This document shows, one piece after another, positions 1 to 64,000 of a stretch of DNA of 64,000 nucleotides. Below the pieces are notes generated by a model. The model did not search any database. It was not told the DNA's origin and worked only from the letters and a program-made list of their open reading frames with translations. Every line of letters begins with the position of its first letter. Within the stretch, counting starts at the first letter, position 1. Source of the DNA: a virus; IMG/VR virus record IMGVR_UViG_3300045988_177154, positions 64,001 through 128,000 of that record. One strand, 5' to 3'. The translations under genes were made by a program, and so were the position numbers.

Positions 1-43
1 TGAAGCTTTTCCAATTTCAAATGAATACATTAACCCTAAGGAA

Positions 44-259
44 ATGGACTCATTAACTATCAAAAAGAAACAAATAAATAAGTTGAGGAGCTTATATCCA
101 TTAGCTAAAATTGTTTCCATTGATGATGATTTAAAGAAAACTGAAGTTAGTTCAGATTTTCATTTACAGCCTAAATCTGAATTAGGCTTAACACATGAAG
201 ATTTAGTTATTTTAACTAATAAAATTAAAAAATACTTAGAACATAGAAAGGTATATTAA
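44..259 (+). CDS. hypothetical protein (may be the 3' part of an ORF entering from upstream)
   Basis: ORF-track ORF. The same frame stays open back to nt 2, so the true start may lie outside the window. The next gene starts 3 nt after its stop. Confidence 0.4.
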   Translation: MDSLTIKKKQINKLRSLYPLAKIVSIDDDLKKTEVSSDFHLQPKSELGLTHEDLVILTNKIKKYLEHRKVY

Positions 260-261
260 AA

Positions 262-1278
262 ATGAATAATGAAGATGTACGGAAATTAGTAAGTTTCAAA
301 ACTGTAGAAAAGATTAAACCAATTGAAAATGCAGATGCTATTGAATTAGTTTGTTTCGGTGGTTGGCAAGTTGTAGTTAAAAAAGATGAATTTAAAGTAG
401 GAGATAAAGTTATTTATTTTGAAATTGATTCATTCTTGCCAAAAGGAGTAAAACAATTTTCTTTCTTAGTGGAAAAGAGCTCTAAAAAAGCATTAGACAC
501 AAAAGGTAATGAAGTAGTTGGTCATGTTTTGAAAACTATTCGACTTCGTGGAGCTATCTCACAAGGATTAGTTTTAAGCCCTAAAGATTTTGATAAAGAA
601 TTGAACACTCAAAAAGATTTAGAAGATTATTTTTACAATGAATTAGGAGTATTTAAATATGAAAAACCACTTCCATTAGACTCAGAAATTATCGGCAACT
701 ATCCTAATTTTACAACAAAAACTGACTCTGAACGAGTACAAAATCTTTCAGATGAAATCTTGCAAAAATTAGGAGAAAAATGTACTTGGATTGCAACAGA
801 AAAAGTTGATGGTACTTCTTCTACTTGGTGGAAAGATGAAAAGGGAATCATTCATGCGGCTTCTCGTAATTATGAAATTGCAATTGTTAAAGGAGCTGTT
901 CATTATGAATTGATTAAAAAATACAAATTAGATGAAATCTTAAAACCAAATGAAATCATTAAAGGTGAAATTGTTGGGGAAGGTATTCAAAAGAACCCAC
1001 TAAAAATTCAAGGTAAAAAATTGCTTATTTTTGAGTGGGAAAGTCCTAATCGTGATTTACCAAAAGAATTGGAAGATTTAAAGGTTAAGGAATATGACTT
1101 ACCATTTCCTAAAACAGTTGAAGAAGCTGTTGCTCAAGTATACGGTTTGAAATCTCTAGTTAATCCAAATGTACAAGCAGAGGGTATTGTTTGGTGGAAC
1201 AAAGAACATGAGCTTTTTGAAGAATTAGACTTCCGTCCTAATTTCAAAGCTATTAACAACAAATATTTATTAAAATAA
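262..1278 (+). CDS. ATP-dependent RNA ligase, DraRnl/DRB0094-like (Rnl5-type)
   Basis: 338 aa. Nucleotidyltransferase motif I ATEKVDGTS (KxDG). N-terminal OB-like segment KIKPIENADAIELV..GWQVVVKK, typical of this family as I recall it. Confidence 0.75.
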   Translation: MNNEDVRKLVSFKTVEKIKPIENADAIELVCFGGWQVVVKKDEFKVGDKVIYFEIDSFLPKGVKQFSFLVEKSSKKALDTKGNEVVGHVLKTIRLRGAISQGLVLSPKDFDKELNTQKDLEDYFYNELGVFKYEKPLPLDSEIIGNYPNFTTKTDSERVQNLSDEILQKLGEKCTWIATEKVDGTSSTWWKDEKGIIHAASRNYEIAIVKGAVHYELIKKYKLDEILKPNEIIKGEIVGEGIQKNPLKIQGKKLLIFEWESPNRDLPKELEDLKVKEYDLPFPKTVEEAVAQVYGLKSLVNPNVQAEGIVWWNKEHELFEELDFRPNFKAINNKYLLK

Positions 1279-1282
1279 ATAA

Positions 1283-1310
1283 GGGCTCTATTCAGAGCTC
1301 TTATTTTTTT
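1283..1310 (+). terminator. rho-independent terminator
   Basis: Hairpin GGGCTCT-ATTC-AGAGCTC followed by TTATTTTTTT. Confidence 0.6.
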
Positions 1311-1328
1311 ATTTTTTTGCTAAAAATG

Positions 1329-1357
1329 TTGACAAAATAAAATTTTTGTTGTATCAT
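1329..1357 (+). promoter_or_regulatory. sigma70-like promoter
   Basis: TTGACA 1329-1334, 17-nt spacer, TATCAT 1352-1357. Confidence 0.5.
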
Positions 1358-1387
1358 ATAAATATAGAAATGAAAGAGGAAAAACTC

Positions 1388-1492
1388 ATGAAAAAATTTA
1401 TTAAAATTGCAGCTGTTACTATTGCAGTTATTGCTTGGATTACTTTATCAATTTTTGTATTTTTTGCTTTGATTGAAAATGGCTTAATTTAA
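1388..1492 (+). CDS. small hydrophobic protein (34 aa)
   Basis: ATG 1388 preceded by GAGGAAAA; translates MKKFIKIAAVTIAVIAWITLSIFVFFALIENGLI (one TM helix). Below the ORF-track cutoff. Confidence 0.4.
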   Translation: MKKFIKIAAVTIAVIAWITLSIFVFFALIENGLI

Positions 1493-1511
1493 AAGAATAG
1501 GAGAATTAACA

Positions 1512-1892
1512 ATGACAATTTTAACTGAGTTAAATGAATTAAAACAACAAGTACAAGCACAAGAAGAAAAACTTCAAGAACTTTATTCTAGTATTGATTA
1601 TGCTGATGATGAAGTTCAAGACTTTGTAATTTCTATGGTTGACAACATTTCACAAATAGAATGTTTCAAAGCTTTAGTTACTTTGGAAATCTTTACTTCA
1701 AGAAATGGCTTCCAACTCAAAGATTTAAAAGTTGGAACAAAAGTGAAAGATACTGAATCATCTAAAATTGAAGCAACTTATCTTTGTACAAATTGGATTT
1801 ATGAAAACAAAGAACGAAAAGACCGATTATGGATTGACATTTCAGAACAAGAAGTAGTTGGTATTTATTACGATTGTAAATATACTGATTAA
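1512..1892 (+). CDS. hypothetical protein
   Basis: 126-aa ORF with AGGAG RBS 7 nt upstream. Confidence 0.6.
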   Translation: MTILTELNELKQQVQAQEEKLQELYSSIDYADDEVQDFVISMVDNISQIECFKALVTLEIFTSRNGFQLKDLKVGTKVKDTESSKIEATYLCTNWIYENKERKDRLWIDISEQEVVGIYYDCKYTD

Positions 1893-1906
1893 AAAGGAGA
1901 ATTAAA

Positions 1907-2305
1907 ATGAGTTATATTGGTGAAAATTATGACAGCTGGGAATTAGCAAATCTAATGCAAAAGGAATTAGTAGGGCATAGAATTGTTGCTATGACTGAAG
2001 AAGTTATTAAACTAGATAATGGTGTTACTCTCAACATTCAACTTAACGAGGGCTGCGGAGGTTGCTCTTCAGGTTGGTCAGAACTTGATGTTGTAAATTT
2101 CGATAAGAAATATAGTGAAGCTGCCGTCATGAATGTAGTTTATGAAAGCTATTACACTGACAAAGAAAAGAATAAGAATTATAGTCAAGATGAATTTAAA
2201 ATCTTTATTTACTTGGTAAACAAAGAAGTAATCGAAATTGACGGTGATGAAGGTGTGGGTAATGGTTATTACGGCTCAGGTTTCTGGGTGTCAGTCACAC
2301 GATAA
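1907..2305 (+). CDS. hypothetical protein
   Basis: 132-aa ORF, AAGGAG RBS; contains a GCGGCSSGW motif. Confidence 0.6.
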   Translation: MSYIGENYDSWELANLMQKELVGHRIVAMTEEVIKLDNGVTLNIQLNEGCGGCSSGWSELDVVNFDKKYSEAAVMNVVYESYYTDKEKNKNYSQDEFKIFIYLVNKEVIEIDGDEGVGNGYYGSGFWVSVTR

Positions 2306-2332
2306 AAAGAACTTTTAAATAAGTTCTTTTTT
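2306..2332 (+). terminator. rho-independent terminator
   Basis: AAAGAACTT-TTAAAT-AAGTTCTTT followed by a T-run. Confidence 0.65.
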
Positions 2333-2431
2333 CTTAGCTTTAATTTGACTTCTCACTTATTTTTGTTATAATAGTTAAAAAGACTAGTAAAGAAATAAAA
2401 CGATATAGAAAAATAAAAAGGAGTTTTCCGA

Positions 2432-3571
2432 ATGCCAAAATTTCATATTGGAAAAAGGGGTAACACGGCTGCTTGCCACGCTAAAGGAAAATGCCCTCTT
2501 GGTGGTGACGAATCTCATGGAAAAACAAGAGAAGAAGTTCAAACTATCATAGATAGCTACTACGAAACAGAAGCAGCACTTAGACGACATCAAGAATTAC
2601 CCGAATCAACAAACGCTTTTGAAACTGCTGGAAGATTAAAAGCATATAAAGAAAAACAAGAATATCTAGCTCAACTAATCAATGGTATTGAAGAACGAAA
2701 TAGAAGTATTTTCTATTCTTCTTATGGAACTGCTGAACAAATTGAAGCTGCTATTGCAAGCAATCATGAAAGAATCGCTAATGAAAAAGCTTATCTAGCT
2801 AATAGAGAGATGGTTTTAGCTGATAGAGATGCTTACAAAGAAAAAGCATTAGCAGAAATTCAACAAAACAATCCTTTTGGTGAAAGATTAACTATTTCTC
2901 CAGCAGGTAAGCTATTTGTTAAAGACATTCAAAAAGACGAATGGTCAGCTTATAATAAGATTAAAGACAAACTAAAAGAGATTAAAGAAGAAGAACAAAA
3001 ATATATTGACGCTAGTTATGCTTATGCTCCAAAAGACAGACCATTCACTGATAATGAAATCAAAGAAATGCAAGAAGATTTAGAGAAGCTTAAACAACAA
3101 CCAGAGCGTTTTGACACTACTAAAGATAGAGAAGAATATGAAAAAGTAAGTACTGAAATTAAAAAATACGAACAGCTTCATAAAGAGCAATTATTTGAAG
3201 AACGTACTGGTCATAAACTTTCAGAATTAAACGCCATTCCTCGTACTGAAACTTCTGATAAAGTTAGAATTGATGAAAAAGGACATTTTACTAATGTTTA
3301 TGCAAAATCTGATGGTGAAGTTTACAAAGTATTAAAAACTGGCCATGAAGAAGGTGCATATGGTGGAATTGGAAGAAGTTACTTGGAAGTAGAAACACTT
3401 AATGGGGATAAAAAAGAATTAAGTATGACTACTACATGGAATTGGCGTATGACAAGAACTCATGACGCTTACAATTCATTACCACACATTTATACTGTTG
3501 ATGATAATAAAGGAACATTAACAAATGAACCAGTTCATTTCAGTAAAATTATGATTGATAGCTCAGATTAA
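2432..3571 (+). CDS. hypothetical protein (N-terminal Cys/His-rich KGKCPLGG segment)
   Basis: 379-aa ORF, AAGGAG RBS. The antisense ORF 2384-2593 is rejected. Confidence 0.65.
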   Translation: MPKFHIGKRGNTAACHAKGKCPLGGDESHGKTREEVQTIIDSYYETEAALRRHQELPESTNAFETAGRLKAYKEKQEYLAQLINGIEERNRSIFYSSYGTAEQIEAAIASNHERIANEKAYLANREMVLADRDAYKEKALAEIQQNNPFGERLTISPAGKLFVKDIQKDEWSAYNKIKDKLKEIKEEEQKYIDASYAYAPKDRPFTDNEIKEMQEDLEKLKQQPERFDTTKDREEYEKVSTEIKKYEQLHKEQLFEERTGHKLSELNAIPRTETSDKVRIDEKGHFTNVYAKSDGEVYKVLKTGHEEGAYGGIGRSYLEVETLNGDKKELSMTTTWNWRMTRTHDAYNSLPHIYTVDDNKGTLTNEPVHFSKIMIDSSD

Positions 3572-3596
3572 CAAAACAAAGAATGAGGTGTGATAT

Positions 3597-4364
3597 ATGC
3601 CATTTACTAAAAAAGCAAAAGAACAACTAAAAGAATTATCTTTAACTTCCGCTACTAAAAATCGTGTCAATCGTTATGAACGTAAAAAGAAAGGTAAGAT
3701 TAGAGATGTAAAGAAAGCTTTAGCTAATGGAAAATTGTGGCAAAGAGATAAAGTTCGCCAAGTAATAGGTAAAACTTATCCAATCCTATACAATTACCAT
3801 GAAAAAGAAAAACGCTTATTAGGTTATGTTGATAGCTTTGCTTCTAAAAAAGAATTGGAAGAAATCTTTGGTAAAGGTGTTTACACCGCTGAACGTTATA
3901 ATTGGGATGCTCATAATTGTGATTGGTTTTTAAGTGGAAAGCCATATGTTTCTGAATTAGATGACCGCTATATGGTTTATCAAGTATTGTATGTTTATAG
4001 ATGTAATGGTCGAAACTATTATGCTACCAAAGATTTAGATTTTGATTCTTTAGTGTTGACTGAAGAAAATATTGAAAAATACTCTAAACACTTCTTAAAT
4101 CCATTACCAACTAAAAAGAATAAAATTAGACAATGGGTTGATAATGAATCGCCATTTGATGAGTTACAAGAAATTGTTTCTAAAGAATATGATTTGTATG
4201 GTGGTATGTGGAAAGAAACAGAGGGTAGAGCTCATGTTCGTGATGAATTAAGAGAAATTGTTAGGGAAGCTAATTCTCATTTAGACGAAAACAAACTTGC
4301 TGAAAATACTCTCTTAGCTAATCCAAAAGATTATGATTATAGAAAATATACTTATATATGGTAA
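3597..4364 (+). CDS. hypothetical protein
   Basis: 255-aa ORF, GAGG RBS. Confidence 0.65.
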   Translation: MPFTKKAKEQLKELSLTSATKNRVNRYERKKKGKIRDVKKALANGKLWQRDKVRQVIGKTYPILYNYHEKEKRLLGYVDSFASKKELEEIFGKGVYTAERYNWDAHNCDWFLSGKPYVSELDDRYMVYQVLYVYRCNGRNYYATKDLDFDSLVLTEENIEKYSKHFLNPLPTKKNKIRQWVDNESPFDELQEIVSKEYDLYGGMWKETEGRAHVRDELREIVREANSHLDENKLAENTLLANPKDYDYRKYTYIW

Positions 4365-4370
4365 AAAATA

Positions 4371-4402
4371 AAAGAATTGCTTGAAAATAGCAATTCTTTT
4401 TT
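4371..4402 (+). terminator. rho-independent terminator
   Basis: AAAGAATTGC-loop-GCAATTCTTT followed by TTT. Confidence 0.65.
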
Positions 4403-4525
4403 AGCGTTAAAATAAGCGATTGTGAGCTGTTTTTATTAAAAGTCGATACATTTATCGAAAATCAGTTTTGACTGTTTTAGCATTAACTATATGACGATAT
4501 AGCGATGTTCAAAATCAGTTTTAGG
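4403..4525 (+). repeat. R element copy 1 (~110-bp intergenic repeat)
   Basis: Core TCGATACATTTATCGAAAATCAGTTTTGACTGTTTTAG...TATATGACGATATAGCGA...TTCAAAATCAGT. Aligns with the copies at 18782, 27154, 41281 and, reverse-complemented, 49416 and 54841. Confidence 0.8.
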
Positions 4526-4564
4526 TATTGGAATGAGTTGTATTTTTGCTTTTCTTCTTTGATA

Positions 4565-4593
4565 TTGACAAACTTTAAAATTTTTTATATAAT
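4565..4593 (+). promoter_or_regulatory. sigma70-like promoter
   Basis: TTGACA 4565-4570, 17 nt, TATAAT 4588-4593, inside a TATATAATATAA motif. Confidence 0.6.
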
Positions 4594-4629
4594 ATAAATA
4601 ACTAAACAAGTAAGAAAGAGAGAAACAAA

Positions 4630-5622
4630 GTGATTATTGAGGGGTATTTGTTTTCTGAAAAAGCAAGAATGATAAACAATATTTATTATGGTATTGTTGA
4701 ATATGATAACAGTAATTGCATTTATTACAATATTACTGATTATGATTTTGCTCTACTGAAATTAAACACTTTTGTGTATAAAGTAGAAGTTGATTCAAAT
4801 GATGTTTATTCTTTAACACCAAGCCATGTTTCGGCCATTAAATACCGAGTAAAAGAAGAAATAAATTTTAATGAATGGATTAAAGCTGCTCAATTTACTG
4901 AAGATGAATTTGGTCAAGATAAAATTGAATGGGATTCAATTATTGATGGTTCTATGGTAAGTGATGAAGTTTTAAGTATCTATAATAAAATTATGCGCTG
5001 TCAACCATGGTCGTTATCATTTGCTCAAATCATAAAACTTCATGCAATCTTAAATCAAAAGACATATGAGCTTCCAATCTTAAAACTACTAATGTGGAAT
5101 AAGGAATATGCTAGAGTTTATGAATTTTATCATAGAAAATATGAAATAGATTATAATGTGTATATTGTTGTAAGAGAGGAGTTTGTAGAACGTGAAGCTC
5201 TATATGGGTCAAAAATTTTTGAAAGTATAAACAGTAAAGATAATAGTATTCAATTTCCAAATATTTTTTACTTGATAGAAACAAGGAAATTTACTCAAAA
5301 TGAATTTGAAGTATGTTGGCTGAAAAATATCTGTCGCCTAAGTGATGAAAATAAAAGAACCTATATTAGAGCTGCTTTGATAGCAAATTACAACATAACA
5401 CCTTTACATAGAGATATATATCCAGTTGCTCTTATGCTTAAATATCCGGAATTAGCAACAAAATTAACTCGTAACAATATTGGTGACCCTAGTTGCATTT
5501 CAAGACTACTTATGCTTGGATATAAAATAAAAGGAAAAGATTATAAAGGAAAATATATTTCTATTTTAAATGCTAGAAAAATCATGAAAAATGATGAATA
5601 TAAATTTATAGAAATTGATTGA
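4630..5622 (+). CDS. paralog family A protein (A1)
   Basis: 330 aa, GTG start. Shares FVYKVEVDSNDVY, KLHAILNQKTYELP, YGSKIFE, RKFTQNEFEVC, GYKIKGKDY and YKFIE with the ORFs at 12789, 14748, 15760, 16758 and 17798. Confidence 0.7.
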   Translation: MIIEGYLFSEKARMINNIYYGIVEYDNSNCIYYNITDYDFALLKLNTFVYKVEVDSNDVYSLTPSHVSAIKYRVKEEINFNEWIKAAQFTEDEFGQDKIEWDSIIDGSMVSDEVLSIYNKIMRCQPWSLSFAQIIKLHAILNQKTYELPILKLLMWNKEYARVYEFYHRKYEIDYNVYIVVREEFVEREALYGSKIFESINSKDNSIQFPNIFYLIETRKFTQNEFEVCWLKNICRLSDENKRTYIRAALIANYNITPLHRDIYPVALMLKYPELATKLTRNNIGDPSCISRLLMLGYKIKGKDYKGKYISILNARKIMKNDEYKFIEID

Positions 5623-5625
5623 ATA

Positions 5626-5658
5626 AAAAGCTATCAAATATTCTTTGATAGCTTTTTT
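5626..5658. terminator. bidirectional terminator between convergent genes
   Basis: AAAAGCTATCAAA-TATTC-TTTGATAGCTTTT with A/T runs on both sides. Confidence 0.65.
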
Positions 5659-6187
5659 ATCTTAGTTCATCTGGGTGAATATGAATAATTTTCTTATTTT
5701 TGGATAAGCCATATTTTACAGCATTAGCAGTTCCACCAGTCTTATCACCATTATAAACAGCAATTAAAACTTCACATGGCTCAATCATGCCCCAGTTTCT
5801 AGCATTAAGAATATAACCAATACTCTTGCCTGGTTTTTTTTCCTCATAAGTAACTACTTCATCAGCATATTCCATAAGTTTGAGCCATATCTTTTTACTA
5901 TTGCTATTAGGCGGCCATTTTCTCCATTGTTCCATATTAGGAACATCAGCAATAAACTTAACTCTATCGGGAAATTGCTTTTTATTATCAACAATAACTT
6001 TGGCCCAAATCGTGTCAGCACCTAATGCCATACCAGAGTGCAATTCAAGACAATCATATCTAGTAAGAGCTTGTTTAACTATATTATCTAATTTTTTATA
6101 AAGTCTTTTATAAAAAATATTATTGTAATCATAACCGGCTAATTTAGGTGGTCTATGTCCTGTAAGTGCTATTGCAAGTTTTTTCAT
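5657..6187 (-). CDS. SLOG-superfamily protein (YpsA/DUF1273-like)
   Basis: Start moved to the internal ATG at 6187 (AAGGAG RBS). MKKLAIALTGHRPPKL...SGMALGADTIWAKV...GGTANAVKY resembles the GHRP / GxALGxD SLOG Rossmann motifs. Confidence 0.6.
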   Translation of the reverse strand: MKKLAIALTGHRPPKLAGYDYNNIFYKRLYKKLDNIVKQALTRYDCLELHSGMALGADTIWAKVIVDNKKQFPDRVKFIADVPNMEQWRKWPPNSNSKKIWLKLMEYADEVVTYEEKKPGKSIGYILNARNWGMIEPCEVLIAVYNGDKTGGTANAVKYGLSKNKKIIHIHPDELR

Positions 6188-6209
6188 TCTATACAATCTC
6201 CTTGAATTT

Positions 6210-6956
6210 CTATATAACTTCATTTTCTGAAATAGATAGAAGTTCAGCATATTCATCTGTAATCTTTATATTCATTTGAAATTGCTTTACGCCATACTTT
6301 TTAGCAATTTTTAAATCTTTTACAAAATCTTTATATATTGGATTGTTTACAGGCGGTTTAAATTTAGGAGCATTATATTGAAACACTGTTAAGACAATTG
6401 CTTTGGAATTGTGTGCTTTTACTTCATTAGTTAATTCTTTAATATGTTTTTGAAGTCTTTCAATTGATGGTTCTTGTTCTTTCATCAATTGTTTGAGTTG
6501 TTCAGACGCTTCAGCATAGTATTCTGCTACCATTGTTTTGACTTCTATATAACCATCACTTGATTTAAAATCAATTCTACTTTTTCCAAGTTTCTTTTCT
6601 CTCGTAATTGGGGCTTTAATGCCTAAAATATTTTGAATTGCTTCATCTTGTAAGAAATAATTAACAAATTTATTAGATTTAACTTGATTGATGCCAGCAT
6701 AAGTTAGACCATTATCCAAGCTTATTGCTTCAACAGTATATCTTGTTCGTCTATTTGGATTTTCTCCATTATCGCTCATCAAGCATGGAATATTTTTAAA
6801 TTCTTTTCTTGGTATTCCAGCTATAGTACCGCCTGATGGGCAATGTGCTTCTACTTTTGTTCCATTCAAATTTACTATAAAAATAAATCTATTTATTCGT
6901 GACTCAATTGTTGCTTTTATAAGCGGTTTGTCAAAATAAAATCTTATATTTTCCAT
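6210..6956 (-). CDS. sfsA: SfsA-like PD-(D/E)xK nuclease
   Basis: 248 aa. RINRFIFIV..AHCPSGG, KSRIDF, YIEVKT and ERLQKHIKEL..AIVLTVFQ line up with E. coli SfsA motifs RYKRFLADV..LHCPNTG, RSRIDF, YIEVKS and ERGQKHLREL. Confidence 0.75.
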   Translation of the reverse strand: MENIRFYFDKPLIKATIESRINRFIFIVNLNGTKVEAHCPSGGTIAGIPRKEFKNIPCLMSDNGENPNRRTRYTVEAISLDNGLTYAGINQVKSNKFVNYFLQDEAIQNILGIKAPITREKKLGKSRIDFKSSDGYIEVKTMVAEYYAEASEQLKQLMKEQEPSIERLQKHIKELTNEVKAHNSKAIVLTVFQYNAPKFKPPVNNPIYKDFVKDLKIAKKYGVKQFQMNIKITDEYAELLSISENEVI

Positions 6957-6959
6957 TCT

Positions 6960-7165
6960 TTACCTCATTTCTACTTCGCAAATGAGCACTTCTTCACCAT
7001 CATCAAAATTAAAATCATCTTTATAGGGCAAGAATAAATAAGAATCTGTACTCTTATCGTAGTAGAATTGTGCTTTCATATTGAATAGGATAGTTAGTAA
7101 ATCCGTAATTTTTTGTTTCGATTCTTTTGGATTTTAAGTTCTGAATGATTAGTAATACCAATATT
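6960..7165 (-). pseudogene. truncated, frameshifted 3' copy of the small gene at 8795-9145
   Basis: The reverse complement aligns nt-for-nt with 8795-9001 (stop codon through NIGVTN...). There is a 1-nt deletion relative to the intact copy near 7095-7115. It begins exactly at the right end of the TnpB element. Confidence 0.65.
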
Positions 7166-7308
7166 GTTGCTTACATCTGTAACTTATTGTAATAATGAAT
7201 AAGTGAGTTGTAAGGTAATACCTCATGTAGAGGACGAACTCCTAATTCAACTTGAACCGTTGAATCAAGTACATTCGTTAGAAATGACACAATTTGACCA
7301 TTTCCTTT
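7166..7308 (-). ncRNA. predicted omega-RNA (reRNA) scaffold of TnpB element 1
   Basis: Overlaps the last ~137 nt of tnpB plus 5 nt. This exact interval is the part conserved (~80% by eye) in the non-coding stand-alone copy at 20353-20488. Confidence 0.55.
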
Positions 7309-8667
7309 AAGCTTATTTACTTTTTCCTTAATTTCTTTTTTATTTGATTTTGGTTTAACTCTTTTAGTCTTTGCCTTTTTTGGTAAAGATTTTTTGAGCT
7401 TAATATTAGTAGAACGAATCGCAATATTGATAGCAGCTAATAAATCTCTATCAATTTTACCAGTCGTAAATTCAATAGTTCTATCATTAACTACTCCTAT
7501 TTCTTTCGTTATTGGGTGCTCCTTACTAGTATTAAATGCAGAAACCTTTTTTACCTCAATTCCATACATAGTGGCTTTCTCTATAATTTTAGAATGAATT
7601 TGAGAATGATTCCATTTACCACCTTGTGAATTTAACCAAGATAAATCTTCAATATGAATTGTTTTACACTTCTGCTCTAATGCTAAATTTACAATTTCGT
7701 TTGACAAAAGCTTTGCTTGATAATCTTTTGTGTTAATAATTTTATTAGAAATATTTGAATAAAGATTTTTCCAAATTTCATATTTAGATTGATTTGTTAA
7801 CCTTAAAGCTTCATAAGATTTAAGTTTATCATATAAGATTTGTTTATTTTCATAAAGTTTATTGATTTTATATTCTGTTTCTTGGCTTCGTTTTGTGTTG
7901 ACAAATTCATTACTGAAATTACCTTTTCTATCAACAACAACAGAACTAAATAATTTAATTTTACCTATATCCACACCTAAGATTTTATCTTCTAACACAT
8001 AATCCCCCACTTCATATTCATAAGAGCAAATACCTATATATTGATTATCTCTTTTACGTTTAATAAATCTAGGCTTCGCAATTCTGCCTGTAAATCTTTC
8101 ATCTATACTACTTGGAAAGATTATTTCATATTCAATCCAATCTTTTTTGCTCACTTTTATTTCACAAATATTACCTTGTTTCATTCTGAATATTTGCTTT
8201 TCTGAAATAGTATAATCAAGATTGAATACAGCGCTTCGTGCTAATTCGGGTATGGAATTATTACGTTTAATATTGGCAATTCTACTTCTTGTTGGGTAAA
8301 GTTTTAATTTGTGTAATGAATTAAATAAATCTTCATTTATGTTAAAATCATTTTTAACTAATTGATTCCAAATGATGATTGCTTCTTGTTTTGACTTTAT
8401 TTCTCGTCTGATGTTTTCAAACAAGATATACGAGTGCCAGGTTTTATTATGCAACGGCCAGTCTTTTATTCGGAATTTAAGACTATCCCTCATATCCCTC
8501 CAAACATCGCCTCTGAGTTTAGATAAATCAATTTTATCCAAGAGAGCTCTTGTTTCATCATTAGAGAGAATAAAATTTAACTCATTTTGTAAGAAATCAT
8601 AAATAGGTATAAGTTCTGATGGCATATTTATATTAAAACTTTTCCAATGAACTTTTTTCTTTTTCAT
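7171..8667 (-). CDS. tnpB: TnpB-like RNA-guided nuclease (IS200/IS605 OrfB family), 498 aa
   Basis: RuvC-like motifs ILGVDIGKIK (D), KTIHIEDLSW (E) and DRDLLAAINIA (D). No CxxC zinc-finger cysteines between motifs II and III. No tnpA nearby. Own promoter TTGAAA-17-TATAAT upstream on the minus strand (~8705-8735). Confidence 0.85.
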   Translation of the reverse strand: MKKKKVHWKSFNINMPSELIPIYDFLQNELNFILSNDETRALLDKIDLSKLRGDVWRDMRDSLKFRIKDWPLHNKTWHSYILFENIRREIKSKQEAIIIWNQLVKNDFNINEDLFNSLHKLKLYPTRSRIANIKRNNSIPELARSAVFNLDYTISEKQIFRMKQGNICEIKVSKKDWIEYEIIFPSSIDERFTGRIAKPRFIKRKRDNQYIGICSYEYEVGDYVLEDKILGVDIGKIKLFSSVVVDRKGNFSNEFVNTKRSQETEYKINKLYENKQILYDKLKSYEALRLTNQSKYEIWKNLYSNISNKIINTKDYQAKLLSNEIVNLALEQKCKTIHIEDLSWLNSQGGKWNHSQIHSKIIEKATMYGIEVKKVSAFNTSKEHPITKEIGVVNDRTIEFTTGKIDRDLLAAINIAIRSTNIKLKKSLPKKAKTKRVKPKSNKKEIKEKVNKLKGNGQIVSFLTNVLDSTVQVELGVRPLHEVLPYNSLIHYYNKLQM

Positions 8668-8794
8668 TTTACTCCTTTTATGTTATTTATTGTTACTATT
8701 ATAACAAATCATCAGTTTATTTTCAATTAAAGTTAATCATAAAGTTATAATAATTTACAAGAAATATCTATAAAAATTATCTGCTTCTATTATT

Positions 8795-9145
8795 TTACCT
8801 CATAACAACTTCACAAATAATAACTTCTTCGCCATTATCAAAGTCAAAATCATCTTTGTATGGTAAGAATAAGTAAGAATCAGTACTATTATCGTAGTAA
8901 TATTGAGACTTCATATTGAATAGAATAATTAAGAGTTCTGTAATTTTATTCTTTGATTCATTTTGAATTTCAAGTTTGGATTGGTTTGTAACACCAATAT
9001 TATCAAAAGAGTAATTATAGATAGTAAAGTTAGAATGATGATTAACTTTATTTTTTAAGTATTCATAATTATCTTTATTGAAGTCTTTAATTTTAGATAG
9101 CGGAAAATTCAAGACTAAGTTTAATGTTTCTTCTTTAATTTTCAT
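8795..9145 (-). CDS. hypothetical small protein (intact paralog of pseudogene 6960-7165)
   Basis: Start set at the internal ATG 9145 (AAGAGGA RBS); overlaps the upstream gene's stop by 11 nt. 116 aa. Confidence 0.6.
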   Translation of the reverse strand: MKIKEETLNLVLNFPLSKIKDFNKDNYEYLKNKVNHHSNFTIYNYSFDNIGVTNQSKLEIQNESKNKITELLIILFNMKSQYYYDNSTDSYLFLPYKDDFDFDNGEEVIICEVVMR

Positions 9146-9749
9146 TATACCAATCCTCTTTAAAGTTATTTTCACCTTCACTAAATCTTACAGATTCAAA
9201 ATGTCCTTGAACGAGTTTTCTTACATAAAAATCATATTTATCCATAGGGAAGCTATTAACAGGTCGAACTACAAAACCTTCAATATCTTCAGTCAGATTA
9301 GCAGTAGCTTCTTTTACTACTTCATCAAATGTTCCAACCTTTGATAATTCTTTTACAATTGGGATTCCAAGTTCTTTAGCTCTTTTCTTAGTTGTTTCCC
9401 AATCTAAGATTAAATCATCTTCTTTAATTCCAAATAGCATATAATCAGATGGTAAATCATTATAAGGAACAGATTTTCTCCAATGAAGAAATTCTCCAAG
9501 TACAACTTCATTATCTTTTAATTTATCTTTAATTGGATAGTACCAATTGTTGATTGGATAAGTCCATTCTTTATTGTAATTATTGCCAGCTCTTGTAAAC
9601 CAAGTTTCTTTTCCTAAAGAAATATTAGAACCGTCCATTTTTTCAGTAGCAATTACTAAACCGTCATATCTATAATGATTTTTAAAGACATCATCATCTG
9701 TACCCTTTGACCCTTTCATATGAGGAGTTCTAGGAAATTTAAAAGTCAT
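9135..9749 (-). CDS. RNA ligase family protein (minimal nucleotidyltransferase domain)
   Basis: 204 aa. N-terminal FPRTPHMKGS and motif I ATEKMDGSN (KxDG), as in PF09414-type RNA ligases (from memory). Confidence 0.7.
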   Translation of the reverse strand: MTFKFPRTPHMKGSKGTDDDVFKNHYRYDGLVIATEKMDGSNISLGKETWFTRAGNNYNKEWTYPINNWYYPIKDKLKDNEVVLGEFLHWRKSVPYNDLPSDYMLFGIKEDDLILDWETTKKRAKELGIPIVKELSKVGTFDEVVKEATANLTEDIEGFVVRPVNSFPMDKYDFYVRKLVQGHFESVRFSEGENNFKEDWYNEN

Positions 9750-9765
9750 ATTTGTTCTCCTTTCG

Positions 9766-10017
9766 TTAATCTATATATGCTAAAACTTCTTTTACACTTT
9801 CAAATGTTTGTTCATCTTCGTGAGTTACTCCATTTTCTTCTGAGTGATAATTTCTAATTACTACAAAATATTTATCTTTTTCTGTAATTTCATAAGTTAC
9901 AATTTCAGAAGCGTAAAGTTGAATTAGTTCTAATTCATCACCTAAATCATCTAATCTAGTATATGATATTGAACTATTTTCTATTGCATCTTTCAATTCT
10001 TTTATTTTGTTACTCAT
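9766..10017 (-). CDS. hypothetical protein, paralog family D
   Basis: 83 aa. IKELKDAIE...YEITEKDKYFVVIRNYHSEENGVT...VKEVLAYID parallels the neighbouring 87-aa ORF. Confidence 0.6.
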   Translation of the reverse strand: MSNKIKELKDAIENSSISYTRLDDLGDELELIQLYASEIVTYEITEKDKYFVVIRNYHSEENGVTHEDEQTFESVKEVLAYID

Positions 10018-10029
10018 TTTGGCTTCTCC

Positions 10030-10293
10030 TTAGTAAATAAAATCTAAAACTTCTTCTAATGTATTAAATTTACTATTTCCCTCGATAGTTACTCCAGTTA
10101 CTTCTGAGTAAAACTTCTCAATTACAATATAACAATCATCTTTAACTGTAATTTCATATGTAAACTCATCAAGAGCTACATGATAGATTAAAACTAGTGT
10201 ATCTCCACAAACAGTAACAAGCTCATCGTCAACTGAGTGTCTTTCTATTGCTTCTTCTAGTTCCTTAATTTTTTCTTTAATGTTTTCATTCAT
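10030..10293 (-). CDS. hypothetical protein, paralog family D
   Basis: 87 aa. IKELEEAIE...YEITVKDDCYIVIEKFYSEVTGVT...LEEVLDFIY. Confidence 0.6.
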   Translation of the reverse strand: MNENIKEKIKELEEAIERHSVDDELVTVCGDTLVLIYHVALDEFTYEITVKDDCYIVIEKFYSEVTGVTIEGNSKFNTLEEVLDFIY

Positions 10294-10409
10294 TTTTCAA
10301 TTTTCCTTGCTTTTTATTTTAATTTGGTTTAAGATATATTGTAATAAAAAAAATTAAAGTTGTCAAATGAAGTTCACAATAAGAATAATAAAAATAAAAA
10401 GGAGTTAAA

Positions 10410-11411
10410 ATGACTTTAGTAGAGTATAAGGGTCTAACTGCCGATGTGATGTGGTGGGAAGAAGTCTCTGATGAAAAGTTAGAAGAATTAAGAAAAGAAT
10501 ATTATCAAAAACCAAGCATAAACGAAGTCAAAAAAGAATTAAAAACTATCTCTCGTGGTGGGAGCCTTATTAGTAAAGTTAATAAATATTATTTCAGAGA
10601 TTTACAAGCAAGAGTAAAGAAATGGAATAGTAAATGGGCAGTTGCTGATGTTTTTGAGAGTAATGCTCTAATGGGTATTTTTCTAGCTCGAATACACAAT
10701 CAAAATGTTTATACAAAAGAAGATGGCCCAGACATTAAGAAAATCGAAACTGCATTAAGAATTGGAGCAAAAGGAATAGCTGCACCTATTACTAATTTTA
10801 ATATTAAAAATATTGATAACTTATTGCTTTCAAAATATAATGTAAATAATAATTATTATGATTATTCTTGTGGTTGGGGAGTTAGACTTCTTTCAGCTAT
10901 GAGAAATAATGTTAATTATTTTGGTACAGACCCAAATCATGAGCTATATGAAAGATTACTTGAATTAGAAAAAGATTACAAATCAGTAGCAATGTTTCAT
11001 AACTCAACTGTTGACATTAGAAACACTGGCTCTGAAGTGCTTCATGAAGATTGGAAAAATAAAATGGGATTAGCTTTTTCAAGTCCTCCTTATTTCCTTT
11101 TAGAAGATTATAAGACTGGAGAACAATCTGCACAACAAGATACAAGTTATGAAGATTGGCAAGAATTATATTTAAGACCTACTTTTAGGAATATTAAAGA
11201 GTATCTTATTGATGAAGGTTATTTTATGATAAATATTAAGGATTATTCAAAATTCACTCTCGAAGCAGACAGCAAAAGAATTGCTATTGAAGAAGGCTTT
11301 GAATTTATTGAAAACATTCCACTTTCACCTATCAATAGATACAGTCCAAAAGATGAAAAAGTAGTCCAAAAATCAGATGAATATATTATGGTATTTAGAA
11401 AGAAGTTATAA
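10410..11411 (+). CDS. DNA methyltransferase (N6-A or N4-C, SPPY type)
   Basis: 333 aa. AdoMet motif YDYSCGWG and catalytic motif FSSPPYF. Confidence 0.75.
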   Translation: MTLVEYKGLTADVMWWEEVSDEKLEELRKEYYQKPSINEVKKELKTISRGGSLISKVNKYYFRDLQARVKKWNSKWAVADVFESNALMGIFLARIHNQNVYTKEDGPDIKKIETALRIGAKGIAAPITNFNIKNIDNLLLSKYNVNNNYYDYSCGWGVRLLSAMRNNVNYFGTDPNHELYERLLELEKDYKSVAMFHNSTVDIRNTGSEVLHEDWKNKMGLAFSSPPYFLLEDYKTGEQSAQQDTSYEDWQELYLRPTFRNIKEYLIDEGYFMINIKDYSKFTLEADSKRIAIEEGFEFIENIPLSPINRYSPKDEKVVQKSDEYIMVFRKKL

Positions 11412-11412
11412 A

Positions 11413-11697
11413 ATGATTTTTTACCATGGAACAACTACTAATACTAAAATAAACAAAATCTTATTACCGCCAAATGAAACAGGTTTGCTTAGAGAAGATT
11501 TCAGAAAGAATTTACAAGATAAAGTTTTTATAACAATCTCTAAGCCATCTGCTATAAAATATGCTAAAAAAGCTGCTGAGCGATTTGGGGGAGAAGCAAT
11601 TGTTTATACAGTAAGACCGGAGTTTAGTTCTTTAATCAAAAAAGGAACAGAATATATTTGTAACAAAGCTTTCATAAAAAGTTTTGAGAAAATTTAA
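11413..11697 (+). CDS. Arr-like NAD-dependent ADP-ribosyltransferase (rifampin-ART family-like)
   Basis: Start moved to ATG 11413. MIFYHGTTTN..., VFITISKPSAIKYAKKAA and AIVYTVRPE parallel Arr motifs FYHGTKA, IYFS..AVWGAELA and YIYIVEP (from memory). Confidence 0.5.
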   Translation: MIFYHGTTTNTKINKILLPPNETGLLREDFRKNLQDKVFITISKPSAIKYAKKAAERFGGEAIVYTVRPEFSSLIKKGTEYICNKAFIKSFEKI

Positions 11698-11706
11698 TAT
11701 AATGTG

Positions 11707-11735
11707 TTGACAAGTTGTAATCTCTATGATACAAT
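11707..11735 (+). promoter_or_regulatory. sigma70-like promoter (extended -10)
   Basis: TTGACA 11707-11712, 17 nt, TGATACAAT ending at 11735. Confidence 0.6.
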
Positions 11736-11771
11736 AGCATTGTACTTAAGAAATGAAAAGAGGAATTTACA

Positions 11772-12731
11772 ATGACTAAAACAATTAAAGGATTTATTAA
11801 AACTTTCAACAAGCACGAATTAGGAAAAGAATACAGCAAAACAAATTCTTATTTAGCTGATGCTATTAGATTTGAATTAAAAGATGTTTACAATGCTGGT
11901 TCAGATTATTCTATCATCTATCCATACATTTATGAAGTAGAAGCTAATGTTGAAGATGTTTGGAACATTTCAAAAGGACAAACATGGTTGCCTGATTATT
12001 TCCAAACTACAAAAGCTGTTGCAGTTCGTGAAGTCTCATATTTAGAATTAGTACAAGCTATTGATTTAACTTCTTCAACAAAAGAAAAATTTGAAAAAAT
12101 CTATAATGGCGATTTAACTAAAGAAGAATTTGAAACTACTTGGGCTTCTTTAACTAAGAGAAGTTTTGAAGCATTGGGCCACAATCAACGTTTTCTATAT
12201 ATTGCTTGTTTATCTCAAGATAAATATGAATTAACAAAACCTGAAAAGGAATTGTCAGAAACAACTTTAATGCTTCATGCAAAATATGGTAAATTGTTTA
12301 ATAAAGATTTACGAGTAAGTTCAAAAGTCAAAATGAACATTGCAACAGAAAATGAAATCATTAACGCTCTTGAAACAGACTTATTTGATGTTCCAAACAT
12401 TCTTGAAAATTTAGTTGAAACAGAAAATTATGATTTTGATTTTGTTCTTAAGTTATTAAAAGAATCAAATTACTTAATTTTTAATAAATTAACAACAGCT
12501 TATGGATATAACACTGGTCGTTGGGAATTTGATAAAATTGATACTAACAGAGCTAAAGCAGAATCTTATTTAAATCCAATTAAAGCTTTCAATGATTACA
12601 AAGACCATGAAGAGTTAATCTTGAAAGGATTATTATTGAATAACTTTTTAATCAAAGGAGCAGATTATTCAGAATTTGAATCTATTCTAAAAATTAAAGA
12701 AGAATTAGAAGTGGAATTAAAAACTTTATAA
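11772..12731 (+). CDS. divergent member of paralog family A (A0)
   Basis: 319 aa. YPYIYEVEANVEDVW and LYIACLSQDKYEL correspond to the family A motifs PFVYEVEVDS.D and KFHAILSQKKYEL. Confidence 0.6.
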   Translation: MTKTIKGFIKTFNKHELGKEYSKTNSYLADAIRFELKDVYNAGSDYSIIYPYIYEVEANVEDVWNISKGQTWLPDYFQTTKAVAVREVSYLELVQAIDLTSSTKEKFEKIYNGDLTKEEFETTWASLTKRSFEALGHNQRFLYIACLSQDKYELTKPEKELSETTLMLHAKYGKLFNKDLRVSSKVKMNIATENEIINALETDLFDVPNILENLVETENYDFDFVLKLLKESNYLIFNKLTTAYGYNTGRWEFDKIDTNRAKAESYLNPIKAFNDYKDHEELILKGLLLNNFLIKGADYSEFESILKIKEELEVELKTL

Positions 12732-12788
12732 GAAAAGAACAACCTAATGGTTGTTTTTCTTATGTCAAAAAAGAAAGGAGTTATTAAA

Positions 12789-13784
12789 ATGATTATTGAT
12801 TGTTATGTGTTTTCAGATGTAGCACTCAAACTAAATCACACTTATTATAACATTGATGATTACAAATTACTATTATATAACTTAAAGGATTATCGAGTTG
12901 ATTCGTTTTCAATCTTTACTTTTATTTATAAAGTAAAAGTAAATTCAGATGATGTACATTATCTTGGTAAATATGGAGTATATTCACTTAAGTATCAAGT
13001 AGTAGAAGAAGTTCCTTTTGGAGATTTTGTAGCAAAACTTTCACTTGGGGGATTAGAAAAAGCTGGACTAATGTCTATTATCAAAGGTACTATGCCCGAA
13101 GATAAAGCTATTAAAAAATATGAAGATATTCTAACTCTAAATAAGTATGGGTATTCATTAACTTTTATTCAAGCCCTCAAATTTCATGCTATACTAAGCC
13201 AAAAGAAATATGAACTACCAATCCTTTATGTAGATGAACAAGGTTGGTATTTAGTTAGATTATTTGAATATTACAATAGAAAATATGAAGCAAAAAATAC
13301 TTTGTCAAATTCTACTAATCATTGTGTAGAACAAGAAAGGATATTAGGTTCAAAAAAATTTGAGGAACATTTTGACATTCAAAATGCTACACTTGCGAAT
13401 GAAAGAGAACTTCAGACTTTTTATGATTTAATAAAAGGAAGAAAGCTAACACAAGAGAAATTTGAGCAGTGTTGTGCTGAATTTATGAATTTATTAGACG
13501 ATGATTATAGAAAGGAATATTTAGCAAAAATAGTTGTATTTTCCAATTATGAAATACCTGAAAAGTATAAAGATATATTTTTACCAGAAGCTGTATTTAA
13601 ATACCCAGATTGGATAAAAGACTTAAAAGAAGAGCATATCTCTTGGCAATATGCTGATGTAACAAGATTCCTTATGATTGGATATAAAGTGAAAAATGGT
13701 AATTACAACCTAGAATGGGCAAATTCAATTATGAATGCTAGAAGCATTTTAAAGAACGACAATTACAAATATATAGAAATTTAA
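12789..13784 (+). CDS. paralog family A protein (A2)
   Basis: Start moved to ATG 12789 (AAAGGAG RBS), giving the family N-terminus MIIDCYVFS. Has the KFHAILSQKKYELP, RKLTQEKFEQCC, GYKVKNGNY and YKYIE motifs. Confidence 0.7.
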   Translation: MIIDCYVFSDVALKLNHTYYNIDDYKLLLYNLKDYRVDSFSIFTFIYKVKVNSDDVHYLGKYGVYSLKYQVVEEVPFGDFVAKLSLGGLEKAGLMSIIKGTMPEDKAIKKYEDILTLNKYGYSLTFIQALKFHAILSQKKYELPILYVDEQGWYLVRLFEYYNRKYEAKNTLSNSTNHCVEQERILGSKKFEEHFDIQNATLANERELQTFYDLIKGRKLTQEKFEQCCAEFMNLLDDDYRKEYLAKIVVFSNYEIPEKYKDIFLPEAVFKYPDWIKDLKEEHISWQYADVTRFLMIGYKVKNGNYNLEWANSIMNARSILKNDNYKYIEI

Positions 13785-13833
13785 TTTAAAAAAGCAACTA
13801 AAAAGTTGCTTTTTATTTTTTTACAAAAATGTG

Positions 13834-13862
13834 TTGACAAACTAAAAATCATATTATATAAT
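13834..13862 (+). promoter_or_regulatory. sigma70-like promoter
   Basis: TTGACA 13834-13839, 17 nt, TATAAT 13857-13862 (TATATAATATAA context). Confidence 0.6.
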
Positions 13863-13901
13863 ATAACTACAATAAAGAAATGAAATGAGAGATAAACAAA
13901 A

Positions 13902-14681
13902 ATGGAAATTGCAAAACAATACCACGCAAAAATCAATACAGCCGGAGTTGCTTCAGCTTATAATATTTCTACTGTAACTCGAACTCTTAGCCAGGCAGTA
14001 AAAGATGCTAATCTTGCACTTCATTCAGTAGAAGTACTAACAGAAGTTCCAACAGATAACAAATTAAAAGCAGAAGTACTTGCTGCTCATACTTATCGAG
14101 TAACATGGCAAGGAAAACTAGACATTGAAGTGATTCTCCTTGTTAAATTAGTAAATGGTGCTCAAGTACTAACTATTGATGATGATTTTGCTAATATTGA
14201 ATTGACTAATTCAATTACTATTGAACCACAAGGGCTTATCCGTATGGTTGAAAATGGTGAATTATTCCTTGAAGCTGAATACCAACGTGGATTTGTTTGG
14301 AGCCACGAACACAAAGAAGAATTTTTGCTGGATTGGATTAAAGGTGGAGTTATTATTACTCCTTACCTTGTAAGTTATTACAATGGTGATAACCACATTT
14401 ACGAAGTTCTTGATGGCAAACAACGTTTACAAACAGTTTATGAATTTCTAACAAACAAAATTGCTGTTAAAGGATTGTTGTTTGAAGAATTGCTAGACTA
14501 TGATAAACGCAAAATCCTTAATCGTAGAATTGTAGGCTTGACTATGACTCAAAAATATGGTGACAACGCATATGAGCGCCCAGACATGAAAACTCTTGTA
14601 AATGCTTTCGTGAATTTCAATAAAGGAATTACAGTTGATGAAGAAGTAATCGCCAAAGCAAAAGAATTGATTGAAGAATAA
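13902..14681 (+). CDS. DUF262 (ParB/Srx-fold, GmrSD N-terminal-like) domain protein
   Basis: 259 aa. YQRGFVWS ... LDGKQRLQT matches the QR..VW / DGQQR signature of DUF262. Confidence 0.65.
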   Translation: MEIAKQYHAKINTAGVASAYNISTVTRTLSQAVKDANLALHSVEVLTEVPTDNKLKAEVLAAHTYRVTWQGKLDIEVILLVKLVNGAQVLTIDDDFANIELTNSITIEPQGLIRMVENGELFLEAEYQRGFVWSHEHKEEFLLDWIKGGVIITPYLVSYYNGDNHIYEVLDGKQRLQTVYEFLTNKIAVKGLLFEELLDYDKRKILNRRIVGLTMTQKYGDNAYERPDMKTLVNAFVNFNKGITVDEEVIAKAKELIEE

Positions 14682-14705
14682 GCAACCCCACGGTTGCTTT
14701 TTTCT
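14681..14705 (+). terminator. rho-independent terminator
   Basis: AGCAACC-CCAC-GGTTGCT followed by TTTTTTC. Confidence 0.7.
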
Positions 14706-14747
14706 TTTAAAAGTTATATAATATAATAAAGAGCGAAAGAAAGAGGT

Positions 14748-15743
14748 ATGAAATTGTTTATTGATTGTTATTTCTTATCAAACATTGTTAGAAAACCTGA
14801 CCATATTTACTATACTAATTATGATTATATGTTTGGCGAATTTTTCTATTTTGATTTAAACCTTTGTAATTTAGACAATATACGTTTTAACACGTACCCT
14901 TATAAAGTTAGAGTTGACTCAAATGATGTGTTTTATATTGCTAATAATGGCTTAAGAGCACTCAAATTTCAAATAGTAGAAGAAGTTAATATTTTAGATT
15001 GGATTGAAGCTTCATCTTTGAAAGATAGAGCAAAGAGTCATTTGAAATCAATTTGTAATGGTTCTGTACTTCAAGATAAAGTGTTAGAATTTTATGATAA
15101 AACTATTATAACTCCAACTGCTTTATTGACTACAGCTCAAATTTTTAAATTGCATGCTATTTTGAGCCAGAAAAAATATGAATTGCCTACAAGAGTAATC
15201 ACTAATGGAAATAAAAGCTATTTGCGAGCTTATGAATTTTATGGCAGAGAATATGAATTTGATTCTAATCATAAACCTTTTTTCAAAGTGTTTGAAGCTG
15301 AAGCTGCCTTGGGGTCTAAAAGATTTGAATATATTGAAAATGAAGATAGTGAAATCCTTATGTCAGATGTGTCAAGTTTTTTAAAATTAGTAGCATCAAG
15401 AAAATTAACTCAAAATCAATTTGAGTATTGTTGTATGTACAGTCCTTTTTTAACTACAGCTGACAAAAAGAAATTTGTTAATACAGCATTACGAGCAAAT
15501 TATGAAATTCCTCATGAGGGCAGACACTTATTCTTTCCCGAAATCATATTTAAACACCCAAGTTGGGTAACAGAATTAAAGACGAAACATTTAGACAATG
15601 ATTATGCTAGAGCTAGATTACTCTTGTTAGGCTATAAATTGAAAGATTATAATTATCATCATTCTTATTGGGCTACTAATATTGAAAACACTAGACGAAT
15701 TTTTAAAAATGCCGTGTATCAATATATAGAACTTGATGATTAG
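14748..15743 (+). CDS. paralog family A protein (A3)
   Basis: 331 aa; family A motifs (YPYKVRVDSNDVF, KLHAILSQKKYELP, RKLTQNQFEYCC, GYKLKDYNY, YQYIE). Confidence 0.7.
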   Translation: MKLFIDCYFLSNIVRKPDHIYYTNYDYMFGEFFYFDLNLCNLDNIRFNTYPYKVRVDSNDVFYIANNGLRALKFQIVEEVNILDWIEASSLKDRAKSHLKSICNGSVLQDKVLEFYDKTIITPTALLTTAQIFKLHAILSQKKYELPTRVITNGNKSYLRAYEFYGREYEFDSNHKPFFKVFEAEAALGSKRFEYIENEDSEILMSDVSSFLKLVASRKLTQNQFEYCCMYSPFLTTADKKKFVNTALRANYEIPHEGRHLFFPEIIFKHPSWVTELKTKHLDNDYARARLLLLGYKLKDYNYHHSYWATNIENTRRIFKNAVYQYIELDD

Positions 15744-15759
15744 ATAGAAAGAGAAAACT

Positions 15760-16740
15760 ATGAAAATTAAATGCTATTTATTTACAGGTATAGCAAAACA
15801 AGAAAATCATACTTATTATTCATTAGGAGATAATCGAGGTTCAAGATTTTATTATAATTTGAGAGAGGGACTCAATAGAGAAGAAATTAAAATAGCTCCA
15901 TTTGTTTATGAAGTAGAGTTAGACTCAGAAGATATATGTACAATTACTTCTTATTATTTAGAAACAACAAAATTTAAATTAGTAAGAGCAGTTGAATTTA
16001 GAGAAGTTGTAGAAGTTTTAGATGTTTCAAGTAGAACTCGAAACGAATTGAATGCTATCCTTAGATGTGTGAGTGATAAAGCACAAATCATTCAACAATA
16101 TAAAAAATTGCTTTCAAAAGATTATAGTGATTTATCTAGGATAGAGTTTTATAAATTTATTGCTATTATAAGTCAAAAACATTATAAATTACCACTAATT
16201 GAATTTTCTTGCTTTAGAGCATTTAAATATGTTCGGCTATTGGAATTTTATAATCAGCCACATAGATATGCTCTTGCTGGAAGGGGTTATAGTTTTGTAG
16301 CTTATAATAAAGAAAAATTTTATGGAAGTAGAATATTTGAAAATCTGTCAGATTGTACTATAAATGATTTGCTTAGAGAACACGATATTAGGGTACTTTT
16401 ACAGACTAGGAAATTGTCGCAGAAAAAATTTGAAGAATATTGTGAATATAAGTTTAAAAATAAAGATAAGATTTATAATGCAGATGAATGTGTGGGGGCT
16501 GGATATGAAATTCTACCAAAATATAAAGAGCAATTCTACCCCTATATAATCTATTCTAATCCTGAGTTAGCATTAGATTTGGTAAAAAAAGGCTTGAGCA
16601 CCAATGATTATCAAACTTTATTACTTTTAAGAAAAGGATATAAAATCAGAGATTTTGATTATGATAATAATTATAGAGTCTTTGCTACAACACAAAAAGC
16701 CCAAAAGATTTTCATGAAAAATGATTATAAATATATTTAA
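15760..16740 (+). CDS. paralog family A protein (A4)
   Basis: 326 aa; PFVYEVELDSEDI, KFIAIISQKHYKLP, RKLSQKKFEEYCEY, GYKIRDFDY, YKYI. Confidence 0.7.
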   Translation: MKIKCYLFTGIAKQENHTYYSLGDNRGSRFYYNLREGLNREEIKIAPFVYEVELDSEDICTITSYYLETTKFKLVRAVEFREVVEVLDVSSRTRNELNAILRCVSDKAQIIQQYKKLLSKDYSDLSRIEFYKFIAIISQKHYKLPLIEFSCFRAFKYVRLLEFYNQPHRYALAGRGYSFVAYNKEKFYGSRIFENLSDCTINDLLREHDIRVLLQTRKLSQKKFEEYCEYKFKNKDKIYNADECVGAGYEILPKYKEQFYPYIIYSNPELALDLVKKGLSTNDYQTLLLLRKGYKIRDFDYDNNYRVFATTQKAQKIFMKNDYKYI

Positions 16741-16757
16741 GAGAAAGGATAAGAATT

Positions 16758-17741
16758 ATGGCTGTTAAATGCTATTTATTTACAAGTGTGGCTAGACAAT
16801 TAAATCATACTTATTACTCATTAGAATATAATAAATCTTTATACTTTTACCATAATTTAAATGATTATCATAAAGAAGTGAATAAAATTCTATTAAATCC
16901 CTTTGTTTATGAAGTAGAAGTTGAGCCTAAAACAGTGATTGCTTGTGATTCCTTAGGTTTAGTTGCAACGGAATTTAAACTTGTTAGAGAAGTAGAACTT
17001 ACAGAACTTATCAATGCTTATAAATTTTCAATAAAAACGAAAAATGAAATCAATTCTATTCTTAATGGGCTTGCTGATTCATCAGAAGTAATTTCTTTAT
17101 ATAAAAGATTTTTTAAAAAATCTAAATGGGACCTGTCTAAAATTGAAAAATTCAAATTCTTAGCTATATTGAGTCAAAATCACTATAAATTACCTGTTAT
17201 GAAGATTCGTGAAAATTCTGGTATGGAATATGTTAGGATATTGAAATTCTTTAACAAACCTTACATACCCGCCTTTAGAAGCAATGATAGTACGTTTGAT
17301 AGATTTATTGAAATAGAAGAACTTTATGGAAGCAAAGATTTTGAAACTGGTGTAGAATTACCTATGAAAGAACTGGTTTGCCATATTAACTTGAAACAAT
17401 ATATAGAAACAAGGAAATTATCCCAAGAACAATTTGAAGAGTATTGTGAATATATGTTTACTGAAGAAAGAACAATATATTACACTTCTCATGCTATAGC
17501 AGCTGGATATAAAATTTTACCAAAATACAAAAAACATTTTTATCCATATTTAATTTATTCTGACCCCGAAATGGCATTAGAATTGCTTAATAAAAGGAAT
17601 TTAACTCGTACTGCAGTTATTTATTTCTATGAAAAGAATTATAAAATAGGTGATTACAATTACTCTAATGATAAAGTTAGAGAAACAAAAGCAATCTTTG
17701 TAAAAGAAGATGATTATAAATGTATTGAAGTAGCAACTTGA
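16758..17741 (+). CDS. paralog family A protein (A5)
   Basis: 327 aa; PFVYEVEVEPK, KFLAILSQNHYKLP, RKLSQEQFEEYCEY, AAGYKILPKYK. Confidence 0.7.
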   Translation: MAVKCYLFTSVARQLNHTYYSLEYNKSLYFYHNLNDYHKEVNKILLNPFVYEVEVEPKTVIACDSLGLVATEFKLVREVELTELINAYKFSIKTKNEINSILNGLADSSEVISLYKRFFKKSKWDLSKIEKFKFLAILSQNHYKLPVMKIRENSGMEYVRILKFFNKPYIPAFRSNDSTFDRFIEIEELYGSKDFETGVELPMKELVCHINLKQYIETRKLSQEQFEEYCEYMFTEERTIYYTSHAIAAGYKILPKYKKHFYPYLIYSDPEMALELLNKRNLTRTAVIYFYEKNYKIGDYNYSNDKVRETKAIFVKEDDYKCIEVAT

Positions 17742-17797
17742 TAGTTGCTTTTTCTTTTTGTTTATTATATAATATAATAGAGCGAAAGGAGTTAATT

Positions 17798-18781
17798 ATG
17801 ATTATAAAATGCTATTTGTTTTCAGATAGAACTAGACAATTAGGTCATACTTATTATTCATTAGGAATGGGAGATTATTTGTATTTTGAGCTTAGCTCAT
17901 ACCAAGATTATTTTCACATTGGTGACCCATTTGTTTACGAAGTAGAAGTTGATACAGACAAAATATTGTATTGTGATAGTGAAAGTGTACACTCTATTGA
18001 GTACAAGATAAGTAGAGTAATCAAATTTGAAGAATATATTTTTACGTTTGAGTTTCCAAAAGATGATTTAAAAGAATTACTTAATATACTTGATGGAAAT
18101 ATTGACAAAAATGAAATGATAGAATTTTATACTGCAATCATTAGTAAAGATGTTTACAAAGTAAATAGGTTTGAGCAATTAAAACTTTTTGCAATATTAA
18201 ATCAAACAAAATATGAGCTGCCAGAAGTAACAATAGAAAAAGAATTTCAAATGGATTACTATGTTAAGCTTTTAATTTATTACAATAAACCTTATCAAGC
18301 TATTTGTAAACATTCCGCCAAAATTTCTGGGTTTAGAAAAGAACTTAATAAGCAGAGAATGCGGGGAACTACTACTTTTGAAACAATTTCAGATGAAATC
18401 ACCGAAAGATTAGCTTATAATTATTTTTTAGATGAATATATACTAAATAGACAACTTACTCAAGAACAATTTGAAAGTTTATGTGAGTACTTCAAGTGGA
18501 ATACACATATTTTTAAATTTAGAATAAAACTTAGTTCAATTGCAGCTGGTTACAAAATTCTACCAGAACATAGAAGTCTTTTTTATCCTTTTGTGCTTTA
18601 TCATGGAATAGAAGATAATTTGGATATAATTGACCGTGAGAAAAAGCCTGATGAATTATTAAAGATTTTATTTAACTGCGGTTATAAATTTAAAAATGTT
18701 GATTATAGCGACATGCCTTCACATGATAAAATTACTGAAGCAAAAATCATCTTTCAAAAAGGATTTAAATATATAGAATAA
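17798..18781 (+). CDS. paralog family A protein (A6)
   Basis: Start moved to ATG 17798 (AAAGGAG RBS), giving MIIKCYLFS. PFVYEVEVDTD, KLFAILNQTKYELP, RQLTQEQFESLCEY, AAGYKILPEH. Confidence 0.7.
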   Translation: MIIKCYLFSDRTRQLGHTYYSLGMGDYLYFELSSYQDYFHIGDPFVYEVEVDTDKILYCDSESVHSIEYKISRVIKFEEYIFTFEFPKDDLKELLNILDGNIDKNEMIEFYTAIISKDVYKVNRFEQLKLFAILNQTKYELPEVTIEKEFQMDYYVKLLIYYNKPYQAICKHSAKISGFRKELNKQRMRGTTTFETISDEITERLAYNYFLDEYILNRQLTQEQFESLCEYFKWNTHIFKFRIKLSSIAAGYKILPEHRSLFYPFVLYHGIEDNLDIIDREKKPDELLKILFNCGYKFKNVDYSDMPSHDKITEAKIIFQKGFKYIE

Positions 18782-18892
18782 GCAACTCTAAGCTGTTTTA
18801 TTTTAAAGCCGATACATTTATCGAAAATCAGTTTTAACTGTTTTACTGTTGATTATATGACGATATAACGACATTCAAAATCAGTCTAAGCA
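18782..18892 (+). repeat. R element copy 2
   Basis: CTAAGCTGTTTTATTTTAAAGCCGATACATTTATCGAAAATCAGTTTTAACTGTTTTAC...TATATGACGATATAACGACATTCAAAATCAGT. Confidence 0.8.
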
Positions 18893-18925
18893 ATATGAAA
18901 ATTATAAAAAGAACAATAAAAATAT

Positions 18926-18954
18926 TTGACAAATGAAATACTATATAATATAAT
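18926..18954 (+). promoter_or_regulatory. sigma70-like promoter
   Basis: TTGACA 18926-18931, 17 nt, TATAAT 18949-18954. Confidence 0.55.
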
Positions 18955-18983
18955 AGAATTATCAAAAGAAAGCGAGGATTAAA

Positions 18984-19409
18984 ATGGCTACTACTGAAGA
19001 ATTACTAACAGAAGCTAGAGAATATTTTGCTCAATTGGAAAAACCAAATGAAGAATTAAATGTTGACTATAATTCTGATTATGTGTTATTTGATGAAATA
19101 GATAAAGAAAATCTAAATAAAAATGGTAGACGAGTATTGCTACTTGACTTAAATAACGGAATGAAAGCTGCATTTTTACTAATACCAGATATGGAACAAA
19201 ATCGTTTTACTTTATCTAAGATTAAAGAAACTGCATCTGTACGATTACTTACAAAAGAAACAAAAAATACAGTAAAACAATTTACTTCTCATAAAGGATT
19301 TTTCCCTACTCTAACTTTAGAACAACAAGGGGATATTACTGGAGCTGTTGTTAAATTAAAAGATGGTTCTTATGCAACAATTACTGAACAATTGGAGGTA
19401 ATTAAATAA
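18984..19409 (+). CDS. hypothetical protein, first gene of the ThiF/JAB cassette
   Basis: 141 aa with no cysteine, so not an E2-like enzyme. Stop overlaps the ThiF start (ATAATG). Confidence 0.6.
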   Translation: MATTEELLTEAREYFAQLEKPNEELNVDYNSDYVLFDEIDKENLNKNGRRVLLLDLNNGMKAAFLLIPDMEQNRFTLSKIKETASVRLLTKETKNTVKQFTSHKGFFPTLTLEQQGDITGAVVKLKDGSYATITEQLEVIK

Positions 19410-20089
19410 TGCTGAAAATTAAAGAAGGCCGAAAATATTATATTGTACTAGGTGCTGGTGGAACTGGGTCTTGGCTTGCACAATTCCTATCTAAAATTGA
19501 AGTTCCAGTATACCTTATTGATGGTGATGTGGTGGAACCTAAAAATGTTCTCCGTCAAAACTTTGTCAATGAAGAAGTAAATATGAGCAAAGCAGAAATT
19601 GCTAAAAAATGGGATTTTGCTTATGTGCCTGAATTTTTGAGTGATACTTCTATTATTGATGAAATTATTGCTCAAGAAGAAGGCACACCAGTACTTGTAG
19701 GTTGCTTAGATAACAATGCTACTCGTAAAATTGCTCAAGATGTATTCTACAATCCTAATTACAAAGACATTTTGTGGTTAGACGGTGGAAATGCAGAGCG
19801 ACATGGTCAAGCTTATGTTGCGGCTAAATATGATAATGAAGTTCATTATGAAAGTCCTATTGCTCTTGACCCAGCATTCCAAAACTTTGAAGGTGATGAA
19901 CGTAGACCAGACCAGATTTCATGTGCTGAACAATCTGAGTCTGCGCCACAAAACGTAACTGCAAACGTTACTAGTGCTACATTGTTATTTAATCTAATTA
20001 ACTTGATTGAAGAAAATGCTATGTTGCTTGGAAATAAATTTATGTTCCACACAAAATTATGTAGTATGACAACAACAGAAATTGTTTGA
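19409..20089 (+). CDS. ThiF/MoeB-family E1-like adenylyltransferase (small, PRTRC-ThiF-like)
   Basis: 226 aa. Rossmann loop YIVLGAGGTGSW and DGDVVEPKNVLRQNF (ThiF D.D.V..SNL.RQ signature). Confidence 0.75.
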   Translation: MLKIKEGRKYYIVLGAGGTGSWLAQFLSKIEVPVYLIDGDVVEPKNVLRQNFVNEEVNMSKAEIAKKWDFAYVPEFLSDTSIIDEIIAQEEGTPVLVGCLDNNATRKIAQDVFYNPNYKDILWLDGGNAERHGQAYVAAKYDNEVHYESPIALDPAFQNFEGDERRPDQISCAEQSESAPQNVTANVTSATLLFNLINLIEENAMLLGNKFMFHTKLCSMTTTEIV

Positions 20090-20114
20090 CAAAGTTTGAT
20101 TAACCTGATAAAAT
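20086..20114 (+). promoter_or_regulatory. sigma70-like promoter (extended -10)
   Basis: TTGACA 20086-20091, 17 nt, TGATAAAAT ending at 20114. Confidence 0.5.
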
Positions 20115-20145
20115 AAATTTATAAATATGAAAGGAGTTCATTGTC

Positions 20146-20310
20146 ATGGCTTTTAATCCTAGTCAGATTAAATTTGTTCAGTACAAAGGAGAAAAATTTC
20201 CCTTGAATGGAGCAGATTATAATAAAGTTCTTGATTTGCTGAAAATTCCAAAATCAGCAACAGTAACAATTGTAGGTAATACAATTATTGTTACCACTCG
20301 AAAAAGTTGA
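20146..20310 (+). CDS. short PRTRC_C-like protein (54 aa), paralog of the N-terminus of 20537-21070
   Basis: AAAGGAG RBS. QIKFVQYKGEKFPLNGADYNKVLDLLKIPKSATVTIVGNTIIVTTRKS aligns with EIVFQNNRFPLNGASVDDVLALLNVPDNAELAVEGTALLITEKSG. Below the ORF-track cutoff. Confidence 0.6.
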   Translation: MAFNPSQIKFVQYKGEKFPLNGADYNKVLDLLKIPKSATVTIVGNTIIVTTRKS

Positions 20311-20319
20311 TAAAAATAG

Positions 20320-20348
20320 TTGACAAACGCTAAATCACTTGTTATAAT
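20320..20348 (+). promoter_or_regulatory. sigma70 consensus promoter driving the stand-alone omega-RNA-like unit
   Basis: TTGACA 20320-20325, 17 nt, TATAAT 20343-20348. Homology to the tnpB 3' region starts 5 nt downstream. Confidence 0.65.
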
Positions 20349-20352
20349 GAAA

Positions 20353-20488
20353 TTAAAGGAAATAATCAAATTGTGTTATTTCTAATAGATGTACCATATT
20401 TAATCATTAAATTTGGAGTCTATCCTCTATTTGAGGTATTACCTTGCAACTCACTTATTTATTACAATAAGTTACAGGTGTAAGCAAC
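20353..20488 (+). ncRNA. stand-alone omega-RNA-like scaffold (copy of the tnpB-1 3' end / right end)
   Basis: Aligns over ~136 nt with the reverse complement of 7166-7308, for example GAGGTATTACCTT(G/A)CAACTCACTTATT(T/C)ATTACAATAAGTTACAG(G/A)TGTAAGCAAC. The frame equivalent to tnpB hits a stop after ~11 codons, so conservation is not protein-level. Confidence 0.7.
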
Positions 20489-20536
20489 AATGTAAATATA
20501 AAATAAAAAATAAAATTTTGAAAGGAGCTATTTAAA

Positions 20537-21070
20537 ATGGCTACAAATATTTATGAAAACGTTACGGAGATTGTTTTCCAAAACAATCGCTTCCCACTGA
20601 ATGGTGCTTCTGTTGATGATGTACTTGCATTGCTAAACGTCCCAGACAATGCAGAATTGGCAGTAGAAGGTACTGCTCTTCTAATTACAGAAAAATCTGG
20701 TACAAAGGGTGCTGACCCTGACCCAGAATTGATTGCTAAGTTGGCTGCTACTTTTGGTGGCGAAGCAATCAAAGGTGCTAGTGTGAAACTCCACCGTGCT
20801 TCAAATGGTAAATGGGTACCAAAAATCCCTGGTTTCACTCTTGATGAAGTTGCTTACTTGCTTGAAAAAGATGTAGAACTTTCAGAAGAAATGACTGATG
20901 AACAAGTTGAAATTGCTCGTCAAGCTCTTGAACAACGTGATGCTGAAATTGAAGCACAACGTGTTGCAGAAAAACAAGCTTTAGTAACAGAAGCTCTTGA
21001 AGGCTCAGGTCTTAACTTCACTTATGACCAATTGGTCTGTTTGCAAAAAGCTCTTGATGCTATTCGCTAA
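20537..21070 (+). CDS. PRTRC_C-like domain protein with acidic helical C-terminal half
   Basis: 177 aa. The N-terminal ~55 aa end in GTKG, as I recall for PRTRC system protein C. Visibly higher GC and GCT/GGT/CGT-rich codons than its neighbours. Confidence 0.55.
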   Translation: MATNIYENVTEIVFQNNRFPLNGASVDDVLALLNVPDNAELAVEGTALLITEKSGTKGADPDPELIAKLAATFGGEAIKGASVKLHRASNGKWVPKIPGFTLDEVAYLLEKDVELSEEMTDEQVEIARQALEQRDAEIEAQRVAEKQALVTEALEGSGLNFTYDQLVCLQKALDAIR

Positions 21071-21098
21071 AAACAACACACTATTTAACAAAAAAAGA

Positions 21099-21127
21099 AA
21101 ATCACACTTCAGTGTGATTTTTTTATT
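21099..21127 (+). terminator. rho-independent terminator
   Basis: AAATCACAC-TTCA-GTGTGATTT followed by TTTTATTTTT. Confidence 0.7.
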
Positions 21128-21145
21128 TTTTAATACACTTTTCGG

Positions 21146-21174
21146 TTGACAAATTCATAATTGTTTGATAGAAT
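21146..21174 (+). promoter_or_regulatory. sigma70-like promoter (extended -10)
   Basis: TTGACA 21146-21151, 17 nt, TGATAGAAT ending at 21174. Confidence 0.55.
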
Positions 21175-21204
21175 ATATAATATAATAAGAAAGGGGAAAA
21201 TACA

Positions 21205-21942
21205 ATGCCTATTTTAGAACTAGACGCTAGTCAATATGTGAAGCAAGGTCGAATTTTTAAGAAATTTGATTCTAATTTGCTTGATTCATATATGGACGGT
21301 AGACAAAATAACTATAATATTAACTTAGCAGAATTAGATGACCAAATTTCTGATGGTATCGTTTATGCTGACCGAAATGGTAAAATGATTTACAAATTTG
21401 GAGCTAAGAAAATTATTCAAACAGCAATCACAAATGGATTGGAAATTAGTGGGTTGTCTAAGGATTTAGAAATGAAGCATTATTCATTTTGGGTACCTGA
21501 TTTATATTTTGTTTCATTTTACAGTTTTAATCCAAATGAAGATTTATATATTGCATACCGTAGCAAAGATGAAGAATTTATTTGCTTGACAAATATTTGG
21601 CCTGACGGTTCGAGCTATGCAGAGGATTATTTCCCTAATGGTGACCGATTAACTCTTAAAAGACTTTGTAAGGGTAGCATGATGTCAGATGTTAGTTCGA
21701 GCGATTATGACGCATGGAGAAATAATGCTGTCACTCGTGCTAGTCAATTTGTAAATAAATTTGTAAGTGCTCGAGGAAATTCTGACTTAGATTTTGTTGG
21801 TAGTGCATTGCGAAGCAAAGTACCGAGTCATAATATTAAAAAATGTGCAGTATTTCTTGGCACAATTACAAAAGAACAAGAAAATGTAAACACTTATGAA
21901 GAGTTCATGGAATGGACTAAAAATACAAAATGGTTTAAATAA
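21205..21942 (+). CDS. hypothetical protein (ThiF/JAB cassette)
   Basis: 245-aa ORF, GGGGAAAA RBS. Confidence 0.6.
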   Translation: MPILELDASQYVKQGRIFKKFDSNLLDSYMDGRQNNYNINLAELDDQISDGIVYADRNGKMIYKFGAKKIIQTAITNGLEISGLSKDLEMKHYSFWVPDLYFVSFYSFNPNEDLYIAYRSKDEEFICLTNIWPDGSSYAEDYFPNGDRLTLKRLCKGSMMSDVSSSDYDAWRNNAVTRASQFVNKFVSARGNSDLDFVGSALRSKVPSHNIKKCAVFLGTITKEQENVNTYEEFMEWTKNTKWFK

Positions 21943-21965
21943 AAAGAAAGTGAGAAATAAATAAA

Positions 21966-23144
21966 ATGAAATTAGTAGAACTTTACTCATCAGAACAATT
22001 TAAAAAAGAATCTGACCGTGGTATGATTAAAACAGTTATTGTCGGAAAAGACGGTACGTATGAAGAACAAAATTCTTGGTTAGGTACTTCTCTGAAAAAA
22101 GTACATGATTATGGAGTTATTACATTCCCCGAAGTTACTGAATTTGTAAAAGTAAAAAATGTAAATGTTACAAAAATTCCAGCAATTGCCATTAAAACAG
22201 TAATGAAATGGTACAAAGACATTACTGATAAGAATGGAGAAGAAGCACAAGTAAACTTTTATCTTAAAAGTCGTAAATTGGGCGGAACTCCACAAGATGG
22301 TATTTACAAATTAACTTATACTGAAGAAGATGAATTTGGAATTGAAACAGAAAAGACAGTTAAATTAGAAGATATTCCGGGGCTTAACTTTTGGAATGAT
22401 GATGTATTCTCATATACACCAAAACAAGAAAATTCACACGGCCAAACAAGTACAGATGACCCAATCTATACAGCTCTAAATCAACAATATGGAATGTTTT
22501 TGGAAACACATTCACATAACAGCATGCCAGCATTTTGCTCAAGTACTGACTATGCAAATTCTCAAAATGACGCTGTTCAATTAGTATTTGGGAAATTCAA
22601 AGGCTCTCATATTGAAATGTATAACTGGATTACAGTAAGTCAAAAGCTTAAGGAAGGTTTTGATGCTCATGTATTGGAAAAATTTGTAGAATTTCCAACT
22701 TATTCTGTAAATACAGCAGAAAAGAAATTGAACTTTGATTTTTCTGTACTTTCAGGTGTTGATGAAACAATTCTTGAAGAATGGGATAAACAAGTTATCA
22801 AACCTAAACCTATTGTACGTTCATTTGGATATGGTAGTTATGGTGGCGGATATGCTAACACAATTTGGTCTACTTCAGATACAACTCGTTCACCTTGGAC
22901 TCCAAAACATGGTTCTACTGTAACATCATACAAATCAACTCCAGCTAAGATTGAAGAAGGTTCTGAAAAAGCAATTATTGATTTACTAGAAATGTATGGC
23001 AATGATGCAATTAGTGTGATTGAAAATCTAGTAAGTATTTACAAATCAGCTATTTCAAATGCTACTTATGTAAGCAAGACTGAAACAGAAATTCAAGATG
23101 AAATTGTCACTCTTGTATCGGATGCAATTGATGAACTTTTCTAA
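21966..23144 (+). CDS. JAB/MPN+ (JAMM) metallopeptidase domain protein
   Basis: 392 aa. HSHNSMPAFCSSTD fits the JAMM motif HxH-x7-S-xx-D. Confidence 0.7.
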   Translation: MKLVELYSSEQFKKESDRGMIKTVIVGKDGTYEEQNSWLGTSLKKVHDYGVITFPEVTEFVKVKNVNVTKIPAIAIKTVMKWYKDITDKNGEEAQVNFYLKSRKLGGTPQDGIYKLTYTEEDEFGIETEKTVKLEDIPGLNFWNDDVFSYTPKQENSHGQTSTDDPIYTALNQQYGMFLETHSHNSMPAFCSSTDYANSQNDAVQLVFGKFKGSHIEMYNWITVSQKLKEGFDAHVLEKFVEFPTYSVNTAEKKLNFDFSVLSGVDETILEEWDKQVIKPKPIVRSFGYGSYGGGYANTIWSTSDTTRSPWTPKHGSTVTSYKSTPAKIEEGSEKAIIDLLEMYGNDAISVIENLVSIYKSAISNATYVSKTETEIQDEIVTLVSDAIDELF

Positions 23145-23246
23145 ACGCTAAATTTTGAGAAAAGTTATCCAAAATTGGATAACTTTTTCTTGATTTTTTA
23201 AGCATTATATTATATAATAGAATTACCGAAAGAAAGGTAGGACAAT

Positions 23247-23726
23247 ATGAAAAAAAGATTAGAAGTAAAAATCATTGATACTGCAAGACGATTAAATAGA
23301 AGAGTCAAATCAGAATATACTTTATTAAATCTAAATGAAATCTTTACAGGTACAGAAGAATTTGACTATGTTGCAGCTGCAAAATTAGGTGTTCTTGATA
23401 AATATAAAACTATTCTTGAAACTGGTGTAATTGCTGATGTTGATAAAAGTTGGAGTTCAAATAGTGTCTTAGGAAAGATTGTTGGTAATGATAAAATCGT
23501 TAAATTAGTAAATGCAGAACTTGCTGAATTATTTCCAGCGGACGTATTTGAACAAAGTGAAAATAGCACTTATTTAAAATTTAATCCAAAAAATGCTGAT
23601 AAGATTAGAAAGATTGACATTATCACATGGCTTCGTACTCAACCTAATTTTTATAGAGATGGTTCAACTTATGGATTGTCAACAAAAGTAAACGGAGCAA
23701 CTTATCATACGAAAATTCTATTTTAA
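23247..23726 (+). CDS. hypothetical protein
   Basis: 159-aa ORF, AAAGGTAGG RBS. Confidence 0.55.
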   Translation: MKKRLEVKIIDTARRLNRRVKSEYTLLNLNEIFTGTEEFDYVAAAKLGVLDKYKTILETGVIADVDKSWSSNSVLGKIVGNDKIVKLVNAELAELFPADVFEQSENSTYLKFNPKNADKIRKIDIITWLRTQPNFYRDGSTYGLSTKVNGATYHTKILF

Positions 23727-23738
23727 GGGGGAAGCAAA

Positions 23739-24221
23739 ATGAATGAATTTCAAAAACATTTATTCAAGTTAAATGAAGTTAAATTTTCTGATTATAACTT
23801 GAATTATATTGACAGTAATAATGAAGATGAAGAAGGTGTGATTGTTGTAATCACAAATGACTTCGAAAAAGCTTTTGCTTTCAAACCTTACAATCGTATT
23901 GCTAATAAAAATGCTTATCTTGTAATTGAAGAAGAAACTGACTTAGAAGCAATTGTAAAACAAATTTTAGGAGAAGATAACTTCTGTAATCTTCCAAATT
24001 TAAGACAATTCCATAATGGGCAACTTTGTCGCTATCTTAAAATTGTAGAATTTTCAAGTTACAATACTGATGCTTTTACTCATCTTAAAACGTATCTAAA
24101 ACATAATTTTGAAGAAACTGAAGATGATGTAAAACATTATGAACTCTTTGACAAGAATATTGTGATTGTTCCAAAAGAATTTTATGACTTAGCAAAAGAA
24201 AAAGTCATGCCAGCTGCATAG
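23739..24221 (+). CDS. hypothetical protein
   Basis: 160-aa ORF, GGGGGAAG RBS. Confidence 0.55.
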   Translation: MNEFQKHLFKLNEVKFSDYNLNYIDSNNEDEEGVIVVITNDFEKAFAFKPYNRIANKNAYLVIEEETDLEAIVKQILGEDNFCNLPNLRQFHNGQLCRYLKIVEFSSYNTDAFTHLKTYLKHNFEETEDDVKHYELFDKNIVIVPKEFYDLAKEKVMPAA

Positions 24222-24236
24222 AAAGGGGAGTTAAAT

Positions 24237-24428
24237 ATGTCTTTAAGTGTTTTTTTGATTTCCTTGAACAATGCTTGTCGGGAATTTAATCAACAAAATA
24301 ACATTCAATTAGAAGTTTCAGAAGTAAATATTGATTTTGACTCTGAACGCTTTAAACAATTAGACAGATTGTTTGATTGGAGTACAGAACGAGGAAAGGA
24401 AATGATTCAACGCTTGTATGTTGAATAA
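24237..24428 (+). CDS. hypothetical protein
   Basis: 63-aa ORF, AGGGGAG RBS. Confidence 0.5.
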   Translation: MSLSVFLISLNNACREFNQQNNIQLEVSEVNIDFDSERFKQLDRLFDWSTERGKEMIQRLYVE

Positions 24429-24436
24429 GGTTAAAT

Positions 24437-25417
24437 ATGGAAAACAAAACAGAATTAGTAAAACTACTTAATCAAATTTCAACGCTTTTAGAAGGTGAAG
24501 AAGAGCGCTTTAAACATTTGCTAGAACAATTGAAAACTGCTATCAATACAAAAAGTATTGCTCGAGAAGCAGAAACATTAGCAATGAACTTGATTGAAGA
24601 ACGTTATGGTAAATTACCAGAGATTACTAAAATTCAGATTGGTAATAATAAACCAAAAGAAATTAAAGGCTTGACTCACTCTTCTTTTAAATCCATTTTG
24701 ACTTTGCTTGCAAATGGAGAAAATGTTTTGCTTAATGGTCCGTCAGGTACTGGTAAAAACGTGCTTGGTAATCAAATTGCTGAAGCATTAGGATTGGAAT
24801 TTTACTGTACTCCAGCTATTCGACAAGAATATAAATTGAGTGGCTTTATTGATGCAAACGGAAACTTTGTTGAAACTCCATTCTACAAAGCTTGGACAAA
24901 TGGCGGTGTTTATCTATTTGATGAAATGGATGCTTCAGATGCTACCGTTATTCTTAATATTAACTCTGCTCTAGCAAATGGTTATTATGAATTTCCTATC
25001 GGATTGAAAAAGAAACATAAAGATTTCTATATTCTAGGTGCAGGCAATACTTTAGGAAATGGTGGCGACCGTATCTATACTGCTCGTGAAGAATTAGATG
25101 CTTCTACAATTGACCGATTTGCTGTAGTACCATTTGGATATGATGAAAAATTAGAGCGAGAACTTGCTGGAAATGAAAAGATTTATGAATTTATTATCGC
25201 AGTTCGAAAAGCAATTGAAGAAACTGGACTTCGCTATGTTGTATCTATGCGAGCGACAAAAAGTTTAGCACAATTGTATGGCAAAATGGATATTCAAGAA
25301 CTTGTTAAATATGTTGTATGTAGAAATATGCGAACAGCAGACATTAAAACAATTCTTTCACGTTGTAAATGCCCAGTAGATAATCCATTCTATATTGCTC
25401 TTAAAAATATTGATTAA
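24437..25417 (+). CDS. AAA+ ATPase (AAA_5 / MoxR-CobS-like)
   Basis: 326 aa. Walker A LLNGPSGTGKN, Walker B VYLFDEMDAS. Confidence 0.7.
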   Translation: MENKTELVKLLNQISTLLEGEEERFKHLLEQLKTAINTKSIAREAETLAMNLIEERYGKLPEITKIQIGNNKPKEIKGLTHSSFKSILTLLANGENVLLNGPSGTGKNVLGNQIAEALGLEFYCTPAIRQEYKLSGFIDANGNFVETPFYKAWTNGGVYLFDEMDASDATVILNINSALANGYYEFPIGLKKKHKDFYILGAGNTLGNGGDRIYTAREELDASTIDRFAVVPFGYDEKLERELAGNEKIYEFIIAVRKAIEETGLRYVVSMRATKSLAQLYGKMDIQELVKYVVCRNMRTADIKTILSRCKCPVDNPFYIALKNID

Positions 25418-25640
25418 CTAAAAAGAGATTTTTATAATCTCTTTTTCAGTTTAAGCAGCTTTAAGAAGAATTTCTAATAAGACATAGAAATTATCATTCA
25501 TCTATTAAAACTGTCTTAGCTGCTGAGTAACAGTCGCTAATTATCATTTAAATTATTAACTATTACTTAAAGATTATTCTATAACTCACTCTTCTTTTTT
25601 ATAGGCTTTATTCCAACGAGCTTTGAAAAAGCGAGGTGGG

Positions 25641-25692
25641 TTATCTATTTAGTTATTTATTTAGTTGTTTATTAGTTATTTATAGTTATTAG
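25641..25692. repeat. AT-rich ~11-nt tandem repeats (DUE-like)
   Basis: ATTTAGTTATTT / ATTTAGTTGTTT / ATTAGTTATTT / ATAGTTATT in tandem, followed by the hairpin AAAGCGCT-GTTTTGCA-AGCGCTTT (25692-25725). Confidence 0.55.
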
Positions 25693-25777
25693 CTAAAAAA
25701 GCGCTGTTTTGCAAAGCGCTTTAGCTGTTGTTACTCAACTGTTTAGAGCATCTGTAAAATGGCGTAATGATAAAAAA

Positions 25778-26030
25778 CAGTATTTTACCGGTGATTATCA
25801 GTATTTTACCGGTTTTTTTGAGTATTTTTGGTCATTTTTTGAGTATTTTACCGGTTTTTTTGAGTATTTTTGGGCCGATTTTAGTATTTCATTACTGAGT
25901 ATTTTACCGGATTTTTAATTGCTTTGTTTTAGTTTTGAATGATTTCACTGAGTATTTTTGGTCTGTTTTTGAATTTTATATATGAGTATTTTTAGGCTTT
26001 TTCAAAATGCTTGATGAGTATTTTACCCTT
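25778..26030. repeat. iteron-like array, ten copies of (G/C)AGTATTTT(ACCGG/TGG)
   Basis: Copies start at 25778, 25799, 25820, 25841 and 25862 (exact 21-bp phasing), then 25882, 25897, 25950, 25984 and 26016. ORF 25709-25918 is just the repeat translated (FTGFFEYF...). Confidence 0.75.
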
Positions 26031-26103
26031 GATTTATGATTTGACTTATGGGAAAGTTTATAATATAATAAAAATAAATAAAAAATGAAAGTAATGAGAA
26101 ACT

Positions 26104-32690: not shown

Positions 32691-33590
32691 ATGAATAAAA
32701 TTAAATTATTAAGTGTTTTAACTTTATCTACCGTAGTTTTGGGTGCCTGTTCTTTGTTACCTAAATCAACAGAAAATAAAACTGAAACAACTGAACAAGT
32801 AACAACTACTAGTAAAGAAGATTCAGTTAAAGAGAAAGTCACAAAGGATGCTACAGTTCTTTTAGATTCTGTCTTAACTACAGATAATGCTAAATTTAAG
32901 AAAGTTTATGGGGAAACCTATGACAAATGGACTGATGCAATTATTGCCGTTCAAACTAGTGAAAAAATTAAGGAAGATGGTCTTACTCCAGCTTCTGAAT
33001 ATTCTGTACAATGGGTAAAAGATTTTCCAATTGAAACACCAGAAGAAACAATTTCTAACTTCCTTAAAGTAAGACGAAATCTCTTTCAGAAAATTGTAAA
33101 TTACAATATTAAAGATGTTGTAATTGATGATTCGGGAAATACTGCAACTGTTACATTTACATCTAAGAAGTTACATTCTCTTGGTTTAGCCTCATCAGTA
33201 AGAACAGTTCTAACTGAACTAATTGGGGGAATTGATAACCTCGGTAAATATAACCAAGCAGGTTCTTCTGAAACCGTTAAACGTTATCAAAACTTACTTT
33301 CTTATTGGATTTTCCGTCACTTATACAAACATGACTTTGCCATTTACTCTAATGTTGATGCTAACTTATCTCATGTTCCATTTACAAAAGGTGAATTTGA
33401 CACTGAGATTAAACTCACAAAGGATAAAGATGGCAATTGGGTGATTTCTCAAGATGATTATAAGACTTTGCTATCAGAATTGGTAGATAGAACTGAAGGC
33501 TATGATACAATAGACCGTTCAGGACTTCCTAATAAGAAAGCAACTGACTCATCTGAAACATCTACAGACAAAGATAAATCAAAAATTTAA
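32691..33590 (+). CDS. lipoprotein
   Basis: 299 aa. Signal peptide with lipobox LSTVVLGAC; Ser/Thr/Lys-rich linker; AGGAG RBS. Confidence 0.75.
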   Translation: MNKIKLLSVLTLSTVVLGACSLLPKSTENKTETTEQVTTTSKEDSVKEKVTKDATVLLDSVLTTDNAKFKKVYGETYDKWTDAIIAVQTSEKIKEDGLTPASEYSVQWVKDFPIETPEETISNFLKVRRNLFQKIVNYNIKDVVIDDSGNTATVTFTSKKLHSLGLASSVRTVLTELIGGIDNLGKYNQAGSSETVKRYQNLLSYWIFRHLYKHDFAIYSNVDANLSHVPFTKGEFDTEIKLTKDKDGNWVISQDDYKTLLSELVDRTEGYDTIDRSGLPNKKATDSSETSTDKDKSKI

Positions 33591-33641
33591 TTTAAAAATT
33601 ATAGAGAGTAGAACATCTTAAAAGATGTTTCCTCTCACTTT

Positions 33642-33730
33642 GGAGCGGTACCCAAGTGGCTAAAAGGGGGCGGTCTTGAAAACCGTTAGGTCGTTAATTC
33701 GGCGCGTGGGTTCGAATCCCACCCGCTCCG
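33642..33730 (+). tRNA. tRNA-Ser (UGA)
   Basis: Acceptor GGAGCGG/CCGCTCC, loop CTTGAAA, long variable arm, T-loop TTCGAAT. Confidence 0.85.
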
Positions 33731-34577
33731 TTATATAGGAAGCTTGTAGTTGTCTGTGACCATCAAGCACAAACCGGCGTTACTCAAAAGGGAACGTTTG
33801 TAGTAATGTGAAAAGCATTACGATAGGTTTGGTACTATAATTAAATATAAATCCAAAAGTGCATTTTTCCGTTGGTTTGATGCCTGGCGTTATACAGTTC
33901 GCTTGCAGGTGTAAGAATGAACGAATGATTCAGAAAATAACTTGTTATTGGACGGAATCATCACGTTGGGAATTGAAAACTTAGTCGTGATGCTATAGTA
34001 ATATAGCTATAAAACGGATATGAATGGCTGGTTCGCTAAAGACTAGAATAGGAAATCTAAACAGTCCTTACGGTTGTGTGGTAACAGTCCACACCAATTC
34101 ATAAAGGTTATTGTCGGCCAACAATAATCGAATTGTCGCATAATAAATCTTGACTATATTAAGTTGTAGGTGGTGTCCTACTTTATGGCGGAATAAGTTC
34201 ATCGGCTTAACGCATGATAGCATGACATTCAAAAGATGTTCTGAGAGGCGATTGCTTCAAAGTGTTATCAGTACTTATATAGGTAGAGATTAGTGCAAGT
34301 CTAGGATTCTAATACAGAGAACGAATTGCATATGAGTGTAATTCCAAGCTCAAGTGTTGAATGAGGTTGATGTCATGAAAGTGACTATAAGAATTTGCTA
34401 GACAAACGCTGTAAGAAATCCTCACGCAGTAAAAGATATGGTATCTTTGATGATAAAGATATTAAATTTACTGACCAAGATGTGGTGAACCTTTGGGGTA
34501 TCAATCCTCACTTCGTGACTGAATATGGACGTTTAATTGTAGTTGTCAGTAAAAACTAAATCTGGCCCTATATTTTA
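33731..34577 (+). ncRNA. candidate giant structured ncRNA (~847 nt; GOLLD/ROOL-class candidate)
   Basis: 847 nt flanked by tRNA-Ser and tRNA-Thr with no ORF of 60 aa or more on either strand. Markedly higher GC than coding DNA. Many short complementary segments. Confidence 0.45.
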
Positions 34578-34650
34578 GCTGGAGTAGCTCAATTGGTAGA
34601 GCACCCGCCTTGTAAGCGGAAGGTTGCAGGTTCGAAGCCTGTCTCCAGCA
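34578..34650 (+). tRNA. tRNA-Thr (UGU)
   Basis: Acceptor GCTGGAG/CTCCAGC, loop CTTGTAA, T-loop TTCGAAG. Confidence 0.85.
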
Positions 34651-35040
34651 TACTCTATAATAGATGTAATTATAAGAGTTCCTGAAAAATCAATGACTCA
34701 TGTAGGTTGTCATGAATTTACATGAATAGATTTCAATGTTGGTTTATCTGTAATCCGAAGCATGAATAAAACAGATTGTGGTCTTTGCTTTACCATATTA
34801 TTGTAAAGGTCAAAGCTTATCAGAAGTAATTCTGTAAAAAGTTGTTTCGATTGGAATTAGTGACTCCAATCTTTATCCATGAAATAACAAAAAATCATAA
34901 CTATTAAAGTTATGTGGCAGTTACGTTAGAGTATTGCTTGAAGTGTTGAAAATTAGAAGTTAGTGCCGAATTTCTAATCGTACTTCATTGATAGGGTTTT
35001 CGGTGGACACCGCGGGGCATAAGAAAACCGGCCAGTGAAA
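34651..35040 (+). ncRNA. ORF-free structured spacer sharing a motif block with 34255-34330
   Basis: GCTTGAAGTGTTG..ATTAGAAGTTAGTGCCGAATTTCTAATCGTAC (34935-34990) resembles GCTTCAAAGTGTT..AGATTAGTGCAAGTCTAGGATTCTAATAC (34255-34315). Confidence 0.35.
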
Positions 35041-35125
35041 TAAATGGTGTAATTAAAGAAATTCTAAGATATGGCTTATAATTTCAAAAATTACTTAAAT
35101 TTTTTAAAAAATTTTAATTTTGATA

Positions 35126-35153
35126 TTGACAATAACTCAAATTTTGATATAAT
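35126..35153 (+). promoter_or_regulatory. internal promoter of the RNA island
   Basis: TTGACA 35126-35131, 16 nt, TGATATAAT ending at 35153; long A/T UP-like tract upstream. Confidence 0.6.
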
Positions 35154-35171
35154 AGATACATAAAAACTTAT

Positions 35172-35243
35172 AGGTTCTTAGTTTACCGAGAAAAATAAGG
35201 GTCTCCAAAACCTTAGAAATCAGTGCAAGTCTGATAGAGCCTG
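35172..35243 (+). tRNA. tRNA-Trp (CCA), non-canonical D and T loops
   Basis: Acceptor AGGTTCT/AGAGCCT, D stem GTTT/AAAT, anticodon stem-loop AGGGT-CTCCAAA-ACCTT, T arm ATCAG-TGCAAGT-CTGAT (the T-loop lacks the TTC consensus). Confidence 0.55.
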
Positions 35244-35287
35244 TTACAAATAAAAATTATTAAAAGAAAAAAGGAAGGTACGTAATC

Positions 35288-35410
35288 ATGACAACATTTA
35301 CAGTCGCACAAGATATTCATATGATTATTGATATGCAGCCGGCAGCCGGTACTGTAGTGCTTCGTCAAGCAAAAAATACCTTACAATCTAATAGTAGGAT
35401 TATAAGTTAG
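35288..35410 (+). CDS. possible 39-aa leader-type ORF
   Basis: AAGGAAGG RBS 8 nt upstream of the ATG. MTTFTVAQDIHMIIDMQPAAGTVVLRQAKNTLQSNSRIIS. Its 3' end overlaps the first copy of an 11-nt repeat that takes part in alternative hairpins. Confidence 0.3.
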   Translation: MTTFTVAQDIHMIIDMQPAAGTVVLRQAKNTLQSNSRIIS

Positions 35411-35439
35411 CATTCAGCTCAGCTTAATAAATCAAACTA

Positions 35440-35469
35440 AGATTGTAAGAAATTCCTTACAATCTTTTT
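35440..35469 (+). terminator. terminator hairpin with a competing upstream partner (attenuator-like)
   Basis: AGATTGTAAG (35440-35449) pairs with CTTACAATCT (within 35455-35465) followed by TTTTC. An identical CCTTACAATCT at 35379-35389 could pair with the same segment instead. Confidence 0.45.
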
Positions 35470-35479
35470 CTAGCTATAT

Positions 35480-35550
35480 GGGGCATTAGTTTAATGGGAA
35501 AACACTACCCTTGCAAGGTAACGTTAGGAGTTCGATTCTCCTATGCTCCA
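35480..35550 (+). tRNA. tRNA-Ala (UGC)
   Basis: Acceptor GGGGCAT/ATGCTCC with G3-U70, loop CTTGCAA, T arm AGGAG-TTCGATT-CTCCT. Confidence 0.8.
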
Positions 35551-35575
35551 TTTCCATTAAGGAAATCATCATTAA

Positions 35576-35646
35576 GTGGACATAGTATAAGGGTAGTATG
35601 ACGGGCTTCCAACCCGTTGGTGCGAGTTCGAATCTCGTTGTCCATA
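35576..35646 (+). tRNA. tRNA-Gly (UCC)
   Basis: Acceptor GTGGACA/TGTCCAT, anticodon stem-loop ACGGG-CTTCCAA-CCCGT, T-loop TTCGAAT. Confidence 0.8.
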
Positions 35647-35649
35647 TAA

Positions 35650-35720
35650 GGCGAGGTAGTGAAAAGGTATAACGTTGGGCTCATAACCCAAAATTGTCGG
35701 TTCGAATCCGACCTTCGCAA
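35650..35720 (+). tRNA. tRNA-Met (CAU), initiator-like features
   Basis: Loop CTCATAA. Three G-C pairs closing the anticodon stem (TTGGG/CCCAA). Position 1-72 unpaired (G x A). Poorly formed D stem. Confidence 0.7.
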
Positions 35721-35730
35721 TTTTAAATTA

Positions 35731-35804
35731 CTAGGTGTAGCGCAGTTTGGTAGCGCACGTGCTTTGGGAGCACGGGGCCGCAGGTTCGAATCCTGTCACC
35801 TAGA
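35731..35804 (+). tRNA. tRNA-Pro (UGG)
   Basis: Acceptor CTAGGTG/CACCTAG, anticodon stem-loop CGTGC-TTTGGGA-GCACG. Confidence 0.85.
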
Positions 35805-35845
35805 TAAAGCAATGATGAATTGCTTAAAGGAAAGGTTTTTATATT

Positions 35846-36025
35846 ATGACTAATTTGAAAAAATATATCTTATCTTTGATTATAGCATTTGTAATTACCA
35901 TTCCTATTGCAAGTGTTATTCTTACAATTATTTATGATACAGTAATCTTCTTGATTATCTCAACAATTATTTATTTTATTGTAATGACTTTAGTTATTAA
36001 AGGATTTAATTATGATAAAGATTAG
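35846..36025 (+). CDS. small membrane protein (59 aa, two hydrophobic segments) embedded in the tRNA array
   Basis: AAAGGAAAGG RBS. MTNLKKYILSLIIAFVITIPIASVILTIIYDTVIFLIISTIIYFIVMTLVIKGFNYDKD. The stop abuts tRNA-Ile. Confidence 0.5.
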   Translation: MTNLKKYILSLIIAFVITIPIASVILTIIYDTVIFLIISTIIYFIVMTLVIKGFNYDKD

Positions 36026-36096
36026 TGTCCGATGGTGAAATGGTATCACAAGCTGCTGATAACGGCTAGTTACAAGTTCAATTCTTGTTCGGACAA
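36026..36096 (+). tRNA. tRNA-Ile (GAU)
   Basis: Acceptor TGTCCGA/TCGGACA, anticodon stem-loop AGCTG-CTGATAA-CGGCT, T arm ACAAG-TTCAATT-CTTGT. Confidence 0.8.
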
Positions 36097-36107
36097 TACA
36101 ATATAAA

Positions 36108-36179
36108 TGCTTCTTAGTTTAATGGATATGACGCCGGACTACGAATCCGGAGATAAAGGTTCAATTCCTTTAGGAGCAA
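36108..36179 (+). tRNA. tRNA-Arg (ACG)
   Basis: Acceptor TGCTTCT/AGGAGCA, anticodon stem-loop CCGGA-CTACGAA-TCCGG. Confidence 0.8.
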
Positions 36180-36184
36180 TATAT

Positions 36185-36258
36185 TGGAGTATAGACAAAT
36201 TGGTAAAGTCACTGGACTTTGAATCCAGGTTTTGCTGGTTCGAATCCAGCTACTCCAG
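36185..36258 (+). tRNA. tRNA-Gln (UUG)
   Basis: Acceptor TGGAGTA/TACTCCA, anticodon stem-loop CTGGA-CTTTGAA-TCCAG. Confidence 0.85.
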
Positions 36259-36270
36259 TTAATAAAATAT

Positions 36271-36343
36271 GGCTTCGTAGCAAAGTGGTTATTGCGCTGG
36301 CTTGTCACGCCAGAGGTCGGGGGTTCGATTCCCCTCGGGGCCG
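36271..36343 (+). tRNA. tRNA-Asp (GUC)
   Basis: Acceptor GGCTTCG/CGGGGCC, anticodon stem-loop CTGGC-TTGTCAC-GCCAG. Confidence 0.85.
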
Positions 36344-36755
36344 TAACCCTGCCTAGGGGTAATACATAGTAGTAATACTATGAAAGGAAGTTTGACAAAC
36401 TTTCGCCTGTCTTATGATGGGTTAACTAGGCAATACATTTTCAAGTTGCTCAAAAGGCACATTATATAAGCATAATCAGTGAGAAACCTTGAGATAGTTT
36501 CAGGCATGGAATTGCTAACTTCTTGTGCTAGCTAATGGAAGTTAGATGTGCGAAATATAAGGAGAATGTAAGGATTAACAGTTAGAGTCTTAGCGGATAA
36601 TAGCGTAATCCATAACAATATTCATATGGTTGGCAAATCATTGTAAGTATTGTTGAATTTCAAAATCTTAGCGGATAGAGAAGTAATAAATTGGCGAGGA
36701 GCATTCCTTAGAACAAAATTTTATGGAACTCCGAGGCATAGCTCGTCAATGTCAA
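36344..36755 (+). ncRNA. ORF-free structured spacer (5' part of a possible ~836-nt RNA with a nested tRNA-like element)
   Basis: 412 nt with no ORF. Internal repeat ATCTTAGCGGATA at ~36585 and ~36665. Hairpins such as CTAACTTC...GAAGTTAG. Confidence 0.35.
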
Positions 36756-36829
36756 AGGTGATTAGCTCATTTGGTAGAGCATATATTTTGAGGAATATAG
36801 GGTAATGGGTTCGATTCCCATATTACTAA
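36756..36829 (+). tRNA. tRNA-like element with an 8-nt anticodon loop (identity undetermined)
   Basis: Canonical D arm GCTCATTTGGTAGAGC and T arm ATGGG-TTCGATT-CCCAT. Anticodon stem TATAT/ATATA encloses TTTGAGGA (8 nt). Acceptor AGGTGAT/ATTACTA is weak (1-72 mismatch, two G-U pairs). Confidence 0.5.
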
Positions 36830-37179
36830 CGAAGCGAAAGTCTATGTCAGACTTAGAAAAAAAGAGCATTAACTCCATACAGATTTATTCTGAATATGGA
36901 AACAATAGAAGCTCGCAAGCAACTATTGTTTTAATCCAATGATTTCCGCAAACTTGAGCCGTACAACTTAGGTCTAACGAAATCGGGTTGAGTATCGCTA
37001 AGTCTTAATGGTAAAAGTATCGCCAGCAGGTTTGTAACTGCGAAAGATGAATGCTTAAGAGATACGATTAGGAATAATCGTGGATAAACAACTAAACAAT
37101 AAGGTTGTTAAAGACTCTTATTTAACGCTATAATCTCAGGCCGTTAACTTCTTATAGGGGAAGAGAAATCCTATTTTAT
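36830..37179 (+). ncRNA. ORF-free structured spacer (3' part of the possible ~836-nt RNA)
   Basis: 350 nt with no ORF. GNRA-type hairpins (GCGAAAG, CTGCGAAAGATG) and several 6-9 bp complementary pairs. Confidence 0.35.
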
Positions 37180-37251
37180 GCTCTGTTAGCTCAGGGGGAG
37201 AGCACTAGTCTTACAAACTAGATGTCATTGGTTCAAATCCAATACAGAGCA
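37180..37251 (+). tRNA. tRNA-Val (UAC)
   Basis: Acceptor GCTCTGT/ACAGAGC, anticodon stem-loop CTAGT-CTTACAA-ACTAG. Confidence 0.85.
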
Positions 37252-37306
37252 TTTCCTACATAAAACGCAAAATCGTTTATTGTAGTGCTTACGATGTAAG
37301 CATCTA

Positions 37307-37389
37307 GCGCCCGTGGTGGAATGGCAGACACGCTAGGCTTAGACCCTAGTGTCCGAAAGGACGTGAGAGTTCGAGTCTCTCCGAGTGCA
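37307..37389 (+). tRNA. tRNA-Leu (UAG)
   Basis: Acceptor GCGCCCG/CGAGTGC (one C x A mismatch), anticodon stem-loop CTAGG-CTTAGAC-CCTAG, long variable arm. Confidence 0.75.
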
Positions 37390-37390
37390 T

Positions 37391-37464
37391 CTTGTCTTAG
37401 TGTTAATAGGTTAGCATATCTCACTGTGACTGAGAAGGTACGGGTTCGAGTCCCGTAGGCATGA
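37391..37464 (+). tRNA. tRNA-His (GUG)
   Basis: Acceptor CTTGTCT/AGGCATG (one U x U mismatch), anticodon stem-loop TCTCA-CTGTGAC-TGAGA, T arm ACGGG-TTCGAGT-CCCGT. No encoded G-1. Confidence 0.65.
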
Positions 37465-37515
37465 TTAGGAAAGGGAACAATAATTGTTCTCTTTATTTAT
37501 TTTTAGAGGTGTTTA

Positions 37516-37635
37516 ATGAATAAAGAACTTGATAGAATTGTTGCTAATTCACCTGATGGGTTAAAGAACAATCCAATCTTCAAAGAGTTAGTAAATGAAA
37601 TAACAAAAAATAAAGAAAAGGAGAATCAAAAGTGA
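37516..37635 (+). CDS. possible small protein (38 aa)
   Basis: AGAGG RBS. MNKELDRIVANSPDGLKNNPIFKELVNEITKNKEKENQK. The stop lies inside the following terminator. Confidence 0.35.
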   Translation: MNKELDRIVANSPDGLKNNPIFKELVNEITKNKEKENQK

Positions 37636-37647
37636 TTCTCTTTTTTT
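37621..37647 (+). terminator. rho-independent terminator ending the RNA island
   Basis: GAGAATC-AAAAGT-GATTCTC followed by TTTTTTT. Confidence 0.75.
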
Positions 37648-37651
37648 GCTA

Positions 37652-37680
37652 TTGACTAGTTATATTATTTGTTATATAAT
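37652..37680 (+). promoter_or_regulatory. sigma70-like promoter of the family B array
   Basis: TTGACT 37652-37657, 17 nt, TATAAT 37675-37680. Confidence 0.6.
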
Positions 37681-37714
37681 GGTAATAACATTTATTGAAA
37701 GGTAAAGTAATTAA

Positions 37715-38221
37715 ATGGAAAATTCAATCCTAGAAAAAGAAGATAAGTATATTAAAGATGGCTATAAACAAATCTATCCAAATGATAAAGATATTAAAGT
37801 TACTCTATTGAATGGGGTTTCAGATTGGATATGGATTTGTAGCTCTTTTCAAACCAGAAAATTATCATTAAGAGAAGCTTTCAAAAATAAGGGTAGCAAA
37901 TTTCTTGATGTTGAAGCTGATTATGAAGGCAATTCACATATTCAATTACGATTAACCAAAAACTCTCAAAAACAGATTTATAGTATTTCGGATATTTTTA
38001 TAACTAGTGATGATGAAAAGTTAATTCGCTTAACAGAAAAAACAGCTGAAGATTATGAGGGTTTTGTTCAAAAGATTGATAAAATATATTTCGATATAAA
38101 CGAAGGTCGATTACTTATTTTTCTTGATAAGAATTTTGTAAGTAAAAAAGGAGCGAAAGCTATTGCTAAGAAAGCAAAAGAAGATGAAGTCAAAAAATCA
38201 ATCTCTGAGTTATTTGAATAA
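37715..38221 (+). CDS. paralog family B protein (B1)
   Basis: 168 aa. DGYKQIYPN near the N-terminus, KIDKIYFDINEGRLLIFLDKNF, Lys-rich tail ending ELFE. Confidence 0.7.
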   Translation: MENSILEKEDKYIKDGYKQIYPNDKDIKVTLLNGVSDWIWICSSFQTRKLSLREAFKNKGSKFLDVEADYEGNSHIQLRLTKNSQKQIYSISDIFITSDDEKLIRLTEKTAEDYEGFVQKIDKIYFDINEGRLLIFLDKNFVSKKGAKAIAKKAKEDEVKKSISELFE

Positions 38222-38242
38222 AAATAGAAAGACAAATAAGAA

Positions 38243-38746
38243 ATGGAAAATGCAATACTTATAGAAGATAAACAAATAGAAAAGGGCTTTAAACAAATAT
38301 ACCCAAATAACAATGATGTGGAAATAAGTCTGAAATCGTGGCGTGATGGTTGGCCTTGGATTAGCAAAGGTTGGGAAACTAGAAGATTAACTATTTATGA
38401 AAACATTAAGGAATGGAATAAAAATTTTTTTAAAGTTGATGTTGATTATACAGATGATTACAGTGTCAAGTTGTATCTCACTAAATCTTTTCGAACTAAA
38501 ACTTATGGAGTAGATAAGATTTATATAAAAAATGGTGATGATGAGCCCCTGTGTTTAACTAAAGTAAATTCAAAAGATTACAAAATCATAGCAAAGAAAA
38601 TAGATAAAATATATTTCAATATAAATGAACATAGTTTACTTATTCTTACTGATAAGAATTTTATCAGCAAAAAAGAGAAAAAACTCTTAAAAGAAAAATC
38701 AATAACGGAAGCCGCTAACAATTCAATTGAAGAATTATTCAACTAA
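38243..38746 (+). CDS. paralog family B protein (B2)
   Basis: 167 aa. KGFKQIYPN, KIDKIYFNINEHSLLILTDKNF, tail ending ELFN. Confidence 0.7.
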   Translation: MENAILIEDKQIEKGFKQIYPNNNDVEISLKSWRDGWPWISKGWETRRLTIYENIKEWNKNFFKVDVDYTDDYSVKLYLTKSFRTKTYGVDKIYIKNGDDEPLCLTKVNSKDYKIIAKKIDKIYFNINEHSLLILTDKNFISKKEKKLLKEKSITEAANNSIEELFN

Positions 38747-38785
38747 AGAAAGCTTAAAACTTTCTTTTTTATTTTTATTTTGTTG

Positions 38786-38814
38786 TTGACAAAGGGTAAA
38801 ATCTATTGTATAAT
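38786..38814 (+). promoter_or_regulatory. sigma70-like promoter
   Basis: TTGACA 38786-38791, 17 nt, TATAAT 38809-38814. Confidence 0.6.
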
Positions 38815-38846
38815 AAATTTAGAAATTAAGGAAAAGGTGATAAACA

Positions 38847-39992
38847 ATGAAATTAACAATAAAAGAAACAAAGAAAGCAATCAAAAATAATCAAACTGTT
38901 AAATTTACTCTTGAGCTTAATAATGCAAGAGAACTTGCAACTAATAAGAAATATTACAAACGCTATGTAAAAGCAGTTGTGAAAAGAGTTAAATCTTTTT
39001 ATCCAACATTGGACTCATCTTATATTTTATCTGAATTAGAACGTTATGAAATCTTACCAAACGTTTCACGATTTGATGAAGAAGGTTACTTAATTCGCTA
39101 TGGTAAACAAAGATACGTTACAGCACAAACGTTTGAAGTGAATGATAATAAAATCTATTGGGTTGATTTTGATTACAATGCCAATTACTTCATCGTAGAC
39201 CAAGAATTAGGAATGAAATTAGATTCTGATGTTGCTGTATCTGATTCATTCTCAAATCACTTTGCAATATTAGTAAGCGACCCAAGCAGATTATTTCATG
39301 TTACAGATGAAGAATTACCATTATTCTTAAAATTATCAAAGACAGCACAAGGTTCTTTCAATATTGCAGTTGATGAAAATGTTTTTGCTGGAACAAAATC
39401 TAAACTTGTAAATCTTGATAAACAAAAAATTACTCGTAAAGCATATGAAGAAGAATTAAAAAATATTAGAACTAAAATTGTTGAAGTAAATAGAGTAATC
39501 TCCCCTATTTATGAAGAATTGACTACAAAATTCAATGATAAAGTAATCAAATCACAAAAAGTTGTTTCTAGTAAAATTGTTCGTGATTCATTCCGTGAAG
39601 TAAGTCAAAAATTCAATGAATTTATTGCTAAGAAATTAGGTTTACGTTGCGATTATAATTCTATTGCATTAAGTTCTGAAATTCGTTGGCCACAAGAAGG
39701 TGAATACGGTGGAGCATTATATCGTGAATATGATGGTACAATGTGTGTTCAACCAGATTTAGCAGACCGATACATTGAAAAGAATTACTCTAAAGAAATT
39801 AAAGCAATTAAAACTGAAATTGAAAAATTAAACAAGAAATTGGGCTCAAAATCACCAATTCAATTTGAAATTGGTTACGGTGTTTCTGTCGGTGATAAAA
39901 CTTCTAACATTTATGCAGCTATTTCATTAAAGAAATTGCCAGAAACAATTGTCGCTAAATACTTCAACAAAATGGAAAATCTATTTAAATAA
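38847..39992 (+). CDS. hypothetical protein (interrupts the family B array)
   Basis: 381-aa ORF, AAGGTGA RBS. Codon usage richer in GGT/CGT than its neighbours. Confidence 0.6.
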   Translation: MKLTIKETKKAIKNNQTVKFTLELNNARELATNKKYYKRYVKAVVKRVKSFYPTLDSSYILSELERYEILPNVSRFDEEGYLIRYGKQRYVTAQTFEVNDNKIYWVDFDYNANYFIVDQELGMKLDSDVAVSDSFSNHFAILVSDPSRLFHVTDEELPLFLKLSKTAQGSFNIAVDENVFAGTKSKLVNLDKQKITRKAYEEELKNIRTKIVEVNRVISPIYEELTTKFNDKVIKSQKVVSSKIVRDSFREVSQKFNEFIAKKLGLRCDYNSIALSSEIRWPQEGEYGGALYREYDGTMCVQPDLADRYIEKNYSKEIKAIKTEIEKLNKKLGSKSPIQFEIGYGVSVGDKTSNIYAAISLKKLPETIVAKYFNKMENLFK

Positions 39993-40002
39993 AATAAAGA
40001 TT

Positions 40003-40034
40003 AAGAAAGTCAATTTTTGACTTTCTTATTTTTG
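40003..40034 (+). terminator. rho-independent terminator
   Basis: AAGAAAGTC-loop-GACTTTCTT followed by ATTTTTG. Confidence 0.7.
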
Positions 40035-40093
40035 TTGATTTTTTGTGAATTTTATTATATAATATAACAAAACGATACTGAAAGGTTGAAACA

Positions 40094-40648
40094 ATGAACA
40101 CTATTGTAGAAAATAAAAGTAAATTAGATAAATTAGTACAAGATGGGTATAAAATTATTTATCCTAATTCTATTGATGGATTGGATTTTGAAGTTATTAC
40201 TGAAGAATGGTTTACAACAGCAGGTCTTATGGAAACTCATTATGTGATTGAAAAAAGTTTAAATTGTTCAGCATTAAGTTTATATGAAAAATTCTTCAAA
40301 TACAAAAATGATTTATTCCTTAATTTCAGCACTCTCATTACATCAAAATTTGGTGATTGTTCTGATAAGAAACATATATTAAGATTCGGAAAAAGTGATG
40401 CTAAAAAAGAGTTCAAAATACGAAAATTACTAATTGTTTCAGACAGTATGGAATTTAAACTTGGAGATTATCCAAAATTTCAAGAAAAGATTAACTTTAT
40501 TCTGTTCGACCCTAAAAATCTTTACTTAGTATTCTATATTGATGATAAATTCAAATCAAAGGAAGCTCAAAAAGAAGATTTAGAAAAGAATAAAAAACAA
40601 AATCTTGAAAATGAATTAGAAGAAGATTTGCAATCGCTATTTGATTAA
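40094..40648 (+). CDS. paralog family B protein (B3)
   Basis: 184 aa. MNTIVE..., DGYKIIYPN, KINFILFD...LVFYIDDKF, acidic/Lys-rich tail ending SLFD. Confidence 0.65.
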   Translation: MNTIVENKSKLDKLVQDGYKIIYPNSIDGLDFEVITEEWFTTAGLMETHYVIEKSLNCSALSLYEKFFKYKNDLFLNFSTLITSKFGDCSDKKHILRFGKSDAKKEFKIRKLLIVSDSMEFKLGDYPKFQEKINFILFDPKNLYLVFYIDDKFKSKEAQKEDLEKNKKQNLENELEEDLQSLFD

Positions 40649-40654
40649 CACTCC

Positions 40655-40745
40655 AGCTCTAAGCTGTTTTGTTAAATGAATGATAAATGCTATTAAAAAC
40701 GATGTGAACTGACTTAGAGTTGCTTAGACTGTAATGTAGTATCAC
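40655..40745 (+). repeat. R element copy 4 (degenerate, lacks the TCGATA core)
   Basis: GCTCTAAGCTGTTTTGTTAAATG...GACTTAGAGTTGCTTAGACTG retains the arm sequences of the R element only. Confidence 0.45.
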
Positions 40746-40771
40746 TTAAAATGAAAGGAACAAATAAAACT

Positions 40772-41278
40772 ATGAATCATATTGTAGAAGAAGAAAAGAA
40801 AGATATTTTAGCGCCTCATATTGAAGATGGATATAAAGTTATCTATCCTAATAAAAACGTAAAAATTGAATTAGTAAATATTTATAAAAAACGGGCTTCT
40901 CAGCATATTAAAATTGGGTTAATTTGTTCAGGCCTGAAGTTATGGGATAGACTTTCTACTTATAAAAAAGATTTATTCTTGAAGCCGGGTAACTTTGAAA
41001 AGGGGGAGAATAAATTAACAATTAGTAGAGATGGAGCAGAAGCTACATTTAATTTAGAAAGAAATATTTTTATTTATGATTTAAATAATAAATATTTTGG
41101 CTCAGAAGCAAAGTTCCCCGAAAAGATTGAATATATTTTACTTAAGCAAAATTTCAACACAACTCATTTGCGAATTATAATAGATGATAAGTTTAAAACA
41201 AAAGCTGCTCAAAAACATTACCGAATCCAAAATGAAAAGAGAAAACTTGAAGAAGAATTAGACTTGAACCTAAGTTAG
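40772..41278 (+). CDS. paralog family B protein (B4)
   Basis: Start moved to ATG 40772 to give the family N-terminus MNHIVEEE. DGYKVIYPN, KIEYILLK...LRIIIDDKF. Confidence 0.65.
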   Translation: MNHIVEEEKKDILAPHIEDGYKVIYPNKNVKIELVNIYKKRASQHIKIGLICSGLKLWDRLSTYKKDLFLKPGNFEKGENKLTISRDGAEATFNLERNIFIYDLNNKYFGSEAKFPEKIEYILLKQNFNTTHLRIIIDDKFKTKAAQKHYRIQNEKRKLEEELDLNLS

Positions 41279-41280
41279 TA

Positions 41281-41375
41281 TAAGCGTTTCTAAACTGTTT
41301 TTTCGTAAAGTCGATACATTTATCGAAAATCAGTTTTAACAGTTTTAGAATTGCTTATATGACGATATAATAACC
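41281..41375 (+). repeat. R element copy 5
   Basis: TAAGCGTTTCTAAACTGTTTTTTCGTAAAGTCGATACATTTATCGAAAATCAGTTTTAACAGTTTTAG...TATATGACGATATAATAAC. Confidence 0.8.
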
Positions 41376-41403
41376 CTTAAAATGAAAGTGAGTAATTGTA
41401 AAA

Positions 41404-41898
41404 ATGAATGAAATTGTTTCAGTGAAAGATGAAAATAATTTAGATGAAAATTATAAATTAGTTTATCCTAATAATAAAGGATTAGCAGTAAGACTGTATG
41501 AAAGCAACACATCTTTATTAACTCATTCATCTGACAGTTGTTTTTTGAGTTTTTTTGAAGTTTTGTTTAATATAAATGATTTGTTTATTGAAAAAACAAA
41601 GTATCAAAAAATCGTGTCTGAGTATAGGCCATGGTTTAGATTGGTATTTACATCTTTTAAAAATGACTCCTTTAAAGATGAGTACAATATTAAGAATGTA
41701 AAAGTTCTAAATGAACAACATAAATCAATAGAAATAAAATATCCCAAGAAAATTAAAGAGATTTATTTTAGTACAGAAAATAATACAGTTGCTATTGTTA
41801 TTGACTCTAATTTCTGTTCTAAGCATGAGAAAAAGCAGACAGCTGAATTGAAAGAAAAAGAAAATCTTTCAAATAGTGTTAAAGATTTATTGAATTAG
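41404..41898 (+). CDS. paralog family B protein (B5)
   Basis: 164 aa. MNEIVS, ENYKLVYPN, KIKEIYFSTENNTVAIVIDSNFC, ends DLLN. Confidence 0.7.
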   Translation: MNEIVSVKDENNLDENYKLVYPNNKGLAVRLYESNTSLLTHSSDSCFLSFFEVLFNINDLFIEKTKYQKIVSEYRPWFRLVFTSFKNDSFKDEYNIKNVKVLNEQHKSIEIKYPKKIKEIYFSTENNTVAIVIDSNFCSKHEKKQTAELKEKENLSNSVKDLLN

Positions 41899-41910
41899 AA
41901 AGGTACACAA

Positions 41911-42447
41911 ATGAATGAAATAGTTTCAATAAAAAATAAAAATTTTTTAGATGGGTATAAGCTCGTTTATCCCACCAACAACAAAGATTTAAAAGTTAAT
42001 ATTTTAGATGATAATGGTGATGGGCAACTTCATATCGGGATAAGTAATCTTGATTTAAACATGCTTGAAGAGGTGCTTTATTTCAACAAATTGTTTATTA
42101 GTAAATATAGCAAATTGATTTTGGAGAACCATATAGAAAATTTTAGCTCTGGAGTTACATTATTGTTTACTTCAAAAGAGGGTAAAGAAATAAAAGGCTT
42201 TGCAATAAAATCTTTGAAAATAACAGATTCTCACGGGGAGAAAGTTGATTTTACTCATCTTGAGTTAATTAAAGAAATTTATTTTAATGCAGATACTGGA
42301 GCTGTTATTATTGTTACAGATGAAAAATTCTGCTCTGCTAAAGAGAAGAAATACATCAAAGAGCAGAAAGTAAAAAATCATGAAAAAGCAATAAAAGAAC
42401 AGAAAGAGAAAGCATTATTAAATAGTGTTGAAAATTTATTGAATTAG
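41911..42447 (+). CDS. paralog family B protein (B6)
   Basis: 178 aa. MNEIVS, DGYKLVYPT, LIKEIYFNADTGAVIIVTDEKFC, ends NLLN. Confidence 0.7.
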   Translation: MNEIVSIKNKNFLDGYKLVYPTNNKDLKVNILDDNGDGQLHIGISNLDLNMLEEVLYFNKLFISKYSKLILENHIENFSSGVTLLFTSKEGKEIKGFAIKSLKITDSHGEKVDFTHLELIKEIYFNADTGAVIIVTDEKFCSAKEKKYIKEQKVKNHEKAIKEQKEKALLNSVENLLN

Positions 42448-42459
42448 AAAGGCTCAAAA

Positions 42460-42987
42460 ATGAATGAAATTGTTTCAACAAATAATGAATTACAAGATTA
42501 TAAGTTAATTTATCCTAATGATAAAAAGTTAAGAGTTAATCTTTCAGATGGATTAACAAGTGCTAGTCTTAAATTTGGAAGTGAAACTGATAAACTGAAC
42601 TTTTTTGAAAGATTTCTTAACTTTAACAATTTGTTCATTTCTAAATATGATTATCAAGCTTTTATGAAAGCTCCTGAGTTTAATACTAGGGCTTTGTCTT
42701 TGCGTTTCCTTTCAAATGAGGGCGAACTTGTGAGAATTTTCAGATTATCTCATATAAAAATAGTAAATTCTCAATATGAAGAAGTGCCAATTTCTCATAT
42801 TAAACAAATAAAAGAAATTTACTTTAGTGATGAGCTTGGCTCTGTTATTATTGTTATAGATGAAAATTTCTGCTCAATGCGTGAGAGAAAAGATTTAAGA
42901 GATGAAATGAAAGCAAAAAATGAATTACTTGCCAAAGAGACTAGACAAGAAACTCTATTAAAAGAAGTAAATGATTTGTTGAATTAG
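42460..42987 (+). CDS. paralog family B protein (B7)
   Basis: 175 aa. MNEIVS, QDYKLIYPN, QIKEIYFSDELGSVIIVIDENFC, ends DLLN. Confidence 0.7.
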   Translation: MNEIVSTNNELQDYKLIYPNDKKLRVNLSDGLTSASLKFGSETDKLNFFERFLNFNNLFISKYDYQAFMKAPEFNTRALSLRFLSNEGELVRIFRLSHIKIVNSQYEEVPISHIKQIKEIYFSDELGSVIIVIDENFCSMRERKDLRDEMKAKNELLAKETRQETLLKEVNDLLN

Positions 42988-43003
42988 AAAGGATTGAATC
43001 AAG

Positions 43004-43510
43004 ATGAATGAACTTGTTTCAAATGACTATAAAGAGGATTTGCTCAAAGACAATTACAAACTGATTTATCCAAATGATTTGGGCTTGATTGTAACTATGA
43101 ACAAAGGTGATACTAAAATTATTTTCAAAAGAGGATTTGACAAAAAGTTAGGACTGTTGGGCGCGTTTGAAAATAGTAATAAACTATTTGTTTCTTACCA
43201 CATTTTTGATACAGCTAGACGATTAAACTCAAATTCTCATGAAAAATTAACATTAGAGTTTAAAGAGCTTAACAAATCAGAAATTAAAGAAATTCCTATT
43301 GTAAATATTAAAATTCTTGATGAACAAGGTGAGGAGTATTTAAATAACACATGGAGTAGACGAATTAAGAAAATCTATTTGAATACTGAAAAAGCTGCTC
43401 TTATAATTGTAATTGATGAAAGTTTTCAATTCCCAGAGCAATTAAAAGAACTTAAATTAAAGCAAAAAGCAGAAAAATTAGAGAATAAAATCAACTCATT
43501 GTTAAAATAA
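43004..43510 (+). CDS. paralog family B protein (B8)
   Basis: 168 aa. MNELVS, DNYKLIYPN, RIKKIYLNTEKAALIIVIDESF, ends SLLK. Confidence 0.7.
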   Translation: MNELVSNDYKEDLLKDNYKLIYPNDLGLIVTMNKGDTKIIFKRGFDKKLGLLGAFENSNKLFVSYHIFDTARRLNSNSHEKLTLEFKELNKSEIKEIPIVNIKILDEQGEEYLNNTWSRRIKKIYLNTEKAALIIVIDESFQFPEQLKELKLKQKAEKLENKINSLLK

Positions 43511-43524
43511 AAGGAGAGAACTAT

Positions 43525-43827
43525 ATGCTATTCAAATTGAAAGATACAGAAGTAAATGAAATTACACCAATTTATAAAGATGAACACTATGAAGAAGGCT
43601 GGTGTGAAACTTGTGGTGGCGAATGGGTAGATGCTGAAATTGAAATCGAAATTGTTTTTGGTGATTCAACTTCATATATTTATAGAAACAATAACAATGC
43701 TGAAATTAAATCAATTACTACAGTTATTAACTATCTATTTACACATTTAAACGAATTTCCTAACATGACGAAAGATGAGTTTATTAGCCATCTTAAGCAC
43801 CAGCTTGATGAAGATTTCAAAGATTAG
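43525..43827 (+). CDS. hypothetical protein with CETCGG motif
   Basis: 100-aa ORF, AAGGAGAG RBS; sits between B8 and B9. Confidence 0.55.
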   Translation: MLFKLKDTEVNEITPIYKDEHYEEGWCETCGGEWVDAEIEIEIVFGDSTSYIYRNNNNAEIKSITTVINYLFTHLNEFPNMTKDEFISHLKHQLDEDFKD

Positions 43828-43839
43828 AAAGAGTAAAAA

Positions 43840-44331
43840 ATGAATAACATTACTCAAAATTTCAAAGAAAATTTATTAGCTAATAACTATAAATTGATTT
43901 ATCCTAACTCTAAAAAAATAGAGATTAGGATATTTGCTAAAAAACTCTTTAGCTTAACCAAAAAAGCACAAGATATAGAACAATTGACTCCAATTCAAAA
44001 AATTCTTTATTGGGGCCAATTGTTTTTGAATGAAGAAAGATACAAATTCATAAGAGAATTAAAGAAAGATGAGCTTTTGATTAAATTTTTTAATAAAACT
44101 GGTATTGAAGAAAAATTTATCTTTTCAACTGTTAAGATTTATGATGAAAATGGCTCTCCATATTACTCATTATATCCTAAGAAAATTAAAGAAATTTATT
44201 TGAATTTTAGCTCAAAAAGTGTTATAATTGTCATAGATGAAAGATTCAAGACTAAAAAAGAAAAAGCTTGGATTAAAAAAGAAAAAAAGAAAGGAAACTT
44301 TACAAAGAATTTAGAATCTTTGATAAGTTAA
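43840..44331 (+). CDS. paralog family B protein (B9)
   Basis: 163 aa. NNYKLIYPN, KIKEIYLNFSSKSVIIVIDERF, Lys-rich tail ending SLIS. Confidence 0.7.
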   Translation: MNNITQNFKENLLANNYKLIYPNSKKIEIRIFAKKLFSLTKKAQDIEQLTPIQKILYWGQLFLNEERYKFIRELKKDELLIKFFNKTGIEEKFIFSTVKIYDENGSPYYSLYPKKIKEIYLNFSSKSVIIVIDERFKTKKEKAWIKKEKKKGNFTKNLESLIS

Positions 44332-44352
44332 ACAGTGAAAGGAATGCCTCTA

Positions 44353-45081
44353 ATGAAACTAGATAATAACATTTATGATAACAATTCAGTATTTGATACG
44401 AATGAAAAAGAAATCTTTAATGGTAATTTTAAGGAACTTAAAGAGTTCATGTCAAATACTTTCAATTTTAAATTGACTGATAATGAAAATATGGAAGTTT
44501 ATGAGGATTTTAATGGTCGTGACTTTAAAATTCAAATGGGAATCCACATTGACCCAGAATTTCTAAAACAATTAGAAGCAACGGCTAGTGCAGAAGCAAA
44601 ACTTGAAGAAATCTATAACAAAGTTTTTGGCAAATTCTCAATTAAAGAAATGTTAGAAATGATTAAATCTAAAAAAATTCTAAATTTCATGGAACAATTT
44701 ATGAATGAAGTACCACTTGGTTTTGACAATCCTTATGAAGCAAATTACTTTATCTTTGAAACTGTAGAAGATTTTATTGAAGCAATGATTGCTCAACTTT
44801 ACTACAAATACAAAGAATCTGGTATTATGATTTCATTTTGTCCTAATACTAACATTACTACTGATGAATTTATGTTCACAACTGAATTATTTGCTACTCA
44901 AGAAAATGGTGAATATTATATTTTTGAACGAATTAGTGGCCAAGGCGAAACATTCTATCATATTTACAATATTAAAGATGGTAAATTATCAGCTAATGTT
45001 TGGAGAGAAACTATTGAATATAGCAGAGCTCTAAACGCATTGAATGAAGTATATAAGGAGAGAATCAATGAAGCAAATTAA
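44353..45081 (+). CDS. hypothetical protein
   Basis: ORF-track ORF 44335-45081. I prefer ATG 44353 (AAAGGA 10 nt upstream) over the GTG at 44335. Confidence 0.5.
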   Translation: MKLDNNIYDNNSVFDTNEKEIFNGNFKELKEFMSNTFNFKLTDNENMEVYEDFNGRDFKIQMGIHIDPEFLKQLEATASAEAKLEEIYNKVFGKFSIKEMLEMIKSKKILNFMEQFMNEVPLGFDNPYEANYFIFETVEDFIEAMIAQLYYKYKESGIMISFCPNTNITTDEFMFTTELFATQENGEYYIFERISGQGETFYHIYNIKDGKLSANVWRETIEYSRALNALNEVYKERINEAN

Positions 45082-45631
45082 AAGTTATGTTTTTGAAGCT
45101 GGAGATACTCTCTATTATGTAGATAAAGAAGGTGAAGTTTATTCTTTTGAAGTAACAGAAGATTTACTTAAACCTCAATCTGAAATGCCCACTTCATTCC
45201 TTGATAATTATGTTCTCAAACCATATACTCCAGTAACTGTTTATGACGATTTTGGACGATTGTGGTTATGGTCAGCTAAGGGGCAATGGACTGGTGCTGG
45301 TATGGCTTCAAGTTTTAATGTGGAATATTCAAGTAAAGTTGCTGATGTTTTTATTACTGAAGAGGAAGCATTTGAATTTAGTAAAGCTCGTAAGAAGCAC
45401 AATGAAGAAAATGAATTTTTTGATTCTTATGCAACAATTCATATTAAGCATGCAGTATCAAATAGAGTGTTAGAATCATTAGCATTTACAAAATATTCAT
45501 TAGTTGAGCTCATTAAATTAGTTAATATTTATAGAACAGAAAATACTCCAATTAAAATTTCTGTTTTGGATTATGAGGGGAATGAGTTCGCTTATTCTCA
45601 AATCGAAAAAGAACTAGAAAGATTTTATTAG
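45068..45631 (+). CDS. hypothetical protein
   Basis: Start moved to ATG 45068 (AAGGAGAG RBS); 187 aa. Confidence 0.55.
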   Translation: MKQIKSYVFEAGDTLYYVDKEGEVYSFEVTEDLLKPQSEMPTSFLDNYVLKPYTPVTVYDDFGRLWLWSAKGQWTGAGMASSFNVEYSSKVADVFITEEEAFEFSKARKKHNEENEFFDSYATIHIKHAVSNRVLESLAFTKYSLVELIKLVNIYRTENTPIKISVLDYEGNEFAYSQIEKELERFY

Positions 45632-45632
45632 A

Positions 45633-46382
45633 ATGAATTATTTAAGTATATGTCAAGAATTAGACAAAGTGAAGAATAGCATCAAGTATCATGAAAGAGA
45701 AATTGAAAAAGATAAATCTAAAGTTGAACAACTAGAAGAATACAAGAAGTTGCTTGAAAATGGTGCTAAACCAGTTTATGTTGAAGCTAAAGAGTTTGTT
45801 AAACCTGTAAATCCTATATTTATTCTCCTTAAAAGCAAATTGTACTTTGAAGAATTAAAGAACGTTTTGTTGTACGATTACAAATCATTAGAGAAAAATC
45901 CAGTAACACTTATCCAAGATGAATGGCATGCTTTCAAGCTTAAGTGGCATTCAACATATACTCGCTCTGATGAAAGTAAAGTTACTTTTCATAAGGATTT
46001 GACAGAGGATTATTACTCAGAATTACTTTTGGAACTAAATAAAATAGATGATTTAAATATTGAAAGAACAGCACAAAGTCTTTCTATAATTCAAAACGGT
46101 CAATTTCCAACTCGTAAACATTCTGGTCAATTTGATTATGGAGTATTAAAGGATATTGTTAGTTTTAAAGTGGAAAAATTTGAAAAAGTTTTACAACTAC
46201 TTAACTTCCCAAAAGAAATAGAAATTTCTCTAGGACGAGTGCTGTATGTTCTTAATGAAGATACTAAGGAATATGAATTACAATTTTTAAACTTGAAAGA
46301 TGAGTTGCCAATAAAGGGGGATTTATGTGGTGATAACAACATTAAAAAACAATGGCCAAATAAAATTTTTACTGAAGATTGA
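45633..46382 (+). CDS. paralog family C protein (C1)
   Basis: 249 aa. N-terminal coiled-coil then LLNFPKEIEISLGRVLYVLNED, paralleling 46867-47622. Confidence 0.6.
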   Translation: MNYLSICQELDKVKNSIKYHEREIEKDKSKVEQLEEYKKLLENGAKPVYVEAKEFVKPVNPIFILLKSKLYFEELKNVLLYDYKSLEKNPVTLIQDEWHAFKLKWHSTYTRSDESKVTFHKDLTEDYYSELLLELNKIDDLNIERTAQSLSIIQNGQFPTRKHSGQFDYGVLKDIVSFKVEKFEKVLQLLNFPKEIEISLGRVLYVLNEDTKEYELQFLNLKDELPIKGDLCGDNNIKKQWPNKIFTED

Positions 46383-46788
46383 TGAAGAAAATGACTTGCT
46401 TACAAATAGTTGGGTTGATGAAAGTTTTGAATATCTAGCTAGGGCCGCAAACAAAAAAGATACAGATAGAGATTTAATCTTAACTATCCGAAAAGGATTA
46501 GGACAATTAGAGTACAATATTAAAAAATTAACTTATGAATATAAGGGTCAAGGCAAAAATATTAAAGTTAAGGAATTAGAATTAAGTGATAACTCTAATA
46601 GCGAAACTGAATTAAAAGTCATTTTTGAAAGAAGCTTCGCTATACAAGAAAAGATTTATAACTATCTAAAAGCTCAAATAAACCATGCTCTAAAATCCTA
46701 TAAAGATAAGAGAGCAGAGCTAAAACGTTTTAATCAGCAAGAACTTGAAAATTTAATTAAAAATAACACAAAAGAAAAGAAAGATTAG
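46327..46788 (+). CDS. hypothetical protein
   Basis: 153 aa, GTG start after AAGGGGG; overlaps C1 by 56 nt. The start is uncertain. Confidence 0.45.
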   Translation: MVITTLKNNGQIKFLLKIDEENDLLTNSWVDESFEYLARAANKKDTDRDLILTIRKGLGQLEYNIKKLTYEYKGQGKNIKVKELELSDNSNSETELKVIFERSFAIQEKIYNYLKAQINHALKSYKDKRAELKRFNQQELENLIKNNTKEKKD

Positions 46789-46808
46789 TTAAAATCTTTC
46801 TTTTTTAT

Positions 46809-46837
46809 TTGACACTTTAATACTTTTATAATACAAT
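46809..46837 (+). promoter_or_regulatory. sigma70-like promoter
   Basis: TTGACA 46809-46814, 17 nt, TACAAT 46832-46837. Confidence 0.5.
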
Positions 46838-46866
46838 AGAAATATAAAGAAAAGAGGGATAAAACA

Positions 46867-47622
46867 ATGAAAAACTATATGGATATTGTAAATTTAGAAA
46901 ATGAGTTGCTTAATAAAAAAGCTAAACTACAAGAAGAATATGAAAAAGAAATGAATGCTATCAATAAAAGATTAGCTGAATATGAAGATTATAAAAATGA
47001 TTTCAAGAATGGAAATGCTGAATTAGTTTTAGCTAAGGAATATGTTGAGCAATATAGACGATTTAACATTTTACTTTACTTTGCTCTTTATATGAATGAC
47101 TTGAAGAAAGTGCTAAAAGAAGATTGGAAAGTACTTCTTGAAAAGAATTTACAATTGCAAGATAATGCTTATGGTGGAGATTGGACTAAATATACTCTAC
47201 TTGTTCAAAAAGGTTATGGAACAAATTATCACCCTAATTTAGGTTCAATTGAATTTTCAAAAAATACACCGTCTGAATATTTTGATACTCTTTATATGGA
47301 GCTAGAAGATAAAGTGATTAAAAATTTAGAAACTGTTAAAGGTAGTGAATATAATTACGCCAATCGGTTCCCTAACAATGACCCGTTCACTTATTTCAAA
47401 TGGTTAGATTATAAATTTGCTTTTAAACTTAAAACAGATGATTATGACTATACTAAATTATTTAAATTGCTTAACTTTCCAGAGCAAATTGTTATCCAAA
47501 ATGATGGACGTAAAGCTATGTATAAGCTAATTGATGATGTTTACGCTTTCCACACTTGGAATTGTGCTACTGAAGAATGGGTAAATGAATATGAAGAATA
47601 TTTGAAAATGAAAGGTAAATAA
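46867..47622 (+). CDS. paralog family C protein (C2)
   Basis: 251 aa. Coiled-coil N-terminus and LLNFPEQIVIQNDGRKAMYKLIDD. Confidence 0.6.
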   Translation: MKNYMDIVNLENELLNKKAKLQEEYEKEMNAINKRLAEYEDYKNDFKNGNAELVLAKEYVEQYRRFNILLYFALYMNDLKKVLKEDWKVLLEKNLQLQDNAYGGDWTKYTLLVQKGYGTNYHPNLGSIEFSKNTPSEYFDTLYMELEDKVIKNLETVKGSEYNYANRFPNNDPFTYFKWLDYKFAFKLKTDDYDYTKLFKLLNFPEQIVIQNDGRKAMYKLIDDVYAFHTWNCATEEWVNEYEEYLKMKGK

Positions 47623-47623
47623 A

Positions 47624-47950
47624 ATGATTGAATCATACTTAACAAAAGATGAACAAAATGAGCTAAGACTTGAAGAAATTCCAATTTTAGACAGACCTGA
47701 AACTATAAAATTTGAATTTACTAAAGATAGTACAATCTTTTTACCAGATGAAACAGAATTAAAGATTGAAAAAGTTAATGGTAAATATAAGCCAATTGAT
47801 TTTGATTGGTACTTATCACCAGAAGAAATTACTAATAAAAATATTATGGAACCAAAATATGGTGGAACTTGGATTGATAACAAATTTATTGAAAATAAAG
47901 AATATAAATACTTTATTACTGAACTTGCAGCTCTAGTTGATAGTCTATAA
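47624..47950 (+). CDS. hypothetical protein
   Basis: 108-aa ORF. The antisense 199-aa ORF 47527-48126 is rejected. Confidence 0.55.
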   Translation: MIESYLTKDEQNELRLEEIPILDRPETIKFEFTKDSTIFLPDETELKIEKVNGKYKPIDFDWYLSPEEITNKNIMEPKYGGTWIDNKFIENKEYKYFITELAALVDSL

Positions 47951-47967
47951 AGAAAGAGAAGTGGAAT

Positions 47968-48909
47968 ATGAAATATAGCAACATGGAAGAATTGAAAGAC
48001 ATTCTTACTCAAAATAAATTCATTAAAGAACCTTATAAAGTAAATTTTAATTTTGATGAAGAGTTTGAAGAAGTAACAATCAAAATCAGTAATAATGATA
48101 AAATGGTTTATGATAAATCTTGTCATATTACTGGTATGTCTGCTCTTCTTAAAAATATTGAAGAAGAAGGCTACCCTATCCTTATTAAAAAATTAAAAGG
48201 CTATGATTCAACATTACCATTAGAAAACATTGGTAAAATCAAATTGAAAGAAGAAGTTATCTTTACCGACCCTTGCTATACGCCAAATGAAGCAAAAGAT
48301 AATAAAGTAAAGATTAAACCAGGTACTTGGAATGTTGCTTATGCACAACTTGGTATTTTCTCAAGTCGGCCTGAATATTTAATTTTATTCCATGAATCAT
48401 TTAACGAAACTCCCAAACGACTAACAAAATTACCTTTTACAATTGGAGTTGATTCTGGGCAACTTGGAATTACTAATGTTTCTGAATATGAGGATATTTA
48501 TAGCCGTAACGCAGAAAGATGGTATGACTACATCTGTGAAAAAACATATAGACACGTTGAAAAGGAACTTCCCCCAGGTTATAAAAAATTAACAAGAAAA
48601 TACAAAGCTACAGATGTATTGTTTTCACGACTTATTGCTATGCAAGATAAAGAATTACTTAGTTCAATTGATAAACTACGTAAGCAAATAAAGGAAATGG
48701 AATTAGAATTGAGAGACTTCTATCCAAATATTCCATACTACACTCATTTGTTTAATGATAACAACAATTATCTCGATTTATCCTTTGAACCTTATGTAAC
48801 TCATAATGCTGTTTGGTCTAGCACAGCATATGGAGATGGTGTTTACCCAGTAAAAGTAGCAAGAAATAAAGATAAAGAAATTATTTATATTAAAGTAGAC
48901 ATGAAATAA
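47968..48909 (+). CDS. hypothetical protein (C-terminal region DUF4241-like?)
   Basis: 313 aa. GVDSGQLGI and SSTAYGDGVYPV resemble the D.G / GDG.YP motifs I associate with DUF4241. Low certainty. Confidence 0.5.
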   Translation: MKYSNMEELKDILTQNKFIKEPYKVNFNFDEEFEEVTIKISNNDKMVYDKSCHITGMSALLKNIEEEGYPILIKKLKGYDSTLPLENIGKIKLKEEVIFTDPCYTPNEAKDNKVKIKPGTWNVAYAQLGIFSSRPEYLILFHESFNETPKRLTKLPFTIGVDSGQLGITNVSEYEDIYSRNAERWYDYICEKTYRHVEKELPPGYKKLTRKYKATDVLFSRLIAMQDKELLSSIDKLRKQIKEMELELRDFYPNIPYYTHLFNDNNNYLDLSFEPYVTHNAVWSSTAYGDGVYPVKVARNKDKEIIYIKVDMK

Positions 48910-48927
48910 AATAGGAGATTATAGAAT

Positions 48928-49416
48928 ATGACAAAAAATTTACAAATGACTCAAGCAGAGTATCATTCATTAGAAGAAAAACTTGAAGAACTAAAATTAG
49001 TTAAACGACCTGAAATTATCGAGCGTATCAAAATTGCTCGTAGTTACGGTGACTTATCTGAAAACTCTGAATATGAATCAGCTAAAGATGAGCAAGCATT
49101 CCTTGATACAGAAATTGCTAAATTAGAAGAACGACTACGCTCTGCCCAAATTATTAACATTACTGACACTCAAGAAAATATTGTAAGTATTGGACGAACA
49201 GTAAGAGTATTAGAATCAGATACCAATAAGGAAGTAACTTACAAAATCGTGGGTATTTCTCATGCTGATGCTTTTGAAATGAAGATTACTCAAGAGTCAC
49301 CAATCGGGAAGGCTTTGTTCGGACATACTATTGGAGATACAGTTCATGTATATACTCCAGTACCACAAGAAAGCTATGATTTAACTATTCTTGATGTAAC
49401 TTACTCAAAAGACTAA
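48928..49416 (+). CDS. greA: transcription elongation factor GreA
   Basis: 162 aa. LEEL...RPEIIERIKIARSYGDLSENSEYESAKDEQAFLDTEIAKLEERLRSAQII is the GreA coiled-coil signature with the acidic tip DLSEN.EY. Confidence 0.85.
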   Translation: MTKNLQMTQAEYHSLEEKLEELKLVKRPEIIERIKIARSYGDLSENSEYESAKDEQAFLDTEIAKLEERLRSAQIINITDTQENIVSIGRTVRVLESDTNKEVTYKIVGISHADAFEMKITQESPIGKALFGHTIGDTVHVYTPVPQESYDLTILDVTYSKD

Positions 49417-49525
49417 AACTGATTTTGAACGTTGTTATATCGTCATATAAGCAACGCTAAGACTGTAAAAACTGGATTTCGATAAATGTATCGACTTTAC
49501 GAAAAAACAGCTTAGAGTTGCTTAT
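49416..49525 (-). repeat. R element copy 6 (inverted orientation)
   Basis: The reverse complement reads AAGCAACTCTAAGCTGTTTTTTCGTAAAGTCGATACATTTATCGAAATCCAGTTTTTACAGTCTTAGCGTTGCTTATATGACGATATAACAACGTTCAAAATCAGTTTT. Confidence 0.8.
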
Positions 49526-49553
49526 TTTTCCATATAGAAAAGGAGTTTAAAAA

Positions 49554-50645
49554 TTGGAAAAAAGCAGAAAAGAAAAAACGACAGATAAAAAATTGCTTCT
49601 AAAGCGATTTCTCATAGTACTTTTAATCATTCTATCGTGTGGAATGGCTTATTCTTATTACTTAGTAAAAAATGCTGAATCTAAATTGGAAGTAACTTAT
49701 AAACCAATAGAAAATCATGAAGAAAATAAAGTTATCGAAGCTACTAAATCAATGTCTATTCTTTTAATGGGAGTAGATACTGGAAATAGTGAAAGAACAG
49801 AAACATGGGCTGGTAATAGTGATAGCATGCTTGTTATGACTATCAATCCTAAAACAAAGAAAACAACAATTACAAGCTTAGAACGAGATATACTTACAGA
49901 AATTGAACATGATGGAGAAACAATTCAAGCTAAATTAAATGCAGCTTATCAAATGGGTGGAGTTGATTTAGCAATTCCTACTATTGAAAAAATGCTAAAT
50001 ATGAAGTTTGACCATTACTTGTTAATCAATATGAATGGCTTAGCTAAATTAGTCGATGCTGTTGGTGGAGTTGATGTTGAAAATAAATTAGGATTTCCTA
50101 TTACTATCCAAGACCAAGAAGTAGATAATCAAATTGTAATTGGAACAGGTAAACAACACTTAAATGGCGAGGAAGCATTAGTTTATTCAAGAATGAGATA
50201 CCAAGACCCAGAGGGTGATTATGGACGACAAAAACGCCAACGTGAAGTTATCCAAGCTATTATTTCTAAAATGATTTCATTTGATAGCTTAGGTAATTAT
50301 TCTGAAATTCTTGAAGCAATAAGTACTAATATTCAAACAGATATTCCGTTAAATTCAAGCAATGTGATGAATTTATTAGGCTATAAGAGTAGCTTGAACA
50401 ATATTGAACAATTCCAACTTGAAGGTGATGATGCTACTATTGCAGGCATTAGTTATCAAATCGCTAAAGCAGATAGTTTATTAGAAATTCAAAATAGAAT
50501 TAGAGAAGAACTTGGCGAAGATAAAGTAACTAAATTAAAGACAAATGCAGTTATAAATGGAAGTACAAGTCATAAAGATTCAGATGAACCTAAAAGTGTA
50601 AATAATGATGATGATTCATATTTTACTTACAAGAAAGAAGAATAA
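49554..50645 (+). CDS. LytR-CpsA-Psr (LCP) family protein
   Basis: 363 aa, TTG start after AAAGGAG. N-terminal TM. SILLMGVDTG...NSDSMLVMTINPKTKKTTITSLERD...RMRYQDPEGDYGRQKRQREV are LCP motifs. Confidence 0.8.
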   Translation: MEKSRKEKTTDKKLLLKRFLIVLLIILSCGMAYSYYLVKNAESKLEVTYKPIENHEENKVIEATKSMSILLMGVDTGNSERTETWAGNSDSMLVMTINPKTKKTTITSLERDILTEIEHDGETIQAKLNAAYQMGGVDLAIPTIEKMLNMKFDHYLLINMNGLAKLVDAVGGVDVENKLGFPITIQDQEVDNQIVIGTGKQHLNGEEALVYSRMRYQDPEGDYGRQKRQREVIQAIISKMISFDSLGNYSEILEAISTNIQTDIPLNSSNVMNLLGYKSSLNNIEQFQLEGDDATIAGISYQIAKADSLLEIQNRIREELGEDKVTKLKTNAVINGSTSHKDSDEPKSVNNDDDSYFTYKKEE

Positions 50646-50647
50646 GA

Positions 50648-51055
50648 ATGATTTTACGATTTCAAGTACTTGAACATGAAAAAAGACCAAAAGTTATAGA
50701 TTTTGAATTTGATAGCATTAGCAAAGCACTTGATTTTCTTATGAAAGGGCGACCATTATCTGATTTTAATTTTGATGTAAGTCAATACTTGCTTTACACA
50801 AGAGGCAATATTGATAGTATTGTTTATCAAGTAACTCTATTAGATAAAGAGAGTGGAAAGAATATTGCTTTAGAAGATTTGACTTTCGAAGTGATTACTA
50901 GATATATTGATATGCAAGAATTTATTGAAAAGGTTTGTTTAGAAGATGAGTTGGAAGCTTATGCAGAAGAAGCCAAAGAATTATATCCGGGCTCAGCTTC
51001 ACTACTTATGCCAATTCATACTTACAATGGATTACCAACAGAAAGAGTGGTTTAG
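50648..51055 (+). CDS. hypothetical protein
   Basis: 135-aa ORF immediately after the LCP gene. Confidence 0.55.
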   Translation: MILRFQVLEHEKRPKVIDFEFDSISKALDFLMKGRPLSDFNFDVSQYLLYTRGNIDSIVYQVTLLDKESGKNIALEDLTFEVITRYIDMQEFIEKVCLEDELEAYAEEAKELYPGSASLLMPIHTYNGLPTERVV

Positions 51056-51076
51056 ACCACTCTTATTTTGTTATGG

Positions 51077-51105
51077 TTGACTTTTCATAAATCTTGTTAT
51101 ATAAT
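51077..51105 (+). promoter_or_regulatory. sigma70-like promoter
   Basis: TTGACT 51077-51082, 17 nt, TATAAT 51100-51105. Confidence 0.55.
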
Positions 51106-51139
51106 ACAATAGAAATGAAAGAATAAAGGAGTTTTTAAT

Positions 51140-52102
51140 TTGAAGAAATATTTTATTTTAGGCGCTATGTTATTTAACTTTACTCATACAACAGTTCATG
51201 CAGATTCACCAACTATTCAAGATTCTGCTAAAGGAGAACTATTGTCTGATACTTCTGTTTCAACATTAACAGAATACAAAGAAAAAATTGCTAAACTATC
51301 AGAACTTACAACAAAAGAAAAAGAAGATTTCTTTAAGGAGCTTTATGCAGCTTCATCTAAAAATGATTTTGAAAAAGTTCTAAAAAAAGCTAATTCAAAA
51401 AACAATCAACACGTTATCGAAAGACAACAAAAAGAAAAAATTGCCAAAGAAAAAGTAAAATCAGAAAATGATAAAAAACCTATGCAAGTATTTGAATTGA
51501 CTGCTATTTATGAATCTGGCAATCGTAACCCTGGAGCTATTTTAGGAACACTTGAAGATGGTGCTGGAATGAATTATGGCACATATTCATTAACTCAAAA
51601 ATATACAATGAAACCATATTTAGAATTTTTAAGTAAAAATTATCCTGAGCTACGCTCTCAATTAACAGGTGAAATTAACTCTGATGAATTTAATGCTTCA
51701 TGGAAAGCTTTGGGAGAAACAGAAACAGAAAAATTTAAAGCTTCTCAAGCACAATATATTTTTGAAACTAATATTATGCCCGTATTAGAAAAACTTAAAA
51801 AAGAGACTGGAGTAGATTTCCTAGACGGAACTCACTCAATTGGTTCTATTGGAATGATTTCAGGTATGATTCATAATGCTGGTCACGCATGGTACTCAAT
51901 TATTAAAGAAGCTGCTATTACAACTAAAAATGAATCATCACAATTTAATGATAAAGCATTTGTTGAACGTATTGGCGGTTGGGTAAGAGATAACTACTCT
52001 GGAGTATACTCACAATCAATCCGTAACCGATACTCTAAACAAACACCTCAAGAAAAAGAACGTACAGAACTATTCACTTACACTAAGAAAGAAAATCTAT
52101 AA
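51140..52102 (+). CDS. secreted protein (possible cell-wall glycosidase)
   Basis: 320 aa, TTG start after AAAGGAG. Signal peptide MKKYFILGAMLFNFTHTTVHA. The C-terminal domain with IYESGN...DGAGMNYGTYS vaguely recalls chitosanase/lysozyme-like folds; the functional call is weak. Confidence 0.45.
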   Translation: MKKYFILGAMLFNFTHTTVHADSPTIQDSAKGELLSDTSVSTLTEYKEKIAKLSELTTKEKEDFFKELYAASSKNDFEKVLKKANSKNNQHVIERQQKEKIAKEKVKSENDKKPMQVFELTAIYESGNRNPGAILGTLEDGAGMNYGTYSLTQKYTMKPYLEFLSKNYPELRSQLTGEINSDEFNASWKALGETETEKFKASQAQYIFETNIMPVLEKLKKETGVDFLDGTHSIGSIGMISGMIHNAGHAWYSIIKEAAITTKNESSQFNDKAFVERIGGWVRDNYSGVYSQSIRNRYSKQTPQEKERTELFTYTKKENL

Positions 52103-52116
52103 AAGGAGCTTTAATT

Positions 52117-53103
52117 ATGCTAAAACAAAAAGATAATAAATTTTACATTGGAAAAGAAGAAGTAACACTATTTGCTATTTATTTACCAGATTTATTTACA
52201 GATGTTCCAAGTGATTACTATTTCTATTTTAATCCAAAGAACAATAAATTTGAAATGGCTAGCGATAATAGTTTTGCTTATTGGGCTTCTCAAGTCTTTT
52301 ATGATAGTAGTTTTATTGTTCTTGCTCAATATAAAAAATCAGAACGAATTGATTTAATTAACGATAAAACATTCTTATTTAAGTATTTTTCTGACACAAT
52401 GGATAATGACGAAGACCGCCAAATCTTTTTGGAACATGGTAAAGAAGAAATTGATAAGATTCATGCTTCATATGAAAATATGAAAAGACTTCTTGCTGGA
52501 GTAGGTGCTGGATTATTTGACTCAGAAAAATATATTGTCCAATGGCTGCAGAAAGAATACGGGGAAAATTTAATCTTTAGTATTACTCCAAATGACTATG
52601 GCTATCTATTAAAAATTCATGAATATAATAAAGTTGCACAATATTTACATAAATCTAATTTCAATAAAGACTGGGGAAAGAAAAGAGTCAAAACCGAGTT
52701 AAACAATTTAAAATATGAATTAGCTTTTCAAAGAGCAATTACTCGTTCACTTGAAAGTGTAAAGGAATACGAAAAAGAAATAATCAAAGAAAAAGCTAAA
52801 AATATTTTATCAGATTGCAATATTGGTAAAATCGATAGCATTACAAGTAGAATTGAGAACAACGAAATTATTATGATGGCAAGACTTATCTTATTTAGTG
52901 GTGATTATCTTACTATTCACTTTGCTAAGGATTTTACTATAACACGAATTGCAAAATCAATTAAAGACAAAGGCCAGGAAGAAATTATTGATGGTATTAC
53001 TTATATAAAACCAGGCTCTTTTACAGAAACATTTGCTAATATTAGTACAAAAATCAACTTGGAAGAAACTGATAAATGGTTACCAATTTTGGATAACTTA
53101 TAA
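52117..53103 (+). CDS. hypothetical protein
   Basis: 328-aa ORF, AAGGAG RBS. Confidence 0.6.
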   Translation: MLKQKDNKFYIGKEEVTLFAIYLPDLFTDVPSDYYFYFNPKNNKFEMASDNSFAYWASQVFYDSSFIVLAQYKKSERIDLINDKTFLFKYFSDTMDNDEDRQIFLEHGKEEIDKIHASYENMKRLLAGVGAGLFDSEKYIVQWLQKEYGENLIFSITPNDYGYLLKIHEYNKVAQYLHKSNFNKDWGKKRVKTELNNLKYELAFQRAITRSLESVKEYEKEIIKEKAKNILSDCNIGKIDSITSRIENNEIIMMARLILFSGDYLTIHFAKDFTITRIAKSIKDKGQEEIIDGITYIKPGSFTETFANISTKINLEETDKWLPILDNL

Positions 53104-53122
53104 AAACTTATCTCATTCCTTG

Positions 53123-53151
53123 TTGACAAATCAGTTACTTTATTATATAAT
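53123..53151 (+). promoter_or_regulatory. sigma70-like promoter
   Basis: TTGACA 53123-53128, 17 nt, TATAAT 53146-53151 (TATATAATATAA context). Confidence 0.6.
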
Positions 53152-53172
53152 ATAACTACAAATCACAAAGGA

Positions 53173-54351
53173 ATGAAAACTATGAACTTATTAGAACAAT
53201 ACAAACAGTTACAGAAAACAAACTTATCAAAAGATGGCGATATGCAGCTAGGTATCGCTTACAAAAAAGAAAATGGATTGACTACAGTAAAATACCTTCA
53301 TGGTGGAGTAGATTTTAATAATCCTTTATATAGACAAGCTCGTGGATTAACACTAGACTTGAATGGAAAAGTAATTTTACGAGGATTTGAAAAATTCTTT
53401 AACTGGAAACAATTAACAGAATATGAAAATTATTCAAAGGAATTTAAAAAAGTATACTCAGAAGTAGAATATATCCCTAATCATAAATATAATTTCTATG
53501 AAAAGTTGGATGGTTCACTAATTCTCTTAGCAGAGTATAAGAATCGTTTTGTAGCTGCAACTACTTCATCATCTTATAATCCATATACTCAAACTGCTCT
53601 TAAATGGTTCCACCAAAAAGAAAACCATAGAGAATTGCTTAACTATCTAAGAGCTAAAAATATTACATTAGCATTTGAATACATTTCAATCAAAAACCCA
53701 ATCGTAATTCATTATACTCATACTGATTACGTTTTAATTGGAGCTCATGAAAACAAAACAGGTAAACGCTACTCACAAGAACAATTAAACAAAATTGCTA
53801 AACGTTTTGGATTTAACCAACCTAAAGTTTTCCAATATACTTTTGAAGAAATTCAAGAAGTTATGAGCAATGCTAAAGATATTGAAGGCTTCGTGCTAGA
53901 AAATACTTATGGAAAACTTATTAAATTTAAAACTGACGAATGGTTCCGCTTGAAAGATTACTACGGTATCTTCTTCGGACCACTAACAAATTCAAAAATT
54001 TCTACAATTATTGAAAGCTATCTTGCTGATGAAATTGATGACCTAATCGCTGTTGAACAACAACACGAACATTACAAACATTTAGGATTGCTTGACACTA
54101 CTCTAACTCATGCTAAATATTTTGAAGATGAAGTTCTAAAAGCTTATAAAGTTACAAAACATTTATCAGACAAAGAACTTGGCTTGAATTGGAAAGATTA
54201 TATGGAATCATATGCTTTGCCATGTGTATTTAATATAAGAAAAGGTGTTGATTGGAGAATACAAAGAAAAGGTGAAGGCCCAGTTACATTAGCATTATTA
54301 GTTCAAACAAAAGTAAAACAAGAAAGAGAGGAAGAATTATTAAATGGATAA
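53173..54351 (+). CDS. T4 RnlA-like RNA ligase 1
   Basis: 392 aa. ARGLTLDLNGKVILRGFEKFFNW parallels T4 Rnl1 CRGIMFEMDG...RPMEKFFNL. Motif I YEKLDGSL (KxDG). Confidence 0.75.
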   Translation: MKTMNLLEQYKQLQKTNLSKDGDMQLGIAYKKENGLTTVKYLHGGVDFNNPLYRQARGLTLDLNGKVILRGFEKFFNWKQLTEYENYSKEFKKVYSEVEYIPNHKYNFYEKLDGSLILLAEYKNRFVAATTSSSYNPYTQTALKWFHQKENHRELLNYLRAKNITLAFEYISIKNPIVIHYTHTDYVLIGAHENKTGKRYSQEQLNKIAKRFGFNQPKVFQYTFEEIQEVMSNAKDIEGFVLENTYGKLIKFKTDEWFRLKDYYGIFFGPLTNSKISTIIESYLADEIDDLIAVEQQHEHYKHLGLLDTTLTHAKYFEDEVLKAYKVTKHLSDKELGLNWKDYMESYALPCVFNIRKGVDWRIQRKGEGPVTLALLVQTKVKQEREEELLNG

Positions 54352-54841
54352 GATTATTAACAATATGAGATACACTGACACTCATGTTTATTTCTTTACG
54401 GACCAAGCTCCGTTTTCAAACTTTTATAAAACAAGATTTTATTATAAGGGATATAACTTGCAATTTTCTGAGCAAGGATTTATGATTGAGAAAGCATTGT
54501 TATTTGATAATAGCAAAGCGAGTTTAATCGCTTATGAAAAACACCCTTATCAAGTTAAAATGCTTGGCCGTAAAGTGAGAAATTACAATGAAGCAAAATG
54601 GAATGAAGTACGTTATGATAAAATGGTAGAAGTGCTTCGTGCTAAATTTTCTCAAAATGAAGATTTGAAACAAATCTTACTTGAAACAGGTGACCGTATT
54701 CTAGTCGAAGGCTCTCCTTATGATAAGATTTGGGGCGTAAAAATCGACTGGAAAGATGATAAAATTCTTGACGAAAAGAATTATAAAGGAATGAACTTGT
54801 TAGGTAAGGCACTTATGCAAGTCAGAAGCGAGCTTAAATAG
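54344..54841 (+). CDS. NADAR (YbiA/DUF1768) domain protein
   Basis: 165 aa. FSNFY, FSEQGFMIEKALLF, MLGRKVRNYNEAKWNEVRYDKMVEVLRAKFSQNEDLKQILLETGDRILVEGSPYDKIWG matches the YbiA/NADAR pattern closely. Confidence 0.8.
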   Translation: MDKIINNMRYTDTHVYFFTDQAPFSNFYKTRFYYKGYNLQFSEQGFMIEKALLFDNSKASLIAYEKHPYQVKMLGRKVRNYNEAKWNEVRYDKMVEVLRAKFSQNEDLKQILLETGDRILVEGSPYDKIWGVKIDWKDDKILDEKNYKGMNLLGKALMQVRSELK

Positions 54842-54950
54842 ATTTTGAGGGTCGATATATCGTCACTAGCGAAACGCTAAGATAGTTAAAACTGAATTTC
54901 GATAAATGTATCGACTTAACGAAAAAACAGCTCAGAAACAGTTTTAAAGA
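54841..54950 (-). repeat. R element copy 7 (inverted orientation)
   Basis: The reverse complement reads AAAACTGTTTCTGAGCTGTTTTTTCGTTAAGTCGATACATTTATCGAAATTCAGTTTTAACTATCTTAGCGTTTCGCTAGTGACGATATATCGACCCTCAAAATC. Confidence 0.8.
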
Positions 54951-55048
54951 GAGTTACTAAATAGAGCAACTCTCTTTTTCATTTGACTTTTTAGGTAAGA
55001 TATTGTAAAATAAAGATTACAATAAAAATAAAATAGTAAGGGATAAAT

Positions 55049-56263
55049 ATGAAAGATAATAAAACTGAAATTGAACAACTATCTCGGAGAGAAGTTTTTA
55101 AAATGACTCAAGAAACAAAACGAAAAAAACGTAGTAAAAGAACAAGACTTCTAATTACACTTATTACTGTTGGAATTATTGGTGGAATTGCTATTGAGGG
55201 TGTAAATCTTTTATCAATCTATAATAGTAGTAAGGCTTGGCAAAAACAATCTAAAACGCCTATTGCTTCATTAGAACCTTATATGCTCTATCTAAGCCAA
55301 GAGGATATGGATAATCTTTCAGAATATACTTCAAGATTAAGTGTTATCTATGATAGTAATAAAGGTGTATTTGCTGAGGGAGTTACTCAAAAGGATTTAG
55401 ATGAGTTACAAAAAGAATTTGAAAAATTAGCGCCCTCACTCAAAGAAAAAGAAGAAGCTAAATATAAATTAGTAAGTAATATGTGGAGTATGAAATCTGA
55501 CTATGATGCAATGTGGAATAAAGAACATACTGCATTATTAGACTCTACTACACCTAAAACAGTAAGTGATTATGTGGATAAACACTGGAAAATCATGGAT
55601 TCATATTTAGAAGATGATTCTATTCAAAAAGAATGGCTGATTAACACTTATAATGAATTAAATAAATTAAAAGATGATACTGCTACAATCTCTGCTTTGT
55701 TCAATATGTTTAATTCAACTTTTGATGTATCTGACAAAAAGATTATTGTTAAGAAAGATGTAAGTTCATCATCTATTGCAGAATGGAGTAAAGTTAAAGC
55801 AAATCTTAACTTCAGTTGGCCTATCGTTTCTAATTACATGACTGAAATTATTAACAACTCAACTAAGATTTTAGAAAAACATGATAAAGCTATCAATCTT
55901 TATACAGAATATAGTGGAGCTGCAGAAAGTAAAAATGCTTTTGACACTTGGAGTAAAACATATTCACAATATAATAACAGTATGATTAACTTGCCGAACT
56001 TTGTTGGAAAAGACATTGAAACTGTAAAATCTTGGGCTAAAGAAAATGGAATTACACTCATTATCAATAAAGTAGAAGATTCTGCTAAGAAAGATACAGT
56101 AATTTCACAAAATCCAACTAATTCTGATTATGCTAAAATTCTAAAAGGTAGTGCATTTACTGTTAATATTGCTAAAGAAAAAACAACTACTACTGAAACA
56201 AAAGATAAAGACAAAGAAAATAAAAAAGAAACAACAGAAGCAACAACTAAGGAGAATAACTAA
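55049..56263 (+). CDS. membrane-anchored protein with C-terminal PASTA domain
   Basis: 404 aa. Basic stretch plus TM LLITLITVGIIGGIAI. C-terminal NFVGKDIETVKSWAKENGITLIINKVEDSAKKDTVISQNP...FTVNIAK looks like a PASTA repeat. Confidence 0.6.
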   Translation: MKDNKTEIEQLSRREVFKMTQETKRKKRSKRTRLLITLITVGIIGGIAIEGVNLLSIYNSSKAWQKQSKTPIASLEPYMLYLSQEDMDNLSEYTSRLSVIYDSNKGVFAEGVTQKDLDELQKEFEKLAPSLKEKEEAKYKLVSNMWSMKSDYDAMWNKEHTALLDSTTPKTVSDYVDKHWKIMDSYLEDDSIQKEWLINTYNELNKLKDDTATISALFNMFNSTFDVSDKKIIVKKDVSSSSIAEWSKVKANLNFSWPIVSNYMTEIINNSTKILEKHDKAINLYTEYSGAAESKNAFDTWSKTYSQYNNSMINLPNFVGKDIETVKSWAKENGITLIINKVEDSAKKDTVISQNPTNSDYAKILKGSAFTVNIAKEKTTTTETKDKDKENKKETTEATTKENN

Positions 56264-58497
56264 TGAAGATTTTAAAAAAGATTATGAAATTTATTTTAAA
56301 GCTCTTTAAATGGAGTTTAATATTAGGATTTATCCTTGCTCTTGTTGGTTTCTTAGCTGGAACAATTTATAGTGCAGGTGTAATCAAACAAACTCCTAAA
56401 ATTACTGAAGAAATGATTACAAAAGCAACAGGTGGAACTACAAATATGTACGATTCAACTGGCCAAGTAATCTATTCTGATACTGAGCATAGACGAGATT
56501 ATATTCGTTATGATGAAATTCCAAATAAATATATTGAGCTATTACTTGCAACTGAAAATAAGAATTATTGGAATGAAAAAGGTTGGTCATTTGAAGCTAT
56601 CCTAGCTGCAATTAAAAGCAAAGGTGCTCGTGGTGGTTCTACTATTGAACAACAACTTATTAAAAATCTTGTTTTCTCAAGTGACATTAAAGACAGAACG
56701 ATTGACCGTAAGATTAAAGAAATCTGGCTCGCTTCACAAATGGATTTAAACTTTGACAAGAAACAAATCTTGGAATGGTATATTAACTTAATCAATATGG
56801 GTGAGGGCTCTTATGGAGCAAATACTATTGCTATTACTTATTACGGTCAAAGTTTGAAAGATTTAACTGGTGATGATGCAGTAACATTATCTAAATTAGC
56901 TACAATCGCTGGATTAGGACAAGCTCCATCAGCTTACAATCTATATGATAACCCCGAATTAGTAGAAGAACGAAGAAATATTGTTTTACTAAGTGCTCTT
57001 AATAATAATAAGATTACTGAAGAACAATATGAAGAAGCTAAAAAAGTTCCAATTCAAGAGGGCTTGAAAGAGCGTTATTGGAGAAATGGAACAGTGTTAG
57101 CACAAACAAAAGAACATAATGCTTATGTAACTTCTGCTCTTAAACAAGTTCAAGAATTGGGCTATGATTTAGAAAAAACACCAATGCAAATCTATACTGC
57201 TTTAGACCCAAATGTTAACTCACAAGTAAAATCTACCTTTGATAATTTTTCTGGTTATAAAGATGATGAAGAACAAATGGCAGCTACTGTTATTGACCCT
57301 AATACAGGTTATGTATTAGCACAATATGGGGGAAGAAATACAGAAGCATTTGGTTTGAATAGAGCAACACAACAAACACGTAGTTCAGGTTCGTCTATTA
57401 AACCATTTGAAGATTATGGTCCCGCTATTGAATATAATGGACTAGGAACAAATTATATTTTAGATTCAAGTAATTATCTTTACCCAGGTACAAATGTAGT
57501 AGCACATAACTTTGGTGGCGCAACTTATGGAAATGTAACTATGGCATTCGCTCTTAAAATGTCATTAAACACTCCAGCTATTCGTATCTTGAATAATGTT
57601 GTTGGTTCAAACAATGCTAAGAAATTCCTAGCTGGAATGAACTTAGATACAGAAGAAACCTATGGAGATTCAACAGCTTTAGGATTGAATGTTTCAACTG
57701 AACAAATGGCAGCTGCTTCTGCTACTCTTGCTAATAAAGGAATGTATAAGAAACCACAATATATTACTAAATTGGTATTTAATGATGGTTCAGAAAAAGA
57801 AATTAAATTTAATCCAACAAGAGCTATGAAAGAAAGTACTGCATATATCTTATTGAAGATGATGGCAGAAGTCCCTAAACCTACTGGTACAGCTACTGAT
57901 GCTATTATCAATCACTATAAGAGTTATTCTGTTAAAACAGGTACTGTAGGATACGGTCCCGAAGTTGGTTGGGCAACAAGTAATGATGCTTCTGATACTT
58001 GGGTAGTTGGAACAACTAAGAATGTTTCTATTGCTATTTGGAATGGCTATGATTCCCCTAATGAATACGGACATAGTGTTGATGTTTATGCTCACTCACA
58101 ACAACGAGTATTTAAACAATTGATGTTAGCAATGAATGAAGGCAAAGATGTTAGCGATTGGGAAAAACCAGATACTGTAACAAGTTCTGACCCTAACAAC
58201 ATGAAACCAACTGATGTTGATGTTAACTCATCTTATATTGATAAATTCCCAGAGCCATATTTCACATTATCAGACACTAGTGTTAATAATAGTATCAATG
58301 CTTATTACAAAAAAGATAAATTATTAAAAGTGGAAGATGCTGGAGTAGAAAAATACAAAGTTCCAAGTGATTATAAAGAAGTTATTGATTGGCAATCAAA
58401 AGCAAATGCAGATATGCTAAGATTATTCAATGCTTATCCAAACAATCCTTTATACCCAGCACTTATCAACAATAATGCTTATTATCAAGAACCATAA
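56263..58497 (+). CDS. class A penicillin-binding protein (glycosyltransferase GT51 + transpeptidase)
   Basis: 744 aa. GT51 motifs ATENKNYWNEKG, GGSTIEQQLIKN, RKIKEIWLA. Transpeptidase motifs SSIKP (SxxK), SLN (SxN), KTGT. Confidence 0.85.
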   Translation: MKILKKIMKFILKLFKWSLILGFILALVGFLAGTIYSAGVIKQTPKITEEMITKATGGTTNMYDSTGQVIYSDTEHRRDYIRYDEIPNKYIELLLATENKNYWNEKGWSFEAILAAIKSKGARGGSTIEQQLIKNLVFSSDIKDRTIDRKIKEIWLASQMDLNFDKKQILEWYINLINMGEGSYGANTIAITYYGQSLKDLTGDDAVTLSKLATIAGLGQAPSAYNLYDNPELVEERRNIVLLSALNNNKITEEQYEEAKKVPIQEGLKERYWRNGTVLAQTKEHNAYVTSALKQVQELGYDLEKTPMQIYTALDPNVNSQVKSTFDNFSGYKDDEEQMAATVIDPNTGYVLAQYGGRNTEAFGLNRATQQTRSSGSSIKPFEDYGPAIEYNGLGTNYILDSSNYLYPGTNVVAHNFGGATYGNVTMAFALKMSLNTPAIRILNNVVGSNNAKKFLAGMNLDTEETYGDSTALGLNVSTEQMAAASATLANKGMYKKPQYITKLVFNDGSEKEIKFNPTRAMKESTAYILLKMMAEVPKPTGTATDAIINHYKSYSVKTGTVGYGPEVGWATSNDASDTWVVGTTKNVSIAIWNGYDSPNEYGHSVDVYAHSQQRVFKQLMLAMNEGKDVSDWEKPDTVTSSDPNNMKPTDVDVNSSYIDKFPEPYFTLSDTSVNNSINAYYKKDKLLKVEDAGVEKYKVPSDYKEVIDWQSKANADMLRLFNAYPNNPLYPALINNNAYYQEP

Positions 58498-58502
58498 AAA
58501 AT

Positions 58503-58531
58503 AAAGGTAGCAATCAAATTGCTACCTTTTT
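58503..58531. terminator. bidirectional terminator
   Basis: AAAGGTAGCAAT-CAA-ATTGCTACCTTT flanked by A and T runs, between convergent genes. Confidence 0.7.
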
Positions 58532-59522
58532 ATAAGTTATCTCCTAATATAATTTCTTTTTTCTTTACTTCTATATTCTCACCAATATTATCATTCATTA
58601 AGAAGAAACAACTGGAACTAGGAAGCATGCCCTCTGTTGTGAATATATAATATTGATTATCATATTCATAAAATGATTTAATTTCACTTATTCTATTTTT
58701 ATAAACTACAAATAAGTTATAACATTCTAACTCTTGATTATATTGTAATCTTTCAAATGGCAAATTATCAATATTAACAAAATAATAATAAGATTGATTA
58801 GGTATTTTAGTTATAATTTTAAGCTCTAATCTTTTTAGTAACCTTTCTAATTCAATCTTTTTCAAATGTAATTTAACAATTTTCTTTTTCTCTTTATATA
58901 TACTTCTTGATTCACTGTCAAATTTTCTTAATATTTCTTTATAATTATTAAGTGCTTCATTTTCCTTTTTGGAAAATTCTATTAAATCATTAGTATATTC
59001 ATGAGTAAATCTTTCTATATGTTTTGATTTTAGATATGCCGGCACTTGATTGTATTTTCCATTCAATATGCTATCAATAGTCAAGCTGCCTGCTGTAATT
59101 TTCAAATTTGAAATTTTTCTAATATGACTAGCTAATTTTGCTTTGTGAGCTATGATAAGCACTCTCTTTTCATTCAATACATTTTCATATAATTTAGCAG
59201 CTTCTTGTCTAGCAAGCCATTCCTTTGAATGAAAATAACCCTTGACATAATTTTCATGTTTTTTTATAATAGTATCAATGGTAATTATTTTTTGCTCTAA
59301 ATCATTTATTTTATTTTTGAGTGATGTATATTCTTTTAAATCTTCATCATAACAATTAGTATAACCTAATTTCTCAAAAATAGTATCTTTGAAATATAGC
59401 AAATAAAATTTAGCTTCGGAATAAGAAGAAAAAAGAATATTATTAAAGACTAAATCATTATCAACTGAGTCTTTATAGATTTTAATGAGATTAGATTGTT
59501 TTTCTATGTAGTATTTATTCAT
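58530..59522 (-). CDS. hypothetical coiled-coil protein (lone minus-strand gene next to TnpB element 2)
   Basis: 330-aa ORF, AGGAGAAG RBS. Very AT-rich, Lys/Glu/Ile/Asn-rich. No recognisable motif. Confidence 0.55.
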   Translation of the reverse strand: MNKYYIEKQSNLIKIYKDSVDNDLVFNNILFSSYSEAKFYLLYFKDTIFEKLGYTNCYDEDLKEYTSLKNKINDLEQKIITIDTIIKKHENYVKGYFHSKEWLARQEAAKLYENVLNEKRVLIIAHKAKLASHIRKISNLKITAGSLTIDSILNGKYNQVPAYLKSKHIERFTHEYTNDLIEFSKKENEALNNYKEILRKFDSESRSIYKEKKKIVKLHLKKIELERLLKRLELKIITKIPNQSYYYFVNIDNLPFERLQYNQELECYNLFVVYKNRISEIKSFYEYDNQYYIFTTEGMLPSSSCFFLMNDNIGENIEVKKKEIILGDNL

Positions 59523-59563
59523 TCTATATTCTTCTCCTATAAAAAATGTTCATTAAGTTTGAT

Positions 59564-60949
59564 ATAATGTGTGATAACTGTAACAAAAAATCATAAAATC
59601 CAATAAAAAAGGAGGTGAAATTATGTACTTAACTGAAAAAGAGATTATCTATTCAACTGATGAAAGATTTAACTTGATTAAAGATTTGTGCCATTTAAGC
59701 AAAAATCTTTATAATGCAAGTCTTTATGATGTTAGACAATATTACTTTGAAACTAAATCATACAGAACTTGGCAATCACAAGTGCCAATTTTTACTAAAA
59801 CTAAAAATACTGATTATTATGCACTTCAATCTCATGTTGCTAGTGAAGTGATAAAGCAAGTTGGTAGACAATTTATTAGTTTTTTCAATAATAAATCTAA
59901 CAAAAAGAAACGAATCCCTAAATACAAAGATAAAAATGGTTATAACGTTGTTACTTTCAATAATCGTGCAATTTCTAGGAAGATTGAGTTTGATGAGGAT
60001 AAACAACTTTATACTCATACTCTATGTAAGAAAAGTTATAATCTTAAAATTCAATCAACTAAATCAAATATTAAAATGGTAAAATTTGTTTATGATGAAG
60101 TTAATGACTTAATCAAGTGTTACAAGATTTATGAAGTTGAACAACCTAAGTTGAAAAATGATAATTCACGGTATTTCTCAATTGACCCAGGGTTAAATAA
60201 TATTGTTGCTATTTACAATAACATTGGAATCAGACCGTTATTATACAATGGCAGACCAATCAAAAGTATTAACCAATATTACAATAAAACAACTGCTAAA
60301 TTGAGGTCAGAATTGCCCACTAATATTAAATCATCTAAAAGATTAAAACAACTATCTTTAAAGAGAAATAACAAAATTGATTATGAGATGCACAAAATTT
60401 CAACTCATATTATCAATGAAGCCGTAAAAAACAACATTTCAAAAATCTTTATTGGCAATAACATTGGTTGGAAAAATGAAATTAACATTGGCAGAAGAAA
60501 TAACCAAAATTTTGTTAATATTCCTCATACAAAACTATTCAATCAATTGCTATATAAAGGGTCATTAAATGACATTGAAGTTATCTTTACAGAAGAGAGT
60601 TACACTTCAAGAGCAAGTTTCTTTGATAAAGATGAATTACCTATTTATGATGAAACTAGCAAGTATAAATTCTCTGGTAGAAGAATAAAACGTGGCTTAT
60701 ATAAAGATAGTAAAGGCAATATATGGAATGCTGATTTAAATGGAGCAGCCAATATTATGAGAAAATGTTCAGACAAAGCCTATAAAGGTATAAGAAAAAC
60801 CAAAGAAATGATGCGACAGCCAATTCTTATAACATTATAAGTAGCACTCAATTTAATATAATGAGAGTGTAGAGGCATTTGTAGGTATGCCATTATGAGA
60901 AGTTAAATCTTAATTTAACGAGTCTATAAAAATCAAATCATATTTGATT
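59564..60949 (+). mobile_element. TnpB-only IS1341-type element 2 (tentative ends)
   Basis: TTGAT at 59559-59563 precedes a 59-nt leader to tnpB. Downstream similarity to the solo remnant at 32616-32652 ends at TTTGATT (60943-60949). No tnpA. Confidence 0.4.
59623..60840 (+). CDS. tnpB: TnpB (IS200/IS605 OrfB, IS1341 group), 405 aa
   Basis: FSIDPGLNNIVAI (RuvC I), IFIGNNIGWKNEINIGRRNNQNFVNIPH, EESYTSRASF (RuvC II region), NADLNGAANIMRK (RuvC III). AAGGAGG RBS. Confidence 0.85.
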   Translation: MYLTEKEIIYSTDERFNLIKDLCHLSKNLYNASLYDVRQYYFETKSYRTWQSQVPIFTKTKNTDYYALQSHVASEVIKQVGRQFISFFNNKSNKKKRIPKYKDKNGYNVVTFNNRAISRKIEFDEDKQLYTHTLCKKSYNLKIQSTKSNIKMVKFVYDEVNDLIKCYKIYEVEQPKLKNDNSRYFSIDPGLNNIVAIYNNIGIRPLLYNGRPIKSINQYYNKTTAKLRSELPTNIKSSKRLKQLSLKRNNKIDYEMHKISTHIINEAVKNNISKIFIGNNIGWKNEINIGRRNNQNFVNIPHTKLFNQLLYKGSLNDIEVIFTEESYTSRASFFDKDELPIYDETSKYKFSGRRIKRGLYKDSKGNIWNADLNGAANIMRKCSDKAYKGIRKTKEMMRQPILITL

Positions 60950-60986
60950 AACCTATAAAGAATATCTAAAAAAGCGAGGAAAATAA

Positions 60987-61748
60987 ATGAAAAATAAGAA
61001 AAAAGCTGATTGGCTGGACTGGCTATTAAGAATTGCAATTGTACTAGGAATTATTGGAACAATTTATTTTAGCTATAGTCCAGCAAAAAATTATTTAACT
61101 GCTAAGCAAGAAGAAGCAAAGATTGAAGAAGTTGCTAAGAAAGTAGTAGAAAACACACACGATTACCCAGATGTAAAAGAAATTAAGAAATCAACAAATG
61201 AAGATGTAGTTGGTTGGATTAGAGTACCTGGTACTAATATTGATGAACCAATTTTACAAACTACTGACAATGAATTTTACTTAAATCACTCTTTAACTAA
61301 GGAAGAGTTAGATGTTGGAAGTATTTTCCTAGATGCTAAAGCAAATTCTAATTACGATAACAACTTGAATTTCGTATTCGGCCACAATACTTACATTGAT
61401 AATAAATTTACTCAATTAAGAAAATTCTCTGACCCAGAATTTAATAAAGCTAATAAAACTTTCTATATCTTTACTGATAAGAATGAAAAGATTACTTACA
61501 GAATTATCGGACAAGGTTTAATTCCACCAGTATTTCCTCTTTATACCGAAGATAATGTGAAATTAACCGTAGATAATTTAACCGAATACCAAAAACACCT
61601 GAAAGAATTTACAGATATTACTCAAGAAGATATTGAGGATATTCATGTTGACTCTAAACTTGCAATCTTAACTACTTGTTTATCTTACAACAATTCTGAC
61701 GGGCGACAAATTGTAGTAGGATTAGAAGTAAGTCGTGAAAAATATTAA
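60987..61748 (+). CDS. srtB: class B sortase
   Basis: 253 aa. TM anchor. DVVGWIRVPGTNIDEPILQ, GSIFLD, VFGHN and LAILTTC parallel S. aureus SrtB DIVGWIKLSGTSLNYPVLQ, GSIFMD, LYGHH and IMTLSTC. Confidence 0.8.
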   Translation: MKNKKKADWLDWLLRIAIVLGIIGTIYFSYSPAKNYLTAKQEEAKIEEVAKKVVENTHDYPDVKEIKKSTNEDVVGWIRVPGTNIDEPILQTTDNEFYLNHSLTKEELDVGSIFLDAKANSNYDNNLNFVFGHNTYIDNKFTQLRKFSDPEFNKANKTFYIFTDKNEKITYRIIGQGLIPPVFPLYTEDNVKLTVDNLTEYQKHLKEFTDITQEDIEDIHVDSKLAILTTCLSYNNSDGRQIVVGLEVSREKY

Positions 61749-61804
61749 ATAAAACAAGAAAAATAAAAAGAAGTAAAATTCTTTTTATTTTTTTTATTTT
61801 TGTG

Positions 61805-61833
61805 TTGACAAACCAAAAATTTTCTTGTATAAT
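61805..61833 (+). promoter_or_regulatory. sigma70-like promoter
   Basis: TTGACA 61805-61810, 17 nt, TGTATAAT ending at 61833. Confidence 0.55.
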
Positions 61834-61871
61834 ATGACTATAAAATAAAAAATAAAAATTAAATTTATGTG

Positions 61872-61900
61872 TTGACAAAACGAAATAAATGGTATATCAT
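61872..61900 (+). promoter_or_regulatory. sigma70-like promoter (second, tandem)
   Basis: TTGACA 61872-61877, 17 nt, TATCAT 61895-61900. Confidence 0.5.
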
Positions 61901-61930
61901 ATACTTAGAAAAAGAAATGAGGAATTAAAC

Positions 61931-62158
61931 ATGACAGAAAACACAAAGAAAGTAACAGAATTACTAGAAGAATTGGAGAAAGAAGGCTATGTAATTGAAG
62001 AAATCGGAGATAAATTTAGCCCTGGCTATTTTATCTATGACGGAAATCTAATTGTAGCTGAAATTTATAATAGCGGTACATATATTGTTTCTGATAAAGC
62101 TGCAGACGGATTACTAGACTTTATCGCTAAGAAATTTAAAAAAGTAGTAGACAAATAA
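61931..62158 (+). CDS. hypothetical protein
   Basis: Start moved to ATG 61931 (GAGGAA RBS). The ORF-track start 61889 lies inside the promoter. Confidence 0.5.
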   Translation: MTENTKKVTELLEELEKEGYVIEEIGDKFSPGYFIYDGNLIVAEIYNSGTYIVSDKAADGLLDFIAKKFKKVVDK

Positions 62159-62181
62159 AAAGAAAAACAGAAAAAGAAAGA

Positions 62182-62850
62182 GTGAATAAAATTATGAAAA
62201 TGAAAATTAACGTAAAAGCAGTAAAAGATACATTTAACAAATATTCATTGAATGAATTAGCAGAAGTATTGGGCATTCATCGCTCAACAATCAGTTATTA
62301 CCGTAGTGGTCGTGACTTTACGAAAAATCTTACATTGAAGCAATTGTCTATCTTGACTTCAATGAGTAATATTGAAGATGAAGAAACTATTGAAATTGAT
62401 TCAGATATGGTTAAACTATTCCATATTAACTTCAAAAATCATAGTGACTTCTATCGTAGTCGTAATCTAACAGGTTATCAAGTAACAGCTAAGGAATACA
62501 AATTACTTGTTGAAGCTTCTAATCTATCAATTGAAGATTTTACTTTGCCAATGTATCATGAAGTTATTAAGGCTGCTGAATTTTATCAATTCATTTTAAG
62601 TCTTGACCAAGATAAGATTTTGGAAAATCTAGTTCATCTTGCTTCATTGACTGGAAAAACGTACGGTGACTTGGCTGAAGAATACAATAAATCTAAAAAT
62701 TACTTGCCAGGTATCATGACTCGTCACAATCAAGGCCGTTACATTACTACAATCACTCCAAAAACTATGGAATTGCTTTCTAAAATGCTTGGATTTTCTG
62801 ATGTTGAAGATTTCAAACATGAGCTTTTCAAACAAGAAGATGTTGCTTAG
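62182..62850 (+). CDS. helix-turn-helix DNA-binding protein
   Basis: 222 aa. LNELAEVLGIHRSTISYYRSG is an XRE/Cro-type HTH. The start (GTG 62182 versus ATG 62194) is uncertain. Confidence 0.6.
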   Translation: MNKIMKMKINVKAVKDTFNKYSLNELAEVLGIHRSTISYYRSGRDFTKNLTLKQLSILTSMSNIEDEETIEIDSDMVKLFHINFKNHSDFYRSRNLTGYQVTAKEYKLLVEASNLSIEDFTLPMYHEVIKAAEFYQFILSLDQDKILENLVHLASLTGKTYGDLAEEYNKSKNYLPGIMTRHNQGRYITTITPKTMELLSKMLGFSDVEDFKHELFKQEDVA

Positions 62851-62853
62851 TTA

Positions 62854-62882
62854 TTGACTTTAAAATTTAAAGTTGATATAAT
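62854..62882 (+). promoter_or_regulatory. sigma70-like promoter (extended -10)
   Basis: TTGACT 62854-62859, 17 nt, TGATATAAT ending at 62882. Confidence 0.55.
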
Positions 62883-62909
62883 AGTCTTACCAATAGAAAG
62901 AGGTAAATT

Positions 62910-63122
62910 ATGAAGAAATATCCTATGCCTGAAGATAAGAAGGTTGACCCTACTAACGTTTCGGTTGCTTGCATTTTCTGTAACGACCGTTTCGAGGTGG
63001 AAGTTAATGCTTCTGATTTGATGAAGTGGAAGATGGGCGAATACATTCAAAATGCTATTCCTTATCAGAGTGCTGATGCACGGGAACTTCTGATTTCTCG
63101 TATTTGTCCTAAATGTTTCTAA
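62910..63122 (+). CDS. small zinc-ribbon protein
   Basis: 70 aa. CIFCN ... CPKC cysteine pairs. AGAGG RBS. Confidence 0.55.
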   Translation: MKKYPMPEDKKVDPTNVSVACIFCNDRFEVEVNASDLMKWKMGEYIQNAIPYQSADARELLISRICPKCF

Positions 63123-63142
63123 GGGTTTATAAAAACCCTTTT
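63121..63142 (+). terminator. hairpin/terminator
   Basis: AAGGGTTT-ATAA-AAACCCTT followed by TT. Confidence 0.5.
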
Positions 63143-63144
63143 AA

Positions 63145-63218
63145 GGCCCCATAGCCAAGTTGGTTTAAGGCATTGGACTGCAAATCCAAGAACGTGGGTT
63201 CGAATCCCATTGGGGTCT
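63145..63218 (+). tRNA. tRNA-Cys (GCA)
   Basis: Acceptor GGCCCCA/TGGGGTC, anticodon stem-loop TTGGA-CTGCAAA-TCCAA, T arm GTGGG-TTCGAAT-CCCAT. Confidence 0.8.
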
Positions 63219-63247
63219 TTTTATTTAAAAAAGAAAGTTGGTTAATT

Positions 63248-63778
63248 ATGGATTTTGAAAAACAAAAATCAAAGAACTTTGATAAATTGATGAAAGACTC
63301 AAAGAGTTTTATTGTCGCTCATACCGAATATTATAAACCTGAATATGGTGTCGGTGGCGTATCTGCAGCTCTTATCATTCCCGAAGATTATTTTAAAGTT
63401 GAAAATCCTATTACTGAATTAGATTTTTATGAGATTGAGGGAAAACATTCATGTGTTACTCTTGATGTCTATACTAAGCGTGGCCTCTCATTTGAAAAAG
63501 CACTTGAATTATATAAAGGTTTTTCTGATACAGAATTTAATGACTCTTTGTGGGATTATTATTTAGAAAAAGCTGAAGTAATAGCTGCTGAATATGATGA
63601 GCGCTCTATGTGGGATTCTCTTTATGAATTTCAAAAAGAAATTGATAAAATGCCCACAAAAGAAGTTTCAATTGTAGAAGAAGCAATTGTGCGTCTTAAA
63701 GCTGAAAATCTAGCTGACGACACTCAACACAATAAAGATGTTCTTACTTTGATTAAATATATTACTGAACAACTTTAA
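63248..63778 (+). CDS. hypothetical protein
   Basis: The ORF-track ORF 63173-63778 starts inside tRNA-Cys. Start moved to ATG 63248; 176 aa. Confidence 0.55.
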   Translation: MDFEKQKSKNFDKLMKDSKSFIVAHTEYYKPEYGVGGVSAALIIPEDYFKVENPITELDFYEIEGKHSCVTLDVYTKRGLSFEKALELYKGFSDTEFNDSLWDYYLEKAEVIAAEYDERSMWDSLYEFQKEIDKMPTKEVSIVEEAIVRLKAENLADDTQHNKDVLTLIKYITEQL

Positions 63779-63794
63779 AAAGAAGATTAACGAA

Positions 63795-63824
63795 AAAGAG
63801 CTATTCTTATAGCTCTTTTATTTT
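63795..63824 (+). terminator. rho-independent terminator
   Basis: AAAGAGCTAT-TCTT-ATAGCTCTTT followed by TATTTT. Confidence 0.65.
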
Positions 63825-63834
63825 GGAGTAAACT

Positions 63835-64000
63835 ATGAATGAAATATTAACAATACCAAATTTAATTATTATTGTAACAACTATCATTATCTATCTAGTT
63901 GTAGATAATATATTCCAAAAAATTATAATTAAACACAATAATATAACAAATACTTTTTTAGCTAACACTTCTAAGATTATAGTAATTCTCATAGGTATTT
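63835..64000 (+). CDS. hydrophobic protein, 5' partial (runs off the window)
   Basis: ATG 63835 after GGAG. MNEILTIPNLIIIVTTIIIYLVVDNIF... is open to the window end. Confidence 0.4.
   Translation, partial: MNEILTIPNLIIIVTTIIIYLVVDNIFQKIIIKHNNITNTFLANTSKIIVILIGI

Follow-up and report, generated by a model that had tools for sequence, protein, structure and literature searches.

A nine-copy array of a clade-restricted orphan protein family in a jumbo phage, tentatively read as an early repertoire of binders

The window analysed here is a 64-kb stretch (64,000 nucleotides) of a phage genome. Nine plus-strand ORFs of 163-184 aa between positions 37715 and 44331 form a single protein family, family B. 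The preliminary description claimed nine tandem paralogs, which is borne out by the ORF calls, a MAFFT alignment, BLASTP and a family HMM. B1 (37715-38221, 168 aa) has an HMM E-value of 2e-49, and its nearest paralog is B2 (38243-38746, 167 aa) at 41% identity; identity to B1 ranges from 22 to 41% in the nine-copy MAFFT alignment. Like B2, the copies B3 (40094-40648, 184 aa), B5 (41404-41898, 164 aa), B6 (41911-42447, 178 aa), B7 (42460-42987, 175 aa) and B8 (43004-43510, 168 aa) are identified by ORF call, MAFFT and HMM. B4 (40772-41278) has 168 aa from an MNHIVEEE start, within a longest ORF of 175 aa (40751-41278). The start at 40772 seems likelier than that at 40751, judging from the public protein P0059, which is 100% identical over 168 aa. 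B9 (43840-44331, 163 aa, pI 9.75) is more conserved and more basic than any other copy. The pI ranges from 5.4 to 9.75 across the copies, in keeping with diversified surfaces, and GRAVY from -0.38 to -0.73, the latter suggesting that the proteins are likely soluble and cytoplasmic. Twelve columns of the nine-copy alignment are invariant (N3, K18, Y21, P22, N23, L50, F63, L78, I121, I124, D138 and F141). All-vs-all BLASTP at E<1e-4 links all nine copies and adds no further member among the ORFs of the window. The family HMM matches every copy over its full length at E-values of 1e-36 to 1e-61, with scores far above chance, and detects no tenth one in the window. All nine genes are genuine and intact, and they belong to a single family restricted to one clade. 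All examined contigs with family B come from a single clade of phages (~260-350 kb) found in human, largely oral, metagenomes. The phage carrying the nine-copy array is an oral jumbo phage of ~325 kb, and its host is probably a Gram-positive member of the Lactobacillales.

In the first description the array had a promoter of its own immediately behind an RNA island, and this order is found. The last feature of the tRNA island is tRNA-His (37390-37465), 3' of which a plus-strand terminator-like hairpin (37470-37494) closes it. A plus-strand 39-aa ORF follows (37516-37635), its 3' end overlapping a hairpin at 37621-37640. This second hairpin and its T-run (37621-37647, plus strand) lead to a TTGACT-17-TATAAT promoter for B1-B2 (37652-37680, plus strand), which matches the sigma-70/sigma-A consensus and is followed by an RBS and the ATG at 37715. 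The 39-aa ORF has no match in PHROG. It lies upstream of the array in most relatives with a recovered upstream flank, and a 38-40-aa gene occupies the matching site in L001, L002, L011-L015, L035-37, L040-45 and L047.

Further plus-strand consensus matches lie within the array. A perfect TTGACA-17-TATAAT promoter (38786-38814) precedes a 381-aa ORF, a terminator-like hairpin (40002-40028) follows that ORF 3', and a promoter-like TTGATT-17-TATAAT (40035-40063) precedes B3. The B3 element is at -59 in all relatives checked. The slot-1 promoter is kept at -58 to -63 in 11 relatives, even where coding identity is only 44-57%. The window contains 15 exact TTGAC-N18-TATAAT matches, all on the plus strand, against 0.11 expected (~136-fold enrichment). 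Two copies of an R element had been placed in the array. One is a full 126-nt repeat (41276-41401, plus strand) with a promoter-like TTTAGA-16-TATAAT and the palindromes TCGATACATTTATCGA and CAGTTTTAACTG, while the second is only a degenerate copy in the plus-strand intergenic region at about 40649-40771, which also holds a terminator-like hairpin (40654-40666). The window has four copies of the repeat, the remaining three at 4408, 18774 and 27156, and no match was found in Rfam. The full copy is likely a regulated promoter of the B5-B9 operon. From these elements, host-type consensus promoters appear to drive parts of the array, which would comprise four or more transcription units: B1-B2; the 381-aa ORF; B3; and (B4) B5-B8, a 100-aa ORF and B9. 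Transcription would be early and by host RNA polymerase.

The array is interrupted by two genes, initially described as unrelated to family B. Both are present. The 100-aa ORF (WCETCGGEW; 43525-43827, plus strand) has no relation to family B; its conservation is 79-100%, and full arrays have it just before B9. Spacers along B5/B6/B7/B8/100-aa ORF/B9 are 12, 12, 16, 14 and 12 nt, so that the early figure of 12-16 nt for B5-B8 agrees with the coordinates (12, 12 and 16 nt). The embedded 381-aa ORF (38847-39992, plus strand) belongs to its own clade-restricted family, and homology to family B is undetected by hhalign (E 0.25-0.69). Though non-homologous, it ends in ...MENLFK and has the B-type C-terminal motif hydrophobic-x-x-L-[LFI]-x(1,2)-end, which it shares with 8 of the 9 B copies and which occurs in none of the remaining 61 ORFs of the window.

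Family B has no credible sequence match in Pfam, PHROG, NCBIfam, PADLOC or PDB. It comprises only 67 cluster representatives among 1.84 billion proteins, and none of its 220 database matches has a Pfam domain. The AlphaFold model of B9 has a pLDDT of 83.9 and a pTM of 0.79. Foldseek of this model against PDB gives 0 matches at E<=0.001 (best E 0.59, TM 0.22/0.28). In BFVD its only strong matches are its own paralogs, from Siphoviridae sp. ctHip2 (E 3.5e-15 to 3.8e-11); these independently predicted models superpose on that of B9 at TM 0.62-0.82. The model predicts a compact fold of mixed alpha/beta type, without a detectable relative. The statement that no described family carries the YKLIYPN signature therefore holds for both the sequence and the fold searches. 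The profile and structure searches proposed in the preliminary description gave no robust match to a structural (virion) family. It is extremely unlikely that the B proteins are virion structural or connector-related proteins. Residues 19-100 of B4 match the PHROG head-tail adaptor phrog_132 (E 0.0013) and B9 matches a portal PHROG (E 0.016), but each match is weak, concerns one of the nine copies and falls where that copy is poorly conserved. Among PDB sequences the family profile has no match, the confident model has none among PDB folds, and the early-type promoters and non-structural context also argue against this role.

The middle of the protein was described as almost unalignable between copies. 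It is much more variable than the ends, with a mean top-residue frequency of 0.20-0.41 compared with 0.51-0.56 (44 representatives below 80% identity). However, near-invariant hydrophobic anchors are kept there (L49, L61 and F62), and residues 31-110 are modelled confidently, with a mean pLDDT of 78-94 per 10-residue block. In the same representatives the polar residues K18, Y21, N23 and D133 are 93-98% conserved. These residues could be a shared ligand or catalytic site and not a structural clasp, which would count against reading the copies as a repertoire of binders. An enzyme or small-molecule binder using these four residues, such as an immune-signal sponge with the middle as a tolerated surface, is distinctly improbable. 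Small phage sponge proteins are known, but no sequence or fold match to an enzyme or sponge was found in the libraries searched. A single ligand hardly explains nine diverged copies, and the position of the conserved residues at the strand-turn and hairpin end fits a structural role.

Conservation across the whole family extends to the N-terminal M-N-x-I and to the C-terminal tip. M-N-x-I is nearly invariant though modelled as disordered, as might be expected if the B proteins were packaged and ejected internal head proteins like T4 IPI-III or the phiKZ gp92-97 family. The N-terminus would then mark the protein for the capsid or for a protease, with the variable body acting against host nucleases on entry. 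In T4 the IP loci lie close to tRNA genes and are hypervariable (hyperplastic). phiKZ has paralogous head proteins, of which some are injected (PMC12676376). This origin is nevertheless quite improbable for family B. The promoters are of host-type early form, and no recognisable structural gene occurs in the whole 64-kb window. Pfam gives no match, not even to PF12699 of phiKZ. An acidic cleavage motif common to the whole family is absent behind the N-terminus (E3 is present only in B5-B8), and the residues right behind M-N-x-I form an integral strand of the predicted fold.

The array lies in a non-structural, host-promoter-driven part of the genome. Its neighbourhood includes 22 tRNAs, two RNA ligases, NADAR, PARG/macro, an HD-domain protein and a DNA methylase, and it is rich in counter-defence-type functions. 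A phage GreA gene is near the array, which fits early transcription by the host polymerase. No homing endonuclease was recognised adjoining the array and no toxin gene near it.

Copy-number variation across relatives, proposed early on as a check, is strong and is accompanied by sequence diversification. Close relatives have 9, 8, 7, 6 or 1 copies and a distant relative has six, dispersed; in L021, which is distantly related, a single copy lies against tRNA-Leu and another three come after GreA. Related phages thus carry one to nine copies, and the array is therefore a fast-turnover accessory locus. The array of L011 is a single in-frame B1/B9 hybrid with its junction at an 11-nt microhomology, ATGATGAAAAG, and L012-L015, from six contigs, have a B2-type/B9 fusion. 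B7 is missing from L010, and B8 of L007 is split over two reading frames by an apparent frameshift. Among ~40 arrays, only one frameshifted and one truncated B copy were found. The first slot in relatives holds a B1-type or B2-type allele. B9, or at least its C-terminal part, is present in every close-relative array seen, at 71-100% identity across relatives; this conservation fits a housekeeping role, at least for B9, and to that extent speaks against a repertoire.

Slot alleles are 40-60% identical between relatives whose flanking genes are 80-100% identical. Between L002 and the window, dS is 0-0.02 in flanking genes and 0.7-1.6 in B1-B5. In L016-L018, dN is 0.03-0.16 in the better-conserved flanking genes and 0.27-0.58 in most B1-B8 slots, although some flanking genes are as diverged as the B slots. 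Several unrelated neighbours (45633-46382, 46867-47622, 50648-51055 and 52117-53103) are equally diverged between relatives; therefore the high divergence belongs to a wider region. The locus evolves by duplication, in-frame deletion between paralogs and slot replacement with deeply diverged alleles.

Gene-wide omega is 0.07-0.64, below 1 everywhere. The B copies are under purifying selection on average, and no gene-wide positive selection was found on the B genes. Paralog dS is saturated, and the paralogs are old. At the conserved ends dS is 0.3-2.5 or saturated, not near zero, and their conservation reflects protein-level constraint. The initial picture of conserved termini and a hypervariable core stands in part: the middle varies more among representatives, but it is not obviously a positively selected core, and the variation among B9 and B1 orthologues is spread evenly without concentration in the middle. 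Low omega, evenly spread orthologue variation and saturated dS point to a diversified set that has been maintained for a long time, with alleles replaced slot by slot and copies gained and lost.

Purifying selection on every copy and a conserved, always-present B9 would also suit a reading that involves no arms race, in which the copies are sub-functionalised modulators of a single machine of the phage or the host (transcription, replication, cell envelope or tRNA metabolism). A shared docking frame and termini would let all copies plug into one complex, and partial redundancy would let the copy number drift. The family-wide M-N-x-I and C-terminal tip, the tip on the co-located 381-aa ORF, the adjoining tRNA island and the placement of the L021 copies beside tRNA-Leu or after GreA are consistent with this. 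Such a role is unlikely, since replacement by 40-60% identical alleles between near-identical flanks is unexpected for redundant housekeeping copies and the array is reduced to a single hybrid in apparently viable phages from several samples.

The preferred reading, with a probability of roughly 0.4, is that the array may encode binders, built on a conserved scaffold, that form an early repertoire in the cytoplasm and counter variable host factors. An anti-defence function is suggested by the evolutionary behaviour, the promoter type and the neighbourhood. The soluble cytoplasmic products would be made early by host RNA polymerase. A conserved frame, consisting of the N-terminal strand-turn (G-Y-K-L-I-Y-P-N) and the C-terminal hairpin (K-I-K-E-I-Y ... 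V-I-I-V-I-D-E-x-F), would hold the variable middle subdomain. Two elements may serve as common handles: M-N-x-I at the N-terminus, and the hydrophobic-x-x-L-[LF]-x tip carried by a Lys/Glu-rich helix whose length varies. Each copy would bind, and neutralise or divert, its own variant of a protein from the host or a competing element, the target being most plausibly an anti-phage defence component. If so, additional copies would let a phage deal with a larger number of host strains, and a narrow-niche phage could reduce its array to a single hybrid gene.

Several known systems resemble the array in part. SUKH/Imm immunity proteins of polymorphic toxin systems are soluble, ~150-180 aa long, and form tandem diverged arrays in Firmicutes, with variable surfaces on a conserved fold, that are thought to give a specificity repertoire. 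The B proteins are of the same size, predicted to be soluble and encoded by tandem diverged copies. They could by analogy be weapons or shields between phages or mobile elements, acting in superinfection exclusion or immunity to rival toxins. The tandem diverged paralogs, allele replacement, copy-number variation and co-occurrence of several related strains within the same cohorts would fit, but such a role is very unlikely: no SUKH/Imm or other Pfam immunity family matches, there is no sequence or fold similarity and no toxin adjoins the array. The B array is also encoded by a lytic-type jumbo phage and not by a bacterial chromosome. T4 IPI, IPII and IPIII are small, fast-evolving proteins whose N-terminal tag is conserved and whose bodies vary, and at least one, IPI*, is an anti-restriction factor. 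Family B is similarly small and fast-evolving, with a conserved N-terminus and a polymorphic locus near tRNA genes. It differs in having no homology to these proteins, host-type early promoters, no protease-site motif found and a conserved N-terminal region that, in the model, runs into the folded core. The phiKZ proteins gp92-97, 153, 162 and 163 are a paralogous head/inner-body family (PF12699) whose individual copies are dispensable (PMC12676376). They are also multi-copy paralogs in a jumbo phage, but the B proteins are much smaller, encoded in a non-structural region and without a PF12699 match.

Amplification of anti-defence loci under selection is known from phages (PMC9391042; PMC13096335). 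Segmental amplification of T4 tifA is a 'genomic accordion' of an anti-defence locus (PMC9391042), and in T6 SegB drives amplification of a tRNA-Tyr segment, within the tRNA region, and of other anti-defence genes (PMC13096335). The T-even repeats are recent, near-identical and contain known anti-defence genes, whereas the B copies are ancient (saturated dS, 22-41% identity), each under purifying selection, and no homing endonuclease was recognised beside them. In both, an accessory locus of a large lytic phage is multiplied and contracted in tandem, copy number varies between close genomes, and one T-even case adjoins tRNA genes, as does the B array.

The nine open reading frames of family B lie on the + strand between 37715 and 44331 in the ORF list and encode proteins of 163-184 aa, as proposed in the preliminary description. 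The motifs quoted there (M-N/E-x-I, (D/N)-G-Y-K-x-I-Y-P-N, I-K-x-I-Y-F/L, V-I-I-V-I-D-E-x-F and a terminal L-L/F-x) are all found in a MAFFT alignment of the nine copies, in which B2-B9 are 22-41% identical to B1 and 12 columns are invariant. An all-against-all BLASTP comparison of the window ORFs joins B1-B9 into a single connected component that takes in no other ORF. The family HMM detects every copy end to end (E 2e-36 to 1e-61) and finds no tenth copy in the 64 kb. The reported tight packing is also present, with spacers of 12-16 nt in the B5-B9 block. The start of B4 is most likely at 40772, since P0059, a public gene call, matches B4 with full identity from this methionine onwards. Two genes in the ORF list interrupt the array, a 381-aa ORF (38847-39992) and a 100-aa ORF (43525-43827). 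The 381-aa ORF contains look-alike motifs, all of them short (KSFYP, FNIAVDENVF and a C-terminal ENLFK), and its AlphaFold model (pLDDT 44.6) is too poor for a fold search. Since hhalign is not significant (E 0.69 for the single sequence and 0.25 for profile against profile) and the remaining likeness is the C-terminal tip only, homology with family B is unsupported and the ORF was rejected as a diverged tenth member. The 100-aa ORF was rejected as a B remnant (hhalign E 0.12). Kinship with family A was also rejected (hhalign E 0.4); this separate tandem family comprises seven paralogs of 317-345 aa (4669-5622 and 11772-18781) whose YKYIE-type C-terminus is conserved, and the one copy tested has no Pfam match.

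Family B is an orphan, as first described. Pfam, PHROGs, NCBIfam and PADLOC gave no match that is reproducible among the paralogs, and the matches below E 0.01 in these collections are all confined to single copies. The best Pfam-A match (E 0.012, two of nine copies) is below the cut-off, PHROGs returned single-copy matches only (E 0.0013-0.09), three single-copy NCBIfam matches (E 0.0024-0.0062) are far under their cut-offs and PADLOC had no match for the family. A profile search of the PDB sequences gave a best E of 0.63. A 22-sequence profile run with HMMER against all 1.84 billion cluster representatives found only 67 proteins at E<=0.001; all belong to the same family and many are fragments. 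B5 alone matches the unannotated phrog_14524 (E 0.0032). B4 alone matches the head-tail adaptor phrog_132 (E 0.0013, 19.6 bits), which could be taken to indicate a structural protein. The match is not family-wide and the B9 model does not match adaptor structures; therefore, the adaptor identity was rejected. No structural genes were recognised in the window, and a structural function of family B is hardly probable at all.

Structure prediction, which the preliminary description had suggested, produced a confident AlphaFold2 model of B9 (pLDDT 83.9, pTM 0.79, 22-sequence alignment) that matches no PDB fold or structural family. A Foldseek search of the PDB with the model returned 0 matches at E<=0.001 (top TM 0.22/0.28). 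The first half of the model has a short helix, a strand (YKLI), a turn (YPN), a second strand, two short helices and a short strand. The second half has three strands, a conserved C-terminal beta-hairpin (KKIKEIYLNF / SVIIVI) and two helices in the Lys/Glu-rich tail; residues 1-5 and 156-163 are of low confidence. The strong BFVD matches are three proteins of "Siphoviridae sp. ctHip2" only (E 3.5e-15 to 3.8e-11, TM 0.62-0.82), and their lengths of 164, 167 and 175 aa are those of B5, B2 and B7. The independently built models of the paralogs therefore share one fold, and this predicted fold is without a counterpart in the libraries searched. BFVD A0A8S5RWY7 (152 aa, Siphoviridae sp. ctHip2) matches the B9 model weakly in fold (E 2e-4, TM 0.47-0.50, 12% identity) and could be a distant structural relative encoded elsewhere in the genome. 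The window ORF at 46330-46788 has the same length (152 aa), a candidate equivalence only, and has no profile similarity to family B (hhalign E 0.61). The metagenomic protein P0160 (197 aa, outside the window) has a B8-like N-half in its first ~98 residues and then resembles a Ser/Thr-kinase C-lobe (DIYSLSALLYFMITKKKP); its origin is a rearrangement or else an artefact of assembly.

The middle of the proteins had been called almost unalignable. It is more variable than the ends, but the term overstates the difference: the mean top-residue frequency among 44 representatives of <80% identity is 0.20-0.41 in the middle (B9 residues 31-110) versus 0.51-0.56 at the ends, and the middle anchors L49, L61 and F62 are conserved at 82-98% in the same set. 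Judging from the order of the secondary structure, the variable middle is probably held in a frame that the N-terminal strand-turn forms by packing against the C-terminal hairpin. Such a frame agrees with the viability of a B1/B9 hybrid whose halves are joined at residue 101. K18, Y21, N23 and D133 are near-invariant across the family and could in principle serve an enzyme or a ligand binder, a quite improbable function for these proteins; the same near-invariant set takes in N2, I4, P22, L49, L61, F62, I116, I119 and F136. The copies are hydrophilic (GRAVY -0.38 to -0.73) and four of the nine are basic. The pI values (5.4-9.75) are not strongly and uniformly acidic; therefore, a DNA-mimic anti-restriction (Ocr/ArdA-like) identity was rejected. 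Two conserved features lie outside the confident core, an N-terminal M-N-x-I and a C-terminal hydrophobic-x-x-L-[LFI]-x tip that comes after the Lys/Glu-rich helix of variable length. M-N-x-I is nearly invariant across the family, with Glu at position 3 in B5-B8 only. The C-terminal tip occurs in eight of the nine copies and in the embedded 381-aa ORF, and in none of 61 other window ORFs. It is tempting to speculate that both features are docking peptides.

The most informative result of the analysis is the behavior of the locus across relatives. About 40 loci were gathered by exact-protein look-up and a pattern scan, and their members were counted with the family HMM. Copy number, which had been proposed as a point of comparison between related phages, is 9, 8, 7, 6 or 1, and gain and loss are ongoing. 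Nine copies, including both B1 and B2, are present in the window and in the contig L001. There are eight copies in L002, seven in L035-L037 and six in L016-L018, L040-L045 and L047, where the order is slot 1, 381-aa ORF, B3-type, B4-type, B7-type, B8-type, 100-aa ORF and B9. The distant relative L021 has six dispersed copies in three mini-clusters. L010 has no B7, L007 has a frameshifted B8 and the first copy of L037 is truncated. L012-L015 have a single fused gene of 283 aa, in which B2-type residues 1-~115 are joined to B9; this gene is carried by six contigs from several samples. L011 has one hybrid gene, which is B1 to nt 306 and then B9-type sequence 100% identical to that of L012. The parents of the hybrid have ATGATGAAAAG in common exactly at the junction; L011 is a whole-array in-frame deletion through an 11-nt microhomology at equivalent positions of two paralogs.

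The slots that remain also diverge to different degrees. Between L002 and the window, dS is 0-0.02 for the genes from B8 rightwards, 0.05 for B7, 0.19 for B6, 0.04 for the 381-aa ORF and 0.7-1.6 for B1-B5 (40-64% identity). In L016-L018, dN is 0.03-0.13 for GreA, LytR, a 320-aa ORF and a 248-aa ORF, and 0.27-0.58 with a higher dS in most B slots. Alleles are replaced slot by slot: depending on the phage, slot 1 holds a B1-type (90-94%), a B2-type (57-59%) or a third type (44-53%), and the window has B1 and B2 together. Omega is 0.07-0.64 throughout, which indicates purifying selection. Copies that are constrained individually could also be sub-functionalised accessories of one machine; this explanation is unlikely, and the copies in question exchange alleles and are reduced to one gene in some relatives. 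Between paralogs, the middle has reached saturation in dS, and the ends have values of 0.3-2.5 or are likewise saturated. Since the dS of the ends is not near zero, the conserved termini are kept by protein-level selection, and recent gene conversion was rejected as their source. The B5|B6 and B6|B7 junctions are 87% identical over 70 nt, which suggests some local homogenisation. A recent "accordion" amplification was rejected because near-identical repeats are absent and the paralogs are 22-41% identical with saturated dS. The preliminary description had read the array as specificity variants with a hypervariable core, an expectation that does not hold among orthologues: their variation is not focused on the middle, and entropy is roughly even (100 B9 and 13 B1 orthologues).

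Sequence features support a promoter of the array's own, as had been claimed. A consensus TTGAC-N18-TATAAT site (37652-37680) is located upstream of B1, with a terminator hairpin before it (37470-37494) and a hairpin with a T-run at 37621-37647. A second consensus site (38786-38814) is upstream of the 381-aa ORF, and TTGATT-17-TATAAT (40035-40063) is upstream of B3 and preceded by a hairpin terminator (40002-40028). The consensus has 15 exact matches in the window, all on the + strand, where 0.11 are expected; they span 4565-62882, and many extend to GTTGACAAA and an upstream T-run (family D1). The distance from the slot-1 and B3 promoters to the start codon is kept in 11 relatives. The R repeat, an intergenic element of 126 nt, is found at 4408-4533, 18774-18899, 27156-27281 and 41276-41401, the last of which precedes B5, and a degenerate copy (about 40649-40771) precedes B4. 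The copies are 67-81% identical and each is upstream of a + strand gene. The repeat holds two short palindromes, TCGATACATTTATCGA and CAGTTTTAACTG, and a promoter-like site, and has no Rfam match in the stretch scanned. In form it resembles a regulated promoter or an operator, so that the array appears, from its sequence, to combine two promoter types. The consensus promoter type and the GreA gene of the phage suggest use of the host RNA polymerase, and the array would then be expressed early from host-type promoters.

The array is located in a window of 26-36% G+C, directly downstream of 22 tRNA genes (30478-37465). The tRNA at 36756-36830 has a four-base anticodon (tgag) and no amino acid assigned by ARAGORN. 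No Rfam match besides tRNA was found for a structured RNA in the array. About 10 kb (about 37.5-47.9 kb) is without a credible Pfam or PHROG match. Just downstream of the array is a pair of ~250-aa paralogs (45633-46382 and 46867-47622), which are among the most diverged genes between relatives (27-60% identity). Counter-defence-type genes of the window include a DNA methylase and a set of enzymes (an Rnl2-like RNA ligase with a PHA02142 OB domain, an HD-domain protein, a PARG/macro protein, a T4 Rnl1-type RNA ligase and NADAR; 262-1278, 28503-30083 and 53173-54841). Cell-envelope genes are also present (LytR-CpsA-Psr, a VgrG3-like_C/GA-module protein, a PASTA protein, a 744-aa class-A PBP with transglycosylase and transpeptidase, and a sortase; 49554-50645, 51140-52102, 55049-58497 and 60987-61748). 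The window also encodes GreA and two TnpB-like genes. One is a 498-aa TnpB/Cas12f-like ORF (7171-8667, - strand) bracketed by a 188-nt direct repeat of 78% identity (6959-7146 and 8794-8981), and the other is an OrfB_IS605/TnpB-like ORF (59623-60840); TnpB insertion sites differ among relatives. Five repeat copies at 25783-25980, four of them at 21-nt spacing (TTTTACCGGT...GAGTATTTT; family D9), are iteron-like and lie in the intergenic gap ahead of the gene at 26104. A 104-nt direct repeat of 82% identity (family D14) is intergenic in both places and follows GreA (49413-49516) and NADAR (54833-54936).

No close DNA relative was found among 50,697 GenBank phage records, where tRNA was the sole match. 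B9 is identical to P0002, a protein named in UniRef from "Siphoviridae sp. ctHip2", and L001 (324,989 bp) has 100% protein identity in all window genes that it covers (35846-54351). Family members are found on contigs of ~260-350 kb from human metagenomes, IMG/VR records included, and the collection lists a single B9 protein cluster in 164 of its blocks. Circular jumbo phages of >300 kb have been reported on the human tongue dorsum (preprint 10.1101/2020.07.06.186817), and we infer that the family-B phages belong to that set. The clue to the host is indirect: a distant relative encodes a GbpC/LPXTG surface protein that matches, at 46-53% identity, genes from assemblies of Granulicatella, Streptococcus and Carnobacterium, some of which may be mis-binned phage contigs. 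These matches make a Gram-positive Lactobacillales host likely.

The best explanation, to which a probability of roughly 40% is given, is that the family B proteins are made early and form a cytoplasmic set of binders with one conserved scaffold, directed against variable proteins of the host or of competing elements, most plausibly defence components. The binders would neutralise or divert these proteins, and copy number and allele content would follow the host strains met. Of the preliminary interpretation, the promoter, the orphan status and the diversification are supported, and an inhibitor or decoy role is plausible. A more specific proposal is more tentative: a new natural binder scaffold, in which a conserved N/C-terminal clasp bearing a docking tip at each end would present a freely diverging subdomain, and a shuffled repertoire of 1-9 copies in a prevalent human oral jumbo-phage clade would neutralise polymorphic host immune effectors, being kept by slot-wise allele exchange and microhomology-mediated contraction. 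If this binder scaffold is real, it would be a new anti-defence superfamily arranged like the multigene families of large eukaryotic viruses. If the copies are counter-defence binders of any kind, they would offer a rich supply of new inhibitors against Gram-positive defence systems, and a phage example of a diverged multigene family as in poxviruses and giant viruses. Should they not be such binders, they remain markers of an early module that is conserved and regulated in an uncultured phage clade. These phages recur in many human metagenomes, and the family is a well-defined handle on a dark region, with a confident predicted fold that has no solved counterpart. Natural "experiments" are available in the arrays of 9, 8, 7, 6 or 1 copies and the in-frame hybrids, and the family also has slot-wise allelic replacement.

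Several known systems are similar. Polymorphic toxin systems have tandem immunity arrays, and the B locus is alike in behavior, without SUKH/Imm homology. Family B shares the tandem-array property with SUKH/Imm immunity proteins and has no Pfam match and no PDB fold match to them; a role in inter-phage competition or immunity is very improbable. The internal-protein loci of T4 are polymorphic, and the B locus also behaves like them. The copies could be packaged internal proteins, a distinctly unlikely reading. The capsid-targeting sequence of T4-type internal proteins ends in a protease site (hydrophobic-x-Glu); in the nine copies no common cleavage motif follows M-N-x-I, and the protease of this phage may have another specificity. 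The paralogous head family of phiKZ (PMC12676376) is also alike in behavior, without homology, since no Pfam match at E<=1 links the B copies to the C-terminal PF12699 domain of that inner-body family. The amplified anti-defence loci of T-even phages (PMC9391042, PMC13096335) behave similarly but differ in that the B copies are not near-identical. Membership in the T-even, T4, phiKZ or toxin-immunity systems fails wherever it is testable. Family B lacks homology to them, its proteins are not acidic and its copies are far from identical; it is therefore a new protein family with a fold unmatched in the libraries searched. Its setting is of a kind already known, the hyperplastic early accessory region of a large phage. 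The unusual part is that nine ancient copies, each constrained on its own, occur together with an exchange of alleles slot by slot and a clean collapse in frame.

What the first reader, a model, noticed from the sequence alone, without database searches (positions are those of the whole stretch)
49554..61748. Host-like cell-envelope module on a phage-like element: LCP protein, secreted protein, PASTA protein, class A PBP and sortase B, with a TnpB element embedded
**What the sequence shows**
- Within 12 kb lie:
  - an LCP (LytR-CpsA-Psr) ligase-family protein
  - a signal-peptide protein
  - a TM plus PASTA protein
  - a complete bifunctional PBP with all GT51 and SxxK/SxN/KTG motifs intact
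  - a class B sortase with the His (FGHN) and Cys (LTTC) motifs
- A lipoprotein gene is additionally embedded in the tRNA island (32691).

**Why it stands out**
- Such wall-building enzymes are highly unusual cargo for a phage.
- The same stretch also contains typical phage or anti-defence genes (Rnl1, NADAR) and R elements. It is therefore not obviously a chromosomal flank.

**Possible roles**
- Remodelling of the envelope for superinfection exclusion.
- Maintenance of wall synthesis in a long infection or carrier state.
- Anchoring a phage-encoded surface protein. No obvious NPxTG-type substrate is seen in this window.
Basis: partly seen in the sequence, partly recalled or inferred. Interest (0 to 1): 0.65.

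Follow-up and report, generated by a model that had tools for sequence, protein, structure and literature searches.

The report
Wall-building genes on giant oral plasmid-like element
The cell-wall genes are real, intact and under selection. They sit on a ~325 kb circular extrachromosomal element of mouth bacteria that matches the "Inocle" giant plasmid-like elements published in 2025, so the finding is largely already known and the element is not shown to be a phage.

Summary
**Observation: confirmed.**
- Window 49554-61748 encodes an LCP ligase, a secreted VgrG3C-like muramidase, a TM+PASTA protein overlapping a class A PBP, a class-B-like sortase, and a strain-specific TnpB insertion.
- Catalytic motifs are present, and dN/dS is 0.05-0.15 against sister strains.

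**What the element is.**
- It is neither a chromosomal flank nor a chimera.
- Contigs of 324.8-329 kb with different breakpoints indicate a circular ~325 kb replicon.
- Virus catalogues list it as phage (IMG/VR; "Siphoviridae sp. ctHip2").
- I saw no capsid, terminase or tail gene in roughly 120 kb inspected, and PHROGs gave almost nothing.
- The same contigs carry TcpE plus a TcpF/VirB4-like ATPase, a ParA-like ATPase, SecA2/SecY2, DNA Pol III alpha and a gyrase/topo IV-like subunit.
- This matches the "Inocle" elements (Kiguchi 2025, oral Streptococcus), where a bifunctional PBP and a sortase are the conserved wall genes.
- The Inocle marker InoC could not be located, so membership is inferred.

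**New details.**
- The LCP is 56% identical to streptococcal BrpA.
- A PASTA partner travels with the PBP in four lineages.
- This sortase is class-B-like.
- An LPNTG adhesin occurs in a sister strain.

**Verdict.** Real and biologically sensible, but essentially published. Interest is modest.

The parts
49554..50645 (+). LCP (LytR-CpsA-Psr) glycopolymer-to-peptidoglycan ligase of BrpA/LytR type, with an N-terminal TM anchor.
   Evidence: - Pfam PF03816, 7e-47.
- NCBIfam ligase_LytR 418.8 bits, cut-off 450.
- PDB 8qty BrpA 2e-96, 56% identity over 278 aa; S. agalactiae gbs0355 1e-90.
- dN/dS 0.15.
50648..51055 (+). 135-aa ORF of unknown function, hypervariable between strains. Probably co-transcribed with the LCP gene.
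   Evidence: - No family hit.
- 61-81% aa identity to sister strains.
- A terminator-like hairpin at 51043-51064 overlaps its 3' end.
51140..52102 (+). Secreted VgrG3C-like (lysozyme/chitosanase-fold) peptidoglycan hydrolase candidate with a GA-like module.
   Evidence: - PF21277 2e-14 and GA module 1e-4.
- PDB 4noo VgrG3C 1e-3, with the YES..R.PG motif aligned.
- Promoter-like site 51077-51105, 11/12.
- dN/dS 0.08-0.11.
52117..53103 (+). 328-aa ORF of unknown function, hypervariable.
   Evidence: - Only a sub-threshold Pfam hit.
- 53-70% aa identity to sister strains.
53173..54841 (+). Rnl1-type RNA ligase (53173-54351) and NADAR (54344-54841). An unrelated unit interleaved in the neighbourhood.
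   Evidence: - PF09511 3e-23 and PF08719 3e-43.
- 12/12 consensus promoter-like site at 53123-53151.
55049..56263 (+). Bitopic membrane protein. It has a TM helix, a ~235-aa helical ectodomain of unknown fold and one C-terminal PASTA domain. Its stop codon overlaps the PBP start codon.
   Evidence: - PF03793 2e-7.
- Paired with the PBP in L014 (33% id), L016 (25%) and L093 (30%).
- Family of 53 representatives at E<=1e-10.
- AF2 pLDDT 83.7. In Foldseek only the PASTA domain matches (StkP PASTA4 5nod); the helical part has no match.
56263..58497 (+). Class A (bifunctional GT51 + transpeptidase) penicillin-binding protein with an N-terminal TM anchor.
   Evidence: - Pfam. NCBIfam strep_PBP1A and PBP_1a_fam are the best models but score below their cut-offs.
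- S. aureus PBP2 3dwk 1e-74.
- Motifs. E98, E153, S377, K380 and K558-T559-G560 are invariant across 17 family members.
- dN/dS 0.05-0.06.
58503..58529 (.). 12-bp-stem hairpin between the convergent PBP gene and the 330-aa gene. Terminator-like.
   Evidence: Terminator scan.
58530..59522 (-). 330-aa coiled-coil-like ORF of unknown function with no TM segment. Not an evident envelope protein.
   Evidence: No family hits.
59533..60953 (+). Strain-specific insertion carrying a TnpB gene (ORF 59623-60840). No TnpA is present.
   Evidence: - PF01385 and PF07282.
- The block is absent from L007, L008 and L009, whose flanks join directly.
60987..61748 (+). Membrane-anchored sortase, class-B-like, with the His-Cys-Arg triad present.
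   Evidence: - PF04203.
- TIGR03064 118.5 bits, cut-off 153.75.
- All 15 PDB hits are class B or class-B-fold; best is 5b23, 4e-24.
- dN/dS 0.07-0.09.
32691..33590 (+). Lipoprotein candidate inside the tRNA island.
   Evidence: - Lipobox VLGAC.
- Weak DUF5105 hit.

Best explanation
**What it is**
- The region is part of a ~325 kb circular, low-GC (about 30%) giant extrachromosomal element of oral Lactobacillales, most likely Streptococcus.
- It is of the kind published in 2025 as 'Inocle'. It is not a demonstrated phage.
- The wall genes are functional resident genes of this element lineage.

**How it most likely works (inferred from family knowledge; no step tested biochemically)**
1. The PASTA protein and the class A PBP are co-translated from overlapping genes.
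2. The PBP polymerises lipid II and cross-links the glycan strands.
3. Its partner's PASTA domain and helical ectodomain probably target or regulate it at sites of nascent peptidoglycan.
4. The BrpA/LytR-type LCP ligase transfers undecaprenyl-linked glycopolymers onto that peptidoglycan.
5. The sortase attaches element-encoded surface proteins to lipid II or the wall. A sister strain encodes a collagen-binding-type adhesin with an LPNTG signal next to SecA2/SecY2.
6. The secreted VgrG3C-like hydrolase opens the wall locally.

**Net effect**
- The element carries its own toolkit to build and decorate the host's surface.
- The likely uses are adhesion and colonisation and/or cell-to-cell transfer.
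For: **Element identity**
- Contigs of 324,805, 324,989 and 329,023 bp come from separate assemblies. Two of them break at different places.
- Sister strains reach 326-357 kb.
- IMG/VR contigs that carry the same PBP (96-97% aa) also carry TcpE plus an AAA_10 ATPase. That ATPase matches the C-terminal half of TcpF (122.6 bits) and VirB4 weakly.
- Those contigs also carry a ParA-like ATPase, SecA2/SecY2, a DNA_topoisoIV-domain (gyrase/topo IV A-type) subunit and a split Pol III alpha.
- These traits match the Inocle description (PMC12340149):
  - size 245-395 kb and circular;
  - oral origin;
  - rich in insertion sequences;
  - VirB4 present;
  - gyrase and Pol III present;
  - a bifunctional transglycosylase and a sortase conserved in all taxa;
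  - LPXTG proteins present.

**Function**
- Motifs are present.
- dN/dS is 0.05-0.15 for all five envelope genes.
- The PASTA-PBP pair is conserved in four lineages.
- A full adhesin with signal peptide, LPNTG, TM segment and basic tail lies on IMG/VR contig 3300007220_000167, which also carries this PBP. TIGR01167 scores it above its cut-off.

**Host**
- The LCP is 56% identical to streptococcal BrpA.
- The best NCBIfam models are streptococcal LytR and PBP1A.
Against: **Membership is not proven**
- The defining Inocle marker InoC (PF13814) was not found in the parts I could read.
- VirD4 was not seen.
- The Inocle_004 primers do not match the window or IMG/VR.
- Window GC is 29.6%, against the 32% reported for Inocle alpha to gamma.

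**Phage-like traits persist**
- A 22-tRNA island with a GOLLD RNA is present.
- So are RNA ligases, NADAR and PARG.
- NCBI and IMG/VR label these sequences as phage.

**Details that do not fit neatly**
- The paper calls its conserved sortase 'sortase A'. This one is class-B-like, and a related lineage has a non-orthologous class-C-like sortase. This gene may therefore not be the family-wide one.
- GT51 motif 1 deviates from consensus (Asp to Asn).
- No biochemical evidence exists for any step.
Confidence: 0.72

Rival explanations
1. The element is a jumbo phage or phage-plasmid held in a carrier state. The wall genes are then auxiliary genes that keep the host envelope intact during a long infection, or that block superinfection.
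For: - IMG/VR lists 261-315 kb versions as viral genomes.
- NCBI nr names sister-strain proteins 'Siphoviridae sp. ctHip2', 'Caudoviricetes sp.' and 'Bacteriophage sp.'.
- The window has a 22-tRNA island with a nested-tRNA GOLLD RNA. That RNA class is described from phages and prophages near tRNA islands (PMC12286853).
- The window and its flanks also hold three or more RNA ligases, NADAR, PARG/Macro, NrdD and a GmrSD-like gene.
- A related 306 kb element carries a T4 rIIB-like gene.
- The Inocle paper reports loss in liquid culture and a 1:15 ratio to host. Both are also compatible with a carrier-state virus.
Against: - No capsid, portal, terminase or tail family appeared in about 120 kb read.
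- PHROGs hit 3 of 20 proteins, all in families of unknown function.
- TcpE plus a TcpF-like ATPase and a ParA-like ATPase lie on the same contig. That ATPase matches only conjugative-transposon-like DNA in the phage collection.
- The paper reports 16-fold enrichment in cell pellets over 0.45 um filtrate, and a replichore-type GC skew.
Confidence: 0.15
2. The element identity is as in the best explanation, but the envelope genes serve the element's own horizontal transfer rather than host colonisation. In this reading the hydrolases open the wall for a type IV secretion channel. The sortase anchors mating adhesins and surface-exclusion proteins. The PBP and LCP repair the wall around the channel. 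The analogy is to the pCF10 and pCW3 conjugation systems.
For: - TcpE plus a TcpF-like ATPase are present.
- A PilT-like ATPase lies on a sister-strain contig. T2SSE/T2SSF genes lie 2-9 kb from the PBP in a related lineage.
- A related lineage encodes a 916-aa SEC10/PgrA surface-exclusion-domain protein (TIGR04320, 102 bits against a cut-off of 70). It has an LPKTS sorting signal and sits 460 bp upstream of its PASTA-PBP pair.
- Two secreted hydrolases with GA-like modules are present: the VgrG3C-like protein here and an SLT-domain protein 1 kb left of the window.
Against: - No complete type IV secretion gene set, relaxase or coupling protein was seen.
- The wall genes in the window lie about 177 kb from the TcpE/ATPase genes.
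- The adhesin in the sister strain is of the collagen-binding type typical of host-tissue adhesion.
Confidence: 0.25
3. The stretch is a bacterial chromosomal region, or a chimeric assembly that joins host DNA to a mobile element.
For: - The genes are host-like. The LCP is 56% identical to streptococcal BrpA.
- Most tblastn hits in the phage collection are mis-filed host fragments.
Against: - The window is 100% identical over 49000-64000 to three assemblies.
- The same order, at 84-93% nucleotide identity, occurs in three HMP-derived IMG/VR contigs.
- Total lengths are equal despite different breakpoints.
- GC and gene orientation are uniform across the window.
- Flanks on both sides are element-like.
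- No match of 90% or more was found in the GTDB species genomes scanned, though that scan was weak.
Confidence: 0.02

Closest known systems
Inocle giant extrachromosomal elements of oral Streptococcus (Kiguchi et al., Nat Commun 2025, PMC12340149)
   Same: - Oral origin, circular, 245-395 kb, low GC.
- Insertions of IS-type elements.
- A VirB4-type ATPase, a gyrase-type subunit, Pol III alpha and a RecD/PIF1-like helicase.
- A TM-anchored bifunctional transglycosylase/transpeptidase and a TM-anchored sortase as conserved wall genes.
- LPXTG proteins.
- Homologues closest to Streptococcus.
   Different: - The InoC marker and VirD4 were not located here.
- Window GC is 29.6% against the reported 32%.
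- The paper calls the sortase 'A', whereas this one is class-B-like.
- The paper's text does not mention an LCP ligase, a PASTA partner, SecA2/SecY2, a tRNA island with GOLLD, or the prior listing of such contigs as phages.
Gram-positive conjugative plasmids with sortase-anchored surface proteins and a wall hydrolase (pCF10 PrgA/PrgB/PrgK; pCW3 Tcp locus). Comparison from my own knowledge.
   Same: - TcpE plus a TcpF-like ATPase.
- A PrgA/Sec10-type surface-exclusion protein with a sorting signal in a related lineage.
- Secreted peptidoglycan hydrolases.
   Different: - Those plasmids are 50-70 kb.
- They rely on the host's sortase and PBPs.
- They carry no tRNA island and no replication machinery of their own on this scale.
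Megaplasmids of Bacillus mycoides, Lactobacillus and rhizobia that carry PBP1A-family genes (PLSDB)
   Same: A class A PBP on a large non-chromosomal replicon: 602 plasmid records.
   Different: - At most 36% identity.
- No PASTA partner, sortase or LCP neighbourhood was shown.
- The hosts are cultured.
Jumbo phages with tRNA islands and GOLLD/ROOL RNAs
   Same: - A 22-tRNA island with a GOLLD RNA that holds a nested tRNA.
- RNA-repair genes and nucleotide-metabolism genes.
   Different: - No virion or packaging genes were seen in the parts read.
- Conjugation-type and partition-type genes are present.
PASTA-bearing wall-synthesis proteins (S. pneumoniae StkP and PBP2x; M. tuberculosis PknB and PonA2)
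   Same: A single C-terminal PASTA fold. The best match is StkP PASTA4 (5nod; TM-score 0.72 normalised to the target, rmsd 2.1 A).
   Different: - Here the PASTA domain sits on a separate non-enzymatic membrane protein. Its helical ectodomain has no PDB match.
- That protein's gene overlaps a class A PBP gene, and the PBP itself lacks PASTA.

Membership tests
Inocle (Kiguchi 2025) | Giant circular extrachromosomal replicon, 245-395 kb | tested here: met
   - Contigs of 324,805, 324,989 and 329,023 bp. The first two break at different points of the same sequence.
- Sister strains reach 326-357 kb.
- Circularity is inferred, not shown by reads.
Inocle (Kiguchi 2025) | Single-copy marker gene InoC (about 454 aa, N-terminal Replic_Relax PF13814) | tested here: inconclusive
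   - No PF13814 hit in any protein scanned, nor in the precomputed Pfam lists for about 120 kb.
- A 450-aa ORF (L012:952-2304) and a 456-aa ParA-like ORF (L021:11293-12663) are not InoC.
- About 200 kb of the contig could not be read. The InoC sequences (Zenodo) are not available here.
Inocle (Kiguchi 2025) | VirB4 present | tested here: met
   - A 397-aa AAA_10 protein preceded by TcpE lies on the IMG/VR contigs that also carry this PBP.
- It matches TcpF positions 466-808 (122.6 bits) and VirB4 weakly.
- Only the ATPase half is present.
Inocle (Kiguchi 2025) | VirD4 present | not tested
   Not seen in the parts read.
Inocle (Kiguchi 2025) | TM-anchored bifunctional transglycosylase/transpeptidase and TM-anchored sortase conserved across the family | tested here: met
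   - Both are present in the window.
- PBP homologues at 44-58% identity sit on other giant contigs of 88-366 kb.
- The sortase in lineage L093 is not orthologous to this one.
Inocle (Kiguchi 2025) | Low GC (about 32% in alpha to gamma, 24% in delta) and IS insertions | tested here: inconclusive
   - Window GC is 29.6%, and sister-strain loci are 28.9-31.9%. This lies between the reported values.
- Two strain-polymorphic TnpB insertions are present.
Inocle (Kiguchi 2025) | Oral habitat and Streptococcus-like homologues | tested here: met
   - The LCP is 56% identical to streptococcal BrpA.
- The best NCBIfam models are streptococcal.
- Oral origin of the samples is inferred from sample labels and from Carr 2020. 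It was not verified.
Tailed (jumbo) bacteriophage | Major capsid protein, portal, large terminase and tail genes | tested here: inconclusive
   - None found in about 120 kb.
- The remaining ~200 kb is unread.
- Public catalogues call the element a phage.
Class A penicillin-binding protein | GT51 domain with both catalytic Glu residues and the five motifs | tested here: met
   - E98 and E153 are invariant in the family alignment.
- Motifs 2-5 are present. Motif 1 is TENKNYWNEKG (Asp to Asn, His to Glu).
Class A penicillin-binding protein | Transpeptidase SxxK, SxN and KTG motifs | tested here: met
   S377-S-I-K380, S434-L-N436 and K558-T-G560 are present and invariant across 17 relatives.
Class A penicillin-binding protein | NCBIfam PBP_1a_fam trusted cut-off (508.75 bits) | tested here: not met
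   378.8 bits. It is a divergent member, but both Pfam domains score above their gathering thresholds.
LCP glycopolymer ligase | LytR_cpsA_psr domain above threshold, with an N-terminal TM anchor and an extracellular catalytic domain | tested here: met
   - 159.7 bits against a cut-off of 24.6.
- TM segment at residues 13-35.
- The conserved GVDTG, NSDSM, RMRY and GDYGRQKRQREVIQ blocks are identical to BrpA 8qty.
- The LytR equivalog cut-off is narrowly missed: 418.8 against 450.
Class B sortase | TIGR03064 equivalog cut-off (153.75 bits) | tested here: not met
   118.5 bits. It is the best-scoring sortase class by about 100 bits.
Class B sortase | His-Cys-Arg triad, with closest structures in class B | tested here: met
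   - FGHN, LTTC and GRQIVV align to C. perfringens SrtB 5b23 (4e-24).
- All 15 PDB hits are SrtB or SrtB-fold.
Class B sortase | Cognate substrate with a matching sorting signal encoded nearby | tested here: not met
   - No ORF in the window or its flanks has a sorting signal.
- LPNTG and LPKTS proteins occur elsewhere, in sister or related elements.
IS200/IS605-family TnpB element | OrfB_IS605 (RuvC) plus TNB domains, and presence/absence polymorphism | tested here: met
   - Pfam.
- The 1.4 kb block is absent from L007-L009.
- No TnpA is present. The omega RNA was not examined.

The most novel reading that the evidence does not exclude
**Element.** Inocle-type elements may be neither ordinary plasmids nor ordinary phages. 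They could be a hybrid lineage that virus catalogues and the plasmid literature each describe in part. They combine a phage-style tRNA/GOLLD island, RNA-repair genes and anti-defence-like genes with conjugation-type genes.

**Wall module.** Their conserved PASTA-partner plus class A PBP pair may be a self-contained, element-specific peptidoglycan synthase. The partner would be a new kind of class A PBP regulator with a previously unseen helical ectodomain. It could alter wall architecture or beta-lactam tolerance in commensal streptococci.
Probability: 0.15. Interest if true: 0.7.

Novelty: already known. Interest (0 to 1): 0.33.

Why it matters
- The 2025 paper reports Inocles in about three quarters of people sampled. 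If they supply their own peptidoglycan synthase, glycopolymer ligase, sortase, adhesins and secretion channel, they could change how abundant commensal streptococci adhere, are seen by immunity and respond to beta-lactams.
- That idea is already in the literature for the PBP and the sortase.
- This check adds four things:
  - These genes are under strong purifying selection.
  - The PBP has a conserved PASTA partner of unknown fold.
  - This lineage also carries a streptococcal-type LCP ligase and a class-B-like sortase.
  - The same elements have sat in virus catalogues labelled as phages. This bears on the open question of what Inocles are.

Tried and rejected
- **Phage collection.** Megablast of the region found nothing. 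tblastn hits were below 45% identity, mostly to host fragments mis-filed as phages.
- **PHROGs.** Scans of 20 proteins were almost empty.
- **Inocle_004 primers.** They are absent from the window at up to 3 mismatches. The forward primer is absent from IMG/VR. They are probably strain-specific, so this says little.
- **InoC candidates by size.** Both failed. The 450-aa ORF left of the window shows only a faint TnpB TNB signal. The 456-aa ORF next to the ATPase is ParA-like, with no PF13814 even at E<=10.
- **Walking the IMG/VR contig by exact-pattern search.** This yields only about 5 kb per scan. One step found a split Pol III alpha and no InoC, so I stopped.
- **GTDB scan with the LCP.** It used non-conserved peptides and returned an arbitrary set of 28-44% relatives. 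It is not a nearest-neighbour result.
- **First AlphaFold run of the PASTA protein.** A shallow 9-sequence alignment failed (pLDDT 40). A 44-sequence alignment worked.
- **Is the PASTA partner always next to a PBP?** No. A distant member (L096) is not.
- **Is the sortase of lineage L093 orthologous to this one?** No.

Full report

Yes. Pfam and NCBIfam confirm every call.
- LCP ligase: 49554-50645, PF03816 at 7e-47.
- Signal-peptide protein: 51140-52102. It is more specifically a VgrG3C-like peptidoglycan hydrolase domain with a weak GA module. It also matches PDB 4noo.
- TM+PASTA protein: 55049-56263.
- Class A PBP: 56263-58497, with Transgly and Transpeptidase domains.
- TnpB: 59623-60840.
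- Sortase: 60987-61748. Its best model is class B, at 118.5 bits against a cut-off of 153.75.
- Rnl1 and NADAR lie between these genes.
- The lipoprotein at 32691 has a VLGAC lipobox.

The alignments to solved structures show the catalytic residues.
- **PBP against S. aureus PBP2.** Both GT51 glutamates are present, as are GGSTIEQQ, RKIKE, KKQILEWYIN, RRNIVL, SSIK, SLN and KTG. Motif 1 reads TENKNYWNEKG, with Asp changed to Asn and His to Glu. The His is replaced in most relatives too. E98 and E153 are invariant.
- **Sortase.** His, Cys and Arg align to C. perfringens SrtB, and all 15 PDB hits are class B or class-B-fold.
- **LCP ectodomain.** It is 56% identical to streptococcal BrpA.

The clustering is not random. 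A hydrophobicity scan of 66 non-overlapping ORFs flagged six, and four of them are the LCP, PASTA protein, PBP and sortase of this 12 kb stretch. The other two are the lipoprotein and a minus-strand ORF that is probably not a gene. The secreted hydrolase fell below the scan's threshold.

**2. Anatomy**

It is a neighbourhood, not an operon. Consensus scans suggest separate units:
- LCP plus a 135-aa ORF, with a hairpin at 51043-51064.
- Hydrolase plus a 328-aa ORF, with a promoter-like site at 51077-51105.
- Rnl1 plus NADAR, with a 12/12 promoter-like site at 53123-53151.
- PASTA plus PBP, with a hairpin at 58503-58529 shared with a convergent 330-aa gene.
- The sortase alone.

The PASTA and PBP genes overlap by their stop and start codons. 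The TnpB block (about 59533-60953) is missing from three sister strains whose flanks join directly, so it is a recent insertion.

Against those strains (84-93% nucleotide identity), dN/dS values are as follows.

| Gene | dN/dS |
|---|---|
| PBP | 0.05-0.06 |
| Sortase | 0.07-0.09 |
| Hydrolase | 0.08-0.11 |
| PASTA protein | 0.09-0.15 |
| LCP | 0.15 |

The two unknown ORFs are hypervariable, at 53-81% aa identity. The envelope genes are therefore maintained by selection.

**3. What carries them?**

*An independent replicon.*
- The PBP lies on contigs of 324,805 and 324,989 bp that break at different points.
- Another assembly gives 329,023 bp.
- Sister strains reach 326-357 kb.
- The window is 100% identical over 49000-64000 to three assemblies.
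- Together this indicates a circular replicon of about 325 kb. It excludes a chromosomal flank or a chimera.

*Phage labels.*
- IMG/VR holds 261-315 kb versions.
- NCBI nr names sister proteins 'Siphoviridae sp. ctHip2', 'Caudoviricetes sp.' and 'Bacteriophage sp.'.

*No phage hallmark found.*
- In the window, its flanks and other stretches of the element or sister strains, about 120 kb in all, I saw no capsid, portal, terminase or tail family.
- PHROGs hit 3 of 20 proteins, all in families of unknown function.

*Plasmid-like genes on the same contigs.*
- An alignment-based scan placed an AAA_10 ATPase on the very IMG/VR contigs that carry this PBP.
- That ATPase follows a TcpE gene. It matches the C-terminal half of the conjugal ATPase TcpF, and VirB4 weakly.
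- Its only matches among 50,697 phage records are conjugative-transposon-like.
- Next to it lie these genes:
  - a ParA-like ATPase;
  - a glycosyltransferase and an epimerase;
  - SecA2/SecY2;
  - thymidylate synthase;
  - a DNA_topoisoIV-domain (gyrase/topo IV A-type) subunit;
  - Pol III delta-prime;
  - a split Pol III alpha.

**4. Comparison with the literature**

These traits match 'Inocles' (Kiguchi et al. 2025, PMC12340149). The paper describes them as follows.
- They are giant (245-395 kb), circular, low-GC and IS-bearing.
- They are intracellular, plasmid-like elements of oral Streptococcus.
- VirB4 and VirD4 are present in all of them.
- They carry gyrase, Pol III and a RecD-like helicase.
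- They have exactly two cell-wall genes conserved in all four taxa: a TM-anchored bifunctional transglycosylase/transpeptidase and a TM-anchored sortase.
- They also encode LPXTG-like proteins and a signal peptidase.

Membership is inferred, not proven.
- The marker InoC (about 454 aa, PF13814) was not found in what I could read.
- Two size-matched candidates were tested and rejected.
- The Inocle_004 primers do not match.
- VirD4 was not seen.
- Window GC (29.6%) lies between the reported group means.

**5. What is added here**

*(a) A conserved partner for the PBP.*
- The PASTA protein travels with the PBP in three other lineages, where the PBP is 53-58% identical. The partner is only 25-33% identical.
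- Its family has 53 representatives at E<=1e-10 among 1.84 billion proteins.
- 40 of 44 members carry a PASTA domain and no other Pfam domain.
- A confident model (pLDDT 83.7) shows a TM helix, a helical ectodomain and one PASTA domain.
- Only the PASTA part matches solved structures, best StkP PASTA4. The ectodomain has no match.
- One distant member is not next to a PBP.

*(b) The LCP ligase.* It is of streptococcal type and was not seen within 10 kb of the PBP in four other lineages. It looks like a later, host-derived addition to this lineage.

*(c) The sortase.* It is class-B-like. Lineage L093 has a non-orthologous class-C-like sortase near its PBP. 'The' conserved sortase of the family may therefore be a different gene.

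*(d) Substrates exist elsewhere.*
- IMG/VR contig 3300007220_000167 also carries this PBP. It encodes a 526-aa adhesin with a signal peptide and an LPNTG anchor, next to SecA2/SecY2.
- A related lineage has a PrgA/Sec10-type surface-exclusion protein with an LPKTS signal just upstream of its PASTA-PBP pair.

*(e) PBPs on plasmids are common.* 602 PLSDB records carry a class A PBP homologue.

**6. Mechanism (inferred)**

- The PBP polymerises and cross-links lipid II.
- Its co-translated partner probably targets or regulates it through PASTA binding of nascent peptidoglycan.
- The LCP ligase attaches glycopolymers.
- The sortase attaches element-encoded surface proteins.
- The hydrolase opens the wall locally.

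Whether this serves colonisation or the element's own transfer is open. The conjugation-type genes and the surface-exclusion protein make the second use plausible.

**7. Phage or plasmid?**

This is not settled. Phage-like traits are real.
- A 22-tRNA island is present.
- A full-length GOLLD RNA with a nested tRNA lies within it. That RNA class is described from phages and prophages near tRNA islands.
- Several RNA ligases, NADAR and PARG are present.
- A T4 rIIB-like gene occurs in a related element.

I rate a phage or phage-plasmid nature at about 0.15.

**8. Verdict**

- The interpretation as unusual phage cargo is only partly supported.
- The core finding, a PBP and a sortase on a giant oral extrachromosomal element, is already published.
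- The increments (PASTA partner, LCP, class-B-like sortase, prior phage labels) are modest.

Noticed in passing
window 36689-37142 (+): A full-length GOLLD RNA (Rfam RF02032) scores 156.3 bits against a gathering score of 150, E 7e-42, inside the tRNA island. The odd ARAGORN 'tRNA-??? (tgag)' at 36756-36830 lies inside it, as described for tRNAs in GOLLD linker regions. GOLLD is reported from phages and prophages, yet this element matches one published as plasmid-like.
   Followed up: partly
window 30478-37465 and 63144-63219: 22 tRNA genes lie in 7 kb and cover most amino acids, including two tRNA-Glu and two tRNA-Leu. A lone tRNA-Cys overlaps the start of ORF 63173-63778.
   Followed up: no
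window 4630-5622 and 11772-18781: Seven paralogous ORFs of about 330 aa (25-42% identity to each other) have no Pfam or PHROG family. Six of them are in tandem.
   Followed up: partly
window 37715-44331: A tandem array of about ten paralogous ORFs of about 170 aa (24-41% identity) lies directly after the tRNA island. Function unknown.
   Followed up: no
window 7171-8667 (-): A second TnpB-like gene (498 aa, TNB domain) is present in this strain and in L012. It is absent from strains L010, L011 and L013, which carry other TnpB copies elsewhere. TnpB elements are actively moving in this lineage.
   Followed up: partly
window 262-1278, 9135-9749 (-), 53173-54351; L012:5402-7018: RNA-repair-type genes are unusually dense. 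There are two RNA_ligase-family proteins (one with a PHA02142 OB domain), an Rnl1, and in the left flank an HD protein plus a Zeta_toxin/AAA_33 kinase-like protein. NADAR (54344-54841) and a PARG/Macro protein (29298-30083) are also present.
   Followed up: no
window 48928-49416: A GreA/GreB-family transcription elongation factor is encoded immediately upstream of the LCP gene (dN/dS 0.06).
   Followed up: no
window 13902-14681, 19409-20089, 24437-25417: A GmrSD_N-domain protein, a ThiF-family E1-like protein and an AAA_5 (MoxR/McrB-like) ATPase are present. They are possible defence or counter-defence genes.
   Followed up: no
L083:282-2117 and L094:42-3792: Both loci come from IMG/VR sister strains of the same lineage. 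In L083 the PilT-family ATPase has a ~200-aa insertion between its Walker motifs, possibly an intein. In L094 DNA Pol III alpha is split into 460-aa and 791-aa ORFs.
   Followed up: no
L007 (IMG/VR 3300007663_000073), Rnl1 orthologue: The Rnl1 orthologue in this sister strain has an in-frame stop. All envelope genes there are intact.
   Followed up: no
L012:8394-9332 (about 1 kb left of the window): A second envelope-hydrolase candidate with a GA-like module, this one carrying an SLT lytic transglycosylase domain. It parallels the VgrG3C-like protein in the region.
   Followed up: partly
L092 (ERZ27274739 k141_20215, 305,886 bp): Another giant contig has a 44%-identical PBP next to a Rep_3 plasmid initiator, an Rnl1, a MucBP adhesin, a Gad2 defence-like gene and a T4 rIIB-like gene. 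Plasmid and phage signatures are mixed in one locus.
   Followed up: no
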